This document shows, piece after piece, positions 1 to 64,000 of a stretch of 64,000 nucleotides of DNA. Every line of letters starts with the position of its first letter. Within the stretch, counting starts at the first letter, position 1. The DNA is taken from positions 113,838 through 177,837 of the IMG/VR virus record IMGVR_UViG_3300045974_000283. One strand, written 5' to 3'. The stretch comes from a virus. Position numbers and translations under genes: made by a program. Below the pieces are notes generated by a model, which saw only the letters and a list, made by a program, of their open reading frames with translations, made no database searches and had not been told where the DNA came from.

Positions 1-423
1 AGGCGCTTCTGCGACGGCCGCGTTCACACGTTCGACATCACGTTCGCCGAGCCAACCACCTACACGCACCTTGAGATCCAGCTGAACAGCGCCCAAAACC
101 AAAAGCTGTTCGACCTACCCAAGACCACTGAGAGCGCTTCTCTGCAAGATCGCCTGGACAAGATGCAGGACTTCTCGGTCCTGTTCTCGCCGATGGTTCC
201 TGTGTTGCACCCCGGCGACCTGCTCGCTGAGACGACATACAACCGCGTCTTGCAGATTCTCAACGTGTCCGGCCAGAACACCGCTCAGCGCTCTGTGCTC
301 GGGTGGACGGCTGAGACCCGTGTGGTGCAACCGCAAGAACTTCTTTCGCTCCTCCCGCGCCACCGCAAGGAGCAACCCAATTCACCGGTTCCCGCGATTC
401 CCCGCCTCAACCGTGATCTTTGA
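1..423 (+). CDS. 5'-truncated hypothetical protein, probably virion-associated
   Basis: Frame 1 is open from base 1 to TGA at 421-423 (RRFCDGRVHTF...RLNRDL); phage-like codon usage; precedes the head module. Confidence 0.7.
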   Translation, partial: RRFCDGRVHTFDITFAEPTTYTHLEIQLNSAQNQKLFDLPKTTESASLQDRLDKMQDFSVLFSPMVPVLHPGDLLAETTYNRVLQILNVSGQNTAQRSVLGWTAETRVVQPQELLSLLPRHRKEQPNSPVPAIPRLNRDL

Positions 424-440
424 CTTCTCAAGAGACAACC

Positions 441-3392
441 ATGACCAAATCCCTTGTCACCGCTGATGACGTGAGCCAAGCAAACCCACGGGCTCTGGAC
501 GATATTCAACAGACCCTTGACCATGTCAACGAGGAGATCGACGCGCTGGAGGTTCAGTTCAAGGCGCAGATGAAGGTTATGTCGGCCCTCATGTTTGAGA
601 TCAATCAGACCGAGACGATGCAGTCGCCCACGCCACGGAGCCTGGCCGACCTCAACATCAAGGTGGAAGACCTCACCAAGCTGACCGAGAGCTACGAGAT
701 CATTGACGGTATGCAGGCCATGCTGAAGACGCTGACGGCCACCGCCTCGCAGCTTCAGGTCATGTTCCCTGGCGACAGCGGCCCGGCCAAGAAGATGCTG
801 TCCGAGACCCTGATCCTGCAGAAGAAGGTCAAGGACCGCATCAACGACGCTGCCAAGTTCATCTCCGGTCTGGCGGCTGACAAGGCCCCCAAGGTGTTCG
901 ACAAGTTCACCGACGGCATCGGCACCCTCATCGCTCGTTGCATCTCCTACGGCGACGTGGAGAATTTCCTCTATATGTTCACCACGAAGGGTGGACAGGT
1001 GGCCTTCGCCCACTACTTCCGCATGCTCCGTGCGGTGGATGAGAACGGCAACGACTTCCCCGAGCTCTACATCGTCATCTCCATGCTCGTCGGTACTGCG
1101 CCCACGTTCTACATGACGACGCTGACCGAGATGGAAACCCCGTCGGAAATCCTCTTCGCCCGTCAGGTGAGCAACCTGCGCGAAGTGGCCCGGAGCCTGC
1201 ACTCGCTGCTCGCCATGGACTCCTTCCAGAACACCATCGGTTCGACTCCTCTGCCGCTTATCATCAAGAAGGAGAAGCTCACGCCGGAGATGTTCAACAG
1301 CGCCGAACACATCGACCGCGTCTATGTGGAAGAGGAACTCGGCACTCTGGTGTTCCGACTGAAGCCCACCATCAAGGACAAGGACAGCGATCTGGCTCGG
1401 TCCATCGTGGCTCAGCTCTACACCGATACCCTGAAGATCGTCAGCAAGTTCAACGGCAAGATGCGCCCGCGCTGCACCGAACGCGACGGCCGCGTCGAAG
1501 TCGTGTTCTGGGCTCAACGCGGAGCTGAGGCCCCTGCCGCTACGGCAGATGACCTGGAAGCCCTCCAGGTCCGTTTCAAGCTCGGTGATGTTGCCACCAA
1601 GAAGATCCTGCGCATCCTCAACCGTGAGAACGCCTCCGTCAAGGTGAAGGCGGCTATGACTGCGCCTGTCCGCAACGTCGTGGACACTCTGATGAAATCC
1701 ATCAAGGGTGGAGACCTGAACGAAGGCAACGGTCAAGTCGGCGACTGGCCGATCGGCGTTGACTTCATGGGTGTCTCAGAAGAACTGATCGCTCAGATCG
1801 ATGCTCAGTTCAAGAAGCTGAAATTCGTTGAAGGCCCCGGTCGGCCCGGAAGCGGTCTGGTCAAGAAATTCAAGAACAAGGAGGGCACCGTCGAGGTCCT
1901 CGTCCACTGCCTGAATCCTCTTGGTGGACAACGCCTGCCCGGCTTCGATCTCCACAAGAACGCTCCGTCGACTGTCGGCATGAGCATCGTGACCGTGGAC
2001 GTCATCAACACGTCGATGGCTGAGCCTGTGACGGCTGCGCGCGTGTCCTCGGCGTCCAAACCCAATTACCGTCCTTGCAGGACTCTGTCCGAACTCTCGG
2101 CGGAACTGCCCGGATCAGAGTGGGATGCCCCCTTGGATCGATACGTCGTGCCCTGCCAGAGCGCTGGCGCTCTGGTGGGAATCGTCCATATGCTCGCTCA
2201 GAAGAACTTCGAGACCTATTACTCGGCGGACGGCAACCGGGTAAACCTCATTGGACCCCACAATTTCCGCGGATCTTTGTTGTGGTACAAGGAAGCTCGT
2301 AAGGTGATGCTCAGCGGAAAGGACATCCGAGGTGACGAGGTCAGCGAACCTACCCACGCGTCCGTCAGCAAGCGCGTCAAGGCCAACGTGTACGAGTGGC
2401 AGATGAAAGCCATCGACGTCGTCAAGAAGGCTTCGCGTTCCAAGGACTGGCAGATGGGCAAGCTGCGCACTCATGACTCAGTGTCGTGGGTCTGTTGCCC
2501 TACCGAGCGCCACCTGAGCGCCGAGATCTGCCTGGACTACGTCGTCATGTTCCTGTCCCAACAGTTCGGCAACCCGGTCTTCAATGAGAATTCCGCTGGG
2601 CAAACCTACAAGTGGACGATGCCCGATGCCACCGACAAGGGCTGCACGAACTTCGTCGTCATCCAGTCTAAGACCGCTGCCAAGGGTTGCCTCACCGCGA
2701 CCTTCGGTCACACGCAGTCCGGCACCCGCCGCATGTCGTCGGTCACAGCCGCTGTCACCAAGACCACCGAGCAAGCTCGCATCAAGGACAACGACGAATA
2801 CATGTGGAGGCAGTACACGGGACCAAGCATCTCGCTGAACTTCCGTGGCAAGCCGCTTCCGCTGGAACGTGGCGAGAAGATCGGCCTGCGCCTGTCCTCG
2901 AATGGCAAGTCCAAGCGCATGGTGATCGAGCGCCTCGGCTTGACCCGTGTGTTCACGCTGGATGAGAATCTTGAAAAGCAACTCATCCCCAATGTGAAGA
3001 TCTGCAAGGCTCCTTCCATGCTCTTCGCCTCCACGGGCAAGAAGCTGACGGCGTCGGGCGAAGCAGCCCGTGCTTCCTACGGCGATGCGCTGGATGATCT
3101 CCAGGACGCGGTGGCCCCGATGAACGCCAAAGCCAAGAAAATGTTTGAGGGCATCAAGCACGGCGTCGGCTCGGACTGGTCGCTGGACTACACGCCCGGC
3201 AACATGGACGAAGACGCAGCGATCGTGTTCAAGAACCTTGGCAACCCCAAGAAGACCTTCACGGTCAACGTGATCATCGACGGCACCTTCTGCGTCGTGA
3301 GCCGTTCCGCGTCCGGTCAGCTGATCTTCAGTCCAAGTCTGAAGTCCGTTGCCGATCTCAACAAACTCATCGGCCCCAAGCTGCTCGGTTAA
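441..3392 (+). CDS. Large modular virion/head protein (candidate polyprotein)
   Basis: 990-aa ORF from 420, likelier start MTKSLV at 441. N-terminal helical region, then about five 100-130 aa modules separated by basic V-x-A-(A/S/N) linkers. Confidence 0.6.
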   Translation: MTKSLVTADDVSQANPRALDDIQQTLDHVNEEIDALEVQFKAQMKVMSALMFEINQTETMQSPTPRSLADLNIKVEDLTKLTESYEIIDGMQAMLKTLTATASQLQVMFPGDSGPAKKMLSETLILQKKVKDRINDAAKFISGLAADKAPKVFDKFTDGIGTLIARCISYGDVENFLYMFTTKGGQVAFAHYFRMLRAVDENGNDFPELYIVISMLVGTAPTFYMTTLTEMETPSEILFARQVSNLREVARSLHSLLAMDSFQNTIGSTPLPLIIKKEKLTPEMFNSAEHIDRVYVEEELGTLVFRLKPTIKDKDSDLARSIVAQLYTDTLKIVSKFNGKMRPRCTERDGRVEVVFWAQRGAEAPAATADDLEALQVRFKLGDVATKKILRILNRENASVKVKAAMTAPVRNVVDTLMKSIKGGDLNEGNGQVGDWPIGVDFMGVSEELIAQIDAQFKKLKFVEGPGRPGSGLVKKFKNKEGTVEVLVHCLNPLGGQRLPGFDLHKNAPSTVGMSIVTVDVINTSMAEPVTAARVSSASKPNYRPCRTLSELSAELPGSEWDAPLDRYVVPCQSAGALVGIVHMLAQKNFETYYSADGNRVNLIGPHNFRGSLLWYKEARKVMLSGKDIRGDEVSEPTHASVSKRVKANVYEWQMKAIDVVKKASRSKDWQMGKLRTHDSVSWVCCPTERHLSAEICLDYVVMFLSQQFGNPVFNENSAGQTYKWTMPDATDKGCTNFVVIQSKTAAKGCLTATFGHTQSGTRRMSSVTAAVTKTTEQARIKDNDEYMWRQYTGPSISLNFRGKPLPLERGEKIGLRLSSNGKSKRMVIERLGLTRVFTLDENLEKQLIPNVKICKAPSMLFASTGKKLTASGEAARASYGDALDDLQDAVAPMNAKAKKMFEGIKHGVGSDWSLDYTPGNMDEDAAIVFKNLGNPKKTFTVNVIIDGTFCVVSRSASGQLIFSPSLKSVADLNKLIGPKLLG

Positions 3393-3404
3393 GGACTTCT
3401 GATC

Positions 3405-4922
3405 GTGCCCCAATCCTCTGTCACCCAAATCTTCGTCAAGGACCTCGTCCCCAAGACAATCACACTCCTGGGTGACGCGGTCCTGGCCGACGACGAGACC
3501 TTCGTCTCCTGCAACCTTTCCACACTGACGCCTACCACGAGCCCTCCTCTGGCTCTCGTCGGCAGTCCAATTTTCGCGGGCGACTTCCGTTCCGTCGCCA
3601 TCGACCTCACTGGCGGAACCCTCGGCACGACCTACGCGGTCAACTTCGAGCTGCAAACTGACGCCGCCCGGACAGTGATCATCACGGCGGCGGTGCTCGT
3701 CCAGCAGAACCTGATCTACCCGTACACGCAACCCGCACCGTCAGCGTTCCAGACGCTGATCGACTCCATCCAAGCGGGCGACGCGGCCTCCGGCAAGGCG
3801 TTCTTCATCATGCCCACGGGCTCCACGCCTGCGGCCTCGGGCTACGTCACCTGGGACCTGGTTGATGTTCAAGGCACCGTCTTGGCGATGGGCAACGCCT
3901 ACGACTACGTCTACACGGCCGGAAGCTTCAGCGACACCGTCGAAGCGAACGCTATCGTCGCGATCCCGTCCACGGTGCCGCCTACCGAGCAGAACAGCCG
4001 CTATCAACTGCGGTGGACGCTGAATATCTCCGGTTCGGCCCCGGTTGTTTCGTACGAGAACATCCGTGTGCTCGGTCTCGGCAACTCCGAGATCGGTCTC
4101 GGTTCACCTGATCTTGTGGAGATCCTTGGTGACGTCGCCCGTGCGGAACTGATCGTTGATCGTCCGTTCCCCGTTGTCTCCTTGGAGCTTTACCAATTTG
4201 ATACAAAGGTGCTCGGGCCTCTCACCGTTCCCGCTGGTCAGCCTGTCTCTTCGGGCTGGCACTACGCTACGGACGTCGCCCTGAACTCGGCTTTCGTCGC
4301 CTCGCTCGATCCGTACTCGGTCATCTGGCGGTGCGGCAACAACGCTCAGTCCTCGTCCTACTCCGAGCGCGTCAGCTCGAAGCTGTTCGTGGTGAGCCCA
4401 TCAATGCTGCAAGCGGTGGACGACATCCGCTCGTTCGTGGCGAAGTCGCGCTCCACGCTCCGGGTGCAACACGACATCATGTTCGACCACGCGACGGTGA
4501 TGACTTGGCTGCGTCGTGGCCGCGACTGGTTCAACGCTGCGGGCGGCATCGTCACCGAGTTCAACATGACCCGTGCTACCGGGGCGATGCGCGAGTTCTG
4601 GCTGCGCTACGCTGAGGTCGCTGCCCTGCAAGCGCAATACCTTGCTGAAGGTGAGAAGACCTTCGAGTTCTCCGGACAGGACATCACCTTGAGCGTTGAC
4701 CACGCTCAGTACTACGAGTCCATGGCGAACACCATCCGTGACGGCATCGCCGATGCGGTCAAGGATTTCAAGAAGTTTGTCCAGATCAAAGGCGTCTCGG
4801 GCGGTGACGGTGATATGACCGGAATCAGCGCGGGAACCTTCGGTCACATGGGCGGCGTCGGCCTGTCCCGAAACGTCCTCTCTCCTCGGTTCCCTGGACC
4901 GAACAACCGTTACAACTATTGA
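3405..4922 (+). CDS. Virion structural protein, possible neck/head-tail adaptor
   Basis: 505 aa; beta-rich N-terminal part; C-terminal helical region (ALQAQYLAEGEKTFEFSGQDITLSVD) recalls adaptor proteins; head-module context. Confidence 0.4.
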   Translation: MPQSSVTQIFVKDLVPKTITLLGDAVLADDETFVSCNLSTLTPTTSPPLALVGSPIFAGDFRSVAIDLTGGTLGTTYAVNFELQTDAARTVIITAAVLVQQNLIYPYTQPAPSAFQTLIDSIQAGDAASGKAFFIMPTGSTPAASGYVTWDLVDVQGTVLAMGNAYDYVYTAGSFSDTVEANAIVAIPSTVPPTEQNSRYQLRWTLNISGSAPVVSYENIRVLGLGNSEIGLGSPDLVEILGDVARAELIVDRPFPVVSLELYQFDTKVLGPLTVPAGQPVSSGWHYATDVALNSAFVASLDPYSVIWRCGNNAQSSSYSERVSSKLFVVSPSMLQAVDDIRSFVAKSRSTLRVQHDIMFDHATVMTWLRRGRDWFNAAGGIVTEFNMTRATGAMREFWLRYAEVAALQAQYLAEGEKTFEFSGQDITLSVDHAQYYESMANTIRDGIADAVKDFKKFVQIKGVSGGDGDMTGISAGTFGHMGGVGLSRNVLSPRFPGPNNRYNY

Positions 4923-4936
4923 ACACTGGAACCACC

Positions 4937-5581
4937 ATGAAAATCCCTGCCCAAGTCTCCAAGGCCATCAAGAACGTCAACGAGTACCTCCAGTCTCGGG
5001 GCCTGAAGTGCGATACCTGGAACGGCGCGATGCCGCCCGTTCCACCGAACATCATCATCCAGCCGCTGAAGCCCTACTACACGGTTCAGTTGAACACGTC
5101 TGATGACCAAGGCACCACTTTGCGTGGACTGCGATCCATGATCAAGATGGGATTCGACAAGAGCCCGGCCACGGACTGTCTGTACACAAAGCACACGCCC
5201 GCTGGGACGGTGCAGGTCTGGTACTCGAAGACCAGACCCGGCGTCATCAGCATTGGGGTGCAGATCGAGGACAAGACTCCTGAGTCCGTTCGCTTCTGGA
5301 CGGCCATCAAGCTCCTCCCGGTCTGGAAAGATTCCAAGCCATCGATCAAGCAGAGAGAATCTGTCACGGTGTTTGAACGCGCCTGCGAAGAGTTCCGCGT
5401 GGGCTACGGCTCTGACTTGCTCGCCGTTGCCTTGAAGTACCTGATCGTCAAGGACACCACCGCAATCCGCAAGATCGCGGACACCGAAAATCAGTTCAAC
5501 GAAGAAGCCGGTGAAGCTCCGAGCACTCCAGTTCGATGCGCTCAAGCTCTGTTGCAAGGCGTCTTCGCTTACATCGGTTGA
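4937..5581 (+). CDS. Hypothetical protein
   Basis: ORF with GGAACC-type RBS before ATG 4937; no motif recognised. Confidence 0.7.
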   Translation: MKIPAQVSKAIKNVNEYLQSRGLKCDTWNGAMPPVPPNIIIQPLKPYYTVQLNTSDDQGTTLRGLRSMIKMGFDKSPATDCLYTKHTPAGTVQVWYSKTRPGVISIGVQIEDKTPESVRFWTAIKLLPVWKDSKPSIKQRESVTVFERACEEFRVGYGSDLLAVALKYLIVKDTTAIRKIADTENQFNEEAGEAPSTPVRCAQALLQGVFAYIG

Positions 5582-5593
5582 CCTGGAGCCAAC

Positions 5594-6376
5594 ATGGCCG
5601 ACGCCTTTGACCTTTCCCGTTCCCAGCTCTTCGGCTGGAACAACCCTGCCAAGGGCGCTCGTCATGTGGCGTCGCCCTTCGAGGGCTCTCTGGTTCACGA
5701 CGAAGGCTCTACCTACACGAGCGCTCCGGGCGCGCTGGCCTTCGAAAACGAGCTCGCTGCTATCTCGGACGCCTACCACATCTCTCCGAACCCGGCGGAC
5801 TATTTCTTCCGCCCGGTGCCTGCGATCATCTCGGACATCCCGAATCGCAACGGCATCGGCTTCCCGCTGAAGTCCCTCACCAAGTGGAACGCTCAACAGG
5901 GTAGGCTCGCCTACATGACCTGGAAGGGCAAACCCATGTATGAGGAGCACGGGAAGTATCACCAAGACCCTGAGAACCCGGACATCACCAAAGCCCTCGG
6001 CGTCATCGTGGACGTTTCCCTGCGGCCCCTTCGCGGCTTCGGTGGCAACCGTCTGTGGAAGGTGATGATGCTCGCGGCCCTCGACCGCACTGCCAAGGAA
6101 AAGACCCACACGAAAGACCTCGTGGGGATGGTCGAGCGGCAAGAGGTTAATACCTACAGCATGGGAGCGCTCGTCAGCGCTTACACCTGCTCGATTTGCA
6201 ACTCCGCCATCGGTCGCTGCACTCACGTCGACGAGGAAGACGCCACGTTCTTCCAAGTACAGAACGGCGTGATCGCTCACCGCCTCTGCTGGGACATCGA
6301 GGGCTGCGAACTGTCTGTCGTCATGGACCCCGCTGTCGGTCTCGCTGCCAGTGACTACGTCCGCCTGAAATACTGA
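5594..6376 (+). CDS. Putative prohead (capsid maturation) protease, HK97/assemblin fold with Zn ribbon
   Basis: PNRNG, KPMYEEH (candidate catalytic His), ALGVIVD, TYSMG (candidate catalytic Ser), then CSIC...C-T-H; this pattern is typical of large-phage maturation proteases. Confidence 0.7.
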   Translation: MADAFDLSRSQLFGWNNPAKGARHVASPFEGSLVHDEGSTYTSAPGALAFENELAAISDAYHISPNPADYFFRPVPAIISDIPNRNGIGFPLKSLTKWNAQQGRLAYMTWKGKPMYEEHGKYHQDPENPDITKALGVIVDVSLRPLRGFGGNRLWKVMMLAALDRTAKEKTHTKDLVGMVERQEVNTYSMGALVSAYTCSICNSAIGRCTHVDEEDATFFQVQNGVIAHRLCWDIEGCELSVVMDPAVGLAASDYVRLKY

Positions 6377-6387
6377 CAAGGAACACC

Positions 6388-7134
6388 ATGATCCCGCAAT
6401 ACTTTCTCCCTGTCTCGACGCCGGACAACCGCGTCATCGGAACGGTCCCCATCAGCCTAACCACCTTCGATGGCACCGAGACGAGCGTCACCGTCGGCGA
6501 CGTCGTCTACCCCCTGAAGCGTACTCGGTTCGAGACGCCCCGCGTGCTTGGCAAGATCATCGACTACATGGCGATTGCTGCCACGGTGACCGAAGAGCGC
6601 GCTGGCCGCTTCAAGAACTTCGCCAACTACGTCGCTCAGCAGTACGACCAGATTTGGATTCCGCTGAACAGCACGGTCAACGACCGGATGCAGACCAAGG
6701 GCGACCTGACCAAGCTGCTCGAAGGCATTCGCAAGTCATCGGCGACGTCCACTCCCGGCGTCTCGGTGCCCACACCCGGCGACCTCGCTGTGTCGTGGTA
6801 TGGCAACGCACCGTTCGCCAACACGCCTCAGCAAACCTTCCTGGACCTCACTTGGGCTGCTCTGCTCGGCGTGTCCTCGGTGGATGTTCCGGCAATCGCT
6901 TCGGTCACGCTCGGCGACCTGTCCAGCCATCCCGGTTCGACCATCGACCTCCGTGCGGCGCTGGTATATCCGTCTGGCAACCCAACGATCCCCGGAGCGC
7001 CCGTTGCCACGCGAGTTCGCATCATGCGCCTGCGCCCCTCTGGTGTGACACCCGGCGACTACGTCTGGCCGCTGACGCTGACTTCCCCCACGGGTGACAC
7101 CGTGACCATTACGATCACCCTGACCGTTGTCTGA
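6388..7134 (+). CDS. Virion protein with C-terminal Ig-like beta domain
   Basis: Thr/Val/Pro-rich C-terminus (GDYVWPLTLTSPTGDTVTITITLTVV) typical of Ig-like decoration domains. Confidence 0.5.
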   Translation: MIPQYFLPVSTPDNRVIGTVPISLTTFDGTETSVTVGDVVYPLKRTRFETPRVLGKIIDYMAIAATVTEERAGRFKNFANYVAQQYDQIWIPLNSTVNDRMQTKGDLTKLLEGIRKSSATSTPGVSVPTPGDLAVSWYGNAPFANTPQQTFLDLTWAALLGVSSVDVPAIASVTLGDLSSHPGSTIDLRAALVYPSGNPTIPGAPVATRVRIMRLRPSGVTPGDYVWPLTLTSPTGDTVTITITLTVV

Positions 7135-7142
7135 GGACCACC

Positions 7143-7745
7143 ATGAGCATTCAAGTTTACGCGACGCGAGTCGTCGCTGCAGATTCCTCACTGAAGGACG
7201 CTGCGATCCAAGCGATGCTGTACCAGATGCGTCATGAGATGATGGCAAGCGCTATCACCCTCAAGAAGTTTTGTCAGCGTGGATTTGTTGAAGACGTCCT
7301 CGATGATGCGGCTCTTGTGGACGGCGGTCCCTTGAGTGTCGTTGCCAAGGATCCGTCTCTGAGAAAATCTTTTCTGGCAATACCTTTCGCCAAGTGGGAC
7401 GAGTTCTACAAGAAGAAGTTCTCAGGAAACCTATCTTTCAAGGGTCTTCTGAAGCCTGAGGTCAAGCTCCTGAAGGAAATCACGTACCGAACGGGCTATA
7501 CCATCGATGTGGAAGCCCTGTCAGGTGCCAACAACTCCAACCCAATCACCCTCAAGGTGATCTCGCCCAACAAGATCGCCATCGGTTCCGGCGGTCGCGG
7601 ATGGGACAGCCCGGTCTTCACTGCGCAAGATCTCGCAAGCCTCGGCATGACCGTCGACTCTGTGAAGGAGATGTTTGCCAGGTTCGGCCTTGGAACCGCG
7701 AAGCGTGAAGTTCAGCGCAAGCCCAAGATGCTCGGTCCCGATTGA
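7143..7745 (+). CDS. Hypothetical (likely head) protein
   Basis: 200 aa, RBS present; N-terminal RVVAAD motif shared with other head-module ORFs. Confidence 0.6.
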   Translation: MSIQVYATRVVAADSSLKDAAIQAMLYQMRHEMMASAITLKKFCQRGFVEDVLDDAALVDGGPLSVVAKDPSLRKSFLAIPFAKWDEFYKKKFSGNLSFKGLLKPEVKLLKEITYRTGYTIDVEALSGANNSNPITLKVISPNKIAIGSGGRGWDSPVFTAQDLASLGMTVDSVKEMFARFGLGTAKREVQRKPKMLGPD

Positions 7746-7759
7746 TACTGGAGCCCACC

Positions 7760-8071
7760 ATGTCCGAAACCACCTTGACCGACGGCTCGCCCGTCACGCC
7801 TGACCACCGCGAGATCAACCCCGCCACGGGTCAACAGAAAGCCTACGTCGTGCTCAGCGACGAGGAACGCGCGAAGGGTTTCATCCGCCCGGTACGTGAC
7901 TCCTATGTCCACAATACCTGCGGCGCTGTGACCAAGATGGGCCGCACCATCGCGGAGACCTACGCCCGCGACCCAAAGTTCTACGCTGGAACGTTCTGCT
8001 GCGTCTGCAGGGCTCACTTCCCGCTGATGCAGTTCAAGTGGGACAACACCGACATCGTTCTCGGAACATGA
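7760..8071 (+). CDS. Small Cys/His (Zn-binding) phage protein
   Basis: VLSDEERAKGFIRPVRDSYVH..CG...TYARDPKFY..TFC..C..HFP; remembered as a widespread phage hypothetical family. Confidence 0.65.
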   Translation: MSETTLTDGSPVTPDHREINPATGQQKAYVVLSDEERAKGFIRPVRDSYVHNTCGAVTKMGRTIAETYARDPKFYAGTFCCVCRAHFPLMQFKWDNTDIVLGT

Positions 8072-8283
8072 CCGATCCCCTGAAGTGCGCTATCGTCATT
8101 GATAGATGGAAGTTTGACATCTTCCATCGGGTGCTCACGCAGTCTGGATACACCTACGAGCATATGCAAGGTCCGGTTCCCAACACGATACTTCTCTCCG
8201 TGCTGACCAACAACGCGGTCGCTCTGAAGGAAGTTGTTACGCGAGCCAACGAAGAAGCCGCCCTCACTTGGAAGACGACATGA
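8068..8283 (+). CDS. Hypothetical protein
   Basis: ATGA-coupled small ORF. Confidence 0.6.
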   Translation: MTDPLKCAIVIDRWKFDIFHRVLTQSGYTYEHMQGPVPNTILLSVLTNNAVALKEVVTRANEEAALTWKTT

Positions 8284-8798
8284 CCAATTCAGGAACCCGC
8301 GTCGTGGCTGCGGAAAACGCCGCGAAGCCCGCCGAACGGGTTCTCCTCCTGTGGGATATCTACTCGCCCACGCTGGAAGCCCGCCTCATCTCCGATCTGC
8401 TACGCCTCATCGGTACGCTGCCTCTAGGCTCGACCGTGTCAGTGATGAAAGGCGCGGCCAAGACGAACGCCGGATCCGTCCAGCGTCTGGTAGAACGTCT
8501 CGGTTTCGAGTTCAGCTACTGGAAGCCCGGTCAGCCCCTCACGGCGATCATGCGGTACTTCAAGGACACCCCGCCTGACCTTCCCGACTACGACTACGGA
8601 ACCGCCGTGTTCGATCGTCCGATGGGCGGTCCTCGGTTCGAGACCACGATGCACACGCCGGACCCCGCGCCGCCCCCTCAGGTCTACGTGCCGATCAACG
8701 ACCCCTATCCCAAGTTCCGCTCGCGTGTCCCTCAAGGCACTCCGTCCACCGGAAACCTTCCGTGGTGGGCATGGACCAATAACGTGGTGATCGAATAA
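8280..8798 (+). CDS. Hypothetical protein
   Basis: ATGA-coupled; starts MTNSGTRVVAAE; Pro-rich C-terminus. Confidence 0.6.
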   Translation: MTNSGTRVVAAENAAKPAERVLLLWDIYSPTLEARLISDLLRLIGTLPLGSTVSVMKGAAKTNAGSVQRLVERLGFEFSYWKPGQPLTAIMRYFKDTPPDLPDYDYGTAVFDRPMGGPRFETTMHTPDPAPPPQVYVPINDPYPKFRSRVPQGTPSTGNLPWWAWTNNVVIE

Positions 8799-11311
8799 TG
8801 CAAATCGTCTACTCTGATTACATCCGTGGCATGAACGCGATGGCGGGTGGCAACTATGTCACCGCGTTCAGCATCCCTGGTCCGCTCGGCGCCTTCTTCA
8901 AGTCGGTCAAGTCGGAGCTGACCTCGCTCGCCAACGACATCAAGGTCGAGTTCAAGGACGTCCTCAAGTGCTTCGCCAACGGTGAAGCCTTCAAGCTGTT
9001 CAAGGCCCTGAAGTTCAGTCTGACGGCGCTGCTCAAGGGCATCCGCACGTTCGTGGCTCTGCTACCTCGTGGCATCACGAGTTTCTTCCAAGAACTGCAT
9101 GATGCAGGCTACGTCGAGAAGCTGCGCACAGGTGCAGTCAAGGTGGACGAGATTCTCCACAAGTATCCTGTCTTGAAGAAGCTCGCCGGACCTGTGATGG
9201 CTGGCCTACTCTTCTGGATGTGGACTTCGATGGCGTTCACGGGCGACCCGTGGACGGACTTTGACGTCTCGCACATCGGTGATGCGATGCTCGGTCATTA
9301 CAGCATTGAGACACTGTTCACGTCTCCTGCGGGCTTGACGGGTCTGGCGCTGCTCGCGGCTGGAATCACGATGCCCGGCCTGCCTATCTCGTGGCTTGGC
9401 GTCACCTTGTTCAACACGCTGATCGCCATCGCGTTCACGCTCGGGAAGAAGTACGCCCCAGCTGTCGCACCGAAGATCCGCACTTTGATTCCGAAGGGCA
9501 AGTTCGACAAGCGCGACACTTCGAGCCCGCCTCTTGAAACCGAAACCGCCAACGTGAAGGCCCGTATGTCCATTCGTGAAATGCAAATCGCTGCGCTGAG
9601 CCCCAAGGCTTATGCCATGTTCAAGGGAAAGATCGCCGAGCTCAACCAGGACCTCGTCGGCATCTACCACATGATCAAGACGGACGGCAAGTTTCCGCCT
9701 CCGCTCTACCTCGTTCAGCAGGCCAACAAGCTGCGTCGCGTTGCCAACAATCCGGCGAACGTTCAGAACTTCAAGGACCTCATCAAGTTCATGGAAGTGA
9801 CCCTTGGCACGGCGATGCTTAAGCGCAAGGTGCAGGCCGACGGCAGCATCTTCACGGTCGAGATGCGTGACGCCGCCAAGCAGATGATGCGCGAGGCCAC
9901 CAAACGGATCGAGGACTTCGCCAACGACATGGACAGCCTGGACGCTAACGGTCCGCAATCTTCTGTTCCGGCGCTGCTCACCTCGTATGTGGACTACTTC
10001 GTATATCAGCTGAGTATGTTGTCGATCAACGGCTTCATCATCAAGGCCGAGCTGACCAACGCCAAGAAAGTCGGCGTTCTGCTGGACAAGAACAAGACCC
10101 GTAGCGTCATCCCGCGGAAGGTCAAGGAACTCCTTGATGAGGGCACCCCGGCTCCCGCTTCCCCGCTCTCAGTACCCGGTCAGTCTCTTGTGACTCTGTA
10201 CGCGGTGTTTCTGATGAACCTCAAGCAAAACGATCCCAGTGTCAGCAAGCCCCAAGCTGAATCGCTTTTCCACAAGTGCATCGGCCGACTCCGAAACGGA
10301 ACCTATCTGGCCAACGAAACCGAGGCATTCCTGAGGACCATGTCCCCAGCAGAACGCCGTGAATTTGCCTTGAACCCTGAAGATTCTCCGCGAGGTTCTG
10401 CCCGTGGGAACGCCAACGCGTTCTTGGATGAACTCGTCGAAGAGGCGATGGGTCTGATCGAGAGCGCGGGTGAGGACGAAGATGAAGCTCCGCGCAGCCT
10501 TTATCCACCGAAGCCCGCCGCCCCGGCCCCCGCCACACCTGCCAAGGTGATCAAGCCCTTCGGCCCTCCGTACCTTGACGCCAAGAGAGTTCCTTATCTC
10601 TCCCAGCTTGCGCACTACATTGTGCGCTATCTGTGGGAGGAAGACGATATCGATCGCGCAGCGGAAGCCATCGGGTGGGATGATGCCACTCTCAACGCCG
10701 AGTACAGGGAACGCGCTGAGCTGGAACTCGGTCTGGTCGCTCAGGATCTCTACACCTCGTTCATACCCGCGCTCGTGGAACTGGACGCTCACCTCCGACG
10801 CGGCAGCGTCAACGGTGAGAAGGCCATCTTTGACTCTGTCAAGACCTCCAAAGACGGGATGCCTACCGATGAGGCTATAAACGCGAAGGTCAACCTCAAG
10901 AGGAACCCCCTCTCGGAGGCCGCGACCAAAATCTTGAAGCGGATGTTCACGGCCAAGAAACTGGTCATTGCAACCATCATGCTTCGCTTGAAGAAACAAC
11001 AGAAGAATCCGGCGCTGGCCCCGAGTTTTGCGGTGGGCCTCCCCCTCACACCCGCGAATGTCTATGAAACGCTCTCGAAGTCCAGCGGCCTGAACTGGTC
11101 TGATCTGCTCACCAGCATGGGGTACACGAACATCTACCGGAACCCAAATGAATTGGGTCTTCGTGGAAGCCTCGAGGACTGCCTCGAAAAGCTGCGGAAA
11201 GCTGGCAAAGTTCGCACGGAGTCTTACGCGGGCGAGGACACCGTCTTCATCGCTATCCAGCGGCCCGCTGCCCCCAAGAAACCGCCGTCTGGCAACATCC
11301 CCACCTTCTGA
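8798..11311 (+). CDS. 837-aa protein: hydrophobic N-terminal domain plus helical C-terminal domain
   Basis: Hydrophobic segments (GLLFWMWTSMAF; GLALLAAGITMPGLPISWLGVTLFNTLIAIAFTL) before about aa 250, then a soluble helical region. Confidence 0.65.
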   Translation: MQIVYSDYIRGMNAMAGGNYVTAFSIPGPLGAFFKSVKSELTSLANDIKVEFKDVLKCFANGEAFKLFKALKFSLTALLKGIRTFVALLPRGITSFFQELHDAGYVEKLRTGAVKVDEILHKYPVLKKLAGPVMAGLLFWMWTSMAFTGDPWTDFDVSHIGDAMLGHYSIETLFTSPAGLTGLALLAAGITMPGLPISWLGVTLFNTLIAIAFTLGKKYAPAVAPKIRTLIPKGKFDKRDTSSPPLETETANVKARMSIREMQIAALSPKAYAMFKGKIAELNQDLVGIYHMIKTDGKFPPPLYLVQQANKLRRVANNPANVQNFKDLIKFMEVTLGTAMLKRKVQADGSIFTVEMRDAAKQMMREATKRIEDFANDMDSLDANGPQSSVPALLTSYVDYFVYQLSMLSINGFIIKAELTNAKKVGVLLDKNKTRSVIPRKVKELLDEGTPAPASPLSVPGQSLVTLYAVFLMNLKQNDPSVSKPQAESLFHKCIGRLRNGTYLANETEAFLRTMSPAERREFALNPEDSPRGSARGNANAFLDELVEEAMGLIESAGEDEDEAPRSLYPPKPAAPAPATPAKVIKPFGPPYLDAKRVPYLSQLAHYIVRYLWEEDDIDRAAEAIGWDDATLNAEYRERAELELGLVAQDLYTSFIPALVELDAHLRRGSVNGEKAIFDSVKTSKDGMPTDEAINAKVNLKRNPLSEAATKILKRMFTAKKLVIATIMLRLKKQQKNPALAPSFAVGLPLTPANVYETLSKSSGLNWSDLLTSMGYTNIYRNPNELGLRGSLEDCLEKLRKAGKVRTESYAGEDTVFIAIQRPAAPKKPPSGNIPTF

Positions 11312-11313
11312 TC

Positions 11314-11595
11314 ATGGCGAAGCGACCGTTCATCAAGCGGTCGGCTTCCGGGGTTTCACGCATCACCCGCGACGAGTACGGGCCTGAATGGCGCTCCACT
11401 ACCAAAGCGGTCGCCACTCGTGAGGGTCATTCGTGCTTTGACTGCGGGACGAAGCGCCCGGAGGACGGCCCCTACGAGACCCACCACATCATTCCGCTGA
11501 GTCGCGGTGGAACAACTACCAAGGCCAATTTGATATACCTGTGCAAGCGGCACCACGACAAACGTCATCCCGGTCACACAATCAGGCGGCGATAG
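11314..11595 (+). CDS. HNH endonuclease (small, gp74-like)
   Basis: CFDCG...ETHHIIPLSRGGTTTKANLIYLCKRHHDKRH is a canonical HNH motif. Confidence 0.9.
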   Translation: MAKRPFIKRSASGVSRITRDEYGPEWRSTTKAVATREGHSCFDCGTKRPEDGPYETHHIIPLSRGGTTTKANLIYLCKRHHDKRHPGHTIRRR

Positions 11596-11598
11596 CCT

Positions 11599-11604
11599 GT
11601 TAAT
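11599..11604 (+). promoter_or_regulatory. GTTAAT putative phage promoter box
   Basis: CCTGTTAATGG at a gene junction, 43 nt before ATG 11642. Confidence 0.6.
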
Positions 11605-11641
11605 GGGCTCGCCCGCTCTACCACTCACCAGGAACCCTCTC

Positions 11642-12355
11642 ATGGCCCTCGACGTTCTTTCCACCACGCAAACCCAGAAGATCGACGACTCCGTTTCGCC
11701 GAGTGAAAATTTCTCCCACGTTGCCGACGAGTACCGTGTTGACTCTTCCACTGGCAACGTGACCGCCGCCTCCGAAGGTGACGGCCAGGACGACGGTTTC
11801 AATCTCGGCGCTCCGGTCGATGACACTGCCCTGCTCCAGCTGATCAACGCTTGGCTGATGATCAACCCCGTGCCATCCGGCAATGAGGTCGTCTCGTTCA
11901 TCATGTCCTTGGGCTTCGACTTCGAGCACGACTCGGAAGCCTTCAACAACATGATCGACATCGTGACTGACATGATCACGGGCGAAGGCCAGGACCTGTC
12001 AGACTCCGCACCTGAATCCGAATCGGATGACACTGCCTTTCCCATCTTCGATCCAGCAGACGGCCTCACTTTTGAGGACAGCGATTTCGGCGATGATGAA
12101 GACGAAGAAGACCTCGAACACGAGACTGACGGCGAGGGTTTCTTTATTGAGTCCGCTGCCGACGACACGAACACCCCGGAACCCCGGGACACCGACACCA
12201 CTGAAGACAACCCCTCACTCGAACTCGGCGCCGCCGAGCCAGACGCTCTGGCAGACGGCCTGAACAACGACGGCACCACGGTCACGGGCGAAGACCCCGA
12301 AGCCGAAGCCCTCCGCAACGACGGCAAGCCTGTCCAGGACGCCGATCAATCCTGA
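11642..12355 (+). CDS. Highly acidic protein (scaffold/inner-head candidate)
   Basis: Very D/E-rich; RBS AGGAACC before ATG 11642 (track start 11603 falls inside the promoter box). Confidence 0.6.
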   Translation: MALDVLSTTQTQKIDDSVSPSENFSHVADEYRVDSSTGNVTAASEGDGQDDGFNLGAPVDDTALLQLINAWLMINPVPSGNEVVSFIMSLGFDFEHDSEAFNNMIDIVTDMITGEGQDLSDSAPESESDDTAFPIFDPADGLTFEDSDFGDDEDEEDLEHETDGEGFFIESAADDTNTPEPRDTDTTEDNPSLELGAAEPDALADGLNNDGTTVTGEDPEAEALRNDGKPVQDADQS

Positions 12356-12380
12356 TCCCTTTCTTTCCCAAGGAACCACC

Positions 12381-13208
12381 ATGTTTGCAACGATTCACGA
12401 ACACTCGCCCGTCAGCCCCCGTCTGGCTCTCGTCACTGCCTCCTTCGTGGGTGGTGACGTTTCTCGTCAAGACGAAATGCTCGACGCCATCACTGCTTCC
12501 CTCGGCGGCTCTGCTGTCGCGGTGCGCGGAAGCTGGTCTTGGGTTGACCCTGAGCACAAAGAGACCGCCATCGGCTTCGTCTCCTCGGCTCGCCAGACCG
12601 TGGTGATCGAAGGCCAAGAGCCCGACCCCTCCAAGTTCCACCGCGTCCAAGCCAATGTCTACGTTGACAAGGGCGACGAAACCGTCTGGAACATGGCCGA
12701 AGGCGCTGGCGGCAAGTACCTCACGCGCTCGGGTCAAGACGACCTGCGCTCCGTGCTGGAAGCCGCCCGTCACAGCCCGACGGGTTCGACCCCGCGTCTG
12801 GCTCGCATCAACCGCGCGAACGCTACCGTTCACGACGTCGTTGGCTTTGTGGCTGAAGGCCGCAACGTGGCCGAGATGGACTACGGCGTCGTCGTGGAAG
12901 TTGGCAATGGCGCGCTGATGGTCATGTCCACGCTGCAAGACGGCGCTTTGGTCACCGTGCCGGAAACCCATGTGGCTTCGGTCATGGAACTCACGCCCGA
13001 AGGTCGTCCGCAAGTCAGCGCCTCGGCTGTCACGCGCATCAAGGCCTCGCGCGTCACCGCTGCCGACGGCATGAACGACACCTCGTTTGATCGCAGTATG
13101 AACCCGGCTGGTCCGCTCACGCCCCAGGAATACTGGAAGCTGGCCTATCGCGACCAGAACTACATCAACATGATCCTCAAGCAAGTGGCGGAAGTCGCTG
13201 CTCTGTAA
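12381..13208 (+). CDS. Head-associated structural protein
   Basis: 275 aa; LVTAS near the N-terminus, RIKAS/RVTAA near the C-terminus; followed by a terminator. Confidence 0.55.
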   Translation: MFATIHEHSPVSPRLALVTASFVGGDVSRQDEMLDAITASLGGSAVAVRGSWSWVDPEHKETAIGFVSSARQTVVIEGQEPDPSKFHRVQANVYVDKGDETVWNMAEGAGGKYLTRSGQDDLRSVLEAARHSPTGSTPRLARINRANATVHDVVGFVAEGRNVAEMDYGVVVEVGNGALMVMSTLQDGALVTVPETHVASVMELTPEGRPQVSASAVTRIKASRVTAADGMNDTSFDRSMNPAGPLTPQEYWKLAYRDQNYINMILKQVAEVAAL

Positions 13209-13230
13209 GGCGGTCGACATCGTCTCAATA

Positions 13231-13269
13231 CGGGGACGCTGCCTAACGGTGGCGTCCCCGTTTTCGTTT
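13231..13269 (+). terminator. Rho-independent terminator
   Basis: CGGGGACGCTGCC-TAAC-GGTGGCGTCCCCG stem (two G-U pairs) followed by TTTTCGTTT. Confidence 0.85.
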
Positions 13270-13280
13270 CTGGGAACATC

Positions 13281-14144
13281 ATGCTCAAAGCTCGCGGCTT
13301 CACCGTCATCCAACCCAAACAAACCAAGCCACCCCTCCCCAAGAACAAGCCTCGTGTGGCGGATCCTGATGAGGACGACATCCCGCCTTGGGAGTCGTCC
13401 GCCAAGAAGCGCCCGCCCAAGCGCACCATGAGCGATGTCGTTCCCAAGCTGGCCGCGAAGAAAGCCTCTGAGCCCACTCAACGCAAAGCCCGCCGAGCTG
13501 ACCCTGTCGAAGACCTTGACCCCGATCCACCCTCACGACAAGTCCGGCCGCAACGCACAGCTCCCATTGTTCTCGCAGATCAGAGTGCTCCCCGTAGGAA
13601 TGCAGTCGCACCGCGTCCTAAGCCTGTCGTGGTCCCTGATGCTCAGTTCGACCAGGAGAGCGTGAAGGCCCTAAAGTCGCGCTTCGGCAACAAGGCCCAG
13701 ACCATTCTGGACATGCTGGATTCCGACGAGGAAACGGATGGCGCCGTGTCCCTGCTAAGCCGCTCGCTCGTGCAAACCCTCGTCGGCGTTCTGCCTATGG
13801 CGGAGAGCAACGTGCGCGAGTCCCGTGGTGCCAAGGGCATCTATCAGCTCAACCAACTCGTTTCGGGTATCCGCGAGATGATGGTGGACCTGCAAGCGCT
13901 GCGTGACAAGGGCAACCTCGGCCGCTCCGTCGTTGACCGTCATGTGCGCCCAGCCTACATGGACATGAGCGTTCAGGTCATGCAGTCGTTCACTCTAATC
14001 GAGTCCTTTGCACAATCGCGGATGAAGAGCGCCGATTACAGGGAATTCCGGGCTCATGTGGACGAAGTGAAGAAGAACCTCGCTGGATATCTCACAGCTC
14101 AATACGCAGACCTTCGAGAGGGTGTTGCGAGCTCGCTGACATGA
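13281..14144 (+). CDS. Hypothetical protein (disordered basic N-terminus, helical C-terminus)
   Basis: K/P/R-rich first half, amphipathic helices in the second half. Confidence 0.7.
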   Translation: MLKARGFTVIQPKQTKPPLPKNKPRVADPDEDDIPPWESSAKKRPPKRTMSDVVPKLAAKKASEPTQRKARRADPVEDLDPDPPSRQVRPQRTAPIVLADQSAPRRNAVAPRPKPVVVPDAQFDQESVKALKSRFGNKAQTILDMLDSDEETDGAVSLLSRSLVQTLVGVLPMAESNVRESRGAKGIYQLNQLVSGIREMMVDLQALRDKGNLGRSVVDRHVRPAYMDMSVQVMQSFTLIESFAQSRMKSADYREFRAHVDEVKKNLAGYLTAQYADLREGVASSLT

Positions 14145-14225
14145 CCAGCCTGTAAATGCGCCCCTACCCCATTTTTATGCCCAAAGCCCCCTGCCGATAA
14201 ACGACCGTCTCATCCGCGAGGAGAT

Positions 14226-14921
14226 ATGAGTGACTTCCAACATCTGACGCATCTAGGCATTGATACGAGTGTCATGCCAACTCACCTGTCTCTGCCCAAG
14301 GCGTTCAACCAAGACGCTCATCATCTCTGGGTCGATGCTTACAACTCCGATCTGGTCCAGCGCGGCATCGAGGAGAAGGTCAAGTCGCCTGCTCTGTGGC
14401 AGAAGCTCGTTCGCCAGTTCCTATCCCGCTGCGAAGAAGCCGACACGTTCCCGTACACAGGACGCGCCGATGTCAACGACTCCTCTAAAGCGGCGCTACA
14501 AGCTGCCCGCAAGAGCCTCGTTGACTTCTTCCACAGCATGGGCATCTTCGAGCGCATCAAGATCCGCTCTGTGGAACGCACGGTGCGCTTCACCAGCGAC
14601 AGCTTCGTGCTGGAGGCCGTTGCCTACCTTCGAGAGATCGAAGACCCCACCTTTCAAGAGTGGATGCGGCGTCAACCAAATCCTGGCTTCCAGTCCGGTC
14701 AAGGCTGCATCCGCCGCCCGCTTGGCAAGGGCACCACGGTGGAGTTCTGCGAAGACCGCAAGCGAGGCCCCCGCCTGACCTACCGCATCCAGGGTATCTC
14801 GCCGATCCGACTCAGTGATCCGCGATACTCCCGCAACAAGCTGCAGAATCACGTCCTTGATTCGATGTGGAAACCCCTCATCGAAGCTTATCCCATCCGT
14901 TCGATCCACCATTCCTATTGA
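14226..14921 (+). CDS. Hypothetical protein
   Basis: RBS GAGGAG before ATG 14226. Confidence 0.7.
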   Translation: MSDFQHLTHLGIDTSVMPTHLSLPKAFNQDAHHLWVDAYNSDLVQRGIEEKVKSPALWQKLVRQFLSRCEEADTFPYTGRADVNDSSKAALQAARKSLVDFFHSMGIFERIKIRSVERTVRFTSDSFVLEAVAYLREIEDPTFQEWMRRQPNPGFQSGQGCIRRPLGKGTTVEFCEDRKRGPRLTYRIQGISPIRLSDPRYSRNKLQNHVLDSMWKPLIEAYPIRSIHHSY

Positions 14922-14932
14922 CTGGAACCCAC

Positions 14933-17900
14933 ATGACCTTCTCGCACACCTTTCACATGCGTCGCCCGGCTCCCGCCGCGCCGCGAGTTCCTCTGCGGAG
15001 CTCGGCGCTTTCGCAGCGCGCTGCCAAGCTGGTGACCGCCCGCTCGGCCTTCTCGGATGAGGAACTTCGCCCGGTCTCGAACCTGAAGATTACCCACAAG
15101 TTCCCGGCCGGTGAAGACCGTTCGGGTGCCATGAAGTTTTATCGTGGTGCCATCAAGTACGGCAAGAAGAACATCAACCACGCCCTGTGGACGCAAGCTG
15201 GATGCTGCGTGATGTTCGGTGGCGTTCAGTGGGCTCGCCCCAATGAACCGCAGATGAAGAAGAAACAGTTTCGCTACTTGATCGTCGGCGAAGAGGCAAT
15301 CATCGACTCCGCCGCTCCTGGTCTGGTGTCCGTAAAGATGGAGACCGACGGTGCTCTGGTGAAGATGCCTGCGGCCACGTTCCCCAAGTCGCATGCGCAG
15401 ATGGCTCAGTTCCTTCCGACCTTCACGGCTGCGGAAGACCCGATGCGGAACATCCCGTTCACCGAGAACTTGATCACTGACGGTCAGTTCATTCCTGCCA
15501 AGCAACTCCTGGCTCTCGCCAAGGGCTCGCTGGCCGAAGCGGCCTGCCGCGAGCTGGCTGACATCCCTGACGCTGGCATCGAGTTCCGCAGCGATGGCGC
15601 GGACTGGAATCTTCTGGTCGTGCTGAAGTTCACCCGCGCTCAAGTGTCGGCGATGACGCAGACCGACTGGCTGATGGTGCGCCCGGTTGACTTCTTCAAC
15701 ATGATGCACGAGTGGGCCAACACGCGGATGAACCGCTACGGCAAGGCGCTCGCTCTCTTCTCGATGCCGCTGTCCCGCATCGCCAAGACCCTGCCTGAGA
15801 ACGGCGATCCCCGCGTCTCGGAAGACTTGGGCATCATGATCGACGAGAAGGCCGACTACTGGTTCCTGCCGAAGAAGGCCAACAACATCACTCGTTACGA
15901 GTCAGAACATCTGGGTCAGATCAGCCGCCCCGACGGTTCGTTCTCGCTTATGCCGCTGGCCTCCGAGGGAGACGTTCGTCCGACCCAGCCTCAGTCGGGC
16001 CTCGTGCTGTGCGACTGGACCAACTACAAGATGTCCTACGTCAACGGCGAGGGACGGTTGGAGATCAAGAACACCGATCGCTGCATCGCCGCGCTTCCGC
16101 AGCATTACCTGCGAGTGCTGAACTTCCGGCTCTCGTCCGATTTTGCGATGAACGTCTGGACTCAGTCCCTGCTGATCGCTCAGAAAGTGCTGAACAAGAC
16201 GTACTCGGGTCAGGCTTACGACTTGTCGTTCAAGTTCATCGTGAGCGCCATCCTGAGCGAGATCACTTCCGATCCGGAAAACGAGGGTGGGCAACACAGC
16301 GTCGAAGACCTGAGGATCCAAGACCTCTACGTCTACAAGGACCGCATCCCCGTGCTCCAGTACTTCTGGGAAGCCATCGAAGAGATCTGCGTCTACTCGC
16401 AAACCTCGATCGAGAACCTCTACTCGAAGTACGCCTTCACCACGATCAGCCAACTGGTTGCCACCCTTCAGATTCTGACCAAGATCGCCCCGAAGCGAGC
16501 CGAACTCATGGCCGCCGACCGCGAGCGCCAAAAGGCTTATCAGGACCGCTCTGTCGATCCCAACTACAACATCGGTGAGCTCCCGCTGATCTCGACCGAT
16601 CCGGCTGGTCGTGCAATGATGCCCCACCAGACTCGGGTTGCCTCGCGTCTGCGCAACTCCCCACCGTTCGCGATGATCGCCGTGGACGCGGGTGGCGGCA
16701 AGACCATCTCGATCATCTCGGACTTCCTGAAAGAGTTCCGCGATGGCACCGTCAAGCGCGGTCTCATCATGTGCCCGCCGCACCTCGTTGCTCAGTACGT
16801 CAAGGAGTTCCTGTACCTGACGGACAGCAAGGTCAACGTCATCGCGATCAACACGTTCACCATCAAGACGCACGGCATCGAAGGTCTGCGCAAGCTCCTG
16901 CTGACGGCCCCTCCCAACAGCGTGGTCGTCACCGACTATGACCTTGCCAACTCGCGTGACAAGGTCATGAAGGTCTGCTACGGCACCCAGTCCTCGGGCG
17001 TCTACTACCTCGTGGACATGCTGCGCCAGTTCCGCTTCGACTACGTCGCGTTCGACGAAGCGCACTACCTGAAGAAGTCTGGCGCCGAACGCACTCGCTC
17101 AGTCGCTCGCTTGACGGTCGACATCCCCATCAAGCGTCTGGCTTCAGGTACGATGACGCCGAACTCGCCGATGGACATCGCCGGTCTGGCTGGTCTGTGC
17201 GATCCGACCATTTTCCCGGTGGACGACTTCGAGAAGACCTACAAGAAGGAGACGCTGCGCAAGGGTCGCAAGGTCATGCTGTATGACACCGCTGCCATTC
17301 GCGCCCGGCTGGAACAGGACATCGCCTTCGTGCAGATCAAGCGCAAGGAGTGGGCCGCATGGCTTCCGCAGCTCGTCGAGAAGGCTCACGCGGTTACGCT
17401 GTCTCCGGCTCAACAAGCTGTCTACGACACCGTGCTCCACCAAGTCATGGAGGAGATCCAGGCCAAGCTCGCCAGCGGCAACAACACCGCCCTGAACGAT
17501 CTGCTGCTCGGTGTCAAGAAGGGTGAAGACGACGAGGATGACGGCGCTCCGGCTGGCAAGAAGGAAGACGACGATGACTCGTCTCCCGACGACGGCGTGG
17601 ACATCGACTCGCTACTCAACCCGATGCTTTTCCGCCTGGAATCGTTCTCGTCGAACCCGGCCGGTGACGTGTACGGCGGAACCATACTGACGGGTGACGA
17701 CCGCTTCTCGCCGAAGGTGGGCAAGATGGTGGATATCATCCGCGACCACCTCGACGCGGGTACTCCTGGCAAGGTTCTGGTGTTCTGCAACTACAACCAG
17801 GAGGTTGACGGCATCATGGAAGCCCTCCCTGAGGACATCCGTGCCATGACGGTTCACTACTTTGCCTCAGACAAAGAAGCCTGCGCTGCTGAGTTCGAAA

Positions 17901-19513
17901 GCAATCCGAACAAGATGGTCATGATCGGCATCGAAGTTTCGATGAACACGGGCTTGAACCTCCAGTTCTGCTCGCGTCTGATCCGTATGTCTACCGTGTG
18001 GACCCCCGGCGCGCTGGAACAGGGCAACGCACGGGTTCAGCGTCCGAACCTGAAGTCGGCCGAGAACCGCGCGAACGTGTTCATCGACTGGGTCGTCTGC
18101 GACCGCACGATCGACGTCACCAAGCAAGCCTACCTGCTCACCAAGGTGATGCACATCGGCAAGTTCGACGAAGCGACCAACCCACTGTTCGCGAGTGTCA
18201 ACCCGCCGCCTCTGAACAAGATGTCTCTGGCAAACATCGCCAGCTCCAACACGGCAACAGCGGTGGACGTTCAAGACGTCTATGAGACTTACGGCGAGTT
18301 CAAGCAGGCTCAGTTCGAGGACTATCGGCAGTTCCGTGAAAAGAACAAAGCAGACGCCGGTCCTGATGGTCGCCCGCAGATGCAGCGTCTGATTCCGGGT
18401 CCCAACCCGGAAGGCTCGAAGCTGATGTACCGCATCCCCTACGTCCCCGGCCTTGACCTGTTCAAGACGGAAGACTTGGGCCTCAAGCGGTATGACCATC
18501 TGCTGCGCTTGAACGAAGCCGAGCTGGCTGACGACGGTGACGATGCTGACGACGAGAAGGACGATTCGGCTACGCTGACTGAGAACCAGAAGATGCGTGG
18601 CATGGGCGTTCACACCGAGTTCGGCGAGGGCATCATCGTCCGCGTCAACAAGAAGAAGCTCCGTGTTCAACTGACGAACGGCAGCGTCGTCACGGTTCGC
18701 AAGCTGGCAGCGTTCGTCATCACGCGCAAGCAGACCAACGCCATCGACATGCGAGCTGCGATTCTGAACCAGATCGAAGGCATCCCCAACGACGCCCCGG
18801 TCTCGGTTCCTGCTCAGGGTAAGCCAAAGGTCAAGAAGGAAGCTCCGAAGGCTGAAGAGCCCAAGGCCCGCACGGCTGCTTCGATCAAGTTCGCGCTGGA
18901 GATCGTGGTCGTCAACGACTTCTTGGGTGTTCAGTTCAAGAATGCCATCAAGAACTCGGACGCGGCTGAGTATCTGGAAGGCCGGAAGTTCGGCGCTCCT
19001 CCTGAGTTCTTCTACGCTGCAATGAAGACGCCTGACGTCATGCTCAAGCAATTCACCAAGTGGAAAGACGCGGGCTTCTCGGTGGACAAGGCTTTCAGCA
19101 CTTCCTGCCATGACCTCTACGAGAACTTCATCAAACGCAAAGCTTCCCTCGGCCACATGGTCGGTCTGGCCACGAAGGCTGAGCTGACGAACTTCGTCAC
19201 CATGAAGCTGAAGCCCCAGAACAGCAAGACGCTGCTCAAGCCTTATCCGATCGTGACTGAGGAAGAAGTTCTGTTGGCTCTGCCAGCGACGGGTCACCCG
19301 GCGTCTGTCGAAGCCATCACGAAGCGCGTTCCTGGCATGGTCTGGAAGAAGGCGGCTGCTGACTCCATCCGTCAGCGGTTCTTCACGAGCCCTGACGAAC
19401 TGGCTGACGTCATGCGCGGGTTCATCAACGACGGTGTCACCATCACCAACCTCGATGAGCTCCGCAAGAATTGGGCCGCTCTGATGACGCGTCGCAAGAA
19501 GATGAAGCTGTAA
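14933..19513 (+). CDS. SNF2/SWI2-family SF2 ATPase/translocase with long N- and C-terminal extensions
   Basis: Motif I DAGGGKT, II FDEAH, III ASGT, IV KVLVFC, V NTGLNLQ, VI EQGNARVQR. Start 14933 chosen from the RBS (track start 14867). Confidence 0.9.
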   Translation: MTFSHTFHMRRPAPAAPRVPLRSSALSQRAAKLVTARSAFSDEELRPVSNLKITHKFPAGEDRSGAMKFYRGAIKYGKKNINHALWTQAGCCVMFGGVQWARPNEPQMKKKQFRYLIVGEEAIIDSAAPGLVSVKMETDGALVKMPAATFPKSHAQMAQFLPTFTAAEDPMRNIPFTENLITDGQFIPAKQLLALAKGSLAEAACRELADIPDAGIEFRSDGADWNLLVVLKFTRAQVSAMTQTDWLMVRPVDFFNMMHEWANTRMNRYGKALALFSMPLSRIAKTLPENGDPRVSEDLGIMIDEKADYWFLPKKANNITRYESEHLGQISRPDGSFSLMPLASEGDVRPTQPQSGLVLCDWTNYKMSYVNGEGRLEIKNTDRCIAALPQHYLRVLNFRLSSDFAMNVWTQSLLIAQKVLNKTYSGQAYDLSFKFIVSAILSEITSDPENEGGQHSVEDLRIQDLYVYKDRIPVLQYFWEAIEEICVYSQTSIENLYSKYAFTTISQLVATLQILTKIAPKRAELMAADRERQKAYQDRSVDPNYNIGELPLISTDPAGRAMMPHQTRVASRLRNSPPFAMIAVDAGGGKTISIISDFLKEFRDGTVKRGLIMCPPHLVAQYVKEFLYLTDSKVNVIAINTFTIKTHGIEGLRKLLLTAPPNSVVVTDYDLANSRDKVMKVCYGTQSSGVYYLVDMLRQFRFDYVAFDEAHYLKKSGAERTRSVARLTVDIPIKRLASGTMTPNSPMDIAGLAGLCDPTIFPVDDFEKTYKKETLRKGRKVMLYDTAAIRARLEQDIAFVQIKRKEWAAWLPQLVEKAHAVTLSPAQQAVYDTVLHQVMEEIQAKLASGNNTALNDLLLGVKKGEDDEDDGAPAGKKEDDDDSSPDDGVDIDSLLNPMLFRLESFSSNPAGDVYGGTILTGDDRFSPKVGKMVDIIRDHLDAGTPGKVLVFCNYNQEVDGIMEALPEDIRAMTVHYFASDKEACAAEFESNPNKMVMIGIEVSMNTGLNLQFCSRLIRMSTVWTPGALEQGNARVQRPNLKSAENRANVFIDWVVCDRTIDVTKQAYLLTKVMHIGKFDEATNPLFASVNPPPLNKMSLANIASSNTATAVDVQDVYETYGEFKQAQFEDYRQFREKNKADAGPDGRPQMQRLIPGPNPEGSKLMYRIPYVPGLDLFKTEDLGLKRYDHLLRLNEAELADDGDDADDEKDDSATLTENQKMRGMGVHTEFGEGIIVRVNKKKLRVQLTNGSVVTVRKLAAFVITRKQTNAIDMRAAILNQIEGIPNDAPVSVPAQGKPKVKKEAPKAEEPKARTAASIKFALEIVVVNDFLGVQFKNAIKNSDAAEYLEGRKFGAPPEFFYAAMKTPDVMLKQFTKWKDAGFSVDKAFSTSCHDLYENFIKRKASLGHMVGLATKAELTNFVTMKLKPQNSKTLLKPYPIVTEEEVLLALPATGHPASVEAITKRVPGMVWKKAAADSIRQRFFTSPDELADVMRGFINDGVTITNLDELRKNWAALMTRRKKMKL

Positions 19514-19519
19514 ACACAA

Positions 19520-19540
19520 CGGGGCGGATGATCCGCCCCG
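19520..19540 (+). other. GC-rich hairpin/palindrome after the SNF2 gene
   Basis: CGGGGCGGA-TGA-TCCGCCCCG, a perfect 9-bp stem with no U-tract. Confidence 0.6.
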
Positions 19541-19565
19541 TCTCCACCAACTCAGGAGAACACCC

Positions 19566-19946
19566 ATGTCTGATGAACAAGTTGAACTCAATCTCACCCA
19601 GAAGATCAAAGCGTTTCTGATTTCCACCGGAGCGGCGCAGACGCCCGGAACGGAACTCAGCGGTCACGAGGAAACGCACTTCTGCGCTCTCGTCGAACTG
19701 CGCACGGGAACCCCTGCGCACATCGTGCGCGACAACGTGGCGATCATCGAAGGCTTCATCAACTCCGGCATCGGAGCTGCGGACCCCGTCGAAGCGCCTG
19801 CGGTGGAAGCCGTGGTCGAAGAGCCGAAAGCTGCGACCACGCCGCCTGAGCCTCCCAAAGAACCCGTGGTTGACCCGGTCGCCGGCCCCGTTGTTGACCC
19901 CGTCGCTGGCACCCCTGTCGCCAGCTCCGAAGGAGCAGCAGAATGA
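19566..19946 (+). CDS. Hypothetical protein with Pro/Val-rich tail
   Basis: RBS AGGAG; PVVDPVAG repeated twice. Confidence 0.7.
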   Translation: MSDEQVELNLTQKIKAFLISTGAAQTPGTELSGHEETHFCALVELRTGTPAHIVRDNVAIIEGFINSGIGAADPVEAPAVEAVVEEPKAATTPPEPPKEPVVDPVAGPVVDPVAGTPVASSEGAAE

Positions 19947-20290
19947 CCATCTTCGCTGCGAAGCATCGGCCCGCGAAAGGCCCGTTCGTTGCGTCGATCA
20001 TCAAGAACGGGACCAACGACGAGTTCGCTTACATGAGCGTCGCTGGTCTGGCCCGTCCCGGTGCCACCAACTACGGCTATCGCTTTCAGGCCAAGGGCTC
20101 CTCGGTCGAGGTCGCTTTCACGCTCGACGATCCGATCAAGGCTACGAACCCGGCTTCTCAAGGCTCGGTGGCTTGGGAAGTAGTGTCGACAGTGGCACCC
20201 GGCACCTCAGTTCAGGTGGACTCCACTTCCGGCACCGCCTTCCGGTTCAAGTTTGTGGACCCCGGCTCCATCACGGTCTCGTCGCTGTGA
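19943..20290 (+). CDS. Small beta-rich hypothetical protein
   Basis: ATGA-coupled; beta-strand pattern. Confidence 0.65.
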   Translation: MTIFAAKHRPAKGPFVASIIKNGTNDEFAYMSVAGLARPGATNYGYRFQAKGSSVEVAFTLDDPIKATNPASQGSVAWEVVSTVAPGTSVQVDSTSGTAFRFKFVDPGSITVSSL

Positions 20291-20308
20291 TCGGCCAACT
20301 GGCTCACG

Positions 20309-20314
20309 GTTAAT
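20309..20314 (+). promoter_or_regulatory. GTTAAT putative phage promoter box
   Basis: Intergenic CGGTTAATGG, 35 nt before GTG 20344. Confidence 0.6.
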
Positions 20315-20343
20315 GGGTTCATGCCAACACTGGATTCCATACC

Positions 20344-20847
20344 GTGAGCCACCTTCTGATCTACCTCGCCCGCCTGCAAGACGCTGGATACCAAGAGCTC
20401 AACCTCAGGCTCGGAGTTCGCAAAGACCGCACCCGGACCATGACGGTCATCACGCCTCCTTCGGTCTTCAACGTGTTCTCGAAACCGAACGTGGCCCCGT
20501 CCACCCCTCGCGTCTTCAACCTTGATGGCGAGGACCCGGTCCTTCGCGCAGTGACCGATGACCTCCTGTACGATTCGGACGACCTGCCTATCACGCCAGA
20601 GGCAGTCGCTCTCGCCATCAAGGACCATCCGCATCTGAAGATCGACATCGAGGAGTTCGCGGCCGACGCCAACAAAGCGCTTGAGGCGATGAAGGCAGAC
20701 CCCAATCCTGACGACGACCCTCCGACCGCTGAGATGGAAGCAAGTGTCGCCCGTCTCACCGAGCGCGTCAAGTACATGATGAAGGGCATGGACATGGCGT
20801 CCAAGCCGGTGTTCGTTCGATCCAAACCAAAGGGCAAACCTCTGTGA
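20344..20847 (+). CDS. Hypothetical protein
   Basis: 167-aa ORF downstream of the promoter box. Confidence 0.65.
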   Translation: MSHLLIYLARLQDAGYQELNLRLGVRKDRTRTMTVITPPSVFNVFSKPNVAPSTPRVFNLDGEDPVLRAVTDDLLYDSDDLPITPEAVALAIKDHPHLKIDIEEFAADANKALEAMKADPNPDDDPPTAEMEASVARLTERVKYMMKGMDMASKPVFVRSKPKGKPL

Positions 20848-21101
20848 ACGCTGATCCTTTTGATACTGCTCAAGAGCAGGAAGCCGCCTTTACCCAAGAA
20901 GCCATGTGGAGGGCTTCCAAGGCAGCGGAAGCCCCCAAACGATTACCCAAGACCCCCGGCCTGTGTGACTTCTGCGAAGAGTCCACGCCATCCGCACTTC
21001 ACCTTTTCTGTTCCACTGACTGCCGAGACCAAGATGCCAAAGAATGCCGTATTCGATCCAGACGGGGTCTCACGAGTCAACTTCAACATCAAGATCGATG
21101 A
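20844..21101 (+). CDS. DksA/TraR-like C4 zinc-finger protein
   Basis: ADPFDTAQEQE N-terminal helix plus CDFC...FCSTDC four-Cys finger. Confidence 0.6.
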   Translation: MNADPFDTAQEQEAAFTQEAMWRASKAAEAPKRLPKTPGLCDFCEESTPSALHLFCSTDCRDQDAKECRIRSRRGLTSQLQHQDR

Positions 21102-21405
21102 TTCTATTCACGTCGAGCTGAATAACCCCGGCAAGGTGCAAGCACTGACCAACGATGTCATCGCGTTTGTCAACATCGTGGACCAGCAGACCGTCGGCAG
21201 CATCCCGGCCTACCAGACGAAGGGGTTCCGCTGCGCCGCCGCTCAGAAACATTTGGAAGCTGGCCTGCCGTTGTTCCTCTTGGCCTCCGGTTGGAACAAC
21301 GTGTCCTCGCGTATGGAAATCGACGAGGAACAGACGGTGCTGATCCATCTGAAGAATCACTGCGATTTGCTCGCCAAGTCTGCCAGCGGCTACCTGAGCC
21401 ATTGA
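21034..21405 (+). CDS. Hypothetical protein
   Basis: Open frame; start uncertain because it overlaps the previous gene. Confidence 0.45.
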   Translation: MPKNAVFDPDGVSRVNFNIKIDDSIHVELNNPGKVQALTNDVIAFVNIVDQQTVGSIPAYQTKGFRCAAAQKHLEAGLPLFLLASGWNNVSSRMEIDEEQTVLIHLKNHCDLLAKSASGYLSH

Positions 21406-21565
21406 GGCTAGAACCCGCGCCCCAAGCAAAGCCAAAACACCCCTCTTTTTCATAGGCTGGACGGTCTAAAACGAAGGGTTTTCCGCGTCTAGCAGGGTTT
21501 GCCCATACACCCGAAAATACCCTCGTTTTCCGGTGATTCCTCCTTCACCTCATAAGCGTCCCCAT

Positions 21566-22594
21566 ATGGCATTCCAACGTCACAGAGAAGTCCCGCATGT
21601 GGGAATTCTTCCCGGGTCTGCCTCGTCTATCGAACATGCTATCGACGCTGTCTACGGACATGTTCTTGACAACGGATACACTCATTCGCACACTGACCCC
21701 GAACGCACGAACCGCCTGAGGATATCCTCGTTCCCTTTCTGCGCTCGCGCTTGGTGGCTGAATCAACCAAACTCCCGCAATCGCACCCGCCGCTCCACTG
21801 GCATCGGCCAGTATTTCACCTCCGTGGGGACCGCCGTTCACCACGTTATCCAATCGTGCGCCTCCACGCTCGCTGGACCCTGCCACTCGCCCGTCGAGGA
21901 GGATCACAAGGTACATCGGTTCCCCGGCGGAGCTCTGCTCATCCAGTCTTGGAAATGCAAGAACTGCCGCGCCTCTGTCGAGTTCGGCCCTCGCCCCAAG
22001 ACCTGCGCCTACTGCAAGGAAGACGTCTTCATAGGCGACGAGACCGAGGTTGAGTTCGGCAAGTTCACGCTCGGGCATATGGACGGCACTATCGCTTTCC
22101 CGCACGAGAAGGACGCCCCGTACTCGAAGAAGTGGTTTCACATTCCGATCGACTACAAGACGTCCTCGAAGGCTGTCCTTGAAGGTGGGAAGCTGCCCTA
22201 CCCCACGAACGAGGACCAACTCCTTAGCTACGGATGCATCCTGCACCGAGACGGCTACAACGTGCCCGGCACCGTGCTCATCTACATCTGCCGCGACAAC
22301 CCGAACAACCGAAAGGTCTGCTTCTCCAAGCTCGACGTCGCCAAGCAAGAGCAGAAGATGCTCGGCTACGAAGCCACCTACAAAGCGGCTCGCAAGGTGA
22401 AGACAATCGAGGAGTTCATGGAACTCGGCCAGCGTACGAAGGACGACTTCGAGCGCTCGTGCGACTACTGCCAGTTCAAGCCCATGTGTATGAAAGAGAC
22501 GCTAGGCAAGGGCGACGACGTCATCAAGGCGCAAGCTGCGAGCGTCGTCAAGTTCCTCAACGGCCGTCGTATGTGGGACTACCCGAAGTTCTAA
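21566..22594 (+). CDS. Cas4-like PD-(D/E)xK exonuclease (solo, phage type)
   Basis: N-terminal PFC; GTAVH; GHMDG; IDYK; QLLSY; C-terminal CDYCQFKPMC (1+3 Cys Fe-S pattern); internal CKNC/CAYC ribbon. Confidence 0.85.
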   Translation: MAFQRHREVPHVGILPGSASSIEHAIDAVYGHVLDNGYTHSHTDPERTNRLRISSFPFCARAWWLNQPNSRNRTRRSTGIGQYFTSVGTAVHHVIQSCASTLAGPCHSPVEEDHKVHRFPGGALLIQSWKCKNCRASVEFGPRPKTCAYCKEDVFIGDETEVEFGKFTLGHMDGTIAFPHEKDAPYSKKWFHIPIDYKTSSKAVLEGGKLPYPTNEDQLLSYGCILHRDGYNVPGTVLIYICRDNPNNRKVCFSKLDVAKQEQKMLGYEATYKAARKVKTIEEFMELGQRTKDDFERSCDYCQFKPMCMKETLGKGDDVIKAQAASVVKFLNGRRMWDYPKF

Positions 22595-22595
22595 C

Positions 22596-22784
22596 ATGAG
22601 CACGACACCCTTCACCCGCGTCTGTCGCTACTGCCGTCAGCCAATCCGCCGCGTCTACGGGCTCATATGGCACGATGGCTCTTCCACCAAGTTTCCGCAA
22701 TACTGCCCGGTCTATGGTGGAGCGCTCTCCACCCTTCTGCACGAGCCTGCGCCTGTTAATGATGGCACGAGCAAGGAGCAATGA
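22596..22784 (+). CDS. Small hypothetical protein
   Basis: 62 aa, CRYC motif; weak support. Confidence 0.45.
   Translation: MSTTPFTRVCRYCRQPIRRVYGLIWHDGSSTKFPQYCPVYGGALSTLLHEPAPVNDGTSKEQ
22755..22760 (+). promoter_or_regulatory. GTTAAT putative phage promoter box
   Basis: GCCTGTTAATG, 26-29 nt before ATG 22781/22784. Confidence 0.5.
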
Positions 22785-23182
22785 TGTCAGTCCGAAGAGC
22801 CAAGAAAACACCGCGAACTCGCTACGAATCCAAGGCGTATCGAGGCTATCTGAAAGCGGCTGCGTATCACTCGTCGACCAGCATGTTCTTCAACTTCATG
22901 TTAGACGTGATAAAAACGTCGGGCATAACCAGAAAGCTTCTAGGCCTCGCTGGCTATGATCCATCAGTCTCTCCCCGAGAGAAGGATCCCGAACTTGAAA
23001 AGTACGACCGTCGTAAGCGCGTCTACGAGATACCGAGTCATTGGGCTACGGAACCCGTCCAGTTCTACTTCCCAGAGTACACCATCCCAATCAACCGATT
23101 CTTCGAACAGGAACCGCCGTGTCAGTCCCCGCCAAACCTCACGACCGATTCGTCCTGTGCCCCTTGTTCACCCCGCTTATGA
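22781..23182 (+). CDS. Hypothetical protein
   Basis: 133-aa ORF coupled to the previous gene. Confidence 0.55.
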   Translation: MMSVRRAKKTPRTRYESKAYRGYLKAAAYHSSTSMFFNFMLDVIKTSGITRKLLGLAGYDPSVSPREKDPELEKYDRRKRVYEIPSHWATEPVQFYFPEYTIPINRFFEQEPPCQSPPNLTTDSSCAPCSPRL

Positions 23183-23351
23183 CGGGTCCTCAGCGCCGCG
23201 CCGTCTGGTCGCGATGGGCTCATGCTCGTGGAACCGACTGGAGTAGGTGACGATCGGGACGGCCGCACCTGAGACAGCTACAAGGCTGTCGTATCTCTCC
23301 AGGAGTTCCCGACAAGAAGCGGCACCACACCATAAACCCCAAGGAGTTCCT

Positions 23352-23762
23352 ATGTCCGACATCCAAAACACCCCTCCCGTCCAACACGCATCCACCCAGA
23401 ACGCCGGATGGGCCTATCTGCTCATGAAGGTTCTTACCGAACTTCTCCCACCCACTATCGGGGCTAAAGGACCGCGCCGTCATGTCCTCTGCTTGACTGC
23501 ACCGGAAGACCTTGAGAAAGGTCCGATGGAAGTTCTCATTGCCTGCGAGGAAAGGCCCGTTGCTATCACCCTTTCTGATGAAGACTTGGTGAAGAACCCT
23601 CAAGAGCTCGCCGTCGAAATCCGCGACCTCATCATGGGTCCGGCCGAGACGGCCGAGACGCCCAAGTCGCCAGAGGCCATCGTTTGGGAGCAGGGCTACA
23701 ACGCTGCCTTCATGTACATGAACACCGACGCAACTGACATCCCTGCCAACCCTTACCTCTGA
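23352..23762 (+). CDS. Hypothetical protein
   Basis: RBS AAGGAG; ends WEQGYNAA...NPYL (Rmf/CrpP-like mini-motif). Confidence 0.65.
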   Translation: MSDIQNTPPVQHASTQNAGWAYLLMKVLTELLPPTIGAKGPRRHVLCLTAPEDLEKGPMEVLIACEERPVAITLSDEDLVKNPQELAVEIRDLIMGPAETAETPKSPEAIVWEQGYNAAFMYMNTDATDIPANPYL

Positions 23763-23767
23763 TCATC

Positions 23768-24121
23768 ATGGAAAAGATCCTTCCTCAAGAATCCATGCTC
23801 AGCGTGGTCCGCTTCGTTGGTGGCCTTCAGATCATCGGCGACGTTCGACGCCAGCTGAACGGCCTCTACATCGACAGGGCCCTGGAGATCATGGTCGCTC
23901 AGGTGCCCATGAATGGGCCGCAAGGCATCGCCGTGCAGAACATCGTTCAGTTGGTCCCGATCAGTGCGGCTGCCTCAGGCAAGGGAGAGAACATCGGTCC
24001 GTTCAAGGACGACGTCATCCTGCTCTGTAAGCCGATGCCCCGCGAAGCGCAACTCGCGCAGCAATACATGAACGCCACCACGGGACTCATCTTCGCACCG
24101 GGAATGATGCCACCACGCTGA
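23768..24121 (+). CDS. Hypothetical protein, possibly Sm-like fold
   Basis: Beta-rich; ends YMNATTGLIFAP, reminiscent of a myophage family; unverified. Confidence 0.55.
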   Translation: MEKILPQESMLSVVRFVGGLQIIGDVRRQLNGLYIDRALEIMVAQVPMNGPQGIAVQNIVQLVPISAAASGKGENIGPFKDDVILLCKPMPREAQLAQQYMNATTGLIFAPGMMPPR

Positions 24122-24144
24122 CCATCGCCATCACGGAGTCCCTC

Positions 24145-25122
24145 ATGGACAAAGTCCTCATCGCCATCGACGGCAACTGGCTCGTCCACCGCTCCCTGAG
24201 CATGTGCGCCAAGGTGCCGGAGGAAGCCCGCCCTCGCGTCGTGGCTCGTCAGCTCGTGTCGTGGGCTTACAACTACGCCGCGAAGGTTCGAGCCACGCAC
24301 GGCTTCGTCGCCTTCGACGGTGGTGACATCTTCCGCCGCAAGATCTGGCCTCTGTACAAGGCCAACCGCAAGACGCTCCTCGTCAACGGCCAACCCGTAT
24401 CCGACGAGGAGCGCGACCGCCTGATCAGCTCAGGTGCCCCAATCGAAATCCAAGACCGCCCGGATCTCTACGCCTCCATGACACTGGCGCGTGAGACCCT
24501 GCGGTCTTTTGATTTTCCTGTCCTACATCCAACACGCCTTGAGGCCGACGACGCTCTTGCCTCGGCCGCTGCACTGGCTGAGCGAACGGGTGACCTACGC
24601 CACGCCTACCTCTGCACCCGCGACAAGGACATTGTTGGCTCGATAAACGAGAAGGCTTCGCAGTGGATGCCCGGCAAAGCCGACGAAGCACCGGAGGTCG
24701 TCTCCTTGGCAAACGTAGGCGACCGTCTCGCCAGGATCGTGGGGATACGGGCCGCCAAGTGGACGCCTCGCAAGTTCCGCGAGTATCAGGTTCTGGTCGG
24801 TGACCCCACTGACTACATCCCTGAGATCATCTCGCCGGGTCAAGCGGTCAGTCTGCTGAATCGGATCAACAGTCTTGGTGATTGGCTCTACTCCGCGTCG
24901 GACGGCATCCAGTTCTGCAAGAAGCATAGCGCTGCCATCATTCGGAACCGTGAGCTTGTCATCATGGACAACACTCTCATCCCGGACTTGGCACCGCTGC
25001 GCATACCCAAGCCCCGCACTGATGTCGAGCGCCTTCACGCCCCGGCTGCTCTGGCGGCGATGCACGACTATCACAAGCTCATGGCTATCAACCCCAATCG
25101 TTCGCTCTTTGGAAAGAGGTAG
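24145..25122 (+). CDS. 5'-3' exonuclease/flap endonuclease (T5 D15/T4 RNase H/PolI N-domain family)
   Basis: IDGNWLVHR, FVAFD, FRRKIWPLYKANR, EADD, TRDKD, GDPTDYIP. Confidence 0.92.
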   Translation: MDKVLIAIDGNWLVHRSLSMCAKVPEEARPRVVARQLVSWAYNYAAKVRATHGFVAFDGGDIFRRKIWPLYKANRKTLLVNGQPVSDEERDRLISSGAPIEIQDRPDLYASMTLARETLRSFDFPVLHPTRLEADDALASAAALAERTGDLRHAYLCTRDKDIVGSINEKASQWMPGKADEAPEVVSLANVGDRLARIVGIRAAKWTPRKFREYQVLVGDPTDYIPEIISPGQAVSLLNRINSLGDWLYSASDGIQFCKKHSAAIIRNRELVIMDNTLIPDLAPLRIPKPRTDVERLHAPAALAAMHDYHKLMAINPNRSLFGKR

Positions 25123-25177
25123 ACCATGCGCGACCGCACCTTCGCTGACTTTGTTCTTTTCACCGGAATCACTCAAC

Positions 25178-26092
25178 ATGACCAAGAACGCACTGAAGAC
25201 CGTCGCTCAGCCGATCCCCTTCCCGCCCCACATGGAACAAGCGGCCTTCTGGATTCGGGAGCGGGAGAGCATCCGCCAGAAGAAGGACTCCGGCCTGCCG
25301 CCTCCGTGGACTCAAGATCCAATGATGGCGGGGACGAGATGGTGCAACGTGAGGCGGATGGACGATAAGGTCAGCAAGTGGCTTCTCGATCACTTCTACG
25401 TCAAGAACCTTCCGCCAGCTCAGATGGCCGTCGGCGCGGCACTGGCTCGCCTCATCAATCGTCCTGAGACACTCATCCGCATGTGTCCCTCAGGTTATCA
25501 AGGCTTCGACAACGCCCGGTTCCGCAAGGTGCTCCGAGCCATGAAGGCTGCGAAGGAGCAGATCTTCACCGGCGTCTACATCATCAACGGTGCGCAAGCC
25601 AACGGCCGCGACAAGTGGGAGCTCGTGCTCGACAACCTCGACGGGATGCGCCGCGCTCTCAAAGACAAGGACCTCGATCTGTCGTCCATGTCCGCAGTCC
25701 ACACAAAGCTGATGGAGACCAAGGGTCTGGGCTCTTTCTTGGCAGGTCAAGTCGTTGCTGACCTGCGACACGTTCTGCCTCAAGGTCAATGGCTCGACCG
25801 CAACACTTGGGCTCCCGTCGGTCCCGGTTCCACGAAGGGCCTCAACTACGTGTTCAACACACCCGGTGAGCGCACGACGCAAGCTCGCTTCAACGAGCTT
25901 CTCCCGATCTATGTCAAGGCGGTTAATAAGATGCCCGGCATCGCTGCCATCGCCCGCGAACGGAAGCTCGAAGCGCATGACTACCAAAATACGCTATGTG
26001 AAATTTCCAAGTGGGCGCGCCTGCGTGAAGGCGGACGTTCGAAGAACAAGTATCAAGCGAAGCCGCCCGGTGAACAGCTGACCCTTCTGTGA
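25178..26092 (+). CDS. aGPT-Pplase / 5-hmdU DNA kinase helical-domain family protein (thymine hypermodification)
   Basis: WIRERESI...PPPWTQDP....RWCNVRRMDDKVSKW; later GLGSFLAGQVVADL (HhH-like) and VGPGSTKGL, YQNTLCE. Clade assignment is from memory. Confidence 0.8.
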   Translation: MTKNALKTVAQPIPFPPHMEQAAFWIRERESIRQKKDSGLPPPWTQDPMMAGTRWCNVRRMDDKVSKWLLDHFYVKNLPPAQMAVGAALARLINRPETLIRMCPSGYQGFDNARFRKVLRAMKAAKEQIFTGVYIINGAQANGRDKWELVLDNLDGMRRALKDKDLDLSSMSAVHTKLMETKGLGSFLAGQVVADLRHVLPQGQWLDRNTWAPVGPGSTKGLNYVFNTPGERTTQARFNELLPIYVKAVNKMPGIAAIARERKLEAHDYQNTLCEISKWARLREGGRSKNKYQAKPPGEQLTLL

Positions 26093-26098
26093 GGCATC

Positions 26099-26950
26099 AT
26101 GAGTGAACTAGCCATCTACATCCCGAGTCGGAGCCGCTTCGAGAAGTCCCTTACCTTGAAATACTTGACTCCGAACTGGGACAAGGGACCGATCTATCTC
26201 GTGGTGCCCGCTGAGCAGCGCAAGGACTATCGGTTTCTCGCCAAACAATACGGCGTGACCATCCTGCCGTGCTCGGAGTCTGGCATCGCCTTGACGCGTC
26301 TGTTCTGCGGTGAACACGCCACGGACAAGTTCATCATGTTCGATGACGACCTCCGCTTCTCCTACCGACCCAAGCGGAACAAGGAGACGGGCATCGACCA
26401 GACGGGCAAGAACGCTCAAGGACTAAGGCTTTACAAGGCCGAAGGCAGCCAGATCACGCGAATGCTGACCATCGCTGAGACGCTGCTCGACAGATACGCT
26501 CACATCGGGGTCTCGCCTCGCGCGGGCAACCAATCGATGCCTCTGCCGATACGCGAGTGCGCTCGCCCGCTACGCGTCCTTGGCTACCGCAAGCGAGAGT
26601 TCCTCTCATGTGAACACGGCCGCGTCGCGATCATGGAAGATTTTGATGTCACACTTCAGTTGTTGACGCGTGGCTACAAGAACGCCTTGATCACGACGCA
26701 TGTGAACGATCAGCTCGCGACGAACACGGAAGGAGGCTGCTCCGATTATCGCACCGAGAAACTTCACAACACGAATGTCAAGAAGATGCACTCCCTGTGG
26801 GGAGTGCCGATCACCAAGATCGTCGAGAAGAAGAACGTCAGTGCAGCGGCCTTGGCAGCGGGTCTCGCCGCCCGCAAAGAGCTGAACATCCAATGGATCA
26901 AAGCCTGGAAATCCTCCGGCAAAGACCTCAAACCCAGACTATCACGGTGA
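26099..26950 (+). CDS. GT-A glycosyltransferase, TAGT/GREB1/J-glucosyltransferase-like
   Basis: IYIPSRSR, YLVVPAEQ, IMFDDD (DxD), EDFDVTLQLLTRG, GGCSDYRT. Confidence 0.8.
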   Translation: MSELAIYIPSRSRFEKSLTLKYLTPNWDKGPIYLVVPAEQRKDYRFLAKQYGVTILPCSESGIALTRLFCGEHATDKFIMFDDDLRFSYRPKRNKETGIDQTGKNAQGLRLYKAEGSQITRMLTIAETLLDRYAHIGVSPRAGNQSMPLPIRECARPLRVLGYRKREFLSCEHGRVAIMEDFDVTLQLLTRGYKNALITTHVNDQLATNTEGGCSDYRTEKLHNTNVKKMHSLWGVPITKIVEKKNVSAAALAAGLAARKELNIQWIKAWKSSGKDLKPRLSR

Positions 26951-26953
26951 CCC

Positions 26954-27940
26954 ATGGACATCTATCCTGTTGACCCTCCTTTCAGCCTTCAAGTCGAGCC
27001 CACTGAGGGCTGCTCGTTGGCTTGCTCATTCTGCGGCATCGCTTCTATCCGCGACAATGGAGCCAACGCCAACGAGGGCGTCCACGGCAAGAACTCCGCT
27101 CCCTACAAGCACATGGAGCGGGCCACCCTGATCCGACTGATGAAAGAAGTGAAGCGGCTCAAGTGGAATCCCCGCATCGAGTTCGCGATGCACGGTGAGC
27201 CTTCGATGCACCCTGACCTTCCTGGACTGGTCTCGGCGACCCGGAAGATTCTCGGCAATTCAGCTCACATCATGATCACCAGCAATGGCTCAGGTCTGAC
27301 CACGCCTGAGAAGATCAACGCGTTGATAGCGGCTGGCCCGAACACGCTGGCGCTGGACGACTACAAGCACGCCAAGTTCATGCCGAAGATCAAGGAGTTC
27401 GTGCGGACTCTTGGTCACACTGTGTTCGACTATCCGGCTGACAAGGAAGGCAACCCGCACCATCGCAACAAGGGCAGTCGCATCGTCCTGATCAACGACA
27501 TCAGTGAGAACACCGACGGCAACCATCAACTGACGAACCAAGGCGGAAGCTCGTTCGATGCTTTGACCGAGCCGCTCGTGCGTCGCTGCGCCAAGCCGTT
27601 CCGCGAGCTGTCTGTGCGCTGGGACGGCAATGTCGCCATCTGCTGTGACGATTGGGTCGGAGCCTACAAGATCGGCAACACGAACGAGCTGCCGCTCGAC
27701 GAAATCTGGCTGCACCCGCGTTTCGAGGCGGCTCGCCGTCGCCTGTACGCCAAGGACCGCGACTTCGGCCCGTGCAAGGGCTGCAACGTGAAGACCATGC
27801 GCGACGGCCTGCTCCCCGACAAGATGGGGAAGGGCGAGATGAAGGGCGTCTCTCCGGCCAGCGAGGCGCACCTGCGAGCGGCTCTGCGCGGTCGCATCTT
27901 CTCGATCAAGGAAGTCAAGGAAGTCAAGAGCGTCGCATGA
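26954..27940 (+). CDS. Radical SAM enzyme with SPASM/twitch domain
   Basis: CSLACSFC (CxxxCxxC), HGEPSMHP, ITSNG; C-terminal CAKPF..LSVRWDGNVAICCDDW...CKGC. Confidence 0.93.
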   Translation: MDIYPVDPPFSLQVEPTEGCSLACSFCGIASIRDNGANANEGVHGKNSAPYKHMERATLIRLMKEVKRLKWNPRIEFAMHGEPSMHPDLPGLVSATRKILGNSAHIMITSNGSGLTTPEKINALIAAGPNTLALDDYKHAKFMPKIKEFVRTLGHTVFDYPADKEGNPHHRNKGSRIVLINDISENTDGNHQLTNQGGSSFDALTEPLVRRCAKPFRELSVRWDGNVAICCDDWVGAYKIGNTNELPLDEIWLHPRFEAARRRLYAKDRDFGPCKGCNVKTMRDGLLPDKMGKGEMKGVSPASEAHLRAALRGRIFSIKEVKEVKSVA

Positions 27941-29157
27941 AAACAGTCCTCGTCCTCGACCTGCTCTACTACGATGTTCATCCGACCGTCCACAAGAACG
28001 GTGTCACGCCCACCGCTCTTGAGGAGGCCTCCGTTCTGGCAGCGCACGGGTATCGGGTGATCTTCGGGTGCGCTGGCTCCAACTTGAACCGGCTGAAGAA
28101 AGCGTATCCTGAGGTCGAGTTCGTCAACCTGTTCCCGCAGACCTATGCCAGCATGCTCGATGACGACAAGCACACGGTTGAGAGTTCTGGCTTCTCTCCG
28201 ACGGTGGCAGCTAAGATCAAAGAGATCGTCATCAACGAGAAGATCTGGGTCATCTCGTGCTCGTCGATGCGTCAGCTGCTCAAGCATCTGGAGAAAGTAG
28301 ACCTACCGTGCCCTGTCGTGTACACGATGCACTTCTGGCCTCAGCCAAATCTGATGTTCCACGCGAGCACGGTCGGTGGTCTGCTGGCGATCCGTGAGAA
28401 CCCCAAGTTCTACATCTGTGCCAACACCGAGTTCACGATGGAGCAGCACCTTGAGCAGTCGCGGCTTGCTCACGCGAAGGGCTTGATTCGTGGTTCCGCT
28501 CTCGCGGCCTACGATCGCTTTGAGGGCAACTACTCGGACAGCTTCTGGAGACGCATGACCTGTAGCGACTCGGTGCCGGACATCCCAGTCTGCAACGTAC
28601 CCTCCGGTCGCCTCATAGTTGCCAGTCGCACCCACAAGGCCAAGAACCCTGTCTTCTGCTCGGCAAGTCCCCTGATCGACTTCCACCTTCTGGTCTATGA
28701 GAACCCAGACAAGGACGCTCAAGCCATCCTGGACAAGATGGCGTCGGTGGGTGCCAGCGTGCAACGCAACACCCCTCAGGTCAAGCTCTACAAGCTGATG
28801 GCGCGCAGCTCAGGGGTCGTGGTCTCATGCACGTTCGAGACCTTCGCTCGTACATCTTTCGAAGCGGCCTGCTCGGGCGTCCCTAGTCTGGTGTTCGTGG
28901 ACAAGACAGGCAAACACGCCGTCCATTCCTGGAGCCAGCAAGCGGGCGTTCAGTTCGACTCGTTCCGTTTCGCCGACCTGAAAGACCGCAAGAACCGATT
29001 CAAGGCAGCGGTCGAGCATGTCGCCACAGGCTGGTCGTATGAGGAACGGCTGGAGCTCAAGCGGAGAGTTCGCAGCTACTTCAGCGCCAAGAACTTCGTG
29101 GCCGAGCGTACCTCTGCGTTCAAGGCGGCATGGTCCAAAATGAAAGCGTCCTCATGA
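27937..29157 (+). CDS. GT-B (GT4-like) glycosyltransferase
   Basis: N-terminal Rossmann strand MKTVLVLD; C-terminal ETFARTSFEAACSGVP (E-x7-E motif). Confidence 0.75.
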   Translation: MKTVLVLDLLYYDVHPTVHKNGVTPTALEEASVLAAHGYRVIFGCAGSNLNRLKKAYPEVEFVNLFPQTYASMLDDDKHTVESSGFSPTVAAKIKEIVINEKIWVISCSSMRQLLKHLEKVDLPCPVVYTMHFWPQPNLMFHASTVGGLLAIRENPKFYICANTEFTMEQHLEQSRLAHAKGLIRGSALAAYDRFEGNYSDSFWRRMTCSDSVPDIPVCNVPSGRLIVASRTHKAKNPVFCSASPLIDFHLLVYENPDKDAQAILDKMASVGASVQRNTPQVKLYKLMARSSGVVVSCTFETFARTSFEAACSGVPSLVFVDKTGKHAVHSWSQQAGVQFDSFRFADLKDRKNRFKAAVEHVATGWSYEERLELKRRVRSYFSAKNFVAERTSAFKAAWSKMKASS

Positions 29158-30170
29158 TCAACATCCTTCACTGTTCGCCGTGGCCCATAGGCGGCGCAAC
29201 GTCGTACACAGTTCACCTCGCATCTGTCTTCGAGAAGACAGGTGTCCCTCACCGGATCATCCGCTTGGCAAAGAAGACTGAGCGCAAGTCCCGTGAGATG
29301 GGTTCCTACGGGGTTTCTTATGTCAACACCTCCGTCGAGGACGCGGCCAAGCTGGACGGCAAGTTCCTGCTCGCATCAGCGCCAACGGATGAAGACATGG
29401 GGCTGGCCTGCGCCAAGCTAGTCGAGCGTTCCCGTGGTGCCTACGTCTTCCACGATCCCAACGAGTTCGGCATGTACCCTCATTGGGACGCCAGAAAGCG
29501 ATGGGGCTCTCGGTGCCGGGCAAGCGTCATCTGCATCCGCGAGCAGGGTCGTGTTCATATCCCCGAGGGCGTGTTCATTCCCCACCCATACGTCCGCACC
29601 TTCTCCAAGAAGACTCACAACGATGCCAAGACCAAGACGGCTGTCAGCGTCGCGCGGGTGAGCGGTGTCAAGAAAGCCCACTGGATCATCGAAGCGAACC
29701 AGACCCTACACGAAGCCGCCCGCGTTGACCTACGCGGAGAGGTCAATCGCATGTGGTGGAAGTTCACCATCGAGAAGAAGTTCCCCGGCATCCAACTGCC
29801 TGAGAACGCTGGCTTTCCCCGCATCATGGGTGCCGCTGCTGAGATCTGCAAACCCTATCAGCTGATGGTCGATCTGACCATCTTCAAAGAGGACGGCGGC
29901 GGAACTCAGTACGCGATGCTCGAAGCCATCGACGCGGGCGCTGTTCCCGTGATGACCAAGGAATGGTGCTCGTATCCGGGCAAGGCCAGTGACCTCGTGA
30001 TCCAGATCACCGACACGGATGGCCTGAAACGCCTCTTGAAGTCCTCACGGAAAGGCGTGCTCATGAGCGACATCGACGGCCTTCGCCAGTCGAACTACGA
30101 GTATCTCGATTCCGTCCACTCACCCAAAGCGGTCAGCCGCGCCTACGTCTCAGCCCTGGAGTCTGCATGA
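29154..30170 (+). CDS. GT-B glycosyltransferase
   Basis: GGATSY loop; VSVARVSGVKK; DLTIFKEDGGGTQYAMLEAIDAGAVPV (degenerate GT4 motif). Confidence 0.75.
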   Translation: MINILHCSPWPIGGATSYTVHLASVFEKTGVPHRIIRLAKKTERKSREMGSYGVSYVNTSVEDAAKLDGKFLLASAPTDEDMGLACAKLVERSRGAYVFHDPNEFGMYPHWDARKRWGSRCRASVICIREQGRVHIPEGVFIPHPYVRTFSKKTHNDAKTKTAVSVARVSGVKKAHWIIEANQTLHEAARVDLRGEVNRMWWKFTIEKKFPGIQLPENAGFPRIMGAAAEICKPYQLMVDLTIFKEDGGGTQYAMLEAIDAGAVPVMTKEWCSYPGKASDLVIQITDTDGLKRLLKSSRKGVLMSDIDGLRQSNYEYLDSVHSPKAVSRAYVSALESA

Positions 30171-30793
30171 AAGTTCTCGTCACGGGAAACCCCCGAAGTG
30201 GCACCCTGTCCCTCAGTCTGACGCTGCGCAAAGCCGGACTCGATGTCGGCCACGAGCGCATGGGCAAGGACGGTACGGTGTCGTGCTTCTTCTTCAAGCA
30301 AGTCGAATACTACCCCCGGGAAGGTGGAACCGAGAACCGTCACCTGACCGACGGCAAGGATGACAACTTCGATGAAGCCGAGTTCGACTTCGCTTACCAT
30401 CTGGTGCGCAATCCGCTCAAGTGCATCCCATCTATGCAGAAGATCGTCAACCGTCGCCACCGACAGTGGATACGGGACATCGGCATCTGCGAGTGGGACC
30501 CCAAGAACCAGTCGAACATAGAGTGGTGCGCCTTGGCGTGGTATCACACGAATCTGTACATCGAGCAGAACCTGAACTTCCCTCGGCTGCGGGTGGAGAC
30601 CCTCTTGAAAGACTGGCCCAATGAACTGTGCCCGCGTCCAACCGAGATCAAACACTCGCACAAGAGCTCGGGCTTTCGCAAAGCTGCACCGATCACTCCG
30701 GCTCAGCTCACGGATATATCGGGAGCGGCCCTTTCCAAATCCATCCTCGACATGGCGCGCCGCTACGGCTACGCCAAGTCCGACCTTCAGTAG
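30167..30793 (+). CDS. Sulfotransferase-fold P-loop protein
   Basis: VTGNPRSGT (5'-PSB loop), VGHE, HLVRNPLKCIPS (3'-PB R-x-P-x5-S), LRVETL. Confidence 0.75.
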   Translation: MKVLVTGNPRSGTLSLSLTLRKAGLDVGHERMGKDGTVSCFFFKQVEYYPREGGTENRHLTDGKDDNFDEAEFDFAYHLVRNPLKCIPSMQKIVNRRHRQWIRDIGICEWDPKNQSNIEWCALAWYHTNLYIEQNLNFPRLRVETLLKDWPNELCPRPTEIKHSHKSSGFRKAAPITPAQLTDISGAALSKSILDMARRYGYAKSDLQ

Positions 30794-30810
30794 TTCAACC
30801 CGGAGTTCAC

Positions 30811-31611
30811 ATGACATCACCTTCACAATTAGTTTTTCCAAAAGCGACCTACCGTAGTGTTCGCGGGGTCATACCCGATAGAGTTTTCACTGTCACCGAG
30901 GTCAGGCCGAACGAAAGTTCTCCGAGCGCATCCATCATCTGTTACACCGACGGCCAAACAGGCACCTGGATGATGGACCAGAGATCTTTCCTTGAGGAAT
31001 TCGTTCTGCTCAAGCCTTACGAACCGGAGCCGCCTTTCAAGGTCACCGCTGGCACCCTCTACCGCCACACCAAGTCCGGCCTCCTTGGTTCCCTGTGGTC
31101 CTTGAACGGCTACCGAGCGCTCTTCGAAGTCATGCTTGTGGAGGGTGACGTTCGGTTGCGCCGGGTCTCGGTCGACCGAGAGCTCCAAGCGAACTTCGAG
31201 TCTGGAGTCGACGAGTTCCGGGACCAGACACTGAACCTCCTGTACCCGCCCGCGTCGATCGTGATCTTCACGCACCTGTCGTTCCTCCAGTCGTTCACGC
31301 CCGTCCAGTTCAAACTTCAGCGGCCTGAGGACCCCAAGCCGAAGCCCCCAAGTTCTGGCCGACCGGAGTGGCTGATCCGCATCGACGTCGAGGCAGGCGA
31401 GCTGAGCGTCAAGATGCAGAAGCTCACCACGTTCCTGTGTGAAGTTCACCTGCTTCCCGAAGGCCGCAAGCCCACGGCTTCACAAGAACTGCTGATGCGC
31501 CTGCAACTGGACGCCATGCGCCTCTACTACCAGATCCTGCTGAATCGTCTCAAGGACGGTGAGGACGCGATGGCCGACGCTCAGGTCGTTCACCATATAG
31601 GCAACGCATGA
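30811..31611 (+). CDS. Hypothetical protein with C-terminal crAss001_48-like helical hairpin
   Basis: PEWLIRIDVEAGELSVKMQKLTTFL...LQLDAMRLYYQILLNR. Confidence 0.6.
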   Translation: MTSPSQLVFPKATYRSVRGVIPDRVFTVTEVRPNESSPSASIICYTDGQTGTWMMDQRSFLEEFVLLKPYEPEPPFKVTAGTLYRHTKSGLLGSLWSLNGYRALFEVMLVEGDVRLRRVSVDRELQANFESGVDEFRDQTLNLLYPPASIVIFTHLSFLQSFTPVQFKLQRPEDPKPKPPSSGRPEWLIRIDVEAGELSVKMQKLTTFLCEVHLLPEGRKPTASQELLMRLQLDAMRLYYQILLNRLKDGEDAMADAQVVHHIGNA

Positions 31612-31937
31612 CTGATGCTGTCCAACCCCCAGAAGAAACCAAGCCGCCTCTGACCGAGTTTCAACGCGGCGCTCGGGCGATGTTCGACTACTTCCATATC
31701 CGGGCGGCGAACAACTGGCATGGCAACCCGAAGGTCCAGGAGCAGTGCGCCAAGGAAAACACCCTGCTCCTGAGCTGGGTTGAGGACGCCCTTGAGAGTG
31801 TGGATCCCGCCATCCACGCCGAGTGGAAAACTCTCCAGGAAGCCACCAAGAGCGCCTATCACCAAGGGTATCTCGACGCCTTGGCAACGAAACAGTCCCA
31901 CAATGCTCCACCGACAACAAAGGCGTCCGTCGTATGA
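31608..31937 (+). CDS. Hypothetical protein
   Basis: ATGA-coupled, 109 aa. Confidence 0.6.
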   Translation: MTDAVQPPEETKPPLTEFQRGARAMFDYFHIRAANNWHGNPKVQEQCAKENTLLLSWVEDALESVDPAIHAEWKTLQEATKSAYHQGYLDALATKQSHNAPPTTKASVV

Positions 31938-32383
31938 CCCCGCACAAACAACTCAACCTCCACAAGCCGCTTGAAGGCCAGATCGGCGACTGCTTCCGCA
32001 CGGTCATTGCCTGCTTGCTCGACCTGCACCCTTCGGACGTACCTCACTTCTACCAAGAGGTCTGGCACGAGCCCGATGCTGCTCAGACTGCTGAACGCGA
32101 ACTTCGCAAGTTCTTGCGGCACTATGACCTGGACTTCATCGAGGTTGCCTACAAGGACACCTTGCTGAACGTCATGGAAGCGCAAGCGATCATGAACCCC
32201 GGCATCTACTACCTGCTGACAGGAAACTCAGCGAACGGCGTCGGTCACGTGGTCATCTGCTGCGGAGACCAGATCGTCCACGACCCGGCCATTGACAATT
32301 CCGGTATCGTTGGCCCTTCCGACACCGGGAACTATCACATCACGTGGCTCGTGCCAAGTCTCATGCGCCGCCTTGCCTGTTAA
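31934..32383 (+). CDS. Papain-like (C39-type) fold protein
   Basis: GDCFRTVIACLL (Cys), GHVVIC (His), IVHDP (Asp). Confidence 0.6.
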   Translation: MTPHKQLNLHKPLEGQIGDCFRTVIACLLDLHPSDVPHFYQEVWHEPDAAQTAERELRKFLRHYDLDFIEVAYKDTLLNVMEAQAIMNPGIYYLLTGNSANGVGHVVICCGDQIVHDPAIDNSGIVGPSDTGNYHITWLVPSLMRRLAC

Positions 32384-32384
32384 T
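32379..32384 (+). promoter_or_regulatory. GTTAAT putative phage promoter box
   Basis: GCCTGTTAATGG overlapping the stop codon, 42 nt before ATG 32421. Confidence 0.6.
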
Positions 32385-32420
32385 GGCCCCGCTTCACAAC
32401 CCTCACTGAAGATTTCCATC

Positions 32421-33620
32421 ATGAACAAACCGACCCCGGTCACCGATCTCAACGGCGCGATCACGCTCGCAGCCACAAGCCCGGACAGCCATCTGTTCCG
32501 GCTGCTCTACCTTCTCCAGTCCGAACAGTATCACGGCGTCGTGGCCCAGACCGAGAGCCGCAACGGCCCCGTCCTGCGCTTCACGGTGCCTGTCATCACT
32601 TCGTGGATTTGCCCCGATCAGCGCGTGAGCTTCTGGGACAAGCGCGATGCCAATCCATTCTTCCACTACATGGAAGCGATCTGGATGTTGGCGGGCCGCG
32701 ACGACGTTGCCTTCCCGTCCTACTTTGCCAAGCAGATCAAGCAATTCTCCGACGACGGTGAGACCTTGAACGGTGCCTACGGCTATCGCTGGCGCAACTT
32801 CTTCGACAACGGCAACTTCGATCAACTCGAAGACGCCATCGCTCAGCTCAAGGCGAATCCCTCGTCGCGTCGCGTCATCCTGCAGATGTGGCACGCGGTC
32901 GCTGATCCGCAGAGCGCCGCTGAGGGCTCGAAGGACGTCCCCTGCAATATCTCGGTGATGTTCGATGCCGTCAACGGCAAGCTGAACATGACCGTCGTCT
33001 GCCGCTCCAACGACATCATCTGGGGTGCCACGGGCGCGAACGTGGTCCACTTCTCGATTCTGCACGAGTACGTCTCGGCGGCTGCGGGCCTGCGCGCTGG
33101 CACCTATCATCAGGTGAGCAACAACCTTCACGTCTACACCGAGTTCCCGGTCTCGAAGCCGCTGCTGGAAGCCACGGACGATCCGACACCGGAAGAACTG
33201 CGCGGTGACTATCCGGGCGAGGCGCTCGACCTGTACGCGGCGCGTGAGAACGGTCTTTTCCCGATGCCGCTGTTCCGTTCGAACGAAGTGGTCGATGCCG
33301 ACGAGTTCGATGATGTCCTGCTGGATACAGACTTCCTGGACGCGATTCGGGAAGAGTTCGACGAGGATAGTGTTTCGCGTCAGCAGAACATCCAAGCGTA
33401 CATTGACGCCTTGAAGGAAATGGCGATTACCGGAGCTGGATGGCGGCAACACGCCAACGTGATGCAGGCTGCTTTCATCATGCACCGCGAGCTTGGTCAA
33501 ACCTCTGAGGCCATCGAGTACCTCAAGGAAGCCAACATCGGCCCCGACTGGAAGCTCGCATGTGTCAACTGGCTCCAACGCCGTCTGGACGCCGCCAAGG
33601 CAAAGGAGATCGCAGCATGA
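32421..33620 (+). CDS. Thymidylate-synthase-family dUMP hydroxymethylase (5hmdUMP synthase)
   Basis: ESRNG, DANPFFHYMEAIWMLAG, GAYGYRWR, SRRVILQMW, DVPCN (catalytic Cys), RSNDIIWGATGANVVHFS, NNLHVY. Confidence 0.82.
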   Translation: MNKPTPVTDLNGAITLAATSPDSHLFRLLYLLQSEQYHGVVAQTESRNGPVLRFTVPVITSWICPDQRVSFWDKRDANPFFHYMEAIWMLAGRDDVAFPSYFAKQIKQFSDDGETLNGAYGYRWRNFFDNGNFDQLEDAIAQLKANPSSRRVILQMWHAVADPQSAAEGSKDVPCNISVMFDAVNGKLNMTVVCRSNDIIWGATGANVVHFSILHEYVSAAAGLRAGTYHQVSNNLHVYTEFPVSKPLLEATDDPTPEELRGDYPGEALDLYAARENGLFPMPLFRSNEVVDADEFDDVLLDTDFLDAIREEFDEDSVSRQQNIQAYIDALKEMAITGAGWRQHANVMQAAFIMHRELGQTSEAIEYLKEANIGPDWKLACVNWLQRRLDAAKAKEIAA

Positions 33621-34312
33621 AAGACCGCTTGATTGGCTTGGGTCTCCCGCACGACCCCGAGTTCGCCGCTCGGGTTCAGTCATTCACGGCTGTCCACGCT
33701 CATGTTCGTGGCTGCGCGACCAAGCGCTACCACACTGAGCCCACGCTGCAGAACGAGACGGTCGGCGCTCACGTCGGCTTCATGGTCGGTGCGGCCTTCA
33801 TCATCTACGACACGCCTTCGCTGGCGCTACTCAAGGCCATCAGCCTGCACGATCACATGGAAGCCATCACTGGCGACATGCCCGCGCCGATGAAGGTCCG
33901 GAGGCCCGAGCTGAAAGCCATCATCGACGAACTGGAGATGGAGTTCCACGGCGAGTCGAAGCTGCCCGGCTGGCCCATGCTTGACGCGCACGAAGAACGG
34001 CAACTGAAGGTCTTGGACCGCCTGTCAGGAGTCGCCTGCGCCTCGCAAGAACTTCGCATGGGCAACTGGAGCGTCCACCACGTTCTGGGTGCCTTCTGCG
34101 GTTACTTCGCGACGCTGAAGCCCGAATGGAAGGAGCTCTACTTCTTCGAGGGTCTTCTGGACACCGCACCGAATCGCAACCGGGCTGTCCCCGACGACAC
34201 AAAGCGTCTGTTCGAGGCGATGGTCAAGAGCGTCCGTGAGGCGGCGTCTCCCAAATACCGCACGAACCCCAAGCCGGACGGCATGTCTTCCCTCGGTCCA
34301 ATCGCGAGCTGA
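33617..34312 (+). CDS. HD-domain 5'-deoxynucleotidase (YfbR/DatZ-like)
   Basis: KRYH..., ETVGAH, SLHDHMEAITGDMP, LKVLDRLS. Confidence 0.85.
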   Translation: MKDRLIGLGLPHDPEFAARVQSFTAVHAHVRGCATKRYHTEPTLQNETVGAHVGFMVGAAFIIYDTPSLALLKAISLHDHMEAITGDMPAPMKVRRPELKAIIDELEMEFHGESKLPGWPMLDAHEERQLKVLDRLSGVACASQELRMGNWSVHHVLGAFCGYFATLKPEWKELYFFEGLLDTAPNRNRAVPDDTKRLFEAMVKSVREAASPKYRTNPKPDGMSSLGPIAS

Positions 34313-34315
34313 ATC

Positions 34316-34618
34316 ATGGGCCACTACCTTAGCGAGATGCAGTGCAACGACTGCGGTCGCGTCCGCTGCGAGTGCAAGCGCAAGCCGGACCCGGAGCCGG
34401 AGTGGACGATCAACGACAAGTTCGAGGTCGTTCACCGTGACACGATATCTCTCATGTATCGGTCTCGGGCAACTTGGTTCTATACCAAGGAAGCTGCTGA
34501 AAACATGGTCTTGCCTACTCTCGAGGACAGTATCAAGATGGCGCAGGAACGCATTGAGCAAGACAAGAAACGGGTCGCCAAGCTGAAAGACCTACGCAAG
34601 AAACTGGAGTCCAAATGA
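34316..34618 (+). CDS. Hypothetical protein (Cys-rich N-terminus, coiled-coil C-terminus)
   Basis: CNDCG..RCEC; K/E heptads. Confidence 0.6.
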   Translation: MGHYLSEMQCNDCGRVRCECKRKPDPEPEWTINDKFEVVHRDTISLMYRSRATWFYTKEAAENMVLPTLEDSIKMAQERIEQDKKRVAKLKDLRKKLESK

Positions 34619-34803
34619 CATCTCTCACCCTCATGAACATTGGAGTGGGCCTGCTCGGCGTCGCCGTTCTGCTCCACGGCGGGATCTCTTTCTTCTCGAC
34701 AGGCTACTCGAAGGCCGGGTACATAGCGCTTGTCAGCGTCTGCTGTACGTCCATCGTTTGCATGTTGTCAGCGCTCACATGGGTTCAGTTCTTCCACCCC
34801 TAG
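34615..34803 (+). CDS. Small membrane protein (2 TM)
   Basis: Two hydrophobic stretches in 62 aa; ATGA-coupled. Confidence 0.55.
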   Translation: MTSLTLMNIGVGLLGVAVLLHGGISFFSTGYSKAGYIALVSVCCTSIVCMLSALTWVQFFHP

Positions 34804-34836
34804 CAATTTTAGGGGTTCCAACACCCGGAGACTTCC

Positions 34837-35298
34837 ATGTCGCTCACCGCTGCCCAGATTCTCAAGTCCCTCGCCCGAGTGCCACCCGGCAAAGACGGCG
34901 AGGACCGTTTCGATCGTGCCACCCGCGTGAAGGTAACCGAGCTCAAGCGCGGCAAGGTCAAGACGAACGGCAACATCCGCTTCCTGTGCAAGACCAAGAC
35001 CCCGGAACACGTCAAGGGTCGCCTCATCGTGGAGACTTACGTCACCTCGGTCGAGTTCAAGATGCAGGGCAAGATGGCGGGCAAGTACGTCATTGTCTCC
35101 TGCGGATGCCCGGACTTCTGCTTCATGTGGGAATACAACCTCACGCAGAAGGATGCGTCCATGATCAAGTACGGCAACGGCGAGGCCCCCACGAAGCCGA
35201 TTCCTATCGGCATGTGCAAGCATCTGATCCGCACCTTCGATCAGCTCGTGACAAAGGCTCAAGTCGACTCCAAATTCGTACTCCCGGTGACCACATGA
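34837..35298 (+). CDS. SWIM zinc-finger protein
   Basis: VSCGCPDF...MCKHLI (CxC-xn-CxH). Confidence 0.8.
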   Translation: MSLTAAQILKSLARVPPGKDGEDRFDRATRVKVTELKRGKVKTNGNIRFLCKTKTPEHVKGRLIVETYVTSVEFKMQGKMAGKYVIVSCGCPDFCFMWEYNLTQKDASMIKYGNGEAPTKPIPIGMCKHLIRTFDQLVTKAQVDSKFVLPVTT

Positions 35299-36272
35299 GC
35301 AATAACTACGCACACAGCACCAACTTCGCCGGGATGAAGAATGTCGCAGAGCAGTTCGACTCGAACCTGACCTCCGCACAGTATCTTCAGGCGTTGGACA
35401 GCCTCCTGTTCCGCGCCTACTCGCCGATCATAATGGCGACCAACTCATTCGACGCCCTCGTGGGTCAGCTCATCGGCTGGCAAGAAACTACACGCAAGCG
35501 CAAGGTCTCGTTCCAGCATCGGGACGAGTTCATTCCCATCGCACTGACTTGGCTGTGTCTACCGTCTCGGGAAGAGAAGGCCGCACGGGCTGCGGATCTG
35601 CTGCTGGACCGGGCTGCTCTAGCTGAGTTCGTCGAAACCTTCATAAGCTCGATGGATCGATTCGAGCAGGCGTCCAACCTCCTGCTGACCGACAAGGACG
35701 GCAACCCGTGTTCCATCGATGAGCACATGGCCTTCGCCCACTCCGTCGTGGACTCGTGTGGTGCGCCATCCATAGGTGTTCTGCTAAACGCCATCACCGA
35801 GAGCAAGCTCTACATCAGCCGTTATCACAAGTTCGCGGAAGCCATCATGACGCGGTTCACCCGCCTCTGCCTGATGACTGCTCAGCGCGACTACGTGAAC
35901 GTCTTCGGGCACTCCATTGATTTGAACGACGCTGTCCAGGTCTACATGATGGTGGCCCGCCGCGCCATCGACAAGTGTGACCCGCGCCAAGGCGTCCTCA
36001 CCTCGCACATCCAGTCCTGGCTCAAGTCCGGTCGCTCCATCATCGCCGACCAACAGAAAGGCGACGGCAGCGCCATCACGCTGGATGACACCGAGGAAGA
36101 ACCTTACGAGGGCTCCGAGGCGGAAGCGGTCAGTCGCAGCGAACATTCAAGCCGCGTCAGCGAGATCGCCCGTCTTGTTGACCCCGAAGGCTACGGTCGA
36201 GCTTGGCTCGGCCTGAACGAATCACCAACCTGGATACGCTCACAAATGGAAGCCCTCACCACGCATCAGTAA
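35295..36272 (+). CDS. Phage sigma70-family factor (region 2 present, region 4 not recognisable)
   Basis: TRFTRLCLMTAQRDY...DLNDAVQ...RRAIDKCDPRQGVLTSHIQSWL parallels NLRLV..AKKY...DLIQEG..GL.KAVDKFD..RG..FSTYATWWI. Confidence 0.72.
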   Translation: MSNNYAHSTNFAGMKNVAEQFDSNLTSAQYLQALDSLLFRAYSPIIMATNSFDALVGQLIGWQETTRKRKVSFQHRDEFIPIALTWLCLPSREEKAARAADLLLDRAALAEFVETFISSMDRFEQASNLLLTDKDGNPCSIDEHMAFAHSVVDSCGAPSIGVLLNAITESKLYISRYHKFAEAIMTRFTRLCLMTAQRDYVNVFGHSIDLNDAVQVYMMVARRAIDKCDPRQGVLTSHIQSWLKSGRSIIADQQKGDGSAITLDDTEEEPYEGSEAEAVSRSEHSSRVSEIARLVDPEGYGRAWLGLNESPTWIRSQMEALTTHQ

Positions 36273-36320
36273 ACCTTCACAACCATCACGCGTCCCCTTC
36301 ACACAAACCGAAAGTTCACC

Positions 36321-36986
36321 ATGTCCACCAAGAAAACCAAGGCTCCGGCCAAGGCTGCACCCGCCCCGGCGTCCAAGCCTGTTCTCAAGAACGCACCGAA
36401 GCCCGCTGCGAAAACTGCCGCTCCGGCCGCGAAGCCTGCTCCCGGGGCGAAACCCAAGAAGGTCAATCCTGCTGAGCTGAAGGTCGCCGCCAAGGAACTT
36501 GGTCTGGTGAAGAAAGCCCTCAAGGGTGCAATCGCTGCAACGCCGAAGCCGCCCAAGACGTCCAGACCCTTAAAGCCGATTCTGATCGTTCCGATCTTCC
36601 CGGCTGTCACTGGCCTAGGAATCCTGAAGGTCACGGAAGTCGCCGGTGAGTTCAACAACCGGCTCGAACTTCTGCTGCGCTCCCTGCCGCTGCAACTGGC
36701 CGTCCACTACCGTCAGCGCGCGACGCCGTTCATCGGCTCCGACATGCAGAAGCCCATGACCGGTGTCTACATCGGTTTCCTGGCAAGTCAATCAATTCCC
36801 GCACCCGCTTTCGTCTACTACTCCAGCCAACTCGACCGCTGGTCCTACTTCCACGACACCTGGGACGGTATGCTTTCGGCCATGAACGGCGGCAACGATG
36901 CCCCTGGCCTGCGCCCCGCAAGCAAGAAGGCGATCCCCGATATCTTCTACTGGTCTGGGTTCAACCACGACCCGATGGAAGTCTGA
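36321..36986 (+). CDS. Histone H1-like K/A/P-rich N-terminus fused to a small globular domain
   Basis: First about 80 aa are PAK/AAK repeats. Confidence 0.65.
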   Translation: MSTKKTKAPAKAAPAPASKPVLKNAPKPAAKTAAPAAKPAPGAKPKKVNPAELKVAAKELGLVKKALKGAIAATPKPPKTSRPLKPILIVPIFPAVTGLGILKVTEVAGEFNNRLELLLRSLPLQLAVHYRQRATPFIGSDMQKPMTGVYIGFLASQSIPAPAFVYYSSQLDRWSYFHDTWDGMLSAMNGGNDAPGLRPASKKAIPDIFYWSGFNHDPMEV

Positions 36987-37011
36987 ACTTCACACCCACC
37001 AAGGAACACCC

Positions 37012-37932
37012 ATGCAAGCTCCACTCCCACTGAAAGAGCTCTACGAAGCTCAGGTCGCGCTCAACGCCAAGACCCTCCCGGCCTTCCTGCCCTGCGGCGC
37101 GGCAAAGAAAGTCTTCATCGATGCGCGTGACCAATCTATCCGCCTCCCGGTAGACTTCAAGCAAGCCATGCAGCGCGAGCTCGATGAGCTGGCCGTCGTG
37201 CTGCCCTTCGGCCACTGGAAGGATACCGCCAAGCAGATGCGCGCCATCAGCTTCAACGACTTCCAAAATCTCCTCCTGGAACTGGTGGACATTTTCCACT
37301 TCCTGATGAGCGAGAACTTGGTCGAAGTGGCTTCGGTCTGCAACGACGGTCAACCTGATCTTGACGTGATCGTCAAGCACTCGGTGGCTCGCCACACAGA
37401 GGCCCTCCTGTTCCTGGCACCCCGTGACCCGTCGATCACGACCTTCGCAGACGTCTGGCACAAGGTGAACGAGAACGGCCAGATGAACATCGGCGACTTC
37501 TGCACACTCGCCAACCTGAACACTGAGGTGAGCAGTTTCAGCGCTCGGCTGGCCCCCGGTGCCACGCTCGAATCGGAGCGCGTGATCTACAACTTCCACA
37601 CCCTCCTGAGCATGTTCGGCTTCTCGAACGATGACCTGCTCACGGTCTATCGCGGCAAGGGCGTTCTCAACGAGTTCCGCCAGTGCAACGGCTACCGCGA
37701 CGGCAGCTACATCAAGCAATGGAAGGGCGCTGGAACTTCCACCATCGAGGACAACGTGGTGATGCTCGGCATGATCAGCCGGAGCATTCCGGCCTTCCTG
37801 CCCGATGGTGTCGAGCCCTACGACTTCTCACCCGGCGAACTGTTCATGATGTTGGACGCCGAGTACAAGGCGATGAAGGCTGTCCTGGAGTCGAAGAGCC
37901 GCACCTTCAAAACTTCAGACGCCCACTCTTGA
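37012..37932 (+). CDS. dut: Dimeric all-alpha dUTPase (dUTPase_2 family; possibly dTTP/dCTP active)
   Basis: AMQRELDEL...WK, ELVDIFHF, YRGKGVLNEFRQCNGYRDGSYIKQW..EDN match Campylobacter-type dimeric dUTPase motifs. Confidence 0.85.
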   Translation: MQAPLPLKELYEAQVALNAKTLPAFLPCGAAKKVFIDARDQSIRLPVDFKQAMQRELDELAVVLPFGHWKDTAKQMRAISFNDFQNLLLELVDIFHFLMSENLVEVASVCNDGQPDLDVIVKHSVARHTEALLFLAPRDPSITTFADVWHKVNENGQMNIGDFCTLANLNTEVSSFSARLAPGATLESERVIYNFHTLLSMFGFSNDDLLTVYRGKGVLNEFRQCNGYRDGSYIKQWKGAGTSTIEDNVVMLGMISRSIPAFLPDGVEPYDFSPGELFMMLDAEYKAMKAVLESKSRTFKTSDAHS

Positions 37933-37949
37933 ACTTTCGAGGCCGGGCT

Positions 37950-37955
37950 GTTAAT
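37950..37955 (+). promoter_or_regulatory. GTTAAT putative phage promoter box
   Basis: Intergenic GCTGTTAATG, 39 nt before ATG 37989. Confidence 0.6.
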
Positions 37956-37988
37956 GCACGGCCAACTTCCACAACCCATAGGTGAACT

Positions 37989-38360
37989 ATGCCAACTGAA
38001 CAAGAAATCGAAGCCGAGATTGTGCGCAAGGGCCTCACGGCTCCGCGCATCACCCCGATCTTCATCGACAGTCTCATCGTCAAGGAAGACTACCACGTTT
38101 TCCCCGGCTCCCGAGTGACGGTCTGCGCGTTGTTCCTCAAGAACGGCTACGTCGTCGTCGGCGAAGGCGCGGCTGCGCACTCCGCAAACTTCGATGCTGA
38201 GACCGGCCGTCAAGCTGCTCGCAGAGTCGCTCGCGAGAAGATCTGGCCGCTGGCCGGATACGCCCTGCGCGAGCAGCTGACACAGGCTCACGATCTGGCG
38301 CTCGAAGTCGCGGCCGAGGCACAGGCGGAAGCTGACGCTCAGGCTCAAACAGCTCTCTGA
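37989..38360 (+). CDS. Phage N4 gp49/Sf6 gp66 family protein
   Basis: KGLTAPRITP...VTVCALFLKNGYVVVG...NFDAETGRQAA...IWPLAGYALR. Confidence 0.88.
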   Translation: MPTEQEIEAEIVRKGLTAPRITPIFIDSLIVKEDYHVFPGSRVTVCALFLKNGYVVVGEGAAAHSANFDAETGRQAARRVAREKIWPLAGYALREQLTQAHDLALEVAAEAQAEADAQAQTAL

Positions 38361-38386
38361 ATTTCTCAACACCTTACGAGGTATCA

Positions 38387-39952
38387 ATGGCTACAGCAAC
38401 CAAACGAAAAGCATCTGGCAAGGACTTCGACGACGTCCCGACGAGTGGCTACGGGGACAAGTCCCGCAAGCCCACTGAGCAGGTCCAGATGCTCAACACG
38501 CCTGACGGCAAGTGGACTCTCTTCCGCCCGATCGGCCCCGCTTACAGCTACGCGGGTCACTGGATCACGGTGACGAAGAAGGACGGCAAAATTTCGCAGT
38601 TCTACATGGCCTGCGCGGCATGGGATCCCGAGAGTGTCCAACGGCAAGGCGGCAACGGCGCGGAACACTGCAAGTTCTGCGCACTGGAAGCGTTCTACAA
38701 AGAGAACGACACGCCACGGGACGACCGGAAGTCGCGATTCACGGTGGACCACTACGCGAACGTCATCTCTCGTGTCGAGCAGAAGCGCAAGCCGGAAGAC
38801 GCCTACATCTCCGAGGACGAGGCCGCAACGGGCTTCAAGACTCTAGACTCCGACTCCTGGACCCCGGTGCGCGTCGTGCGCATGACCGACAACGTGGTGC
38901 GGAAGGTCAAGGGCATCCGCGAGCTGAACGTTCATGAAGACCCCGAGACCGGCGACTCGCAAACCTATCCGGCTTCCCACAAGAAGTTTGGCTGTGACAT
39001 TCAGCTGAAGTACACGGCCAAGAATCCGCCTGCAACTCGGTACGAGACCAATCGCGGCAACCCCACACCGCTGAAGAAGTCCGAAGCTGCCTACCTGATC
39101 TGGGACTTGAGCGACCTGACCGACTACCCGACCACGGCCGAGATGGCTGCTGAGTTCGACTCGTGGGCTGCACGGAACCATGTCGTGATCCCCGGCCTGA
39201 CCAAGAAGGTCGCAGGCAAGGGCAAGCCTGCCCCGGTCGATGACGAGGACAGCGAGGACGAAGACGAAGTTCCGAAGGCCAAAGCCAAGCGCAAACCTGC
39301 TCCGGTGGCCGACGAGTTCGATGATGACGGTGAAGATGAGGCTCCGGCTCCCAAGGCAAAAGCCAAGAAGAAGCCTGCGGTCGTTGAAGATGACGACGAG
39401 TTCGGCAATGATGACGACGAAGACGAAGCGCCTCCTCCCAAGGCGAAAAAGCCCGCTCCAAAGCGTCAAGCTGAACCCGAAGACGACTTCGAGGACGATG
39501 ATGACACTCCTCCTCCGAAAGCCAAGGCCAAACCCGCATCCAAGAAACCGGCACCCGTCGAAGACGACGATGACGACTTCGAAGACGATACGCCTGCTCC
39601 GCCCAAGGCCAAGAAGCCCGCTGCGAAGAAACCTCCTGTCGTCGAGGACGACGATGACTTCGAGGAAGAGGACGCTCCGCCTCCGAAGGCCAAGGCGAAG
39701 CCCGGCAAGAAGCCTCCGGTGGTCGAGGATGATGACGATGACTTCGAGGATGACACGCCGACTCCACCCAAGGCCAAGAAGCCCGCTGCCGCTCCTGCCA
39801 AGAAGAAGCCTGCTCCAGTGGAAGACGACGACTTCGAGGAAGAGGACGAGCCGCCTGCCCGCAAGCCTGCGGCGAAAGCCAAGCCTGCGGCTGTCGCGGC
39901 CAAGAAGAAGCCGCGTCCTCCCGTCGACGATGACGATGAGTTCGAAGACTGA
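38387..39952 (+). CDS. ssDNA-binding protein (gp32-like) with long low-complexity tail
   Basis: N-terminal domain with Cys pair (C...CKFC) and a GCDIQLK-type strand; acidic C-terminal tip DDDDEFED; sits directly before RecA. Confidence 0.7.
   Translation: MATATKRKASGKDFDDVPTSGYGDKSRKPTEQVQMLNTPDGKWTLFRPIGPAYSYAGHWITVTKKDGKISQFYMACAAWDPESVQRQGGNGAEHCKFCALEAFYKENDTPRDDRKSRFTVDHYANVISRVEQKRKPEDAYISEDEAATGFKTLDSDSWTPVRVVRMTDNVVRKVKGIRELNVHEDPETGDSQTYPASHKKFGCDIQLKYTAKNPPATRYETNRGNPTPLKKSEAAYLIWDLSDLTDYPTTAEMAAEFDSWAARNHVVIPGLTKKVAGKGKPAPVDDEDSEDEDEVPKAKAKRKPAPVADEFDDDGEDEAPAPKAKAKKKPAVVEDDDEFGNDDDEDEAPPPKAKKPAPKRQAEPEDDFEDDDDTPPPKAKAKPASKKPAPVEDDDDDFEDDTPAPPKAKKPAAKKPPVVEDDDDFEEEDAPPPKAKAKPGKKPPVVEDDDDDFEDDTPTPPKAKKPAAAPAKKKPAPVEDDDFEEEDEPPARKPAAKAKPAAVAAKKKPRPPVDDDDEFED
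39220..39949 (+). repeat. About 9 imperfect coding repeats P-x-KAK(A)K(K)P...VEDDDD(F)
   Basis: Alternating K/P/A and D/E blocks seen in the translation. Confidence 0.9.
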
Positions 39953-39977
39953 CCTCACAGTCCGTTGAATCGCACTG

Positions 39978-40011
39978 AAGGGCCGACCGCTGTGTCGGCC
40001 CTTTTCGTTTC
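39978..40011 (+). terminator. Rho-independent terminator
   Basis: AAGGGCCGAC-CGCTGT-GTCGGCCCTT stem; the T-rich tail reads TTTTCGTTTC. Confidence 0.85.
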
Positions 40012-40027
40012 TACCCCGGAGTTTTAG

Positions 40028-41605
40028 ATGCCCAGACCCAAACAGAAGCTTCTGCTAGACATCAACCAAGAAGAGATGACCAAGAAACGAGCCCGCAAGG
40101 TGGCGCTTGCTGAGGTGGAAGAAGCCGACGAGGACGACGATGAAGAGGTCGAAGTCGCGGACGAGGTCGTCGACCAGACAGGCAAACGCGTTGACCGTTC
40201 CATGGAGATCATGGGTCTGCTTCGCGAGATGGAGAAGGTCGTCCACATCAACGCCGTAAGCTTCGGCGAAGAAACGCGGATGCACACGAGCCTGCTGTGC
40301 CTCGACCTGCTCATCGGTGGAGGCATCGCTCCCGGATGGTACACCTTCTCCGGCCCCGAGCAATCGGCCAAGACGACAGCGGCCATCAGCATCTCAGCGG
40401 CATCAGCTGATCAGGACGTTGACCTGCGCGTACTTTGGGACGCTGAGAACTCTTCTGGTTCCTCCACGGACTACGTCGCTCGCATCTTCTCAACGGTGGG
40501 TTCCAAGCAATCGGTCGACAGCGTCTTCGGCGTTCGCGATGACAAGGGCGTCTACATCGTCCCACCGAAGATCTACTACCGGGATGATCCTGAGGGTGCC
40601 AAGCTGTTCTCGTGGTTGCGTGGAGTACTCACGCGCCTACCAGACAAACGCTTCGAAAACGGCGATTGGTGGTACGTCTATGACGACGCGAAAGACATCA
40701 TGAAGATGAAGGCCAAGTTGAAGGCCCTCGACTACAAGATTGATGTCAAGATGACGGCCCGCAATCCTGGACTGTGGGTGAAAGCCCCGAGTAGTAGTCT
40801 GCAGCTCCTCATCGTGTTGGACTCTCTGCCGTCCCTACTCCCGCCGTCGCAAGAAGACGACGAAGCTGACAACTCACTGGCCGTGATGGCCCGCTTCTTC
40901 TCTAAGGAACTCCCTCGCGTCAAGGGTCTGTTCCGAGCCAAACGCTGTGCGATGGTTGCCATCAATCAGCTCCGCACCAATCCGATGCAACGCTTCGGCA
41001 ACCCAGAAGGTGAGCCCGGAGGCCAAGCGCTAAAGTTCTTTTCTGACGTTCGTCTCAAGTTCTATCCGAACGCTCTGTCGGCGGCTCCCTTTGCACCCAA
41101 GGCGGCTGAGGACGGCAAGGGCAAGTTCGAGTCCGAACCTTCGGTGTGCGGAACCGGCACGGATACCTATCGCTACATCAGCGTCGACACGATCAAGAAC
41201 AAGCTGTCCACTCCGGGTCGCACGAAGACTTGGCTGCGTCTGTGGGTCAGCGACAAGGACGGTCACGGCATGGGCTACGACCCGGTCTTCGACACCTTCT
41301 ACTACCTGCACCAGACTGGTCAGGTCATGGGCAAGCGCTCTGTGATGAAGCTGAACATCCAGGGTCTGGGCGAGGCACCGAAGACGAATACGTGGGCGGA
41401 GTTCAAGCAGATGGTCATCGGCACCGCCGCTCAGAAGAAAGCTGCCTTCGCCAAGATCGGCTACAAGGCGGTTGACTTGCGACGTGGATGTCTGGGTCAA
41501 ATCCGTCGTGGTGTCGGTTCGGAACTACTGCTGGCAAACGCCAAGAAGCTCCTCGCCGCTCCCAAGGAGAAGATCGAACGCACGGCTGACAAAGACGAGG
41601 AGTGA
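40028..41605 (+). CDS. recA: RecA/UvsX-family recombinase
   Basis: LDLLIGGGI, GPEQSAKTT (Walker A), DAENS, IVLDSL (Walker B), INQLR, GGQALKFFSDVR. Confidence 0.93.
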   Translation: MPRPKQKLLLDINQEEMTKKRARKVALAEVEEADEDDDEEVEVADEVVDQTGKRVDRSMEIMGLLREMEKVVHINAVSFGEETRMHTSLLCLDLLIGGGIAPGWYTFSGPEQSAKTTAAISISAASADQDVDLRVLWDAENSSGSSTDYVARIFSTVGSKQSVDSVFGVRDDKGVYIVPPKIYYRDDPEGAKLFSWLRGVLTRLPDKRFENGDWWYVYDDAKDIMKMKAKLKALDYKIDVKMTARNPGLWVKAPSSSLQLLIVLDSLPSLLPPSQEDDEADNSLAVMARFFSKELPRVKGLFRAKRCAMVAINQLRTNPMQRFGNPEGEPGGQALKFFSDVRLKFYPNALSAAPFAPKAAEDGKGKFESEPSVCGTGTDTYRYISVDTIKNKLSTPGRTKTWLRLWVSDKDGHGMGYDPVFDTFYYLHQTGQVMGKRSVMKLNIQGLGEAPKTNTWAEFKQMVIGTAAQKKAAFAKIGYKAVDLRRGCLGQIRRGVGSELLLANAKKLLAAPKEKIERTADKDEE

Positions 41606-41608
41606 CCC

Positions 41609-42664
41609 GTGGGCAAACCCCTGAAAATAGTCGGCATCGGCGATCTGCATCTTGACGGCAAGATGGCTTCGCATGTGCCCGAATACAATCGCGTCTGCAT
41701 AGACGAGGTTCGGGCTATCATCGACACCGAGTACCGCAAGGGCTTTAAGATCTTTGCCCTCCTCGGTGACGTCTTCGACACCGAGGTTCCCAGCACTAAC
41801 GGTGACACGGGCGGCTATCGCCTGCTCGTGAAGCTGTTCACGGAGTTCCACTATGTTTCTTTCCTGGTTATCGGGGGCAACCACGACGTTGACAGTCAAA
41901 GCACAGAGTACTCGCATTCGCTGTCGCTACTGCAAACTCTCGTCGATACGGGATGCCTGCCCAATGTCACTGTCGCCATACGGGATCCTCTTGAGGTCTA
42001 CCAAGAGACCGGGACGCCTGTGCTCCTGCTTCCGTGGCCTCACGAAGAGGCTCGCGAAGGTTCATGCAACCTCATGCACACGGAGTTCGCGGGCTGCACA
42101 AGGGACAACGGGCAGCCGACCAAGGTAAAAACTCCAGTGCCTGAGCACTTCTGTGTCATCGGTCATCTGCACACGGCACAGAACACCCTCGACGTTCACT
42201 GGCCCGGTACGCTGAACCAGAAGAACTTCGGTGAGGGTGTAGACAAGCGATACATGAAGGTCTGGTGGACCGGCGACAAGCGCACCACGAAGGTGGAGTA
42301 CGTTCGCCACGCTCCGTCCTACATCCTGCGCAACGTGGTCATCAACTCTTTGGAGGAGTACGAGGCGTTCGTGGTGGAAGCCAAGGCCGCACCGGAGTCG
42401 ACCCTCTTCAAGGTCTTCGTGAACAGCCGACAGGTCCTACTCCCGGTTAATGCGTTCGCCGGGCTACCTTCCGTGGTCAAGCACAATCACTTCCAGTCCA
42501 AAGCTGAGCTCAACGCGGGTCTCGCGGGCGACCTCCACCTTGAGGACAGCCAGAGGCAACACGTTGACCTCGTTGGTTCGTATCAGGACTGGATGCGTCG
42601 CAACGACGTAGACCCTGCGGTCGGCAGTCGTTCCCTTGAACTCCTCGAATCCTTCATCACATGA
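41609..42664 (+). CDS. sbcD: SbcD/Mre11 (gp47-like) nuclease
   Basis: GDLH, GDVFD, GGNHD, MHTE, GHLHTAQ. Confidence 0.9.
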   Translation: MGKPLKIVGIGDLHLDGKMASHVPEYNRVCIDEVRAIIDTEYRKGFKIFALLGDVFDTEVPSTNGDTGGYRLLVKLFTEFHYVSFLVIGGNHDVDSQSTEYSHSLSLLQTLVDTGCLPNVTVAIRDPLEVYQETGTPVLLLPWPHEEAREGSCNLMHTEFAGCTRDNGQPTKVKTPVPEHFCVIGHLHTAQNTLDVHWPGTLNQKNFGEGVDKRYMKVWWTGDKRTTKVEYVRHAPSYILRNVVINSLEEYEAFVVEAKAAPESTLFKVFVNSRQVLLPVNAFAGLPSVVKHNHFQSKAELNAGLAGDLHLEDSQRQHVDLVGSYQDWMRRNDVDPAVGSRSLELLESFIT

Positions 42665-43752
42665 CACAGACCGCCCTTCACCTAAAGTACCGACCCAAGA
42701 CCCTCGACCAAGTCATAGGCCACGCCAAGGCGGTCCGCGCGATGACGAGCGCCGTCGAGACCGGGAAGTGGCCCTCGGCGGTGGCCTTCTTCGGCCCTCC
42801 ATCAGCAGGCAAGACGACGCTGGCCTACGCCCTCGGCTGCTCGGCCTTCGGGGCCACGACCGTCGAGAACAACTCGCACCCCGCGTTCACCGAGGTCGTT
42901 GGCACCGACAGCAAGACCATCGACGATGTCCGTGCGCTGATCGCCCTGTCGAAGACCCGACCCATGCGAGGCAACCGTCGGTTCATCCTGATCGACGAGG
43001 CGCACGGTCTGCTCTCCAACGCTCAGGCCGCTGGAGCACTGCTCGGTGCGCTGGAACGACCCCCGGCTTCCACGACCTGGATTCTGTGCTCGATGGAACC
43101 GGACAAGTTCCGCGGCTCCACGGTGGGCAACGCCATGCTTTCCCGCCTGACGAAGTTCAACCTGAGCAAGCCGACAGAAGCCGACCTGATGGCTCAGGCG
43201 ATGCGTATCGCCAAGGGCGAGAAGATGGCGAAGTTCTTGGACAAGGCGGTCCTTGCTCAGGTGGTCCAGGCCAGCGAGGGCATGATGCGCGAGGTTGCGA
43301 ACCTGCTGCAATGCCTGCAACTGGAGTCGTCCTCGCTGGAGCCCGGCACTAAGTTCACGGCGGCGGACGTATCCGGAGTCCTCAGCTCCGCAACGTCGGC
43401 CGACCAAGACGAGACCATCGCAGCGTTCCTCACAGCGGTCTACGCGGGTCAGCTCAGTACGGCGGCGACACACGCCCTGAACGTGACCGAAGGGTTCCGC
43501 TTCATCAACGCCATGCTGCAAGCGCACTGGACGGCGATGAACATCCGCTTCATGAACGGCGAGCGCCATCCGCGTCTTCAGGTGTACGGTGCGGCCAAGA
43601 CCCTCACGGCTTTCCTCATGGCGACCAAGCCTGCTTCGGCCGTCATGCTGAAAATTCACCACGAGCTCTGCGAGCTGAAAGCGCGTTCGCAAGCCTTCGC
43701 GGTGCCTGAGCAGTTCCTCTTCACCGACTTCCTCTATCGGGTGGCAGCATGA
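42661..43752 (+). CDS. Clamp-loader AAA+ subunit (DnaX/RFC-like)
   Basis: LHLKYRPKTLDQVIGH, GPPSAGKTT, IDEAH, ALERPP, LSR, MREVANLL. Confidence 0.9.
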   Translation: MTQTALHLKYRPKTLDQVIGHAKAVRAMTSAVETGKWPSAVAFFGPPSAGKTTLAYALGCSAFGATTVENNSHPAFTEVVGTDSKTIDDVRALIALSKTRPMRGNRRFILIDEAHGLLSNAQAAGALLGALERPPASTTWILCSMEPDKFRGSTVGNAMLSRLTKFNLSKPTEADLMAQAMRIAKGEKMAKFLDKAVLAQVVQASEGMMREVANLLQCLQLESSSLEPGTKFTAADVSGVLSSATSADQDETIAAFLTAVYAGQLSTAATHALNVTEGFRFINAMLQAHWTAMNIRFMNGERHPRLQVYGAAKTLTAFLMATKPASAVMLKIHHELCELKARSQAFAVPEQFLFTDFLYRVAA

Positions 43753-44162
43753 TCAGCAAACCTCCAACCGTTCAAGAACTCCTCAGTCAGACAGCTGGAG
43801 TTGCGACATGCCTCGTTTGCGGAAAGAACCGCCGCCTTGACCAACCTGAGAATATGTGCGGCTGCACTATCTCGCGGCCCAAGCCAGCGGGACTCGCTCC
43901 GGGCGACATGGCCGACTTCTGGCACGAAGGCTCTCAGCGCTACTACCGGGCGAGGGTGGACCGCGAGCTGACCGAAGAGGAAGTTCACGGGCATCCCTTG
44001 GAACAAGAGCCGGACTACACGTTCACCGTGACTCACAACGTATCGTTCATCTCTGACAAGTACGTTCCAGACCCGGCTGCTCAGTGCTCCTGCGGCGAGG
44101 CGCATCGGGGTGGAGCTATCGCATGGTTCTGCCTGAAGCACGGCAACACGAAGGTGGACTGA
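43749..44162 (+). CDS. Cys-rich hypothetical protein
   Basis: CLVCG, CGC and CSCG motifs. Confidence 0.6.
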   Translation: MISKPPTVQELLSQTAGVATCLVCGKNRRLDQPENMCGCTISRPKPAGLAPGDMADFWHEGSQRYYRARVDRELTEEEVHGHPLEQEPDYTFTVTHNVSFISDKYVPDPAAQCSCGEAHRGGAIAWFCLKHGNTKVD

Positions 44163-44163
44163 C

Positions 44164-44370
44164 ATGGCCTACGATGACAAGAACAAGACCATCATGCAAC
44201 CCCAGATTCCCAATGAGCCCGCTGAACTAGCGGCTGTCCGACGCGCGAACAACCCGAGCAACGAACCTGTCGGTCACTTCACCGGGCGCTGCCGTCACTG
44301 CGGCTCCAAAGATCTCTGGGACGACAACCTTCACTACGGCTGCAACTCCTGCAAAGCCCTGCTGAGCTGA
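44164..44370 (+). CDS. Small zinc-ribbon protein
   Basis: CRHCGSKDLWDDNLHYGCNSC. Confidence 0.6.
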   Translation: MAYDDKNKTIMQPQIPNEPAELAAVRRANNPSNEPVGHFTGRCRHCGSKDLWDDNLHYGCNSCKALLS

Positions 44371-44372
44371 AC

Positions 44373-46604
44373 ATGCGAACCTTCAAGCGCCTGACCCTTC
44401 GGGGCTTTCCGTTCTTCAAGGACCAGACGTTTGAGTTGAACGCCAACCCGCTCACCGTCATCACGGGCCTCAACTTGGAGGGCGTGACCAAGCGGGCGGG
44501 AGGCCCGGCCAACACAAACTTCACGGGCAAGTCCCTGTTCTTCTCGCAACTGCGCGACCTGTTCTTCCCGTCTGGTGCCTCAGGCAAGGCCAAGGACAAG
44601 ATCCGTTCCGGCGAAGTCGAGCTTCTGATAGACGTCGGCAACCTAGCCTTCGAGATCGTGCGCTACGGCAAGGGCAAGGGCGACCGCTTTCGCATCACGA
44701 AGAACGGGAAAGACGTCACGCCTACAACCTCTGCCGATCAAGCGGCCTACGTCGCGCGCATCCTCGGCATGTCGCAAGACACCTACGAGGTCACCTACTA
44801 CCTCGACCATCTGAAGCCTCATGCCCTGCGCACGGGCGACACCGCTCAGCGCAAGGCGTTCTTCACCGAGTTCTTCGAACTGTACGCGGCCGACGAGGTC
44901 CGCAAGAAGATCAGTACGAAGCGCTCCGAGATACGGCGGGACTCAGCGGTCTTGGTCGAGCTACGCGACCAACTGAAGGCGATCCCGGAGGACGACGGTG
45001 CCACGATCCAGGCTTCGCTCGACAAGTGGCAAGGCCGCGTCACCGCGATGACCAATCTGCTGGAAGCCCTCCGCGAGCGCCGGGCGCTGCACGACTTCCG
45101 CACTCAACACGCTTCGGCGCTGTCGTATCTTGAGGCGCAGCGCTGCACCTCTGTGAAGGTGGCCCGCCACAAGCTCGCTTCGATGGAAGCCTCGGCAGAA
45201 GCAGGACGCAAAGCCCTCGCCGACGTCCGTGCTCAGGCCCGCTACTCGGTAGAGTTGGACGACTACCATCAGGCGCAAGTCGGTCGGCTGGAGTTCTTGC
45301 AGTCGCTGAATGTCGAAAGCGACGAGGACCTCGAAGCCAAGACCGAGATCATGGCCCGCCGTCTGCGGAAGGCCGAAGCAGAACACCTCGCAGCCCGCAC
45401 CGAAACTCAACGTGCTGACCATGCCTACGCCAAGGTGATGCTGGAATACCGTGATGCTGTCCAGTCGATGCGTGACGCCAAGAGCAGTCTGATCGAACTG
45501 AACGAGCGCGGCCCGAACGGAACCTGCGCCACCTGCGGTCAGGAAACGACCAACGAGCACTTCGACGCCGAGGTCTCTGCGGCCAAGAAGAAAATCCGTT
45601 CAGGTCAGACCCTAGTCGCCAGCCTCGAAGAGAAGCTCAAGACTGCGATGGCGGAACAGACTGCTTCCACCGAGAAGCTCGCCATCTGGGAAGGTCGTGT
45701 AGACGCCACCACGCGCAAGCTCGAAGCCTACGAGAAGGTTCCGCCGATTCCTGTGGAGCCGAAGCGGCCCAATGGCATGAGCAAGGACGCCCCGAGTCCG
45801 GCCAAGCTGCAGAAACTTCTGGACGAGCTGACCCCTACCATCAGCGCCCTGCAAGACCTGCTCGACGAATCGGTGCGGCCCCTGCTGCTCCAGCACTTCG
45901 GCAGCACAGACGAGCCCTACTCCAACGAGGAGTGGGACCGCATCAGCGACAAACTGCGCAAGGCGCAAGTATCAGTGGGCGTCCTGGAATCCAGGCAGAG
46001 CGCTCTGTTCGAGGCGGCTACCCTGCGCGAGAGCCTGACCAAGCGCATCGCCGAGCTGGAGGACTCGGTCAAGGACACAGAGCCTATCAACGTGCTCTAC
46101 AAAGCCTTCTCGTCCAACACGGGCGTCAAGACTCTGCAGATACGTTCCACCTGCGCGATCCTCGAAGCTCAGGTCAACAAGATGGCGGCTCAGCTCTTCC
46201 CCAACCCTTACACCTTCCGGTTCGACCTCGACAAGCAATTCACGCTCGACGTCACCCGTACCGTGGGCAAGAAGGAGGTGACCTCCGACGTTCGCAAGCT
46301 GTCAGGCGCCGAGGCTGGTCTGTTCGACCTACTGCTGTCCATCAGCTTGATGAGCTTCTTGCCCGCGTCCAAGCGCTGCAACCTTTTGATCATGGACGAG
46401 ATCGACGCCAACTTTGGCCCGAGCGTTTCCCAAGTCTTCGTGAGCTTCCTACCTAAGCTGGCACAGATGGTTCCAAACATACTGATCATCACCCCGAAAG
46501 AAACGAACTACGGTTCGGATGCGGTCTACTACACGGTCGTTCATCGTGCGGGCCAGTCTAAGATCCTTACCGGGCGACGTCGTGCTCAAGGGGTCGCTTC
46601 ATGA
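44373..46604 (+). CDS. sbcC: SbcC/Rad50 (gp46-like) ABC ATPase
   Basis: NFTGKS (Walker A), coiled coils with CATC zinc hook, LSGAE signature, LIMDEID. Confidence 0.93.
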   Translation: MRTFKRLTLRGFPFFKDQTFELNANPLTVITGLNLEGVTKRAGGPANTNFTGKSLFFSQLRDLFFPSGASGKAKDKIRSGEVELLIDVGNLAFEIVRYGKGKGDRFRITKNGKDVTPTTSADQAAYVARILGMSQDTYEVTYYLDHLKPHALRTGDTAQRKAFFTEFFELYAADEVRKKISTKRSEIRRDSAVLVELRDQLKAIPEDDGATIQASLDKWQGRVTAMTNLLEALRERRALHDFRTQHASALSYLEAQRCTSVKVARHKLASMEASAEAGRKALADVRAQARYSVELDDYHQAQVGRLEFLQSLNVESDEDLEAKTEIMARRLRKAEAEHLAARTETQRADHAYAKVMLEYRDAVQSMRDAKSSLIELNERGPNGTCATCGQETTNEHFDAEVSAAKKKIRSGQTLVASLEEKLKTAMAEQTASTEKLAIWEGRVDATTRKLEAYEKVPPIPVEPKRPNGMSKDAPSPAKLQKLLDELTPTISALQDLLDESVRPLLLQHFGSTDEPYSNEEWDRISDKLRKAQVSVGVLESRQSALFEAATLRESLTKRIAELEDSVKDTEPINVLYKAFSSNTGVKTLQIRSTCAILEAQVNKMAAQLFPNPYTFRFDLDKQFTLDVTRTVGKKEVTSDVRKLSGAEAGLFDLLLSISLMSFLPASKRCNLLIMDEIDANFGPSVSQVFVSFLPKLAQMVPNILIITPKETNYGSDAVYYTVVHRAGQSKILTGRRRAQGVAS

Positions 46605-47296
46605 GTGCGAAGGTCTACCCTATCGGCATCGCCCTCGGCCTGCCGCTGATGTCGCTGATCGAGGTGATGGAAGTCGTGGTGGGCGAGCTAGGCGCACCAC
46701 TGAGGGCGGTGACCTTGGTCAACGGAGTGCGCAACGACTATGGTATCGACCCGTCCACGCTGCGCTTCTACTCACCATGGAAGTTTGTCTTCCTCAACAA
46801 CTGTGCTGACCTGCGGCGTCTGTCAATGGAAGCGGATCGTCAGGTGTTCCTGATCAGCTCGGAGCATTCGGAGCTGGACCGCTACAAGATACCTATCTAC
46901 CCGATGGGTCGGTTGAAGGCGCACGATGCTGCCTACCTAACGGCGAACGACGACCCATTGGAGCTTCATAACCCGCCGCCCTTCGACATCCTGAAGGAAG
47001 CGCTGGAAGCTTCCACGCGCAAGTCGTTCATGTCTCTGGTCAACCCCCTGTTCTACAGGGTTGTCTCGGCCGAACGAGACCGGGCTCGCAGCGAGTTCGT
47101 TGCTTTCATGTTCGGTGGCCCCACGCCTACCGGCATCCCAGACATCCTCAAGCGGGCGCTGGACAGCCCTGAGTGCGCTCAGCTGAAAACATGGGCGGCT
47201 CATGCCGTGCAGAACGGTCTCGACAACACGCTGGATGTCTACCCAGACGCCGATGAGTTCGACATTCGTTACCTGATCGCCAAACATTCAAAGTGA
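46601..47296 (+). CDS. Hypothetical protein in the replication cluster
   Basis: ATGA-coupled to sbcC. Confidence 0.65.
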   Translation: MSAKVYPIGIALGLPLMSLIEVMEVVVGELGAPLRAVTLVNGVRNDYGIDPSTLRFYSPWKFVFLNNCADLRRLSMEADRQVFLISSEHSELDRYKIPIYPMGRLKAHDAAYLTANDDPLELHNPPPFDILKEALEASTRKSFMSLVNPLFYRVVSAERDRARSEFVAFMFGGPTPTGIPDILKRALDSPECAQLKTWAAHAVQNGLDNTLDVYPDADEFDIRYLIAKHSK

Positions 47297-47604
47297 GCAA
47301 GATGAGCCCTCCAACACAGATTGAAAATCTCAAGTATCAGAATCCGTGGGCGATGACCCCTGCCGTGTGCAAGGTTCTGGAGAAGATGATGCTCGTCGAC
47401 AGCATGATCGAAGTCGCCGACCTGCTGAACCTCTCGCTGAAAACCGTTGAGACTCAGCTTTCGACTGCCAAGAAATTCATGGGTATCAAATCGAGGCATC
47501 GAGTGGTCTTGGCCTACTACGAATTCCACCGTCTCAAGGAGGAGGATCCGAGTCTGGTGGTCACACTTGTTAATGGGTGGCCCATACACCCTGAGGAGAA
47601 ATGA
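47293..47604 (+). CDS. LuxR/GerE-type HTH protein
   Basis: MTPAVCKVL...EVADLLNLSLKTVETQLSTAKKFMGIKSR. Confidence 0.8.
   Translation: MSKMSPPTQIENLKYQNPWAMTPAVCKVLEKMMLVDSMIEVADLLNLSLKTVETQLSTAKKFMGIKSRHRVVLAYYEFHRLKEEDPSLVVTLVNGWPIHPEEK
47569..47574 (+). promoter_or_regulatory. GTTAAT putative phage promoter box
   Basis: TTGTTAATGG, 37 nt before ATG 47606. Confidence 0.55.
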
Positions 47605-47605
47605 G

Positions 47606-47809
47606 ATGAACATTCACGACGACCAAGCCGCCCCGAACTCAGCGGTGGTGGCGTTCCAAGAGGGCTCCGCGGCCTACGACCTCGGTGTTGACCCCGGCAA
47701 CAATCCATACGACGACGAATCCGACGAATGGGTTCAGTGGCGCGAGGGCATGGCGGAAGCGGCCGAGGAGGCCGACGACATCGACGTCCTGCGGGAGCTG
47801 CGGCCGTGA
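47606..47809 (+). CDS. Rmf/CrpP-like small protein
   Basis: AFQEGSAAYDLG....NPYDDESDEWVQWREG; RBS GAGGAG. Confidence 0.6.
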   Translation: MNIHDDQAAPNSAVVAFQEGSAAYDLGVDPGNNPYDDESDEWVQWREGMAEAAEEADDIDVLRELRP

Positions 47810-48090
47810 ATGACAAGCCTCAGTTCGGCATCTTGCTCGTTGGTCTCGCGGCTCTGGTCGGGTTCCTAGTTCTGGTGGCCCCGCGAATGGAAGCTCCGAT
47901 TGCAGATCATGGCAACCCGGAATATCTGGCCGAGAGAGCGAGAGGCATGGCCGCAATCGCAGCGGCGCGCGATGCCGAAATCGAGGAGCAATGCGCTACG
48001 AACCGACGCAGCCGCCGAAGCTGTCACTACTTCTACACGCAGAAGGAGTTCCAGCAAACCCACAAACGGCAACTCGGAATATCACCGTGA
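47806..48090 (+). CDS. Small membrane-anchored protein
   Basis: GTGA overlap; N-terminal TM (FGILLVGLAALVGFLVLVA). Confidence 0.55.
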   Translation: MNDKPQFGILLVGLAALVGFLVLVAPRMEAPIADHGNPEYLAERARGMAAIAAARDAEIEEQCATNRRSRRSCHYFYTQKEFQQTHKRQLGISP

Positions 48091-50573
48091 AAATCCCTCA
48101 GCTCGAAGACCAGTTCGATCAGCTTCGCGAGATGAAATCGTTGAGTACGCTCAACGTCGCCGAAGGCTACGAGATCAACCCGCGTGTCCACCCGTTCTGG
48201 GGCAAGGCCAAGCGCAAGATGTTGTTCGTGTTGGAGAGCGTAGACGGTTCTGATATCAAGGCCGGGCGGTTGTTCGCGTCGCGCCTCGTGGGTCGCAACA
48301 ACGACTTCGAGGTCAACCGCATGATCGCCACCATGCGGAACACGCTGAAGCAGTCGTGGCATCTTTATCAAGAGTACCTCGAGCTCAACTCGCTGACGGA
48401 CGAATCAGCAGACCCCGACTTCGTGATCGGCTTCGTCAACTTCAACGCCACGAAGTACTTCCACCTAGTTGGCACACCGCGCCAGAATGCCCTCGCCAAA
48501 TGCGCCGAGCGTGTCCGCGCTGTCATTGCTGAGCTGGAACCCACAGACGTCGTCATCTTCGGCGACACGGCCACGCAGATGCTGGTCAAGGACCCGATGC
48601 CTACCGTGCTCCCGTGGAAGCGCGGATGGGTTCTTGAAACACAGATCGGTGACCACGCCTGCCGCGTCATCCCTACCCTGGACATCGAGCCGCTCTACAA
48701 TCAGTCTGGCGCGGATGCTGGCGATGACGGGGACGATGACGCTTCCGGCCCGGCTGACTTGCTCTACTTCGTCTGCCGCAACCTCTGCCACGCCTACGCA
48801 CAGAAGCACCTGCACTCGCTCGCTCACATCAAGCCCAAGGTAATCTTCGTCGACACGATGGAGAAGTTCCAGGCTCTGTACGACAAGCTGATGTCCACGC
48901 CTATGGACTTTCCGATCGGATGGGACTTGGAGACCGCCTCGCTGGAGGCGTACAAGAACGCCATCTACACGGTCCAGATCGCCTTCAGCACGACTCAGGG
49001 TTACATGATCCCGCTGCGGCACAAGGACACGCCGTTCGACGAGGAAGAACTCCAGTACATCGAGTCCTGCCTGCGGTACTTCATGTCCCGGCGCAAGCGC
49101 TCGGAACGACGCATCCTGGTCGGTGCCAACTTCCAGTTCGACATGAAGGTGATGCGCGGTCAGTGGAACATCCCGGTCATATACCACTACGTCTGGGACG
49201 TCGCGGCTGGCGAAATTCTGATTGACGAGAACATAGCGCTGTTCGACCGTATCAAGTTCCGTGTTCTGCACGAGAACGTCAAGGTCACCCTCGGCAACCT
49301 GAGGGCTCTGGCTACTCACTACGGCAACGACCTCTATTGGCGTATCGCCTTCTCGAAAGGTGAGCGGCACACGTTCGGCAGCATCAACGTGTGCGAGGAC
49401 AAGAACGCTCAGTTCTACGGCATCTTCGACGCGGTCATTGTGCTCGGCATCCGCCAGCAACAGATTGCCAAGGCTACGAAGATTCGCCTGTCGCCGAAGC
49501 AGACCTACGAGGGATACTATCAGCGCCACGTTGCCCGGCAGATGTCCAACACCTGCCACGCTACATCGTCGATGCATCAGCACGGCTCGCACGTTGAACT
49601 GAAGTTCATGGCGCATCTGGCAAGCAAGGACTCGCCGATCCTCACAGTGATGCGCGACACCGAGCGCGAGCTTATGGCGTCGCCCCTCGTGGAACAGGCT
49701 AACGACCGTCTGTGCAAGGCTGAGGGAGTTCGGGCTACGGGTCTCTTCAAGCAGAAGATCAACCTCTTCTCACTCAGCAAGGGCGACGGCCTGGAGCAAC
49801 TCTTCTTCGGTGTCATGGGTTTGAAGCCTATCGCCATCAGCGACAAGACGGGCAAGCCATCCATCGACAAAGTGTTCCTTGCCGAGTATGCTCCTCTCTA
49901 CCCAGAGGTAGGTCTAGCGCAGCAATGGCGCATCGCCCAGAAGCTGGTCAGTACCTACGTCAAGGGATGGGCCATCAAAGCGCAGAAGGCTGGCGACTCC
50001 TTTGCTGACCACTGCCTACGGGCGAGTTTCAGCTTCATGATCGTCACGGGGCGGCTCAACTCGTTCGATCCCAACCTTCAGCAAGCTCCGTCACGAGGCA
50101 AGCTGGCGAAGCTCATCAAGGAAGCGTTCCGTGCTCGCAAGGGTCGCTTCAACTTCGCGTGGGACTTCAACGCATCCGAAGTCCGGTGGGCGGCTTGTTT
50201 GTCCGGCGACACCATCCTGCGCGACGCGTTCCTTGCCGGGTTAATGCTGAGGCGGCAGCTCATCAAGGAAACTGATCCCGAGAAGCGCAAGGCCATCATC
50301 AAGCTGATCAAGACCGAAGGCGACATCCACGTTCGTAGCGTGTTTGCGTTCTTCGGCATCTGGGTTGACAAGGACCATCCGCTGCGCGCCGCTGTCAAGG
50401 CGGTCGTGTTCGGCGTCCTGTACGGCAAGGCCGCTGCCACGCTTTCCAAGAACCTGATGGGCGAAGCCCGCTATCGCCACCGCGACATCATCCTCGCGGC
50501 TAAGAAACGCGTCAAAGCCATCCAAGCGCAGATCAAAGCGCTCACCGTCACGAAAGAAGCCGAGGAAGTATGA
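48087..50573 (+). CDS. polA: DNA polymerase family A, N-terminal part (UDG-like domain + 3'-5' exonuclease + motifs A and B)
   Basis: ExoI WDLET, ExoII GANFQFD, ExoIII YGIFD; GRLNSFDPNLQQ; motif A WDFNASEVR; motif B RAAVKAVVFGVLYG (Phe at the 762-equivalent); no motif C. GTG start inferred (track start 47991). Confidence 0.93.
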   Translation: MKIPQLEDQFDQLREMKSLSTLNVAEGYEINPRVHPFWGKAKRKMLFVLESVDGSDIKAGRLFASRLVGRNNDFEVNRMIATMRNTLKQSWHLYQEYLELNSLTDESADPDFVIGFVNFNATKYFHLVGTPRQNALAKCAERVRAVIAELEPTDVVIFGDTATQMLVKDPMPTVLPWKRGWVLETQIGDHACRVIPTLDIEPLYNQSGADAGDDGDDDASGPADLLYFVCRNLCHAYAQKHLHSLAHIKPKVIFVDTMEKFQALYDKLMSTPMDFPIGWDLETASLEAYKNAIYTVQIAFSTTQGYMIPLRHKDTPFDEEELQYIESCLRYFMSRRKRSERRILVGANFQFDMKVMRGQWNIPVIYHYVWDVAAGEILIDENIALFDRIKFRVLHENVKVTLGNLRALATHYGNDLYWRIAFSKGERHTFGSINVCEDKNAQFYGIFDAVIVLGIRQQQIAKATKIRLSPKQTYEGYYQRHVARQMSNTCHATSSMHQHGSHVELKFMAHLASKDSPILTVMRDTERELMASPLVEQANDRLCKAEGVRATGLFKQKINLFSLSKGDGLEQLFFGVMGLKPIAISDKTGKPSIDKVFLAEYAPLYPEVGLAQQWRIAQKLVSTYVKGWAIKAQKAGDSFADHCLRASFSFMIVTGRLNSFDPNLQQAPSRGKLAKLIKEAFRARKGRFNFAWDFNASEVRWAACLSGDTILRDAFLAGLMLRRQLIKETDPEKRKAIIKLIKTEGDIHVRSVFAFFGIWVDKDHPLRAAVKAVVFGVLYGKAAATLSKNLMGEARYRHRDIILAAKKRVKAIQAQIKALTVTKEAEEV

Positions 50574-51265
50574 AACAATTCGAATTCCACCACACCGTCA
50601 CAGGCATCTCGGTCAAGATGTTCGCCCACCTCTGCCTTCAGAGGCGGATGCGGGCGCTGGTCATCGACAACCTGACCAACGACACCGGGAAGACCGTGTC
50701 GCAGGATTTCATCACTGCTTCCGAGTTCAAGGACGAGATGAGCTATAGCGGGGCACTTGAAATGCTCGCTTACCAGAAAAGCTTCCTGGTCAGCGCGGGA
50801 GCGGTCGTGCTTCGTAGCAAGATCGAGGTAAACGCCAAGCAAGAACTAGCTGGAATGCCGATTCCGCTTGGCGACATCATGCTACCTGCGGGCATGTACC
50901 ATGAGACGCATGTGACCGTGTCAGTGCCCGACGAGAAGCTTCCGCAGTTCTTCAGCGTCGCCCGCCAGCACAGGTTCCACGTTTCTATGGACGGCCTGCA
51001 GAATGCTCACCGCCATCGCCGTCTGCGTCCGGGCCACAAACAACAGGACGCAAAGTTCTGGTTGACGGCGCGCTCACCAGATGCCAGCCTCGTGCGTCTG
51101 GAATCGCATACGAACGCCATGATGTGCGACCTCGACAGCTTCTCTATCAGCCACAAGGAGCCTCAGTACGAGCTCGTCATCCATGACAGCAATCTGCCGC
51201 ACGACGACCGTTGGATGGGCCGACCCCGTCAACTGTCTGACGATCTTTATGCGTTGGCGGCATGA
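50570..51265 (+). CDS. Hypothetical protein between the polA halves
   Basis: ATGA-coupled; YHETHVTV...ELVIHDSNLPHDDRW C-terminus. Confidence 0.7.
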   Translation: MKQFEFHHTVTGISVKMFAHLCLQRRMRALVIDNLTNDTGKTVSQDFITASEFKDEMSYSGALEMLAYQKSFLVSAGAVVLRSKIEVNAKQELAGMPIPLGDIMLPAGMYHETHVTVSVPDEKLPQFFSVARQHRFHVSMDGLQNAHRHRRLRPGHKQQDAKFWLTARSPDASLVRLESHTNAMMCDLDSFSISHKEPQYELVIHDSNLPHDDRWMGRPRQLSDDLYALAA

Positions 51266-51567
51266 TGGGAGTTCTTACTTCTTCTGCTCCGAAGGTCACG
51301 CGCATCGACTACGGAGAACTCGCCAAGACCGACCCCAAGGCCGCGCTGACCTCTTGGTTTGACTTCCACTCCCAGGATCACAACGAGGAACATATGACGG
51401 TGGCGCCGGAACGCTCGGCGCCTTTCTACGTGACCCGCCTCGCTGAGGACGGTCAATACTACGGTAGCGACCGCATCCTCACGGAAGCAGAACTCCTGAA
51501 GCGGAAGTTCACCCTCTCATGGACGCAACGTGATTACCCATGGATAAGTTTCGAGGACGAGTCATGA
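51262..51567 (+). CDS. Hypothetical protein between the polA halves
   Basis: ATGA-coupled, 101 aa. Confidence 0.6.
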   Translation: MMGVLTSSAPKVTRIDYGELAKTDPKAALTSWFDFHSQDHNEEHMTVAPERSAPFYVTRLAEDGQYYGSDRILTEAELLKRKFTLSWTQRDYPWISFEDES

Positions 51568-52148
51568 CGTCTGCTCCCCCGAAGTACCTGTCAGGTGGCG
51601 TCATGACGCCTATGCAAATCACCTTCTTGGCTCGCGAGCTGTTCGTGTTCAGCGAGATCGTCAAGGGCAACATGGACCGCTATCCTGAGGATGATAACGT
51701 CTGGAACGAGCCAGAGGTGTCCATCGCTGTCCGTATGTACTGGGAACCTATCGCTCGTCACGCTATAGCTCTGGCCGGGCCTGTCATCTCCAAGTCCGCC
51801 GCCGAGATGACGTCGATGGTCAACAACCATCTGGTCTTGTCCTGCGTCGCCTATGCGGTTCATCATAGAACTGTGCTCGCGCAACCACGCGGATCTCGTG
51901 TTCACCTGTCGCCTGATTCGGTGGCTGAGATCGTAGCCGGATATATGCCGTCTATTGGTTCTACTGTGGCTCACGGCAAGGCGCAGTCGCTTGGTCTTGT
52001 TGGTCGATCACTTGAGTCAATCAAGAAACTGGAGCAGCTTGAAGACTACGAGATGGACCGGGACGAACTAAGGGATATTCAGCAATCGCTGCTCGAATAT
52101 CAGTCTTGGCTGATGACTTCGGCGGTGACCGACAAGGCAGCATCATGA
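51564..52148 (+). CDS. Hypothetical protein between the polA halves
   Basis: ATGA-coupled, helical. Confidence 0.6.
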   Translation: MTSAPPKYLSGGVMTPMQITFLARELFVFSEIVKGNMDRYPEDDNVWNEPEVSIAVRMYWEPIARHAIALAGPVISKSAAEMTSMVNNHLVLSCVAYAVHHRTVLAQPRGSRVHLSPDSVAEIVAGYMPSIGSTVAHGKAQSLGLVGRSLESIKKLEQLEDYEMDRDELRDIQQSLLEYQSWLMTSAVTDKAAS

Positions 52149-52657
52149 CCCAGCGAAATCACCACGGGCCATTCTTCGAGTCGGACGGCCACCGACTGCT
52201 ACAGTTGATTCTTAGCTCTTTGAAGACTCACATAATGATGACAGGGAACTGGAGTGGCAACATCACGCAGGTCTCTCATAAATACATAAACGGATCGGCT
52301 GTTCAGATATCTATACCACAAAGTGTCCAGAACTTGGTCATCAGTCAGAAAGGAAATGAGCCGATTCTGATAATGTCGAGACAAGCCTTTGGGCTATTCA
52401 TAAAGAACCTAGGCTCAGGCAGTGACCCGTTGACCTTGGACGGCAGCTACGAGTTCACGCGGCCAGAATTCTCGTCTCAGGCTCAATCAGACCTTCCGAT
52501 TTCAATGAAAATACAAATCGGCGGCATGATGCTGGAATTCAAGGTTCTGGTTCTGCACTCCGTACCGGGCGACATACCGGAGTTCGACGATGCCCTTTCG
52601 GAGCGCGTTATTATGACTCCAACCGATCTGTACACCTGCTATCTGCCGCGCTGTTAA
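52145..52657 (+). CDS. AT-richer hypothetical protein between the polA halves
   Basis: ATGA-coupled; visibly more A/T-ending codons (ATA, AAA, TCA). Confidence 0.55.
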   Translation: MTQRNHHGPFFESDGHRLLQLILSSLKTHIMMTGNWSGNITQVSHKYINGSAVQISIPQSVQNLVISQKGNEPILIMSRQAFGLFIKNLGSGSDPLTLDGSYEFTRPEFSSQAQSDLPISMKIQIGGMMLEFKVLVLHSVPGDIPEFDDALSERVIMTPTDLYTCYLPRC

Positions 52658-52658
52658 T
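52653..52658 (+). promoter_or_regulatory. GTTAAT putative phage promoter box
   Basis: GCTGTTAATAG, 41 nt before the ATG of the polA C-terminal gene. Confidence 0.6.
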
Positions 52659-52693
52659 AGCACCGCACAATCCGACTTAGTTCGAGGGTATTT

Positions 52694-53602
52694 ATGTCAG
52701 ACACCAAATCCAAACCTATCGCACCTGCACCGACGCGTGAATCCCTGACCAAGGAATTGGCCGCGGCTCACGCCGCACTCACCAAGGCCCTAGCCGATCA
52801 GCAAGAGGAGATGGTCACCTCCAAGATTCCCTACGAATCCCAACGCGATCCCAGCGGATGGCTCGGATTCTCATCCGAGGTCTACGACAAGTTTTTCGCG
52901 GGGTATCCTGGCGTATCCGCCCGAATCGACCTCTACAAGGAACAGATACGCGAACGCCTCTGGGTTATCTCACCTATCGGCCAGCGTCGTACCATGTACC
53001 GAATCCTGACGGGCGACCCGTCATTCATCGCGGGCGCTGAACGCCGTGCGGTCAACTCGCCGATTCAGGGTATCAGCTCGCAGGTAGGCATCACCGCCGG
53101 ATACCTGATTCAGATCGAGGTCTACGAATACTGCCTAGCCCGCAAGATTCCCGTCGAGTACACCACGATGTTCGTTCGTGCGGTTCACGACGCATCCTAC
53201 TTCGAGGAATCCTACCGCCTGATCATCCCTGCCATACACATCAATCAGCACGTTGCCACCGTCGGCGTCCATGAATACTACAAGAAGGAATTCAACTACG
53301 AGTTCCTGCTCGATCCTGAGATCGAGATGGAAGTGGGCGCGTCGGATGCCCGCGCTGATTCGTGGAATTGGGTTCTGGACGATCTGCCACCTCTGCTCAT
53401 CAAGGCGCTCGACGACCGCATCAAGGACGGATACGTCAAGGCCGAGCACCGTGCCAAGGCGCTGGAGGTCATCTTCAAGCCGTGGGTCAACAAGGCAGAA
53501 CGCCAGTATCTCCAGCGCAAGTATCCTCTGCTCCAGGTATCCGATCTGGAAGAGGAAATCTGCCTCGCCCTCGAACGCAACAACATCACACCGGAAAGGT
53601 AG
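52694..53602 (+). CDS. polA: DNA polymerase family A, C-terminal part (rest of fingers/palm, motif C)
   Basis: DKFFAGYPGV, SPIGQRR, AERRAVNSPIQG, motif C VRAVHDASYFE, PEIEMEVG. Confidence 0.92.
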   Translation: MSDTKSKPIAPAPTRESLTKELAAAHAALTKALADQQEEMVTSKIPYESQRDPSGWLGFSSEVYDKFFAGYPGVSARIDLYKEQIRERLWVISPIGQRRTMYRILTGDPSFIAGAERRAVNSPIQGISSQVGITAGYLIQIEVYEYCLARKIPVEYTTMFVRAVHDASYFEESYRLIIPAIHINQHVATVGVHEYYKKEFNYEFLLDPEIEMEVGASDARADSWNWVLDDLPPLLIKALDDRIKDGYVKAEHRAKALEVIFKPWVNKAERQYLQRKYPLLQVSDLEEEICLALERNNITPER

Positions 53603-53605
53603 AAA

Positions 53606-53809
53606 ATGGATCCAATCTTGAAATGCCCGCAATGCGACAGCGAACGGATCGCCGTTACCGCTGAGCAGATGTTCATGATAAACACCCTTGAACACTACTG
53701 TCACAGCGTGAAGACGCAAGACGACAACGCGAAGGTCGAATGCCTTGACTGTCATTGGGCAGGAAAACGCGGCCGACTGGAAGCCCTCAACGCACCAAAG
53801 AAAGGCTGA
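53606..53809 (+). CDS. Small zinc-ribbon protein
   Basis: CPQC...CLDC. Confidence 0.65.
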   Translation: MDPILKCPQCDSERIAVTAEQMFMINTLEHYCHSVKTQDDNAKVECLDCHWAGKRGRLEALNAPKKG

Positions 53810-53812
53810 ACC

Positions 53813-54004
53813 ATGTTCCAAGTCCTCTTCATCACGACTCAGTTTCCTCAATCATCCACATTCCAGGCCCATGAGATACCGCCGAACGTACACACAGTGA
53901 TCGGCTCGTTTCCAACGAGGGACGAGGCGATCATCGCCGCAGAACGTGCTAACGCATCTACCACCGGAATCAGACTCACCGACGCCGTCTGCCTCTTCAA
54001 TTAA
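53813..54004 (+). CDS. Small hypothetical protein
   Basis: 63 aa, packed between neighbours. Confidence 0.55.
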   Translation: MFQVLFITTQFPQSSTFQAHEIPPNVHTVIGSFPTRDEAIIAAERANASTTGIRLTDAVCLFN

Positions 54005-54013
54005 GGAACCATC

Positions 54014-54217
54014 GTGTCAACTTTCAACGACAGCATGATGCGCGAAATCGCCGAAGAAGCCAAAGGCCCGGTCCTGCGTGAATATCGCGGCTATCAAATC
54101 CGCCAAGACGGCCCCACCGACTTTGCCATCCTTCGATGCGGTTCCGAATTCGTGCGGACGCGGTGCGGCTCCTCCTGGAGTTGCATCTGCTACATAGACG
54201 GACTCCTGTCCCCGTGA
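54014..54217 (+). CDS. Small hypothetical protein
   Basis: RBS AAGGAACC. Confidence 0.6.
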   Translation: MSTFNDSMMREIAEEAKGPVLREYRGYQIRQDGPTDFAILRCGSEFVRTRCGSSWSCICYIDGLLSP

Positions 54218-54245
54218 GTTCCCTCAACCTAGAAAGCACCTCACC

Positions 54246-54464
54246 ATGAAATTCCTCACCCTCCTCATCGCGGCCATCGTTGCCGTCACCGCCCTCGTCA
54301 TTGTGCGAACGCGCCTCCTGGCGATCCACACCTTCGTCATCTACGGCCTGTGGACGCTCGTTCAGCAAGTCATGAAGAACTCCCCGTTCTTCGTGCCGGA
54401 ACCGTCGTGGATCACGGTCGGCGCCATCTCGCTGGCCGCTTGGCTCTTCGTTCGCGGCAAGTAA
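54246..54464 (+). CDS. Small membrane protein
   Basis: Two to three hydrophobic segments. Confidence 0.65.
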   Translation: MKFLTLLIAAIVAVTALVIVRTRLLAIHTFVIYGLWTLVQQVMKNSPFFVPEPSWITVGAISLAAWLFVRGK

Positions 54465-54503
54465 GCCGTCTTCCCGTCTCACGCAACTTCACCAGGAAAC
54501 ACC

Positions 54504-54848
54504 ATGTCCATCTTCACCAAGAACACCTCCGCCGCCGCTGACGCTGCCATCCGCTCGCTCGCCCTCACGGCGAACACCGTCGCCACGGAGCAACTAAATG
54601 CCATCCTGCCAGAAAAGGCCAAGAACATCGTCAACAACGACGTCGGCCGCATCGTCGTTGGCAACGTGCTCGCAGCGCTCGTCCGTTCCTTCTTCAAGGG
54701 TTCCAAGATGGCCGAGCAGTTCGCCAACGAGCTGGTCACGACGGGCTACCAAGAAGTGACCAACAACATGGCTGACGTCGCCACTGAGGCGGTCGGCGAA
54801 GCGGCGGGCGAGGCCCGGAGCAAGAAGCCCACCGACGGCGCGATCTGA
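54504..54848 (+). CDS. Hypothetical helical protein
   Basis: RBS AGGAAAC; strong codon bias. Confidence 0.7.
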   Translation: MSIFTKNTSAAADAAIRSLALTANTVATEQLNAILPEKAKNIVNNDVGRIVVGNVLAALVRSFFKGSKMAEQFANELVTTGYQEVTNNMADVATEAVGEAAGEARSKKPTDGAI

Positions 54849-54869
54849 GCGCGGAGCCTAGGAGCCGCC

Positions 54870-55418
54870 ATGATTCAAACCTTCTTGAAGGCGGTTATCC
54901 TCGCCGCCCTGACGGGGATTCTGTGGGCACTGCGAATCACGCCTGCGCCTCCATCAGAGGTCAAGGTCAAGTCAGAGCGCCGACCTCTCACGGTTCGGGC
55001 TGATCTTATCCGTATCGTCAACTCGGATGCGTTCGTGGGTATATGGGCGATCGTGACGATCTTGTCTACGGGTATCTTCCTCTGGTCTGTGCTCTTTGCC
55101 GCTATGAGTCTTTGGCTACGCGGTGACCTCACCGCCGTCCTCGTGAGCAACTCGACGCTCAAGGGCTTGACGGTCTTTGTTGTCCTCAACGGAATCACAT
55201 TCCTGAAGGTCAACGGATACCTACCGCCTGCGGTGACATGGAAGTACATCATCCTCTTCATACCGCGAGTTATCGGGCTCATCCTTTGTCATTTCTGGTT
55301 CTTCGTATTCCTCGGTCTGACGGTTGCCGGTCTCGCGGCTTGCTTCTTTGTCGATCCGTGGTTCCTACTCAGCGCCGTCTTCTTTGCTTGGCTAACCGCT
55401 TCGGAAATCAACTCATGA
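54870..55418 (+). CDS. Multi-pass membrane protein
   Basis: About 5 hydrophobic segments. Confidence 0.65.
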   Translation: MIQTFLKAVILAALTGILWALRITPAPPSEVKVKSERRPLTVRADLIRIVNSDAFVGIWAIVTILSTGIFLWSVLFAAMSLWLRGDLTAVLVSNSTLKGLTVFVVLNGITFLKVNGYLPPAVTWKYIILFIPRVIGLILCHFWFFVFLGLTVAGLAACFFVDPWFLLSAVFFAWLTASEINS

Positions 55419-55711
55419 TCCTCTTCGAAACTCATCCGATAACCTGCTCGTGTTCCTACTGCAAGGTTTCCAGTTCACTCGGTGACGACCGCCTGCACTA
55501 CGGGCTCAACATCCCGAACAACAAGAGCTGGAATTCCTGGTGGGTCATCAAGTGGGGACACAATCGCTACATCCGCTGGACGAACCCGTGGATGCGCGAC
55601 TGGCGGGAACTGCTCTGGCGGTTCATTCGCTGGACCTTCACCACGGCGCTCTCGTCCGTCGTGGCCTTCGTCGTCTTCCAAATCCTTCTTCACTGGTGGC
55701 CCCTCAAATGA
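55415..55711 (+). CDS. Hypothetical protein with C-terminal TM
   Basis: ATGA-coupled; Trp-rich. Confidence 0.55.
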   Translation: MILFETHPITCSCSYCKVSSSLGDDRLHYGLNIPNNKSWNSWWVIKWGHNRYIRWTNPWMRDWRELLWRFIRWTFTTALSSVVAFVVFQILLHWWPLK

Positions 55712-56106
55712 GAAGTCTCAAACTCGACATCACCCTTTCTGCCATCATCGCGCTGATGACGTCCGGCGTTCTGTTCCACCGGATCGCCAACGCCGGAACC
55801 GTGTACCGCGACCGCCCGTATCCCGTGCCGATCACGTCGCAGGTTTGCATGGTCAAGTTCGCGGGCTACAACCTGAACGCCAACGTGATCACGGAAGTCT
55901 CCGTTGGAAAGCGTGACAACGGAGAAGACCACGTTGACAACCCCAAATGGGGTTTCCTTGAACCAGAAAAGGTCTGGGTCAAGCGCCCCACGATCATGTC
56001 GCTCCGCGTCACCTTGGCTACTGGCGTCCAGTACCAGATCACCGAGGGCAACCTCGAAAAGCAAGAAGCCGACTTCCTCGACAGCATCCGGAGGACCTGC
56101 AAATGA
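55708..56106 (+). CDS. Membrane-anchored/secreted hypothetical protein
   Basis: N-terminal hydrophobic signal-like segment. Confidence 0.6.
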   Translation: MRSLKLDITLSAIIALMTSGVLFHRIANAGTVYRDRPYPVPITSQVCMVKFAGYNLNANVITEVSVGKRDNGEDHVDNPKWGFLEPEKVWVKRPTIMSLRVTLATGVQYQITEGNLEKQEADFLDSIRRTCK

Positions 56107-56345
56107 TCGGCATCACGACCGTCCTCGTGTGGGTCTTGGTGACAACCGATGAGCGTCAGCAGGGTCCTACCGCCAAGTCAACGATCAGCTACAGCCCTCC
56201 GGTGGCGACCGCGCAAGCCTGCGAGACTTTGAAGGGCAAAGTCATCCTCGGAAACGCGGGTCTGCTCACAAATCGTTGCGTTCAGATCGAGATGGCCGTG
56301 CCATACCAAGAAATGCCACCTATCCAGATGAGGCCCCTCAAATGA
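56103..56345 (+). CDS. Small secreted hypothetical protein
   Basis: N-terminal hydrophobic stretch, Cys pair. Confidence 0.55.
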   Translation: MIGITTVLVWVLVTTDERQQGPTAKSTISYSPPVATAQACETLKGKVILGNAGLLTNRCVQIEMAVPYQEMPPIQMRPLK

Positions 56346-56719
56346 GCAACGACCCCAATCACTACACGGTCTTCACCGAGGAGCGCTTCAGCCAAGAGCT
56401 CAAGGTAAACCGCTTCCAGGCGATGATGGAGGCCAAGCACGAGATCGAAGCCCTCGGTCCCAACCCGGTCTGGCAGTTCATCTTCCAGGCTGCACGGGAC
56501 GCCCTGGAAACACGCGACCGCATGTTCGTCGTTCCGGTGGAAGCCCTCAACGCGATAGCATGGGCTGATCAGCATCGGTTGCAGATGGAGGCGGGCAGCG
56601 AGCTTGTCCCTACTCAACCAAACATCGGCAATGAGATCATGGACAAGCTGACTCGCCTCGGCTTCCAGGTCTCGATCCGCAATCAGGTGTTGATGGTCTA
56701 CTGCCGTTCACCGTTCTGA
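56342..56719 (+). CDS. Hypothetical protein
   Basis: ATGA-coupled. Confidence 0.6.
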   Translation: MSNDPNHYTVFTEERFSQELKVNRFQAMMEAKHEIEALGPNPVWQFIFQAARDALETRDRMFVVPVEALNAIAWADQHRLQMEAGSELVPTQPNIGNEIMDKLTRLGFQVSIRNQVLMVYCRSPF

Positions 56720-56726
56720 GGGCATC

Positions 56727-57434
56727 ATGGCAAAAATCCAGACCGAAACCTTCCTCCAGACCCCGCCCCAGATCAGCCGAGACTGCGATCACATCATGGT
56801 CAGCGAAATGGGCTTCACGGGGAGCGCCTACTGCTGCGCTCAATGCGGCCTCTACGTTTTCGAGCGTGAGCAGGAAGCCGACTTCCTTCCCCTGTGTCGT
56901 GCTATGGGCAACGTGATCGACCCTTCTCACCCTCAGTACGAGGCTCTCAAGAAACACGCCCTCGAAGCTCGTGCCAAGGTGGACGCCGGAGAAGATCCTC
57001 GTCCGATCCGTGAGCCTGCGAAATGCAAACCACTGGAACACATAATGGTTGAGGGCTTCGGCATGTACGGTGACGCGGTGACCTGCGCTACCTGCGGGCT
57101 GAGTCTGTACGACGATGCGGAGATTTTCAAGGGCCGAATCATCACAGCGAATCACCCAGAGCACAAGAGACACTTCGCGATGGCAGAGGCAGCCCGCGCT
57201 GCGGCCAACCCCAAGATCGGGCCAACGGCCACAGACCCTCGTCCCATTCCGGAGCCCTGCCAGCACGACCACGTTGAGAAGCCCGGCCTCGCGCGCTACT
57301 GCCTGCATCAATGTCGTGCCGTCCTGAAGGATTGGGGCTTCTGGATCGGCGTCACTGTCTCGTTCCCCATTGAACACTTCCTTTGGGAGCATATATGGCC
57401 GTTCCGCCTTCTGACGAACCTGCTCGGCCTGTGA
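56727..57434 (+). CDS. Protein with two tandem Cys/His modules and a C-terminal TM
   Basis: C-x-HIMV...CAxCGL...HP...DPRPI(R/P)EP occurs twice. Confidence 0.7.
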   Translation: MAKIQTETFLQTPPQISRDCDHIMVSEMGFTGSAYCCAQCGLYVFEREQEADFLPLCRAMGNVIDPSHPQYEALKKHALEARAKVDAGEDPRPIREPAKCKPLEHIMVEGFGMYGDAVTCATCGLSLYDDAEIFKGRIITANHPEHKRHFAMAEAARAAANPKIGPTATDPRPIPEPCQHDHVEKPGLARYCLHQCRAVLKDWGFWIGVTVSFPIEHFLWEHIWPFRLLTNLLGL

Positions 57435-57615
57435 AGCTGTGCTCTAGTGTTCTCGCCTGTCTGGCCTGCGTGAACGGTGATACGGGCACCGCTCGACATC
57501 TTTCCGAAGCCGCTCGGCGAGCACCCTTCCAGCGCAACTGCCTCGCAAGAGACGCTGTCTATCAAGCCTGTAAATGGTCACCTGTCAACGTTCGCAACCA
57601 AGCAAAGGATCCATC

Positions 57616-58203
57616 GTGAACAACATGAAGTTCTACGTCATCTACTCGTATCGCCCCTCTTTTGTGAACAGCCTCGTTCGCGCCTTCGACGCCGGATGGG
57701 CGCACTGGTGGAAGGGTCGGTTCGGCCACTGCGGCCTCATCTTCATGCCGAACGACGGCAACGTCCGCATCTTCGACTCACTGCCTTCGCGCGGCGTCGG
57801 CAGTCGCACGTTTGACGGCTACTTCGAGGGTCTGTCCGAGTACGCCATCATTGAGCTGACCGCTGAGTCACCGGCTACGCTGGCGCTGGCAAAGGCGAAC
57901 GCGCAACGCTACATCGACGAGAAGCGTCAGTACGACCAGAAGGGCATCCTCGCTCTGTTCCTGCGCGCCCTGTTCGGCACCGCTCCGCACCTGCAAGACA
58001 GCGACGAGTTCTGGTGCGATGAGTTCGTCATTTCCCTAGCGATCGACGCCTGCCCCCAACTGCTCGGCCACTACCTCGATGACATGCGCGCCGGGCGTCT
58101 GGGCGTGAACATCACGTTCAAGATTCTGTCCGGCATGGGCATCGACGTCACCCAAGTCTTCGGCGACATCGTCAAAGCCAACATTGAGCAGGGAGCGCAA
58201 TGA
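57616..58203 (+). CDS. Permuted papain-like amidase (NlpC/P60 superfamily, YaeF/YiiX type)
   Basis: His first (FGHCGL), then RQYDQKG and FWCDEFV (Cys); RBS AAGGA before GTG 57616. Confidence 0.75.
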   Translation: MNNMKFYVIYSYRPSFVNSLVRAFDAGWAHWWKGRFGHCGLIFMPNDGNVRIFDSLPSRGVGSRTFDGYFEGLSEYAIIELTAESPATLALAKANAQRYIDEKRQYDQKGILALFLRALFGTAPHLQDSDEFWCDEFVISLAIDACPQLLGHYLDDMRAGRLGVNITFKILSGMGIDVTQVFGDIVKANIEQGAQ

Positions 58204-58730
58204 TGCAACGCGGATTCACCAAAGCAAACGCCAGAGCAGTCAAGCTCTCCCCAACCCTTACTCGACGGCCGATCTCGTCAGCGACCACGATCAGCATCTC
58301 GGTGGCGGCCCCTTCCGTGCTTCTGACGCACTTCGAGGCGGTCTTCATGTTGAAGTTCATCCTGGGCACCTACGGGGGATACGTTCTTGGCTTCGAGAAG
58401 GGACAGTTCCTCATAGGCGTCCAGTCGGACTTCCCGAGCGCTTGGGAAACGGTGGCCGAGGGCGGTCGAATTGAAGATGTTGTCACAGAGTTCTTCTCTG
58501 TGACGATGGACGGGCTTCGGGCCGACAGTCGCAAGCAAATCCTCAATAGCGCCTCGCACTGGATGGAAGACGACGACGCGCTCGTCGAAGGCCTCGACGG
58601 CCTCCCCGACAAAATCGAGACCCTGCTGACTCCCAACGCCGGGATGGTGACGGACGGCTCCCGAAAGCTGAAACTCATCGATCTGCCCCCTGTGGTGCGC
58701 GAGGGCCTGATCGACTACCTTTCCAAGTGA
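58200..58730 (+). CDS. Hypothetical protein
   Basis: Open frame; true start may be 58347 (RBS GAGGCGG). Confidence 0.55.
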   Translation: MMQRGFTKANARAVKLSPTLTRRPISSATTISISVAAPSVLLTHFEAVFMLKFILGTYGGYVLGFEKGQFLIGVQSDFPSAWETVAEGGRIEDVVTEFFSVTMDGLRADSRKQILNSASHWMEDDDALVEGLDGLPDKIETLLTPNAGMVTDGSRKLKLIDLPPVVREGLIDYLSK

Positions 58731-59125
58731 CCCGCGTCAACCTCGTTCCGCCAGCCGAACTGTGCGATCAGCATCTGCTGGCGGAACACCGCGAGATCAC
58801 GCGCATCCCGTCGCTGGTCAAGAAGCGCAAGGTCAATCTTGACAGCATCCCGCAAAGCTACCGCATCCGCTCCGATGCTCACCCAGAGCTAGGGCGCGGG
58901 CATGTGGCCTTCTTCTACGATAAGCTGGGATGGCTGCTCGATCGCTACTCTGCCGTTCACAACGAGTGCAGGCGTCGGGGCTTCGACGTCGGATGGAACT
59001 GGACTCAGGTGCAAGACCTGTCCCTGTGTCTGTGGTGGCAACCGTCACCCGACGACGTTCAGCGCAACCGCAACCGCATCCACGAGCAGATGCCTCCCAA
59101 ACCAAGGTTCACAAGGCCAGTATGA
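58727..59125 (+). CDS. denV: Pyrimidine-dimer DNA glycosylase (T4 endonuclease V family)
   Basis: TRVNLV...DQHLLAEHREITRI...GHVAFFYDKL....RY.....E...RGF. Confidence 0.93.
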   Translation: MTRVNLVPPAELCDQHLLAEHREITRIPSLVKKRKVNLDSIPQSYRIRSDAHPELGRGHVAFFYDKLGWLLDRYSAVHNECRRRGFDVGWNWTQVQDLSLCLWWQPSPDDVQRNRNRIHEQMPPKPRFTRPV

Positions 59126-59670
59126 ACCCTTCTCCCATTCTTCTGGCGTTCTACCTGAGGAAGACCCTTCCGTACGAGCTTCCCAACGTGCTGACCGATG
59201 CCGGGCTGCAACGCTACGAATTCGACCATTCGGGCGCTCACGCCTCCGGGTCCGGCTACGTCTTGCACAATCAGCAGTTCTACGTCTGGAACGCCGAGCA
59301 AATCTTCCAGAGCGCCTCTCTGCAGATAGGTGAGCGCGTCCGCCCGTTCGGTGCCGTTAATGTGCAGTACGACCAGATGGATGTTTCGCTGCTCGGCTTC
59401 TACACGGCTGAGGCGGACATCCTGGTGGCGACCAACATCGCCGACTACGACCTGCGCGTGGAGGAGCTTGCTGACCGCAAGAACCAGACTCTTCCGTGGG
59501 TGTACCGCTTCCGCAAGACTGACAAAGCCTCCTTCAGTCTCAACTCGCGGCGCATCTGTTCGCGATGGGCGTCGTGGCGAGCCAACGCATTACCTGAGGC
59601 CAGTCGGCGCTTCCAGGTTCTTGAATCGAAACTTCTGACAGGCGCAGCCGATGATCTCTCACCTGATTGA
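59122..59670 (+). CDS. Hypothetical protein
   Basis: ATGA-coupled to denV; weak YD...ICSRW resemblance to permuted papain folds. Confidence 0.55.
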   Translation: MNPSPILLAFYLRKTLPYELPNVLTDAGLQRYEFDHSGAHASGSGYVLHNQQFYVWNAEQIFQSASLQIGERVRPFGAVNVQYDQMDVSLLGFYTAEADILVATNIADYDLRVEELADRKNQTLPWVYRFRKTDKASFSLNSRRICSRWASWRANALPEASRRFQVLESKLLTGAADDLSPD

Positions 59671-60712
59671 CCCTGTCGCCCGCGCTGAGCATGTGAAGGC
59701 TGAGATCGCGGGCCTGCCGGGCAAGAAGCGCACGGGTTCGCGCTTCACCATGATCCAGTGTCCGTTCCACGCCGACGACACGCCTTCCGGCCAGCTCAAG
59801 CACGATGTCAACAAGCCGAACAGCGTTGGATACTACGTCTGCCGTGGATGCGGCCAGTCCATCGTGTGGAACATCTTCGCTGACCGCTTGGGTCTGCAAC
59901 CCTTCCAGCGCTCCGACTCCCCAGACGTTCCCGAGATCAACCAAGACTACCTGAAGCAAGCCCTGCTCGGCGAGGACGAAGATGAGGATGGTATGAAAGA
60001 CGCTGAGTACACACTCAGCCGCCTCAACCAAGAAGCCGCCGACAAGATGGGTCTTCCTGACCTGTACTGGCGCACCTTCTCGTTCCAGTTCCTTACGTCC
60101 ATCGGCGCTCGCATGTTCACGTCGCGTGGCTTCGTCGAGGACACGGGCGAGTTCGGCGAAGTGAACTACATTTTTCTTCCGATCTATGTGTCTGGCACCC
60201 TGCGCGGCTACATCAGGGCGAGACCCTTCAAGCCGAAGGACCCAAGCGTTCCCACATACATGAATGCTCGTGGTGGCTGGAGCCGTACCTACGGTCTGTT
60301 CCCCTACGACGCCGCTGTCGAAGTGATGCGGACAAACGACCTGAAGACGATGGTCTTGGTCGAAGGCCCCCGTGATGCCCTGCGTCTTCTGTCTGTCGGC
60401 ATCCCAGCGCTCGCCATCCTAGGCACTCACTCGTGGACGCCGAACAAGGTGCATCTGCTGGAGAAGACCGGAGCTGACCGGATGATCCTGTGTATGGATG
60501 CCGACCGGGCGGGCCGTCAGGCTACCAAACTTTTATACACGGGGCGCAAGGAAGAGAAGTCCATTGCGCCTGCGTTGAAGAACGTATTTCAAACTTCAAC
60601 CTTCGAGTTGAAGGACTACCGCAAGAACCCCCAGAACGGCAACGAGAAAATAGATCCGGCCTCTGCACCCAAGCGAGCGCTGGCTGATCTGAAATCCATC
60701 ATCGAGTCTTAA
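59651..60712 (+). CDS. dnaG: DNA primase (Zn finger + TOPRIM)
   Basis: CPFHADDTPS...CRGCG; LVEGPRDAL; CMDADRAG. Confidence 0.92.
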   Translation: MISHLIDPVARAEHVKAEIAGLPGKKRTGSRFTMIQCPFHADDTPSGQLKHDVNKPNSVGYYVCRGCGQSIVWNIFADRLGLQPFQRSDSPDVPEINQDYLKQALLGEDEDEDGMKDAEYTLSRLNQEAADKMGLPDLYWRTFSFQFLTSIGARMFTSRGFVEDTGEFGEVNYIFLPIYVSGTLRGYIRARPFKPKDPSVPTYMNARGGWSRTYGLFPYDAAVEVMRTNDLKTMVLVEGPRDALRLLSVGIPALAILGTHSWTPNKVHLLEKTGADRMILCMDADRAGRQATKLLYTGRKEEKSIAPALKNVFQTSTFELKDYRKNPQNGNEKIDPASAPKRALADLKSIIES

Positions 60713-60724
60713 CCAAGGAAAACC

Positions 60725-61177
60725 ATGTCATTCATCATCGAGTACCTACTCGGCCAGCTCATCAAGCGAGGCCTCACGCCCACGGCAGCAAAGTGGATCG
60801 CGGAACTCATCCTCTTCGCGGCTCAGGCCCTGTTCTTCGGATACCTCGGATATCAGTTGGACGCCCACTTCAAGAACATCGAGATCGGTGCCTTGGAGAT
60901 CAAGCTGAAGGCGGCGAACGACGAGATCGAGTCCATGATCAAAGCGGCCAAGGAGCAGCAGACTACCGCTGAGACAACCGCTGTCACCAAGGTCACTGAG
61001 ATCAAACAGGTGAACGCCAAGAAGCAAGACGTCCTCGGCAAGTTCATTGACGGCGTGAAGAATCGCCCTGAACCGCCTCCGGTCATTCTGCCGCCCGGTG
61101 AAGCCTGCACCATCGACAAGATGTTCGACGCCACCTTCCTCGACGACATCAACCACATTCACGCCATCCTGGAGTAA
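60725..61177 (+). CDS. Putative i-spanin (Rz-like)
   Basis: One N-terminal TM, long coiled coil, C-terminal Pro-rich segment with Cys. Confidence 0.7.
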   Translation: MSFIIEYLLGQLIKRGLTPTAAKWIAELILFAAQALFFGYLGYQLDAHFKNIEIGALEIKLKAANDEIESMIKAAKEQQTTAETTAVTKVTEIKQVNAKKQDVLGKFIDGVKNRPEPPPVILPPGEACTIDKMFDATFLDDINHIHAILE

Positions 61178-61180
61178 GCC

Positions 61181-61501
61181 ATGATCACCAAAACCTATTC
61201 ACATTGGAACGTGCGCAACTTCGCGCGTATGCTCATCGTTCTGTTCTACGTCGGTCTGGCGCTGTTTGCGCTGTCCGCCTGCCAACACTGCCCTCCGATC
61301 GGCCCCGCTCCGGTGAACACCGTGGACACCAAGGGGCTGGAGAAGGCTTGCGAGGGATTTGTGGATATCACGAAAGATGATGTCGTTTCCAAAGCGGCCT
61401 TCGAATCTTGGTACTCCAAGAACGCCTCGCGACACGCTGAGTGCTCTCGTCTGCACACTGGACTGGTGGAAACGCTGCGAACAGCGAAGATCATCAAATA
61501 G
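61181..61501 (+). CDS. Putative o-spanin (Rz1-like lipoprotein)
   Basis: Lipobox LSAC after a hydrophobic signal, Pro-rich linker, extra Cys; directly follows the i-spanin. Confidence 0.7.
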   Translation: MITKTYSHWNVRNFARMLIVLFYVGLALFALSACQHCPPIGPAPVNTVDTKGLEKACEGFVDITKDDVVSKAAFESWYSKNASRHAECSRLHTGLVETLRTAKIIK

Positions 61502-61564
61502 GGGATATTCAGGGTGGCACGGCACTTTTATGCAGTAAGCCCACCCTGAGATTGAGGTCATCCC

Positions 61565-62065
61565 ATGTCAGATTCATCAAGTTCGCCGAAGGAAATTCCA
61601 CTGCCGCACTCGGGCAATGATACGCGGATGCCGCACGGCCACGTTCACATCCGCACTCAGCCGCTCTTGGACGGCAGCGGGTTCATGTTCAGTCTTGTTG
61701 ATGACTTCATGTTCCCATCCCGCGCCGTGCTCTTCCACGTTCTGCGAGACGCGCTTTCAGCCTACGAAGGCGGGCGCTTTCTCAGTGTGAAGTACGCTGC
61801 CCTCGTGCTAGAGATTCAGCTCCCGGTCATCCATGATCCGGTGGAACTGGTTTTCTACACCGACGCCCTCATCACCTTCCGGGACCCCGTCGAAGCCATC
61901 AACACCAAGCGCGAGCTGATGCTGTCGCGGGTTCCCAGTCAGCCCTACTACTTCCGCAAGAAGAGTCCTCACGATGCCAAGTCTCCACACGCGCAACGCC
62001 CTAGTCGTGGTCCCGGACAAGTCGTTCTTGTCGATGCAACACCGTCGGAAGACGAATCAGCATGA
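61565..62065 (+). CDS. Hypothetical protein
   Basis: RBS GAGGT; 166 aa. Confidence 0.6.
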   Translation: MSDSSSSPKEIPLPHSGNDTRMPHGHVHIRTQPLLDGSGFMFSLVDDFMFPSRAVLFHVLRDALSAYEGGRFLSVKYAALVLEIQLPVIHDPVELVFYTDALITFRDPVEAINTKRELMLSRVPSQPYYFRKKSPHDAKSPHAQRPSRGPGQVVLVDATPSEDESA

Positions 62066-62708
62066 CCCCGCAAGCGAGCTAGAGCGTCAGCTTCGGCAGT
62101 ATGAGCAGATGGTCCAGGGCTGCAAGAACGCCATCGACCATCTGGCCCGCACGAACCGTGATGTCTTCGATTGCCTGGAAGCCTTCAAGGCGGTCATCCA
62201 CGAGATATACCTCTCGCAGTCCGAGCGGGACCTGAAGGACCCGATAGCGAACAACGTCGGCGAGTATGTGGGCGACAGCACTCACGTCTTCAACTTCTTG
62301 TTCGACACTAACGGTTCGCCTGCCCGCGTCTACGTGAGCGAGCGCCTGTTCAAGGTCTACTACCGACAGCTCGTCTCCGTCTACCATCCCCGCAACGGGG
62401 ATCCGGCCAGCGAAACGCTTCACGCGATACGCTCAGCCTACCGTAGCAAGAACCTCCCGGCGCTCTACAGTCTTTGGCTGAAGCGGCGCTCGGGCAAACC
62501 TGATCCTGAAGTAACGGGCAAATGCCTGTCGCACACGCGAGGGCAGATCAACCGCCTGGGAAACACTATCTTTCACGTGCCGATGGCTCTGGTCAGCACG
62601 GCCGGCGATTCCCAAGCCAAGGCAGCTGAGCTCCTTATCAAGATCGTCTACGACCGAATCAACGCGCTGTGCAAGGCGTGTCAACCCAAGAGAGAACAAG
62701 ATGCCTGA
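61974..62708 (+). CDS. Coiled-coil protein with a degenerate J-domain-like segment
   Basis: YYRQLVSVYHPRNGDPASETLHAIRSAY resembles the J-domain helix II-HPD-helix III but lacks the Asp; start uncertain. Confidence 0.55.
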   Translation: MPSLHTRNALVVVPDKSFLSMQHRRKTNQHDPASELERQLRQYEQMVQGCKNAIDHLARTNRDVFDCLEAFKAVIHEIYLSQSERDLKDPIANNVGEYVGDSTHVFNFLFDTNGSPARVYVSERLFKVYYRQLVSVYHPRNGDPASETLHAIRSAYRSKNLPALYSLWLKRRSGKPDPEVTGKCLSHTRGQINRLGNTIFHVPMALVSTAGDSQAKAAELLIKIVYDRINALCKACQPKREQDA

Positions 62709-63168
62709 GCACCCTTATCGTACGACTGGCGGATTCCACGACGAGACCGATCGTTGCGGCGCGGGCGTCCTGGTCTACTGCCTTGCCGTGAGAAAGTTCC
62801 TTGTTGGCAAGCGCGGCCCTGATTGCAATCAGCCGCTCACGTGGGCTCCCTTCGGGGGCATGGTTGAGCCCGGTGAGAATATCCTCGTCGCGGCCTGCCG
62901 TGAACTGTGGGAAGAGGCCAAGGTCGGCCTCCGCGTGGACGACCTCGCCGATCTGTATTGCAGCGAGGGTACGAACGGCTTCAAGTTCTACACGTTCATC
63001 GCAGCGGTGGCCGAGCAACCGATCGTCCGCATCAACGAGGAGAGCAGCGACTTCCTCTGGTTGACCCCGCAAGAGATGGCTGACATCGGCCCCAAGCATC
63101 CTGGCTTCGAGGCCCTTCTACTGGATGAAGAAGTTCAGCGGCGCATCCGACTGGTCACGAGTCTCTAG
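62701..63168 (+). CDS. Nudix hydrolase
   Basis: GGMVEPGENILVAACRELWEEAKV Nudix box. Confidence 0.92.
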   Translation: MPEHPYRTTGGFHDETDRCGAGVLVYCLAVRKFLVGKRGPDCNQPLTWAPFGGMVEPGENILVAACRELWEEAKVGLRVDDLADLYCSEGTNGFKFYTFIAAVAEQPIVRINEESSDFLWLTPQEMADIGPKHPGFEALLLDEEVQRRIRLVTSL

Positions 63169-63172
63169 CCCG

Positions 63173-63178
63173 GTTAAT
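63173..63178 (+). promoter_or_regulatory. GTTAAT putative phage promoter box
   Basis: Intergenic CCGGTTAATAGG, 38 nt before ATG 63211. Confidence 0.6.
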
Positions 63179-63210
63179 AGGCCGGGCTTCACCATCACAA
63201 CATCACCATC

Positions 63211-64000
63211 ATGGCAACAGGCAAACTACGATCTCACGTCGCTTCCGCTCAGAAGGGCGACTACGTTCTCATCTCGTTGGACACGGATGAGGATGGCGTG
63301 GACGGTACGCATATCCCCGTCAAGATTCACAAAATCTCTGACAGCAAGATCCAAGCGCACGAGGCCAAGTCGGGCCATTGGAACCGTGAACGCCAGACGT
63401 TCATCGTGACCAAGGACCGCATCGTCGCCAACTTCGGATCGAAGCCGCTCAAGCTGATGGTCAGCGGCACGAACTTCAACGAAATCTTCGACAAGCACAC
63501 GCACCAACATCCGATCTTCGGCGCTCTGAATTTTTCGTTCGAGCCCGACGAGGACCAGCTCAAGCATCTGGTCGCCGGGTACACCAAGTCTTTCAAGTGG
63601 CTGAAGTCGGCTGGCCTCGCTTCGCTTCCGGAACTTCCGCTCGTGCATGAGATCACGCATCTGCCGCACAAGTACGTCGGACAGGTTCGGGCTTCACGGG
63701 CGCTCAGTTCAGACAAGCCCACGTTCATCCGGTTCTGCCCCACGCACAAAAACCTTCAAGACCCAGCGGAATTGTTCTACGTCGTCATGCACGAGCTGGC
63801 TCACGTCATCGACCTGAACGTCTTGCAGCCCGGCAGTCCCAAGTTGACGGCCGCGTGGATTCGCATGTTCGAGCGCACCGTGGAAGCCAAGACGCTGGCG
63901 CAGGACACGGTCGATGAGATCTACGAAGCCTTAACCTCCACCGTGGACTTCAAGGGTTTCAAGTCGACCCTCAACGAGGAGACGACGGAAGCCGCCAAGC
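63211..64000 (+). CDS. 3'-truncated protein with HExxH zincin-like motif
   Basis: Not in the ORF track because it has no stop in the window. Open from ATG 63211 (MATGKLRSH...); VMHELAHVID near 63784-63813. Confidence 0.75.
   Translation, partial: MATGKLRSHVASAQKGDYVLISLDTDEDGVDGTHIPVKIHKISDSKIQAHEAKSGHWNRERQTFIVTKDRIVANFGSKPLKLMVSGTNFNEIFDKHTHQHPIFGALNFSFEPDEDQLKHLVAGYTKSFKWLKSAGLASLPELPLVHEITHLPHKYVGQVRASRALSSDKPTFIRFCPTHKNLQDPAELFYVVMHELAHVIDLNVLQPGSPKLTAAWIRMFERTVEAKTLAQDTVDEIYEALTSTVDFKGFKSTLNEETTEAAK

Follow-up and report, generated by a model that had tools for sequence, protein, structure and literature searches.

The genes at positions 25178-34312 (+ strand) of the analyzed window, a 64,000-nt stretch from an uncultured large phage (IMG/VR record of 177.8 kb in total, CheckV completeness about 74%), most likely swap thymine for hydroxymethyluracil and then add tailored, possibly sulfated sugars on DNA. 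Judging from homology and gene association, from which all mechanistic steps are drawn, it is probable that the operon makes a sugar-based DNA hypermodification derived from 5-hydroxymethyluracil (5hmU) and bypasses the route through a kinase and an amino-acid transferase. In this scheme g11 would hydroxymethylate dUMP, g12 and a dUTPase_2 protein would bias the nucleotide pool, and the phage polymerase would put 5hmdU in the place of T. The TAGT enzyme g3 would O-glycosylate the 5-CH2OH on DNA (compare base J), the radical SAM (rSAM) enzyme g4, paired with the TAGT, would oxidize a sugar hydroxyl to a keto-sugar or a downstream product thereof, g5 and g6 would extend the glycan in this phage, and g7 would sulfate the glycan with PAPS as donor.

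The genes form one co-oriented, translationally coupled block, in which no gap or overlap exceeds about 40 nt. Each of the eight gene types listed by the initial annotation is recovered on the + strand where it had placed them (Pfam, phrog, Atlas, ORF positions), and its list lacked three genes, g8, g9 and g10 (30811-32383). In HMM and neighborhood searches HMUDK_hel (HEL) and TAGT score above threshold, Sulfotransfer_3 is matched by members of the g7 family, and ADDT has no match over its cut-off. The gene order is the same in L074, a relative with 97% identity that comes from other samples. More broadly, homologues of the rSAM gene define 62 related IMG/VR loci, 44 after dereplication. A ThyA-like gene is present in 33/44, all 33 of which also carry a TAGT or a g6-like GT-B; HMUDK_hel is found in 30/44, and an HD gene follows the ThyA-like gene in 21/44. 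Tet_JBP appears as an alternative in 6/44, never together with ThyA or HEL, and synteny with ThyA-like or Tet_JBP genes plus HMUDK_hel extends over 39/44 dereplicated loci. Because the ThyA and Tet_JBP partners both make a 5-hydroxymethylpyrimidine, the pair of rSAM and glycosyltransferase (GT) is expected to act downstream of that group. The core HEL-GT-rSAM-ThyA-HD module is widespread in uncultured phages. The enzyme set had been called unusual, and it does differ from M6-type routes, but it is not unique: besides this common core, phiRSL1 has GTs, a sulfotransferase and an APS kinase.

The three added genes, although part of the 9-kb block, are probably anti-defence or unrelated genes outside the chemistry. 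g8 (30811..31611, +, 266 aa) ends in a Sequestin domain (PF21825, Pfam 1.2e-9, 38.4 bits; cut-off 24.8), an anti-Thoeris sponge family (10.1101/2025.07.12.664507); it is kept in L074 and is probably an anti-Thoeris sponge fusion rather than an enzyme of base chemistry. For g9 (31608..31937, +, 109 aa) and g10 (31934..32383, +, 149 aa, phrog_5845) we found no homologue among the 62 related loci and no tie to the modification module, and g9 is missing from L074.

The first arm of the proposed pathway makes the modified nucleotide. g11 (32421..33620, +, 399 aa) is the sole ThyA-like gene in the record and encodes a ThyA-superfamily protein of the dUMP hydroxymethylase type (Pfam 5.5e-24, phrog_5131 5.6e-100), with its catalytic Cys in PCN and the hydroxymethylase MilA as top PDB match. 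It has Asn at the position equivalent to N177 of TS, aligned with the TS 'PFN'; at this site MilA, a CMP hydroxymethylase, carries 'SD'. Its best matches are phiRSL1 ORF230 (42%) and the M6/YuA/PaMx11 group (38-45%), and its nearest relatives are hydroxymethylases of phages with 5hmdU-derived DNA bases (PMC5889632); from the Asn type and these relatives, uracil specificity is the best reading. g12 (33617..34312, +, 231 aa) is an HD-domain YfbR-like 5'-deoxynucleotidase (PF12917 1.9e-7, 31.4 bits, cut-off 25.9) homologous to PaMx11 gp52. A dUTPase_2/NTP pyrophosphohydrolase encoded outside the reported span (37012..37932, +; PF08761 3.7e-11; phrog_173), also kept in L074, is likely a supporting nucleotide-pool enzyme.

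g2 (25178..26092, +, 304 aa), the single HMUDK_hel copy in the record, is tied to this hydroxymethylase arm rather than to the rSAM/GT arm. Its earlier identification as an aGPT-Pplase/HMUDK-helical protein stands, as a clade-1 member (PF18723 2.6e-42) that is 28-31% identical to PaMx11 gp50, PhiW-14 gp72 and phiRSL1 ORF231. We do not, however, read it as a transferase by default, since the clade-1 protein gp55 of M6 was dispensable for in vitro reconstitution (PMC8989533). Cys274-Glu275 and Lys278 are invariant in the g2 family, and Cys274 aligns, if weakly (hhalign E 0.056), with the catalytic Cys247 of PaMx11 gp46 (PMC11472151). Because it retains a catalytic-type Cys, g2 may do real chemistry outside the proposed scheme.

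g7 (30167..30793, +, 208 aa) is a small phage sulfotransferase-family protein with the motifs PRSGT (5'-PSB-like) and R81-N-P...S89 (3'-PB-like) and with conserved PAPS-loop residues. Its own Pfam matches are sub-threshold, but 14/22 family members match Sulfotransfer_3 (best 9.9e-8); in the Atlas it has TM 0.57-0.65 to sulfotransferase clusters, and its family profile found no solved sulfotransferase structure. Homologues of g7 lie inside HEL/TAGT/rSAM/ThyA clusters in 3/3 independent contexts examined (L070, L071/72, L073), and an APS-kinase-like gene follows the rSAM gene in the L052 group. One could imagine that sulfate replaces phosphate as the leaving group: g7 would sulfate the 5-hydroxymethyl, and the Cys-Glu enzyme g2 would attack C6, expel the sulfate and couple a nucleophile, either a sugar hydroxyl or some other metabolite, to the exocyclic methylene, much as a 5-HMUDK and clade-2 pair would. 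The weak alignment of the invariant Cys-Glu is consistent with this, as are the presence of HMUDK_hel in every g7-family context examined and the finding that neither a kinase nor PF18724 (ADDT) scores over the family cut-off in the whole 177.8-kb record. We nevertheless consider it unlikely. Most HEL clusters are without a sulfotransferase-like gene (g7 family in 0/62 rSAM loci; a second candidate family in 4/44 dereplicated loci), so sulfation cannot be a general requirement for HEL; 4 kb and three glycosyltransferases separate g2 from g7; and the annotation in phiRSL1 is that of a sugar (Gal-3-O) sulfotransferase. Sulfation of a glycan is the role that we prefer for g7.

The second arm begins with g3 (26099..26950, +, 283 aa), a TAGT-family GT-A (PF20691 4.5e-15, phrog_842 7.5e-36) whose DDD motif, D82-D83-D84, is invariant among 23 homologues. 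TAGT is a glycosyltransferase family acting on DNA bases, and g3 is our candidate for the enzyme that places the first sugar on 5hmU in DNA. A TAGT adjoins the rSAM gene in 33/44 dereplicated loci, and the two are fused in the proteins P0029 and P0032. The neighboring g4 (26954..27940, +, 328 aa) has Radical_SAM and SPASM matches in Pfam and resembles the twitch enzyme BtrN of butirosin biosynthesis (PDB 4M7T/4M7S), a radical SAM protein with one auxiliary 4Fe-4S cluster, in both profile and predicted fold. Besides C20/C24/C27 it has all four twitch cysteines of the auxiliary cluster (C212/C230/C274/C277); its family profile matches 4M7T with E 7.1e-25, followed by a next best PDB match of 5.6e-6 and anSME at 6e-5; and its AF2 model (pLDDT 92.7) has 4m7t as top Foldseek match (E 6e-16, TMt 0.81). 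BtrN oxidizes a secondary alcohol of an aminocyclitol. Since g4 is encoded among phage genes for DNA modification, its substrate must differ from that of BtrN, to which g4 is only about 21% identical while being ~60 residues longer. The initial annotation had suggested a radically rearranged base, which we do not favor: profile and fold indicate a dehydrogenase of the hydroxyl-to-ketone type, not an SPL-like isomerase as in M6. Because g4 is BtrN-like and also occurs with Tet_JBP clusters, its role points to sugar tailoring rather than to M6-type isomerization of a base adduct. Its substrate may be the DNA-linked sugar, the NDP-sugar donor or the 5-CH2OH itself.

If g4 acted on the base side chain, it would convert 5-CH2OH to 5-formyl-U/C or form a C-C bond, and the glycosyltransferases would follow, using the resulting group or a linker as in the linker-type modifications of SP-15 and YerA41, where a linker lies between C5 and the sugars (PMC13697223). 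The rSAM gene is indeed found with either source of 5-hydroxymethylpyrimidine, and anSME, whose type of rSAM dehydrogenase turns CH2OH into CHO, is among the weaker g4 matches. Such an oxidation, however, removes the hydroxyl required by TAGT-family enzymes, and BtrN, an enzyme that targets a ring hydroxyl, far outscores anSME (E 7e-25 vs 6e-5). Both the TAGT-rSAM fusions and the constant adjacency of the two genes are in keeping with successive steps on a sugar. Homologues of g4 comprise 428 cluster representatives at E<=1e-30; in cultured phages we found no relative of it apart from weak Campylobacter phage matches. We therefore regard a base-directed g4 as improbable.

Of the two GT-B enzymes proposed earlier, g6 is clear and g5 only probable. 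g6 (29154..30170, +, 338 aa, start confirmed by a 338-aa orthologue in L074) is GT4-like, with TM 0.76-0.83 to GT4 clusters in its Atlas structure and language-model features (Atlas) at 0.99 to PF11440 AGT clusters, T4-type DNA alpha-glucosyltransferases being closest; homologues occur in 14/44 rSAM loci. g5 (27937..29157, +, 406 aa) is nearly an orphan, with one homologue cluster only (P0002, 51% identity), syntenic with TAGT-rSAM. It has a weak match to the NCBIfam sucrose-phosphate synthase GT domain over residues 269-351 (E 1.3e-3) and an E-x7-E-like motif, E301-x7-E309, read from the sequence; its model is of low confidence (pLDDT 49), and nearly all of its best Foldseek matches are GT-B. 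It is probably a GT-B (GT4-like) protein, with an insecure identity as a glycosyltransferase.

The GT-B and sulfotransferase folds are generic, and the tail genes include a further GT-like fragment (7143-7745), as might be expected if the glycosyltransferases, rSAM and sulfotransferase were mere neighbors of the nucleotide genes and had a target other than DNA, be it a glycan of the host envelope, proteins of the virion or some small molecule. We give this little credence, given the tight, repeated synteny over 39/44 loci, the membership of g3 in a DNA-base family, the TAGT-rSAM fusions, and the g7 family, for which every context examined was a cluster of this kind. Recurrent synteny and fusions go beyond the gene list in making glycosylation with sulfation as an add-on the most coherent reading, as first proposed.

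Pfam scans of the ~50 window proteins agree that the window is without a P-loop 5hmdU kinase or PLP enzyme. Absences from the record are provisional because it is only about 74% complete: the remainder of the genome could encode a kinase, a clade-2 transferase, PLP enzymes or PAPS synthesis, and a small P-loop protein (genome 1072-1803) with weak resemblance to thymidylate kinase may have a DNA-kinase role. An ordinary M6/ViI-type amino-acid or polyamine route, with kinase and clade-2 transferase in the unsequenced ~26% and the sugars secondary, would suit this completeness and the clade-1 protein beside the kinase pathways of M6, ViI, PhiW-14 and SP10 (PMC5889632), but is very unlikely given that a gene like PaMx11 gp46 or gp49 is near the module in 0/62 related loci, of which many are on contigs of 50-100 kb, that 19 kb of the TAGT-containing phiRSL1 cluster has no kinase or AADT match, and that known phages cluster kinase/transferase genes with the hydroxymethylase.

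The block has several features in common with the M6/YuA, PaMx11, ViI, PhiW-14 and SP10 pathways: the dUMP hydroxymethylases belong to one clade (38-45%), an HD protein comes next, a clade-1 aGPT-Pplase adjoins the hydroxymethylase, and 5hmdU is elaborated after replication (PMC5889632, PMC8989533). As the initial annotation held, it otherwise departs from these routes: there is no detectable P-loop 5-HMUDK, PF18724 clade-2 amino-acid:DNA transferase, or PLP, FAD or acetyltransferase tailoring enzyme, the rSAM is BtrN-like where M6 gp53 is SPL-like, and one GT-A, two GT-B and one sulfotransferase are present instead. Protection from restriction and CRISPR would be expected by analogy with other modified phages.

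The closest cultured relative is the Ralstonia jumbo phage phiRSL1 (ORF229-ORF238, NC_010811; ThyA 42%, RecA-like 43%), with syntenic SWIM, sigma and SSB genes. Its HMUDK_hel lies directly upstream of the hydroxymethylase, and just ahead of this pair phiRSL1 encodes three TAGTs, a Gal-3-O-type sulfotransferase, its own APS kinase and NDP-sugar enzymes, among them two nucleotidyltransferases. The 19 kb examined has no BtrN-like rSAM or g5-, g6- or g7-type protein; we found no published report on its DNA chemistry.

As in base J of trypanosomatids, glucosyl-5hmC of T-even phages and phage TET/5mYOX + GT clusters, GT-A (TAGT/JGT-like) and GT-B enzymes would O-glycosylate a 5-hydroxymethylpyrimidine within DNA, with sequential GTs leading to di- or oligosaccharides (PMC8256090; 10.1101/2023.12.21.572611). 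In contrast to these systems, the acceptor here would be made from dUMP before replication, without a dioxygenase, and the cluster includes a dehydrogenase-type radical SAM enzyme and a sulfotransferase as integral members. Numerous GT genes beside ThyS genes had been counted by Pyle et al., in a text from which the terms 'radical SAM' and 'sulf' are absent (10.1101/2023.12.21.572611). The oligosaccharide thymidines of YerA41, SP-15, Carin-5 and RP13 likewise start from 5hmdU, with aGPT-Pplase1 and no detectable 5-HMUDK, and the YerA41 adduct is oligosaccharide-like and of about 1 kDa; this group differs in having sugars on a C-linked polyol linker and SP15-like UDG-PolA polymerases (PMC9023294, PMC13697223), and no g4-type rSAM was detected in cultured phages. 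Oligosaccharide-modified thymidine is already documented chemically in YerA41, and the kinase-less enzyme set described here recurs in many uncultured phages.

The modification genes sit in a single 177,837-bp virus sequence, the window being its final 64 kb; the record is listed as linear in IMG/VR, CheckV puts its completeness at about 74%, and its G+C content is about 59%. Between 25178 and 34312 every gene is on the + strand, and neighbouring genes overlap or are separated by at most about 40 nt. The initial annotation read this block as an aGPT-Pplase, a TAGT-like GT-A enzyme, a radical SAM protein, two GT-B enzymes, a sulfotransferase, a ThyA paralogue and an HD nucleotidase. These gene types are borne out at their coordinates, with the GT-B assignment of one gene (g5) provisional, and three further genes (g8 to g10) had been overlooked; g9 (31608-31937) has no assignment and g10 (31934-32383) none beyond phrog_5845. 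The arrangement is not an accident of assembly, because a phage of 97% identity, found in other samples, preserves the order rSAM-g5-g6-g7-g8-g10-ThyA-HD: the cluster is real and conserved. Among 50,697 phage records, megablast found no match to the 9-kb block, and a scan of the operon boundaries for promoters and terminators found sites no more numerous than in shuffled sequence. Among cultured phages, the Ralstonia jumbo phage phiRSL1 is closest (42% identity in ThyA, 43% in the RecA-like protein), with syntenic SWIM, sigma and SSB genes. At 34837-36272 a small SWIM-like gene is coupled to the gene of a sigma-like protein; the two have syntenic homologues in phiRSL1, ORF226 and ORF224 ('RNA polymerase sigma factor'), and Pfam gives no family for either protein. 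Elsewhere in the window a family A DNA polymerase is apparently split into ORFs at 47991-50573 (Pfam positions 25-231) and 52694-53602 (238-317), with three or four small ORFs in the about 2 kb between them (50570-52657).

The base to be modified is indicated by g11 (32421-33620; Thymidylat_synt, Pfam 5.5e-24, phrog_5131 5.6e-100), the only ThyA-like gene in the whole record. The protein retains the catalytic Cys (PCN), its top PDB match is the hydroxymethylase MilA, and among phage proteins it is most similar to the phiRSL1 'deoxyuridylate hydroxymethyltransferase' and to the enzymes of M6, YuA and PaMx11; the DNA of M6 and PaMx11 contains 5hmdU-derived bases (PMC5889632, PMC8989533). From this kinship with phage hydroxymethylases we infer that g11 would hydroxymethylate rather than methylate. 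An Asn of g11 aligns with the uracil-reading Asn of thymidylate synthases ('PFN'), where the CMP hydroxymethylase MilA has 'SD', so the target should be uracil, not cytosine. Cytosine is out as a candidate: the residue in g11 is Asn rather than Asp, and neither a Tet_JBP protein nor a C5-methyltransferase was found among the Pfam-scanned window proteins. Downstream lie a YfbR-like HD gene recognized by Pfam (g12, 33617-34312) and a gene for a dUTPase_2 protein (37012-37932). Outside the window, at record positions 1072-1803 (G000:C1:1072-1803), we note a 243-aa Walker-A protein with weak likeness to thymidylate kinases (phrog_2107 E 4.6e-5; AAA_28 E 4.2e-5), most simply a candidate kinase that would pass 5hmdUMP onward.

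Glycosylation of this base is the predicted task of g3 (26099-26950), which matches the TAGT family (PF20691) with 56.6 bits against a cut-off of 27.5 (Pfam 4.5e-15; phrog_842 7.5e-36) and in which the DxD motif, D82-D84, is invariant among homologues. The protein is thus placed in the TAGT DNA-base GT-A enzymes, with 5hmU in DNA as its predicted acceptor. Two further glycosyltransferases would follow. For g6 (29154-30170), the Atlas model (pTM 0.84) compares with GT4 clusters at TM 0.76-0.83 and has the two-Rossmann GT-B fold, and its language-model features lie nearest to clusters of T4-type DNA alpha-glucosyltransferases. For g5 (27937-29157), a weak NCBIfam match to a sucrose-phosphate-synthase glycosyltransferase, an E-x7-E-like motif, and a Foldseek search in which most matches are GT-B (TM about 0.3, with a poor model of pLDDT 49 from a two-sequence alignment) suggest a probable GT-B. 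This protein has a single homologue cluster (51% identity) and is thus close to an orphan; TAGT, rSAM and g5 are syntenic in a relative of 50% GC, at identities of 48, 66 and 51% respectively. Pattern scans across IMG/VR for close relatives of g5 and g7 found none, and single-sequence searches of the PDB with g5, g6 and g7 gave nothing meaningful. A 200-aa ORF among the tail-region genes (7143-7745) aligns with the C-terminal portion of Glyco_trans_1_3 (E 1.1e-6), and may represent a small or truncated glycosyltransferase with no connection to the cluster.

The sulfotransferase assignment of g7 (30167-30793) comes from its family. Alone, the protein matches Sulfotransfer HMMs below their cut-offs (E 0.03-0.09), while 14 of its 22 homologues match Sulfotransfer_3 (PF13469, best 9.9e-8) and 10 match Sulfotransfer_4 (PF17784). 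The family conserves a 5'-PSB-like PRSGT (R10-S11-G12-T13) and a 3'-PB-like R-N-P...S (R81/P83/S89), residues of the PAPS loops, and the fold compares with Atlas sulfotransferase clusters at TM 0.57-0.65; a search of the PDB with the family profile found no solved sulfotransferase. In all three independent contexts examined, the g7 family lies inside the same type of cluster: writing HEL for the g2 type and SULF for the g7 type, these loci read HEL-TAGT-...-SULF-rSAM-...-ThyA (L070), HEL-TAGT-SULF-...-TAGT-...-ThyA-HD (L071/72) and HEL-rSAM-312aa-SULF-ThyA-HD (L073). In phiRSL1, the genes immediately upstream of HEL and the hydroxymethylase encode three TAGTs, two NDP-sugar nucleotidyltransferases, a Gal-3-O-sulfotransferase and an APS kinase, and a group of related IMG/VR loci (L052-L056/L060) has an APS-kinase-like gene after the rSAM gene. 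The same group encodes, between TAGT and rSAM, a protein of 260 aa that has an RRSGGH motif in its N-terminal part and no Pfam match, possibly a second sulfotransferase-like family. Taken together, the g7 contexts, phiRSL1 and this group argue that sulfation is an add-on that turns up repeatedly, in several lineages. No APS kinase was found in the record, which is about 74% complete, and a literature search for sulfotransferases combined with hypermodification returned nothing relevant. A glycan that is specifically sulfated is put forward as a tentative reading.

In a less likely alternative, the sulfate would serve as a leaving group for a transfer catalysed by g2 (25178-26092). The protein matches PF18723 over its full length (HMUDK_hel; 145.5 bits, cut-off 25; 2.6e-42), that is, clade 1 of the aGPT-Pplases, which comprises M6 gp55, PaMx11 gp50, ViI gp160, PhiW-14 gp72 and the C-terminal half of SP10 gp186; the amino-acid:DNA transferases with proof are those of clade 2 (PF18724). 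Residues C274, E275 and K278 are invariant across the g2 family, and in an hhalign comparison Cys274 falls, weakly (E 0.056), at the position of Cys247 in PaMx11 gp46, for which a role as C6 nucleophile has been proposed (PMC11472151). The invariant Cys-Glu/Lys set and this weak alignment suggest that g2 may be catalytic. On the other side, the M6 pathway was reconstituted in lysates without gp55 (PMC8989533), and we dropped the view that g2 is a proven transferase, since the M6 clade-1 protein is dispensable in published reconstitutions.

The radical SAM enzyme g4 (26954-27940; Radical_SAM and SPASM in Pfam) is a further predicted tailoring enzyme. A family profile built from 44 sequences matches BtrN (4M7T) in the PDB with E 7.1e-25, the runner-up sequence having 5.6e-6, and the alignment extends over both core and twitch domain and takes in all four cysteines of the auxiliary cluster (C212, C230, C274 and C277). 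The protein has the CxxxCxxC motif and a single four-Cys auxiliary cluster, and its AF2 model (pLDDT 92.7) retrieves BtrN first in a structure search (E 6e-16, TMt 0.81). By contrast, the M6 rSAM resembles spore-photoproduct lyase (PMC8989533). On profile and predicted structure, g4 is assigned to the hydroxyl-oxidising dehydrogenase type and not to the M6 isomerase type; the isomerase role is ruled out, g4 not being SPL-like. The family is large, with 428 cluster representatives at E<=1e-30 in a library of 1.8 billion proteins. At least two of them (P0029 and P0032) are natural fusions with TAGT at the N-terminus and the BtrN-like rSAM/SPASM at the C-terminus, which argues that TAGT and rSAM work together. 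Another homologue (P0037) is split by an intein carrying an HNH endonuclease domain.

What the rSAM acts on can be approached from its neighbourhoods. With g4 as the query, IMG/VR yielded 60 loci (30-55% identity), and the sole g5 homologue brought the number to 62; dereplication at 90% rSAM identity left 44 groups, for which we counted features within ±10 kb. A ThyA-like gene is present in 33 groups, every one of which also has a TAGT or a g6-like GT-B (33/33), HMUDK_hel in 30 and an HD gene in 21; g6-like GT-Bs occur in 14/44, and the most frequent layout is a compact HEL-TAGT-rSAM-ThyA-HD operon. In six groups (L009:191-1108, L010, L026/27, L037/38, L061, L062) the rSAM lies beside a Tet_JBP dioxygenase (Pfam 9e-19), and ThyA and HEL are never present in these; five groups have neither a ThyA-like nor a Tet_JBP gene. 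HEL thus tracks the hydroxymethylase, not the rSAM. Because the rSAM and the glycosyltransferase occur with either type of 5-hydroxymethylpyrimidine-making enzyme, they would act downstream of both, and being common to both systems favours action on the shared sugar over base-specific chemistry. A less likely rival has the rSAM act on the 5-CH2OH itself or form a linker; its occurrence with either enzyme type would fit this too, but the likeness of g4 to BtrN and the TAGT-rSAM fusions speak against it. A target other than DNA is a further, unlikely rival, against which stand the repeated synteny with ThyA-like or Tet_JBP genes (39 of the 44 groups) and the TAGT family itself. Next to the rSAM module, one locus (L049:11382-14759) and the L052-L056/L060 group encode a 1119-1125-aa DNA polymerase III alpha with a C-terminal UDG-superfamily domain.

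To our knowledge, every established path that leads from 5hmdU to a hypermodified thymidine involves a DNA kinase and an amino-acid:DNA transferase. The initial annotation recognised no P-loop 5hmdU kinase or PLP decarboxylase in the window; in agreement with it, a Pfam scan of about 60 proteins of the record, which is about 74% complete, found no P-loop DNA kinase or PLP enzyme. The same partial genome has no match to the PaMx11 gp49 kinase by tblastn and no gp46 homologue, and neither do the 62 related loci; for the clade-2 transferases (PF18724) the record, again about 74% complete, yields a best score of 12.1 bits (cut-off 26.2). Of the features of the M6/ViI-type route, a dUMP hydroxymethylase-type member of the ThyA superfamily is present, as g11; the only small P-loop candidate for the kinase is the weakly thymidylate-kinase-like 243-aa protein. 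The missing part of the genome leaves room for a hidden kinase and transferase, the weakest of the rivals; none of the 44 groups has a gp46- or gp49-like gene.

Not all of the block need serve base chemistry. Residues 186-249 of g8 (30811-31611) match PF21825 Sequestin (38.4 bits, cut-off 24.8), a family whose members sequester the Thoeris signal 3'cADPR (10.1101/2025.07.12.664507). The match occupies the last ~64 residues of the 266-aa protein, the ~180-residue N-terminal part being without assignment, and g8 may be a composite sponge inside the modification operon. The domain suggests that part of the 9-kb block is probably anti-defence rather than base chemistry.

The pathway we propose has five steps. 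g11, aided by g12 and the dUTPase_2, would swap the dTTP supply for 5hmdUTP; TAGT would O-glycosylate 5hmU in DNA; the BtrN-like enzyme would oxidise a sugar hydroxyl; g5 and g6 would extend the glycan; and g7 would sulfate it with host PAPS. Every step is drawn from homology and association, and we consider the overall scheme more likely than not. The full reading, a sulfated oligosaccharide on 5hmU in phage DNA built by a unit of DNA GT-A and BtrN-like rSAM sugar oxidase, is tentative. If it is true, the GT-A/rSAM unit, present in hundreds of phage lineages downstream of hydroxymethylases or TET/JBP dioxygenases, would define a branch of its own in DNA glycan chemistry. The cluster represents a proposed kinase-less, sugar-based route from 5hmdU. 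Characterisation would add radical SAM sugar-tailoring, and possibly sulfation, to DNA-acting enzymes, and could explain the role of the clade-1 aGPT-Pplases. Possible uses include DNA labelling tools and insight into escape from restriction, CRISPR and glycosylase defences. phiRSL1, for which a literature search on DNA chemistry gave nothing relevant, is a cultured test case, as are PhiJL001 and LuckyBarnes for the glycosyl part.

We know of no earlier case of a sulfated nucleobase modification. In the cultured phages PhiJL001 (gp19-gp25) and LuckyBarnes (gp38-gp41), TAGT genes adjoin a ThyA-like hydroxymethylase without an rSAM, and g4-type enzymes in cultured phages are limited to weak Campylobacter phage matches. 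PhiJL001 belongs to the Mesyanzhinovviridae, the family of M6, and its TAGT occupies the place that the kinase/transferase cassette has in the M6-like phage PaMx11. YerA41 thymidine bears an oligosaccharide-like group of about 1 kDa, and related phages have aGPT-Pplase1 and lack the kinase (PMC9023294, PMC13697223). Phage enzymes of the GT-A and GT-B types assemble a variety of glycans on 5hmC, and many glycosyltransferase genes were counted near ThyS genes, in a text that mentions neither radical SAM nor sulfur chemistry (Pyle et al., 10.1101/2023.12.21.572611). To phage 5-hydroxymethylpyrimidine glycosylation the present cluster adds a BtrN-like rSAM and a dedicated family of sulfotransferases, two components that experiments have so far not tied to DNA modification.

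Follow-up and report, generated by a model that had tools for sequence, protein, structure and literature searches.

Which acceptor would be served by a sulfotransferase-like protein encoded in a phage operon for modification of 5-hydroxymethyluracil (5hmU) DNA? This question is raised by gene P0001 in the window, i.e. the whole 64,000-nucleotide stretch analysed here, which is part of a 177,837-bp contig of a large, uncultured phage. The open reading frame was confirmed at positions 30167-30793 on the plus strand and encodes 208 amino acids. Its ATG (30167-30169) overlaps the TGA of the upstream reading frame (30168-30170); the coordinates 30167-30170 thus bear out the ATGA coupling to a GT-B glycosyltransferase gene that had been noted from the sequence. 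Both predicted PAPS-binding signatures were found in the translation (VTGNPRSGT, residues 5-13; LVRNPLKCIPS, residues 79-89). The original prediction had left three options for the protein: (i) sulfation of a DNA-linked sugar; (ii) sulfation of the 5-hydroxymethyl group of 5hmU to provide a leaving group; (iii) a kinase role.

An AlphaFold model of P0001 was obtained with a pLDDT of 92 and a pTM of 0.89. In an exhaustive structural search of 48,161 chains with VIA-align, ranks 1 to 8 were all occupied by sulfotransferases (Z 10.0-7.9; 147-169 residues aligned), the best matches being TPST1 (Z 10.0, 167 residues), an olefin-synthase sulfotransferase (9.8), TPST2 (9.5) and Cpz8 (8.7). Kinases appeared among the fold matches at Z 6-7.8. 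The best P-loop kinase (Z 7.8) aligned over 112 residues and reached to approximately residue 157; full-length matches were to sulfotransferases only. The proposed comparison of sulfotransferase and kinase folds gave a less clear result with Foldseek, where matches to solved sulfotransferases in the PDB were weak (E only about 0.1), while VIA-align favoured sulfotransferases and hhalign of the P0001 family against the SN1/M6-type 5-hmdU DNA kinase returned a probability of 0.3%. The Pfam matches of P0001 by itself, to PF17784 with an E-value of 0.032 and to PF13469 with one of 0.093, fell short of the cut-off. Sulfotransfer_3 (PF13469) was matched by 19 of 23 homologues at E ≤ 1 (best 1e-7), and in the ESM Atlas the protein falls among viral 'sulfotransferase family' clusters. 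Neither phmmer with P0001 nor a first family profile matched a sulfotransferase among PDB sequences; a 77-sequence family profile gave weak alignments located exactly on the two PAPS motifs. Judged by its modelled structure and conserved motifs, P0001 is a sulfotransferase-fold protein.

The two motifs agree with the patterns of the superfamily. The predicted 5'-phosphosulfate-binding loop GNPRSGT (residues 7-13) conforms to P[KR]SGT[TS], the superfamily pattern that follows strand 1, and R81, P83 and S89 in LVRNPLKCIPS provide the Arg...Ser pair typical of the 3'-phosphate-binding motif at a strand-helix junction. When the PDB was searched with the family profile, the two motifs aligned with SPRSGST and HLVRHPYAVIES in the sulfotransferases of the olefin-synthase and CurM pathways (4gox/4gbm), with HLVRHPYAVIES of 4gox as the counterpart of the 3'-phosphate motif. 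The phosphosulfate loop also aligned to that of TPST with the 77-sequence profile. Residues H29, E30, G36, S39, R81, P83, I87, S89 and E144 are invariant across 23 close homologues; H29, E30, G36, R81 and P83 are so across 77 diverse relatives, in which R10, S11, G12, T13, S39 and S89 are conserved to 90% or more. Given this conservation in both sets, the motifs are not due to chance. The pair H29-E30, located 20 residues past R10, is a candidate catalytic base and may be the counterpart of the catalytic Glu of TPST and CurM; in the L009-type subfamily H-Q replaces H-E. Residues 163-172 of P0001 form a basic loop.

P0001 shares with TPST and the CurM/olefin-synthase sulfotransferases (5wri, 3ap3, 4gox, 4gbm) the fold over its full length (Z 9.5-10), the arginine-type loop PRSGT/S, the 3'-phosphate motif VRxPxxxIxS, and, as a candidate catalytic base, an acidic or His residue about 20 residues past the loop. 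It differs from them in that identity is 14-19%, the protein is about 70-100 residues shorter and by itself remains under Pfam thresholds, and its gene lies in a phage DNA-modification operon. Its predicted acceptor is a DNA sugar, whereas those enzymes act on a tyrosine in a peptide or on the beta-hydroxyl of a polyketide. Assignment to the TPST family was rejected, as only the PSB loop aligned (E ~1), structural identity was 14-16% and the context is DNA modification. Likewise, P0001 does not fall into the 5-hmdU DNA kinase families (PF18748 HMUDK_HMUD1 / PF18751): its loop has no lysine as in Walker A (GxxxxGK[ST]), and its sequence does not resemble that of characterised 5-HMUDK.

All genes assigned around P0001 are located on the plus strand. 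The adjoining upstream gene (29154-30170) encodes a GT-B resembling T4 DNA alpha-glucosyltransferase, with Atlas features at 0.99 to T4 alpha-glucosyltransferase-family clusters and a structural TM of about 0.8 against GT4 enzymes. Its start is ATGA-coupled to the preceding gene (27937-29157), whose 406-aa product is on weak evidence a probable GT4-like GT-B; no homologue of it was detected among the other sulfotransferase loci. That gene is in turn ATGA-coupled to one for a radical SAM enzyme with SPASM domain (26954-27940), which is encoded in four of the 13 sulfotransferase loci described below, a set that includes the window. Further upstream are genes for a TAGT-family (TET/JBP-associated) GT-A glycosyltransferase (26099-26950), likely the first sugar transferase acting on 5hmU, and for a helical protein (25178-26092) that belongs to aGPT-Pplase clade 1, matches Pfam HMUDK_hel and has a Cys motif that is invariant. 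Downstream, a thymidylate-synthase-family protein (32421-33620; start inferred, reading frame open from 32292) is presumed to be the dUMP hydroxymethylase supplying 5hmdU, and its gene is ATGA-coupled to one for an HD/YfbR-like deoxynucleotidase (33617-34312).

Examination covered 13 loci with a member of the P0001 family, including the window, and all 13 are phage thymidine-hypermodification clusters, which together with the neighbouring genes supports the proposed placement of P0001 in a 5hmU DNA-modification operon. In 11 of these loci there is a gene for a DNA-type glycosyltransferase, either TAGT or an enzyme like T4 alpha-GT or T4 beta-GT, and this gene usually adjoins or overlaps the sulfotransferase gene. 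The alpha-GT-like GT-B family was present in 7/13 loci with and 0/79 loci without the sulfotransferase (Fisher p = 2e-7, a value that overstates independence because the loci were collected in two ways and are phylogenetically related). In L010, L070 and L013 a neighbour of about 312 aa has the fold of T4 beta-glucosyltransferase (Foldseek E 7e-9), and in one member of the P0001 family the sulfotransferase forms a single protein with a GT2 glycosyltransferase. L005, which ends at a contig edge, also encodes a PIG-L sugar N-deacetylase, and in L005 and L010 the sulfotransferase-family gene lies beside a dUMP hydroxymethylase gene. No glycosyltransferase was detected in L006. The N-terminal domain of 446-460-aa fusion proteins was considered as a helical Pplase1 domain and discarded after an HMM search without match.

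APS kinase is a PAPS-making enzyme. In L005, a 127-aa APS kinase (PF01583, E 2.7e-12, 47 bits with a cut-off of 21) is encoded directly upstream of the P0001 homologue and overlaps it; in phage genomes, relatives of this mini APS kinase are encoded next to further sulfotransferases and to glycosyltransferases. The window had been described as lacking PAPS-synthesis genes, and this was extended to the whole 177,837-bp contig, in which no APS kinase, ATP sulfurylase or CysD-type gene was found. Supply of PAPS by the host is therefore an assumption for this phage.

A recognisable P-loop 5hmU kinase had been noted as lacking, and this held for the 178-kb contig and for a complete related genome (G003). 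No 5-hmdU DNA kinase of PF18748 or PF18751 is encoded in the whole 177,837-bp contig; neither these kinases nor a small Walker-A reading frame were found in the contig or in G003, and phmmer with three 5-HMUDK kinases gave no match in the window genome. Despite its Pfam label 'HMUDK_hel', the product of 25178-26092 is not a kinase: it is the helical aGPT-Pplase clade-1 protein and lacks Walker A. The real 5-hmdU DNA kinase family is PF18748, which is distinct from HMUDK_hel. In M6-like phages the kinase gene adjoins that of a homologous helical protein. The helical protein has an (E/Q)xxLC motif whose Cys is invariant and which resembles the catalytic ETxxC of Pplase2 (residue roles from PMC13458397). 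This resemblance was seen by inspection; when the helical family was compared with one Pplase2 sequence by hhalign, no match was obtained.

These observations bear on the proposal that sulfate substitutes for the missing kinase step, in that P0001 would form 5-sulfooxymethyl-U and the helical protein would catalyse the displacement. More generally, sulfate would be a leaving group, carried either by the 5-hydroxymethyl group of 5hmU or by a hydroxyl of a sugar, and would be displaced or eliminated by aGPT-Pplase1 or the radical SAM-SPASM enzyme; such a kinase-free route to hypermodified thymidine would parallel the one that M6 and ViI take via phosphate. The absence of a kinase or small Walker-A reading frame from the contig and G003, the position of the kinase gene next to the same helical protein in M6-like phages and the invariant Cys of that protein are in its favour, and the closest motif matches include 'activating' sulfotransferases of olefin-synthase and CurM pathways. 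TAGT-type enzymes, however, act on free, non-activated 5hmU, as is known from the base J glucosyltransferase, and require it. Moreover, among 80 aGPT-Pplase1 loci, 34 belong to a kinase arm and 27 to a TAGT arm with no overlap, i.e. the arms are mutually exclusive. The latter 27 have TAGT and neither kinase nor P0001-type enzyme, and the P0001-type enzyme occurs in just one of the 80 loci. The helical protein hence does not need P0001, which is an accessory and not an obligatory activator, and the idea of P0001 as a kinase replacement in partnership with the helical protein was weakened by this survey. L006 and L009 encode, besides the enzyme, a true P-loop kinase as well as an amino-acid:DNA transferase, and the strongest partner of P0001 is a GT-B glycosyltransferase rather than the helical protein. 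Activation by sulfate, already weakened as an option by the 27 loci and by L006 and L009, is considered improbable, both in the specific form with 5-sulfooxymethyl-U and as a leaving group in general.

A sulfotransferase with a different acceptor is unlikely too, if conceivable: a nucleotide-sugar donor, a non-sugar part of the adduct (e.g. an amino-acid side chain in kinase/ADDT-type loci) or a protein. The best structural neighbours are protein-tyrosine sulfotransferases, and the L006/L009 subfamily resides in amino-acid-type clusters with amidoligase/GATase genes, L006 being devoid of a detectable glycosyltransferase. Yet L009 encodes a radical-SAM-TAGT fusion, the L006/L009 proteins are a separate subfamily with H-Q for H-E and an additional N-terminal domain, and the gene is part of a DNA-modification operon, with translational coupling to genes for DNA-type glycosyltransferases in most loci. 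Sulfotransferases and NMP kinases have a common fold, and kinases were among the structural matches; these facts, the frequent location beside a dUMP hydroxymethylase gene (L005, L010) and the lack of a phage kinase in the contig are compatible with a divergent P-loop-fold phosphotransferase, either as substitute for the 5hmU DNA kinase or as a 5hm-dUMP kinase for the nucleotide pool. This third option is disfavoured, and we regard it as very improbable: the loop GNPRSGT has no Walker-A lysine, the (nearly) invariant R81/P83/S89 3'-phosphate motif is absent from kinases, structural alignments to kinases are confined to residues 1-157, hhalign to the 5-hmdU DNA kinase gave a probability of 0.3%, and one relative (L005) is adjoined by an APS kinase.

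Of the three options, sulfation of the DNA-linked sugar fits best, in view of the glycosyltransferases in 11 of 13 loci and the restriction of the alpha-GT-like GT-B to loci with the sulfotransferase; in the original prediction the fold, motifs, operon and lack of kinase stood, and its alternatives lost ground. On computational evidence, the most likely reading, to which we give roughly an even chance, is that P0001 is a tailoring enzyme that depends on PAPS and sulfates the sugar of glycosyl-5hmU in DNA. The phage thymidylate-synthase homologue would make 5-hydroxymethyl-dUMP, and 5hmU would then enter phage DNA in place of thymine. After replication, one or more sugars would be added to the 5-hydroxymethyl group by the TAGT-type GT-A and by relatives of the T4 DNA glucosyltransferases, namely one or two GT-B enzymes. 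P0001 would subsequently use PAPS made by the host to sulfate a hydroxyl (or an amine) of the DNA-linked sugar, with R10, S11, G12 and T13 gripping the 5'-phosphosulfate, R81 and S89 the 3'-phosphate, and H29-E30 acting as base. The predicted product, sulfo-glycosyl-5hmU, would be bulkier and more negative than glycosyl-hmU and should help the DNA to evade nucleases and glycosylases whose targets are plain or glycosylated bases.

Glycosylating phages (T-even phages with glucosyl-hmC; SP-15, YerA41 and Carin-5 with oligosaccharide-modified thymidines) and base J likewise involve a pyrimidine hydroxymethylated at the nucleotide level, to which TAGT-type, alpha-GT-like and beta-GT-like enzymes add sugars after replication. 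Literature searches found no report of a sulfotransferase or sulfate ester in these pathways; anionic DNA decorations, namely phosphate and glucuronate, are known from SP-15-type phages (PMC12686479). With the 5-HMUDK/ADDT pathway (M6, ViI, PaMx11, PhiW-14) the window shares dUMP hydroxymethylase, HD nucleotidase and the aGPT-Pplase clade-1 protein, and the M6 cluster contains a P-loop-fold enzyme of about 190 aa as the window contains P0001. In contrast to these phages, the window cluster has no P-loop kinase and no ADDT, and P0001 neither resembles 5-HMUDK in sequence nor contains Walker A.

Metagenomes contain a large P0001 family: a threshold of E ≤ 1e-3 yields 3,264 representative clusters, one of E ≤ 1e-10 roughly 1,500 and one of E ≤ 1e-30 still 131. 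Megablast with the operon and tblastn with P0001 gave no match in 50,697 sequenced genomes of cultured phages, an absence that may explain why the family has gone unnoticed; no literature on it was found. No sulfated DNA base is known to have been characterised, in agreement with full-text literature searches, in which no report of a sulfate ester as natural DNA modification was found. The DNA of this phage probably carries sulfated sugars. If so, phage DNA chemistry would gain a new functional group, strongly anionic and sugar-borne, and the thymidine-hypermodification toolbox a new enzyme class. A DNA-directed sulfotransferase could serve as a labelling tool, and sulfated DNA would represent a new type of shield for studies of restriction, DNA glycosylase defence and CRISPR evasion.

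The sulfotransferase-fold protein P0001 (208 residues) is encoded at 30167-30793 in a block of DNA-modification genes. The parent IMG/VR contig has 177,837 bp and is estimated to be 74% complete, with the window forming its final 64 kb; the window has a G+C content of about 59%, and its + strand holds almost all genes. Its DNA polymerase is nearest (about 35% identity) to those of jumbo phages of Achromobacter, Burkholderia and Ralstonia. The family-A polymerase seems to be spread over two ORFs about 2 kb apart, one with the exonuclease and the first part of the polymerase domain (47991-50573) and one matching profile positions 238-317 (52694-53602). Small ORFs lie between them, with a local G+C dip to 0.537; a mobile element may have inserted here, or the gene may be split.

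Downstream of a 5'-3' exonuclease gene, the block encodes a Pfam HMUDK_hel protein (25178-26092), a GT-A of the TET/JBP-associated glycosyltransferase (TAGT) family (26099-26950), a radical SAM protein with SPASM domain (26954-27940), a weakly GT4-like protein (27937-29157), a GT-B (29154-30170), P0001, a thymidylate-synthase homologue (32421-33620), an HD nucleotidase (33617-34312) and a dUTPase_2-family protein (36898-37932). The GT-B scored 0.99 to T4 alpha-glucosyltransferase clusters in Atlas features and reached a structural TM of about 0.8 to GT4 enzymes. The proposed ATGA coupling was confirmed, as the P0001 start codon overlaps the preceding stop codon. All six proteins of 25178-30793 have a basic calculated pI (8.9-9.95), which is what DNA-acting enzymes would be expected to show. 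The Pfam name of the 25178-26092 product is misleading: it is no kinase, lacks Walker A and is a helical aGPT-Pplase clade-1 homologue of M6-like phages, in which the real kinase is a separate, adjoining 187-aa PF18748 protein. Since neither PF18748 nor PF18751 was found anywhere in the 178-kb contig and a Walker-A scan detected no small kinase-like ORF, the original prediction was right that a recognisable P-loop 5hmU kinase is lacking. It also held for PAPS synthesis: APS kinase, ATP sulfurylase and CysD were all absent from the 178-kb contig.

Both strings quoted as PAPS-binding signatures are present in P0001 (VTGNPRSGT, residues 5-13; LVRNPLKCIPS, residues 79-89). As a single sequence P0001 had no significant match in Pfam or PHROGs. 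With its 22 metagenome homologues (97% down to 30% identity) it forms a family of which 19 of 23 members touched Sulfotransfer_3 (best E 1e-7) and 16 touched Sulfotransfer_4. An exhaustive search with the family profile, covering 1.84 billion cluster representatives, returned 3,264 relatives at E <= 1e-3, of which 131 reached E <= 1e-30. Among 77 diverse relatives aligned, H29, E30, G36, R81 and P83 were invariant, and R10, S11, G12, T13, S39, I87, S89, W125, E144 and Y202 were at least 90% conserved. When the family profile was compared with PDB sequences, matches were statistically non-significant; in them, the two motifs fell exactly on the PAPS-binding motifs of the olefin-synthase and CurM sulfotransferases (ILSSPRSGSTLLRVML and IHLVRHPYAVIES), and a family motif was also aligned on the TPST loop. 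Among the relatives from the cluster-representative search, P0071 contains the sulfotransferase-like domain twice in tandem, and in P0141 this domain is fused to a GT2 glycosyltransferase and TPR repeats.

The structure of P0001 was modelled with confidence (AlphaFold2 with the family alignment; pLDDT 92, pTM 0.89). In an exhaustive comparison with 48,161 PDB representatives, the top eight were sulfotransferases: TPST1 (Z score 10.0, 167 residues), olefin-synthase sulfotransferase (9.8), TPST2 (9.5), tick TPST (9.4), Cpz8 (8.7), a schistosome sulfotransferase (8.4), Stf9 (8.0) and NDST (7.9). All eight covered P0001 from residue 1 to about residue 170-208, whereas P-loop kinases (dephospho-CoA, shikimate and guanylate) ranked below with Z <= 7.8 and about 110 residues aligned, ending near residue 157. 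Foldseek returned the same mixture of sulfotransferases and kinases with weak E-values, and the ESM Atlas placed P0001 among viral clusters automatically named sulfotransferase. A kinase role, which had been raised as a third option, is very unlikely: the loop lacks the Walker-A lysine, and when the family was aligned by hhalign with a real 5-hmdU DNA kinase, that of an M6-like phage, the probability was 0.3%. P0001 thus belongs to the sulfotransferase fold as a short and divergent representative which keeps nucleotide-binding residues typical of PAPS users.

Twelve further independent loci with this family were gathered, making 13 with the window. All 12 are thymidine-hypermodification clusters on phage contigs, among replication genes. 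Ten are window-like, with the helical protein, the sulfotransferase-like gene, a hydroxymethylase and usually an HD gene, and without a kinase; one of them (L007) comes from a genome of 76.6 kb, rated 100% complete, that yielded neither PF18748 nor PF18751 and contained no small ORF with Walker A. Loci L006 and L009 differ: the helical protein is missing, and they encode a Ploopntkinase3-type P-loop kinase and an amino-acid:DNA transferase (ADDT), together with GATase/amidoligase genes. The sulfotransferase-like proteins of these two form a subfamily in which H-Q stands where others have H-E. In L009 and the related fusions P0099, P0144 and P0109, the H-Q domain is joined to an unassigned N-terminal domain of about 240 aa. 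The L009 fusion gene (9284-10624) lies between the ADDT and kinase genes, followed by a 729-aa radical-SAM-TAGT fusion (11451-13640).

TAGT was present in nine of the 13 loci, the L009 copy being the one fused to a radical SAM domain. Three loci encode a protein of about 312 aa without Pfam match (L010, 9079-10017; L070, 11612-12544; L013, 6106-7002), whose model (pLDDT 85) matches T4 beta-glucosyltransferase (Foldseek E 7e-9, TM 0.65). This beta-GT-like family also occurs in L038, L057, L058, L085 and L102, often directly upstream of the helical-protein gene. In total, 11 of 13 loci carry a DNA-type glycosyltransferase, mostly directly adjoining or overlapping the sulfotransferase-like gene. 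L005, truncated by the contig end, encodes a PIG-L family sugar N-deacetylase, and only L006 has no sugar-related gene.

In L005, a 127-aa APS kinase (2031-2414) with Walker A and DGD..R motif (PF01583, E 2.7e-12, 47 bits, cut-off 21) is encoded directly upstream of the P0001 homologue and overlaps it. APS kinase makes PAPS, and its position here would therefore make little sense if the adjoining gene product were not a PAPS user. In the window, PAPS would presumably be supplied by the host. Relatives of the mini APS kinase were found in other phage contigs inside glycan-biosynthesis clusters; in L021 one of these relatives is flanked by the genes of a canonical Sulfotransfer_1/3 protein and of a small nucleotidyltransferase. 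This short phage-encoded family (112-160 aa; L005:2031-2414, L021:6001-6393, L022:6001-6390, L023:6001-6369) lies inside glycan or nonulosonic-acid clusters, often beside sulfotransferase-like genes, which implies phage-driven PAPS supply.

If P0001 took the place of the kinase, helical-protein loci that have no kinase would all be expected to carry it. The best 80 helical-protein loci from IMG/VR were classified by iterated profile searches. A P-loop kinase was present in 34 (22 of them also with ADDT) and TAGT in 27; no locus had both, which suggests that the helical protein is a shared base-handling component serving two mutually exclusive arms, one for phosphate/amino-acid modification and one glycosylating. 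A sulfotransferase-like gene was found in a single locus, and 18 had none of the three. The glycosylating arm among these 80 usually lacks both kinase and sulfotransferase; judged by gene content, the P0001 enzyme is an add-on that the pathway does not need as an activator. The alpha-GT-like GT-B is the closest companion of the enzyme: seven of the 13 enzyme-bearing loci have this GT-B, against none of 79 that lack the enzyme (Fisher p = 2e-7, a value inflated by shared ancestry and the two different ways of locus collection).

The add-on character, the GT-B partnership and the two loci combining the enzyme with a real kinase argue, among the proposed options, for sulfate being added to the installed glycan rather than to 5hmU. 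Direct sulfation of 5hmU as an activating step would fit with the nearest motif matches of P0001, which include sulfotransferases placing sulfate as leaving group, and with the helical protein, whose invariant Cys lies in a motif resembling the ETxxC of Pplase2 (SN1 Pplase2 sequence compared), which is reported as a catalytic and metal-binding motif in Pplase2/ADDT (PMC13458397). It is nevertheless improbable given the rarity of the enzyme in helical-protein loci, the TAGT arm included, and its occurrence alongside a kinase in L006 and L009. In the helical-protein alignment (A4) the Cys is part of (E/Q)(H/N)(S/T/C)LCE..K (window-protein residues 270-278); most relatives show E-H at the two positions occupied by Q-N in the window protein. 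P0001 is quite probably a genuine sulfotransferase of the PAPS type that belongs to the DNA-modification pathway; a small share of the probability falls on no named reading. For the DNA-linked sugar as its acceptor the chances appear evenly balanced, while a sulfotransferase acting on something other than this sugar or 5hmU is unlikely, if somewhat less so than 5hmU activation.

The routes to hypermodified thymidine that have been characterised use 5-HMUDK together with transferases for amino acids or diamines (PMC5889632, PMC8989533, PMC13458397). Thymidines modified with glycans have been described for SP-15, YerA41 and Carin-5, with phosphate and uronic acid as anionic groups (PMC12686479); the group predicted here is sulfate. 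Full-text literature searches found no sulfotransferase tied to 5-hydroxymethyluracil or bacteriophage DNA hypermodification and no sulfated glycosylated or hypermodified phage DNA; key DNA-glycosylation papers do not mention sulfation or sulfotransferases, and no P0001 homologue was detectable in 50,697 cultured phage genomes. On these grounds, the frame, post-replicative glycosylation of a hydroxymethyl pyrimidine, is a known one, and what would be new is the enzyme class and the chemical group predicted on the DNA.

Follow-up and report, generated by a model that had tools for sequence, protein, structure and literature searches.

A probable replicative polymerase encoded by two genes

Analysis of a 64,000-nucleotide stretch of phage DNA (the window) revealed that the sole detectable DNA polymerase of this uncultured large phage consists of two separate proteins (48087-50573 and 52694-53602), which probably represent two separately translated subunits of the phage replicative family A DNA polymerase (PolA) that would assemble non-covalently. 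A PolA split into two genes had been proposed in the original prediction, and all the elements described there were located where it had placed them (Table 1). The open reading frame (ORF) of the first gene is open over 47991-50573 (ATG 47991), with GTG 48087 as the likely start, overlapping the upstream stop codon as GTGA. The N-half matched the Pfam DNA_pol_A profile (PF00476) over positions 25-231 of 381 (E 2.5e-26) and was 35% identical to residues 31-751 of phiRSL1 PolA, and the C-half matched profile positions 238-317 (E 4.4e-8; 32.9 bits, just below the 34.3-bit curated cut-off) with 35% identity to phiRSL1 residues 805-1045.

Table 1 Features of the split polymerase locus (positions in the window)
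Feature	Position	Strand	Description
GTTAAT promoter-like box	47569..47574	+	Upstream of the small-ORF chain leading into the N-half
PolA N-half	48087..50573	+	828 aa from GTG 48087; UDG-like domain, 3'-5' exonuclease, thumb, palm motif A, fingers motif B, helical tail
Predicted UDG-fold N-terminal domain, family-4/UdgX-like	48087..48836	+	AlphaFold pLDDT 91.5 (residues 1-250)
Exonuclease motifs	48921..49436	+	Exo I WDLETAS 48921-48941, Exo II NFQFDMK 49128-49148, Exo III YGIFDAV 49416-49436
Polymerase motif A DFNASEVR	50163..50186	+	Aligned to Taq DYSQKELR; DxxxxE[IVL]R with catalytic Asp
Motif B / O helix RAAVKAVVFGVLYGK	50385..50429	+	Aligned to Taq RRAAKTINFGVLYGM; RxxxKxxxFGxxYG
N-half tail, arm 1 of former hairpin	50430..50570	+	Helix O1 (AAATLSKNL), conserved EARYRHRD, amphipathic heptad helix, acidic end
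Tail helix core IILAAKKRVKAIQAQIKAL	50487-50543	+	Amphipathic heptad helix
Cargo ORF 1, AbiEi-like	50570..51265	+	231 aa; PADLOC PDLC02277, E 2.6e-17, near full length; ATGA overlap with N-half stop
Cargo ORF 2	51262..51567	+	101 aa; 74% identical to L003 counterpart
Cargo ORF 3	51564..52148	+	194 aa from ATGA-overlapping ATG 51564; 91-92% identical to L003 counterpart; dN/dS 0.077
Cargo ORF 4	52145..52657	+	170 aa; GC 0.495 vs 0.588 for the record
36-nt spacer before C-half	52653..52688	+	GTTAAT box 52653-52658, GAGGG ribosome-binding site 52684-52688, ATG 52694
PolA C-half	52694..53602	+	302 aa; helical head, PolA sequence from helix O2 on with palm motif C, helical extension at the C terminus
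C-half head, arm 2 of former hairpin	52694..52867	+	Helix core RESLTKELAAAHAALTKALADQQEEM 52736-52813
Head insert SKIPYESQRDPSG	52820-52858	+	13 aa, subclade-specific
DKFFAGYPGV	52886-52915	+	In C-half
Polymerase motif C VHDASYFE	53183..53206	+	In C-half; second catalytic Asp

All three DnaQ-like exonuclease motifs, Exo I (DxE), Exo II (NxxxD/FD) and Exo III (YxxxD), are present in the N-half, in which DNA_pol_A_exo1 (PF01612) matched below its 23.6-bit cut-off (E 2.2e-4, 21.5 bits). Between them, the two halves of the predicted enzyme retain all of polymerase motifs A, B and C and Exo I-III intact, and HDA rather than HDE in motif C is the norm of this PolA subfamily, unsplit members included (consensus RxVHDAxY). 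A Foldseek search with the model of the N-terminal domain returned UdgX (6ioc) and T. maritima UDG (1l9g) as best matches (E about 1e-6, probability 1.0); the modelled UDG fold would place the N-half among the UDG-PolA, defined as family A polymerases with an N-terminal family-4 UDG-fold domain (PMC10201439).

A record-wide polymerase search returned the two halves as the only PolA matches and no PolB match; CheckV puts the record at about 74% completeness, which leaves room for another polymerase beyond it. Since the record is both incomplete and metagenome-derived, we considered whether the two genes are a decaying pseudogene or an assembly chimera in a phage replicated by another enzyme, and judged this highly improbable. 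The closest relative, L003 (79-88% nucleotide identity), shows the two-gene architecture in an independent sample, as do many other contigs; the catalytic motifs are all intact and the record holds no other detected polymerase. Both halves are under purifying selection (dN/dS against L003 of 0.072 for the N-half and 0.122 for the C-half), values of 0.07-0.12 that argue against a pseudogene.

The break lies at the turn of a helical hairpin

Alignment to Taq polymerase placed the N-half sequence AAATLSKNL on helix O1 (Taq SAHRLSQEL) and the break in the O1-O2 loop, in agreement with the predicted break between O1 and the next helix. The PolA proteins of phiRSL1 and BCSR5, unsplit relatives with about 35% identity, can be aligned through the break without interruption and carry a two-helix hairpin of 50-60 aa between O1 and O2, where more distant unsplit relatives have a short loop only. 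The tail and head of the window's proteins align to the two arms of this hairpin, with the break at its turn. In the AlphaFold model of unsplit P0019 (pLDDT 92.7), which is Klenow-type (Foldseek best match 1d8y, E 6.6e-25, TM 0.77 by target) and depicts an unsplit homologue, not the window chains, the arms are two antiparallel helices between the O helix and O2 (arm 1, residues 791-815; arm 2, 820-839) joined by the four-residue turn SDKD (816-819). The relatives and the model support the earlier suggestion that an inserted helical hairpin, broken at its tip, gave rise to the split.

In the best heptad register of the tail every a/d position is A, I, L or V, compared with 13% strongly hydrophobic residues elsewhere, while the pattern of the head is weaker (62% of a/d positions). 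The head is also quick to diverge: its first 55 residues share 62% identity with L003, compared with 89% over the C-half as a whole. Across ten split pairs the lengths of the two arms co-vary (Spearman rho 0.92, n=10, kinship ignored), and this co-variation, together with the conservation of the tail (dN/dS against L003 of 0.075), indirectly suggests that tail and head are likely to pair in trans as a putative coiled coil. Some C-halves (P0005, P0002) have an extra N-terminal domain ahead of the head, consistent with an exposed hairpin tip.

We propose that a helical hairpin first grew from the loop joining O1 to O2, at the tip of the fingers, and that the gene was then cut at the solvent-exposed turn between its two helices, which would have left arm 1 as a tail at the C terminus of the N-half and arm 2 as a head at the N terminus of the C-half. 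In trans, the arms would most likely pair again as an antiparallel coiled coil of two helices, docking the halves, and the shared palm and fingers core would fold by fragment complementation. The palm sheet of PolA needs the strands of motif A, here in the N-half, and those of motif C, here in the C-half; the coiled coil is probably not the sole glue, as the shared palm sheet would also join the two proteins. The gap between the genes has turned into a slot accumulating unrelated accessory genes, four of which lie in the window.

Introns and inteins are frequent in phage polymerase genes; the PolA of Lactococcus phage KSY1 has an intein, and the matches recovered here included a sequence with an intein-like VVHNC junction (P0150). 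The two ORFs might accordingly be joined into one polypeptide or mRNA by intron splicing (group I or II), by an intein or a split intein, or by translational bypass, but we regard this as extremely improbable. Rfam gave no match at E<=1 in 47500-54500, and hence no ribozyme core of a group I or II intron; the gap is filled by four translationally coupled protein genes, and an intron would find no space in relatives whose halves are 37 nt apart or overlap by 4 nt. Pfam detected no Hint/intein family, the junction ends (tail ...KEAEEV, head MSDTKSKP) show no Cys/Ser/Thr nucleophile with an HN motif (HN-C/S/T), and tail and head match the hairpin arms of unsplit relatives rather than intein blocks. 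The absence of intein and endonuclease motifs noted in the original prediction was borne out, with no such family in any of the six proteins.

The split recurs and its gap varies

The same split was present in at least ten independent metagenome contigs, a recurrence indicating that it is more than chance. The gap between the halves differs widely among relatives, from an ATGA overlap (4 nt) in L013, 1 nt in L012 and 37 nt in L005 to 0.7 kb in L010, 1.0 kb in L006, 1.7 kb in L007, 2.15 kb in L011, 2.9 kb in L003 and 4.6 kb in L009, and the longer gaps hold unrelated cargo. On the tree all members of the window's clade are split (13/13), split and unsplit forms are interleaved, and a single origin was rejected (p 3e-11). 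In this clade the split is long established and fixed; the wider family has been cut or re-joined at the same site many times. Outside the window's clade, the splits checked in their genomic context were those of L012, L013 and L014, and errors of sequencing or gene calling could account for some short "split" representatives from the wide search; the split in the window is not an artefact.

In the window the halves lie 2.1 kb apart, and the four ORFs between them are coupled as predicted, each overlapping the preceding gene by ATGA. Cargo ORF 1 had no Pfam, PHROG or NCBIfam family; its ESM Atlas structure neighbours include AbiEii-fused proteins, and it is 66% identical to its L003 counterpart. 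No family was found for ORF 2 in Pfam, PHROG, NCBIfam or PADLOC searches, family searches gave no usable match for ORF 3, and ORF 4 has no counterpart in L003. These four ORFs are lineage-specific cargo, outside the enzyme.

Such cargo could be the remnant or replacement of a mobile element, for example a free-standing homing endonuclease cassette, that cut the gene; endonuclease-made splits are documented in T4-like phages (PMC2988022). In L003, a 1.26-kb low-GC insertion (0.487 vs 0.578) directly after the orthologous head encodes on the minus strand a 228-aa ORF with a weak PHROG "homing endonuclease" match (E 0.003) and brings its own replacement head; cargo ORF 4 of the window likewise has low GC (0.495) and is lineage-specific. 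We nevertheless consider this origin unlikely. The L003 insertion sits after the head, away from the break, and no flanking repeats were found; Pfam, PHROGs, NCBIfam and PADLOC detected no endonuclease family in the four ORFs, and none of the cargo genes of the relatives has a recorded one. In L013, L012 and L005 the halves overlap or adjoin, and this empty gap fits simple fission, with a stop, a frameshift and a restart at the hairpin turn. The endonuclease-based explanation concerns the origin of the split, and a two-subunit enzyme would function alike in either case.

Aeh1 nrdA-a / mobE / nrdA-b and T4 gene 39 / mobA / gene 60, reviewed in PMC2988022, are "genes in pieces", in which, as would apply to the window if its halves function jointly, an essential phage enzyme is made as two polypeptides that continue to function together. 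Those splits are attributed to an identifiable endonuclease gene, whereas none was detected in the window and the gap is empty in several relatives.

A general promoter-like motif precedes the C-half

All 13 GTTAAT sites in the window lie on the plus strand (13/13; 5.6 expected, both strands), and the whole record has 22 on the plus and 3 on the minus strand, several of them preceding a start codon by about 25-45 nt. GTTAAT is the phage's general promoter-like motif, strand-biased and ahead of many genes. The box predicted before the second gene is real, but because the same motif precedes many genes, the operon of the N-half included, it gives weak grounds for the separate regulation that had been read from it; it argues instead for co-expression or a boost in stoichiometry. 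The sequence CTGTTAAT also occurs in L005, within the 37 nt that separate its adjacent halves, and more distant split relatives have no GTTAAT box before the C-half.

Comparison with other phage polymerases

The putative two-chain enzyme resembles the unsplit UDG-exo-PolA of phiRSL1-type jumbo phages (Ralstonia phiRSL1 ORF256, Burkholderia BCSR5, BcepSauron/Saruman and Achromobacter Motura) in domain order and in sequence (about 35% identity over both halves), and shares with them the O1-O2 hairpin, the HDA motif C and the C-terminal helical extension; a further likeness is the primase gene downstream of PolA in phiRSL1 and BCSR5. The phiRSL1-type PolA is one polypeptide of 1050-1075 aa, whereas the chain in the window is cut at the hairpin turn with 2.1 kb of other genes in between.

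A family B polymerase split at the tip of the fingers is active as gp43A/gp43B in T4-related Aeromonas phages, and an engineered split Pfu is active once reconstituted from separate fragments (PMC2988022; PMC3061061). Like these, the window's polymerase is interrupted close to the fingertip and translated as two separate parts, which would likewise reassemble. The two systems differ from it in polymerase family and in the fold of the fingers, and the text consulted describes no pre-existing coiled-coil hairpin at their breaks.

Two genes for one family A polymerase are also found in T7-like cyanophages of the S-SBP1 type, through fission of the exo/pol gene by a frameshift and a new start (Czernecki et al. 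2023, PMC10201439), and in LUZ24-like phages, annotated as "DNA polymerase part I / part II", with about ten small ORFs between the parts in UFV-P2 (PMC3890496). Their breaks fall between the exonuclease and polymerase domains, whereas that in the window falls inside the polymerase domain, between motifs B and C, so that the active site would be built from both chains.

Division of the polymerase at the tip of the fingers

The window makes up the final 64 kb of an IMG/VR virus record that is 177.8 kb long and has an estimated completeness of 74%, and its family A DNA polymerase (PolA) is encoded by two genes, the N-half and the C-half. The likely GTG start of the N-half overlaps the stop codon of the preceding ORF as GTGA. 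Pfam searches matched the N-half to positions 25-231 of the 381 positions of the DNA_pol_A profile (E 2.5e-26) and the C-half to positions 238-317 (E 4.4e-8), so that the profile is cut cleanly with next to nothing missing; the N-half also matched the PolA 3'-5' exonuclease family, more weakly. Every expected exonuclease and polymerase motif was found in the two halves, with Exo I-III, motif A (DFNASEVR) and motif B (RAAVKAVVFGVLYGK) in the N-half and motif C (VHDASYFE) in the C-half, where the HDA form is the consensus across the whole subfamily, including its unsplit members. A PDB sequence search with the C-half gave no match, and the record held no further PolA match and no PolB match.

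In an alignment with Taq polymerase, AAATLSKNL of the N-half falls on helix O1; DKFFAGYPGV of the C-half corresponds to the start of O2. This places the break at the fingers' tip, within the O1-O2 loop, and bears out the original prediction made from the sequence alone. Since the cut lies inside the catalytic domain, one chain bears the O helix together with motif A, and the other bears motif C. An intron at the split was ruled out by the lack of an Rfam match in the window (at E ≤ 1 for the gap), and an intein by the lack of any intein family. Searches at the gap for intein or homing-endonuclease families found none, in keeping with the predicted absence of such motifs.

Coordinates of the split polymerase locus, of the hairpin region in the model of the unsplit homologue P0019, and arrangement of the halves in relatives' loci (L003-L011)
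Feature	Position	Strand	Length	Remarks
PolA N-half	ORF 47991-50573	+	828 aa	Counted from likely GTG start 48087
Cargo ORF 1	50570-51265		231 aa	PADLOC 'AbiEi' models
Cargo ORF 2	51262-51567			Without family
Cargo ORF 3	51564-52148			Without family
Cargo ORF 4	52145-52657		170 aa	Without family
Spacer	Before C-half ATG 52694		36 nt	GTTAAT 52653-52658; GAGGG 52684-52688
PolA C-half	52694-53602	+	302 aa	
P0019 O helix	Residues 773-786			
P0019 arm 1	Residues 791-815			Single long helix, O1 continued
P0019 turn	Residues 816-819			SDKD
P0019 arm 2	Residues 820-839			
P0019 O2	Residues 842-856			
L003			N-half 827 aa, C-half 298 aa	Between: four ORFs + 0.7 kb (2.9 kb)
L005			N-half 826 aa, C-half 301 aa	Between: 37 nt
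L006			N-half 828 aa, C-half 302 aa	Between: SET-domain gene + one ORF
L007			N-half 767 aa, C-half 253 aa	Between: 65-aa ORF + PIF1-type helicase
L009			N-half 830 aa, C-half 291 aa	Between: nine ORFs (4.6 kb)
L010			N-half 820 aa, C-half 288 aa	Between: two ORFs
L011			N-half 838 aa, C-half 293 aa	Between: seven ORFs

Origin of the break in a helical hairpin

Cultured relatives at about 35% identity (phiRSL1, BCSR5, Motura and BcepSauron/Saruman) encode the polymerase as a single polypeptide of 1050-1075 aa, with about 50-60 additional residues across the break that read as helix-turn-helix. The C-terminal helix of the N-half (tail) aligned with the first helix of this hairpin and the N-terminal helix of the C-half (head) with the second, indicating that the break lies at the turn, as expected of the predicted hairpin insertion broken at its tip. 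Among cultured phages, all of the closest records whose annotation was checked (phiRSL1, BCSR5, vB_PpuM-Aura, RHph_I42 and KSY1) were unsplit.

Folding of P0019, an unsplit metagenomic homologue of 1097 aa, with a 63-row alignment gave a model with a mean pLDDT of 92.7 and a pTM of 0.92, whose top PDB match was the Klenow fragment (E 6.6e-25), and all five elements of its hairpin region had pLDDT values of about 89-94. Remoter unsplit homologues (P0025, P0031, P0046 and others) carry only a short loop at this site. The likely path leads from a short loop to a helical hairpin and then to fission at the turn. The split itself is confirmed, and the structural and evolutionary reading in the original prediction was largely right.

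The same break in relatives with unrelated cargo

A word-index search with the C-half returned 12 C-halves of 253-420 aa, from 91% down to 33% identity, as well as the 199-aa protein P0013, which matched in the head only. When the search was restricted to longer proteins, none was found at E ≤ 1e-10, a limit of the index given that an exhaustive search found many unsplit forms; a C-half search of viral contigs for related loci found no relative. The break lay at one identical position in all split loci compared, and among remoter relatives the halves overlap by ATGA in L013 (a 226-kb contig) and abut in L012. Split relatives have in common a tail motif (...EARYRHRDxILxLEKEIxKLKKEL) and a head motif (...PTKEELxKKLAELExxLxKAKxARDEEMxKDW). 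Between the window and L003, the two halves gave dN/dS values of 0.072 (N-half) and 0.122 (C-half), and the tail a value of 0.075. With the same break across contigs, low dN/dS and no other PolA or PolB match, it is very unlikely that the two genes reflect misassembly, pseudogenisation or splicing.

The genes between the halves were unrelated from locus to locus, with the exception of those in the window and L003 (its 91% relative) and of a SET-domain (lysine methyltransferase-like) gene. In L006 (8963-9415) this gene lies between the halves, but in L005 (3790-4236) it stands immediately before the N-half, the two copies being 37% identical. L007 and L011 have a PIF1-type helicase and a P-loop kinase, respectively, among their cargo.

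Several relatives showed further variations. P0005 (385 aa) and P0002 (L008:3901-5163, 420 aa) carry, in frame ahead of the head, an additional domain of about 85-120 aa at the N-terminus, that of P0005 having a precomputed Pfam assignment to DUF4326; L008 has no N-half within 3.9 kb upstream, and a homologue of phiRSL1 ORF258 stands there instead. At L013:7980-8004, the sequence G AAA AAG, which differs by one base from a dnaX-type slippery heptamer, precedes the ATGA overlap by 13 nt; a -1 shift would enter the C-half frame without a stop and yield a fused full-length polymerase, although the sequence could be there by chance.

In L003 (8619-10142), a 1.26-kb insertion of low GC content (0.487 vs 0.578) directly follows the head orthologous to that of the window's C-half. 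This older head shares 85-87% identity with the window's and now forms the first 61 aa of P0013, and the insertion supplies the C-half with a diverged replacement head. It also carries a minus-strand ORF of 228 aa that contains CxxC pairs and gave a weak homing-endonuclease match in PHROGs (E 0.003); an Rfam search of the insertion gave only a chance match to a snoRNA model (E 0.036). The insertion looks like a mobile cassette with a spare target end, and P0013, in which the orthologous head is joined to an unrelated body, could be a competitor for the tail of the N-half.

Recurrent change between split and unsplit forms

When 1.84 billion representatives were searched exhaustively with HMMER, 443 matches were obtained, of which the top five were all short C-halves, while lower matches mixed short forms beginning at the hairpin turn with unsplit proteins of 1000-1100 aa. 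In a tree of 102 rows over the C-terminal 249 aligned columns (quick search), the window fell in a 13-row clade (SH-aLRT 97) whose members are all split, including P0002 and P0005 with their N-terminal extensions before the head. At least 14 changes between split and unsplit forms are required over the whole tree, 13 of them forced by well-supported branches; on this unrooted tree, each change may be a fission or a re-fusion. An AU test rejected the grouping of all split forms in one clade (delta lnL 575, p 3e-11). Genomic context outside the window's clade came from L012, L013 and L014. The split is fixed throughout the window's clade and recurs across the PolA family. We consider it rather unlikely that the O1-O2 hairpin is an evolvable break-and-dock module and that the split also has functional effects of its own; such a module would allow the catalytic domain to undergo cutting and re-joining time and again.

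The gap and its cargo in the window

As originally predicted, four coupled ORFs lie between the halves, each joined to the gene before it by an ATGA overlap. Cargo ORF 1 matched the PADLOC 'AbiEi' models over almost its whole length (E 2.6e-17); it had no Pfam, PHROG or NCBIfam family, and a PDB sequence search gave only a chance-level ferritin match (E 0.61). Among the structural neighbours of its ESM Atlas model are fusions of the domain with AbiEii toxins or Ham1-like domains. The protein may be a phage-borne antitoxin-like protein and a candidate counter-defence against AbiE. Cargo ORFs 2-4 had no family in Pfam, PHROGs, NCBIfam or PADLOC, and the ESM Atlas neighbours of ORF 3 offered nothing usable. 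Cargo ORF 4 is probably a recent acquisition, as its GC content is 0.495 against 0.588 for the record and it is missing from the closest relative. The cargo was flanked by no meaningful direct or inverted repeats and had no tRNA genes nearby.

A strand-biased motif before both halves

The ribosome-binding site and GTTAAT box predicted before the C-half are both present. All 13 GTTAAT sites of the window (for example those at 11599, 22755, 32379, 37950, 47569, 52653 and 63173) fall on the + strand, with 5.6 expected over both strands; in the record as a whole, 22 sites are on + and 3 on -. Several are about 25-45 nt upstream of start codons, and the context is frequently c-t-GTTAAT-g/a; consensus sigma-70 promoters and terminators were not enriched. 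The motif is probably the phage's own promoter element. The site at 47569 precedes the chain of small ORFs leading into the N-half and another precedes the C-half, and we read the halves as belonging to the same expression class. The predicted separate regulation of the C-half is thus unsupported; the second GTTAAT may instead bring the dosage of the C-half back up beyond the 2.1 kb of cargo. GTTAAT is also found in the 37-nt gap of L005, whereas remoter split relatives lack it before the C-half and have CTGTAAATAG upstream of the N-half instead (L006, L009).

Proposed assembly of the halves and relation to known split polymerases

In PolA, the palm sheet comprises the strands bearing motifs A and C, and the fingers comprise helices O/O1 together with O2-Q. 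As each of these elements is shared between the halves, both chains would have to fold together, by fragment complementation, with the former hairpin arms as the obvious docking element. The tail is a heptad helix with A, I, L or V at every a/d position, the head is amphipathic but weaker, and arm lengths co-vary (rho 0.92 over ten pairs, kinship ignored). Family B polymerases can stay active after a finger-tip cut, as in natural gp43A/B splits and in split Pfu, which matched the wild type once its separate fragments had been put back together; in combination with the Q484R point mutation, the Pfu split improved acceptance of a bulky nucleotide analogue and broadened substrate use (PMC3061061; PMC2988022). 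By analogy, one functional effect, of the kind rated above as rather unlikely, would be that the split loosens the fingers and improves tolerance of the phage's modified nucleotides or template. Another would be regulated or exchangeable polymerase assembly, with P0013 of L003 as a candidate competitor for the tail.

Textbook examples of single-chain enzymes, family A polymerases are also mainstays of biotechnology. In a 2023 reclassification of the family, the exonuclease/polymerase fission of T7-like cyanophages was described as the first PolA split to be seen (PMC10201439), and in LUZ24-like phages PolA is encoded by 'part I' and 'part II' genes that small ORFs keep apart (PMC3890496). In both, the break separates the exonuclease and polymerase domains, whereas that in the window lies inside the catalytic domain. 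Finger-tip splits have been described for family B (PMC2988022, PMC3061061), in contrast to the family A enzyme here, and the two-subunit PolB core of PhiKZ was recently solved (PMC13648687). A limited literature search found no description of a PolA in which a coiled-coil hairpin between motifs B and C is the place of the cut. Split replicative polymerases of phages are known in kind, and what is new is the site, the visible evolutionary path and the recurrent origin. For split-enzyme engineering, this is a natural design of a PolA whose point of division is defined and whose docking hairpin is already built in. The stepwise path from loop to hairpin, fission and cargo slot illustrates one route to multi-subunit enzymes and to hot spots of accessory genes.

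Residues 1-250 of the N-half (48087-48836) are predicted to adopt a family-4/UdgX-like UDG fold (pLDDT 91.5; Foldseek E about 1e-6), by which the enzyme would be classed as a 'UDG-PolA'. Outside the N4-like cluster, UDG-PolAs occur in the Bacillus phages SPO1, SP-10 and SP-15, in which a modified uracil replaces thymine (PMC10201439). The window's enzyme offers a test case for whether loosened fingers aid the replication of hypermodified DNA. The UDG-like domain also gave a weak fold match (E 1.5e-3) to PDB 9qhs, a 1122-aa 'phiLo family-A DNA polymerase with modified template' released in 2026; this entry, absent from the sequence matches of the N-half and hence no close sequence relative, is a possible structural reference for UDG-PolAs.
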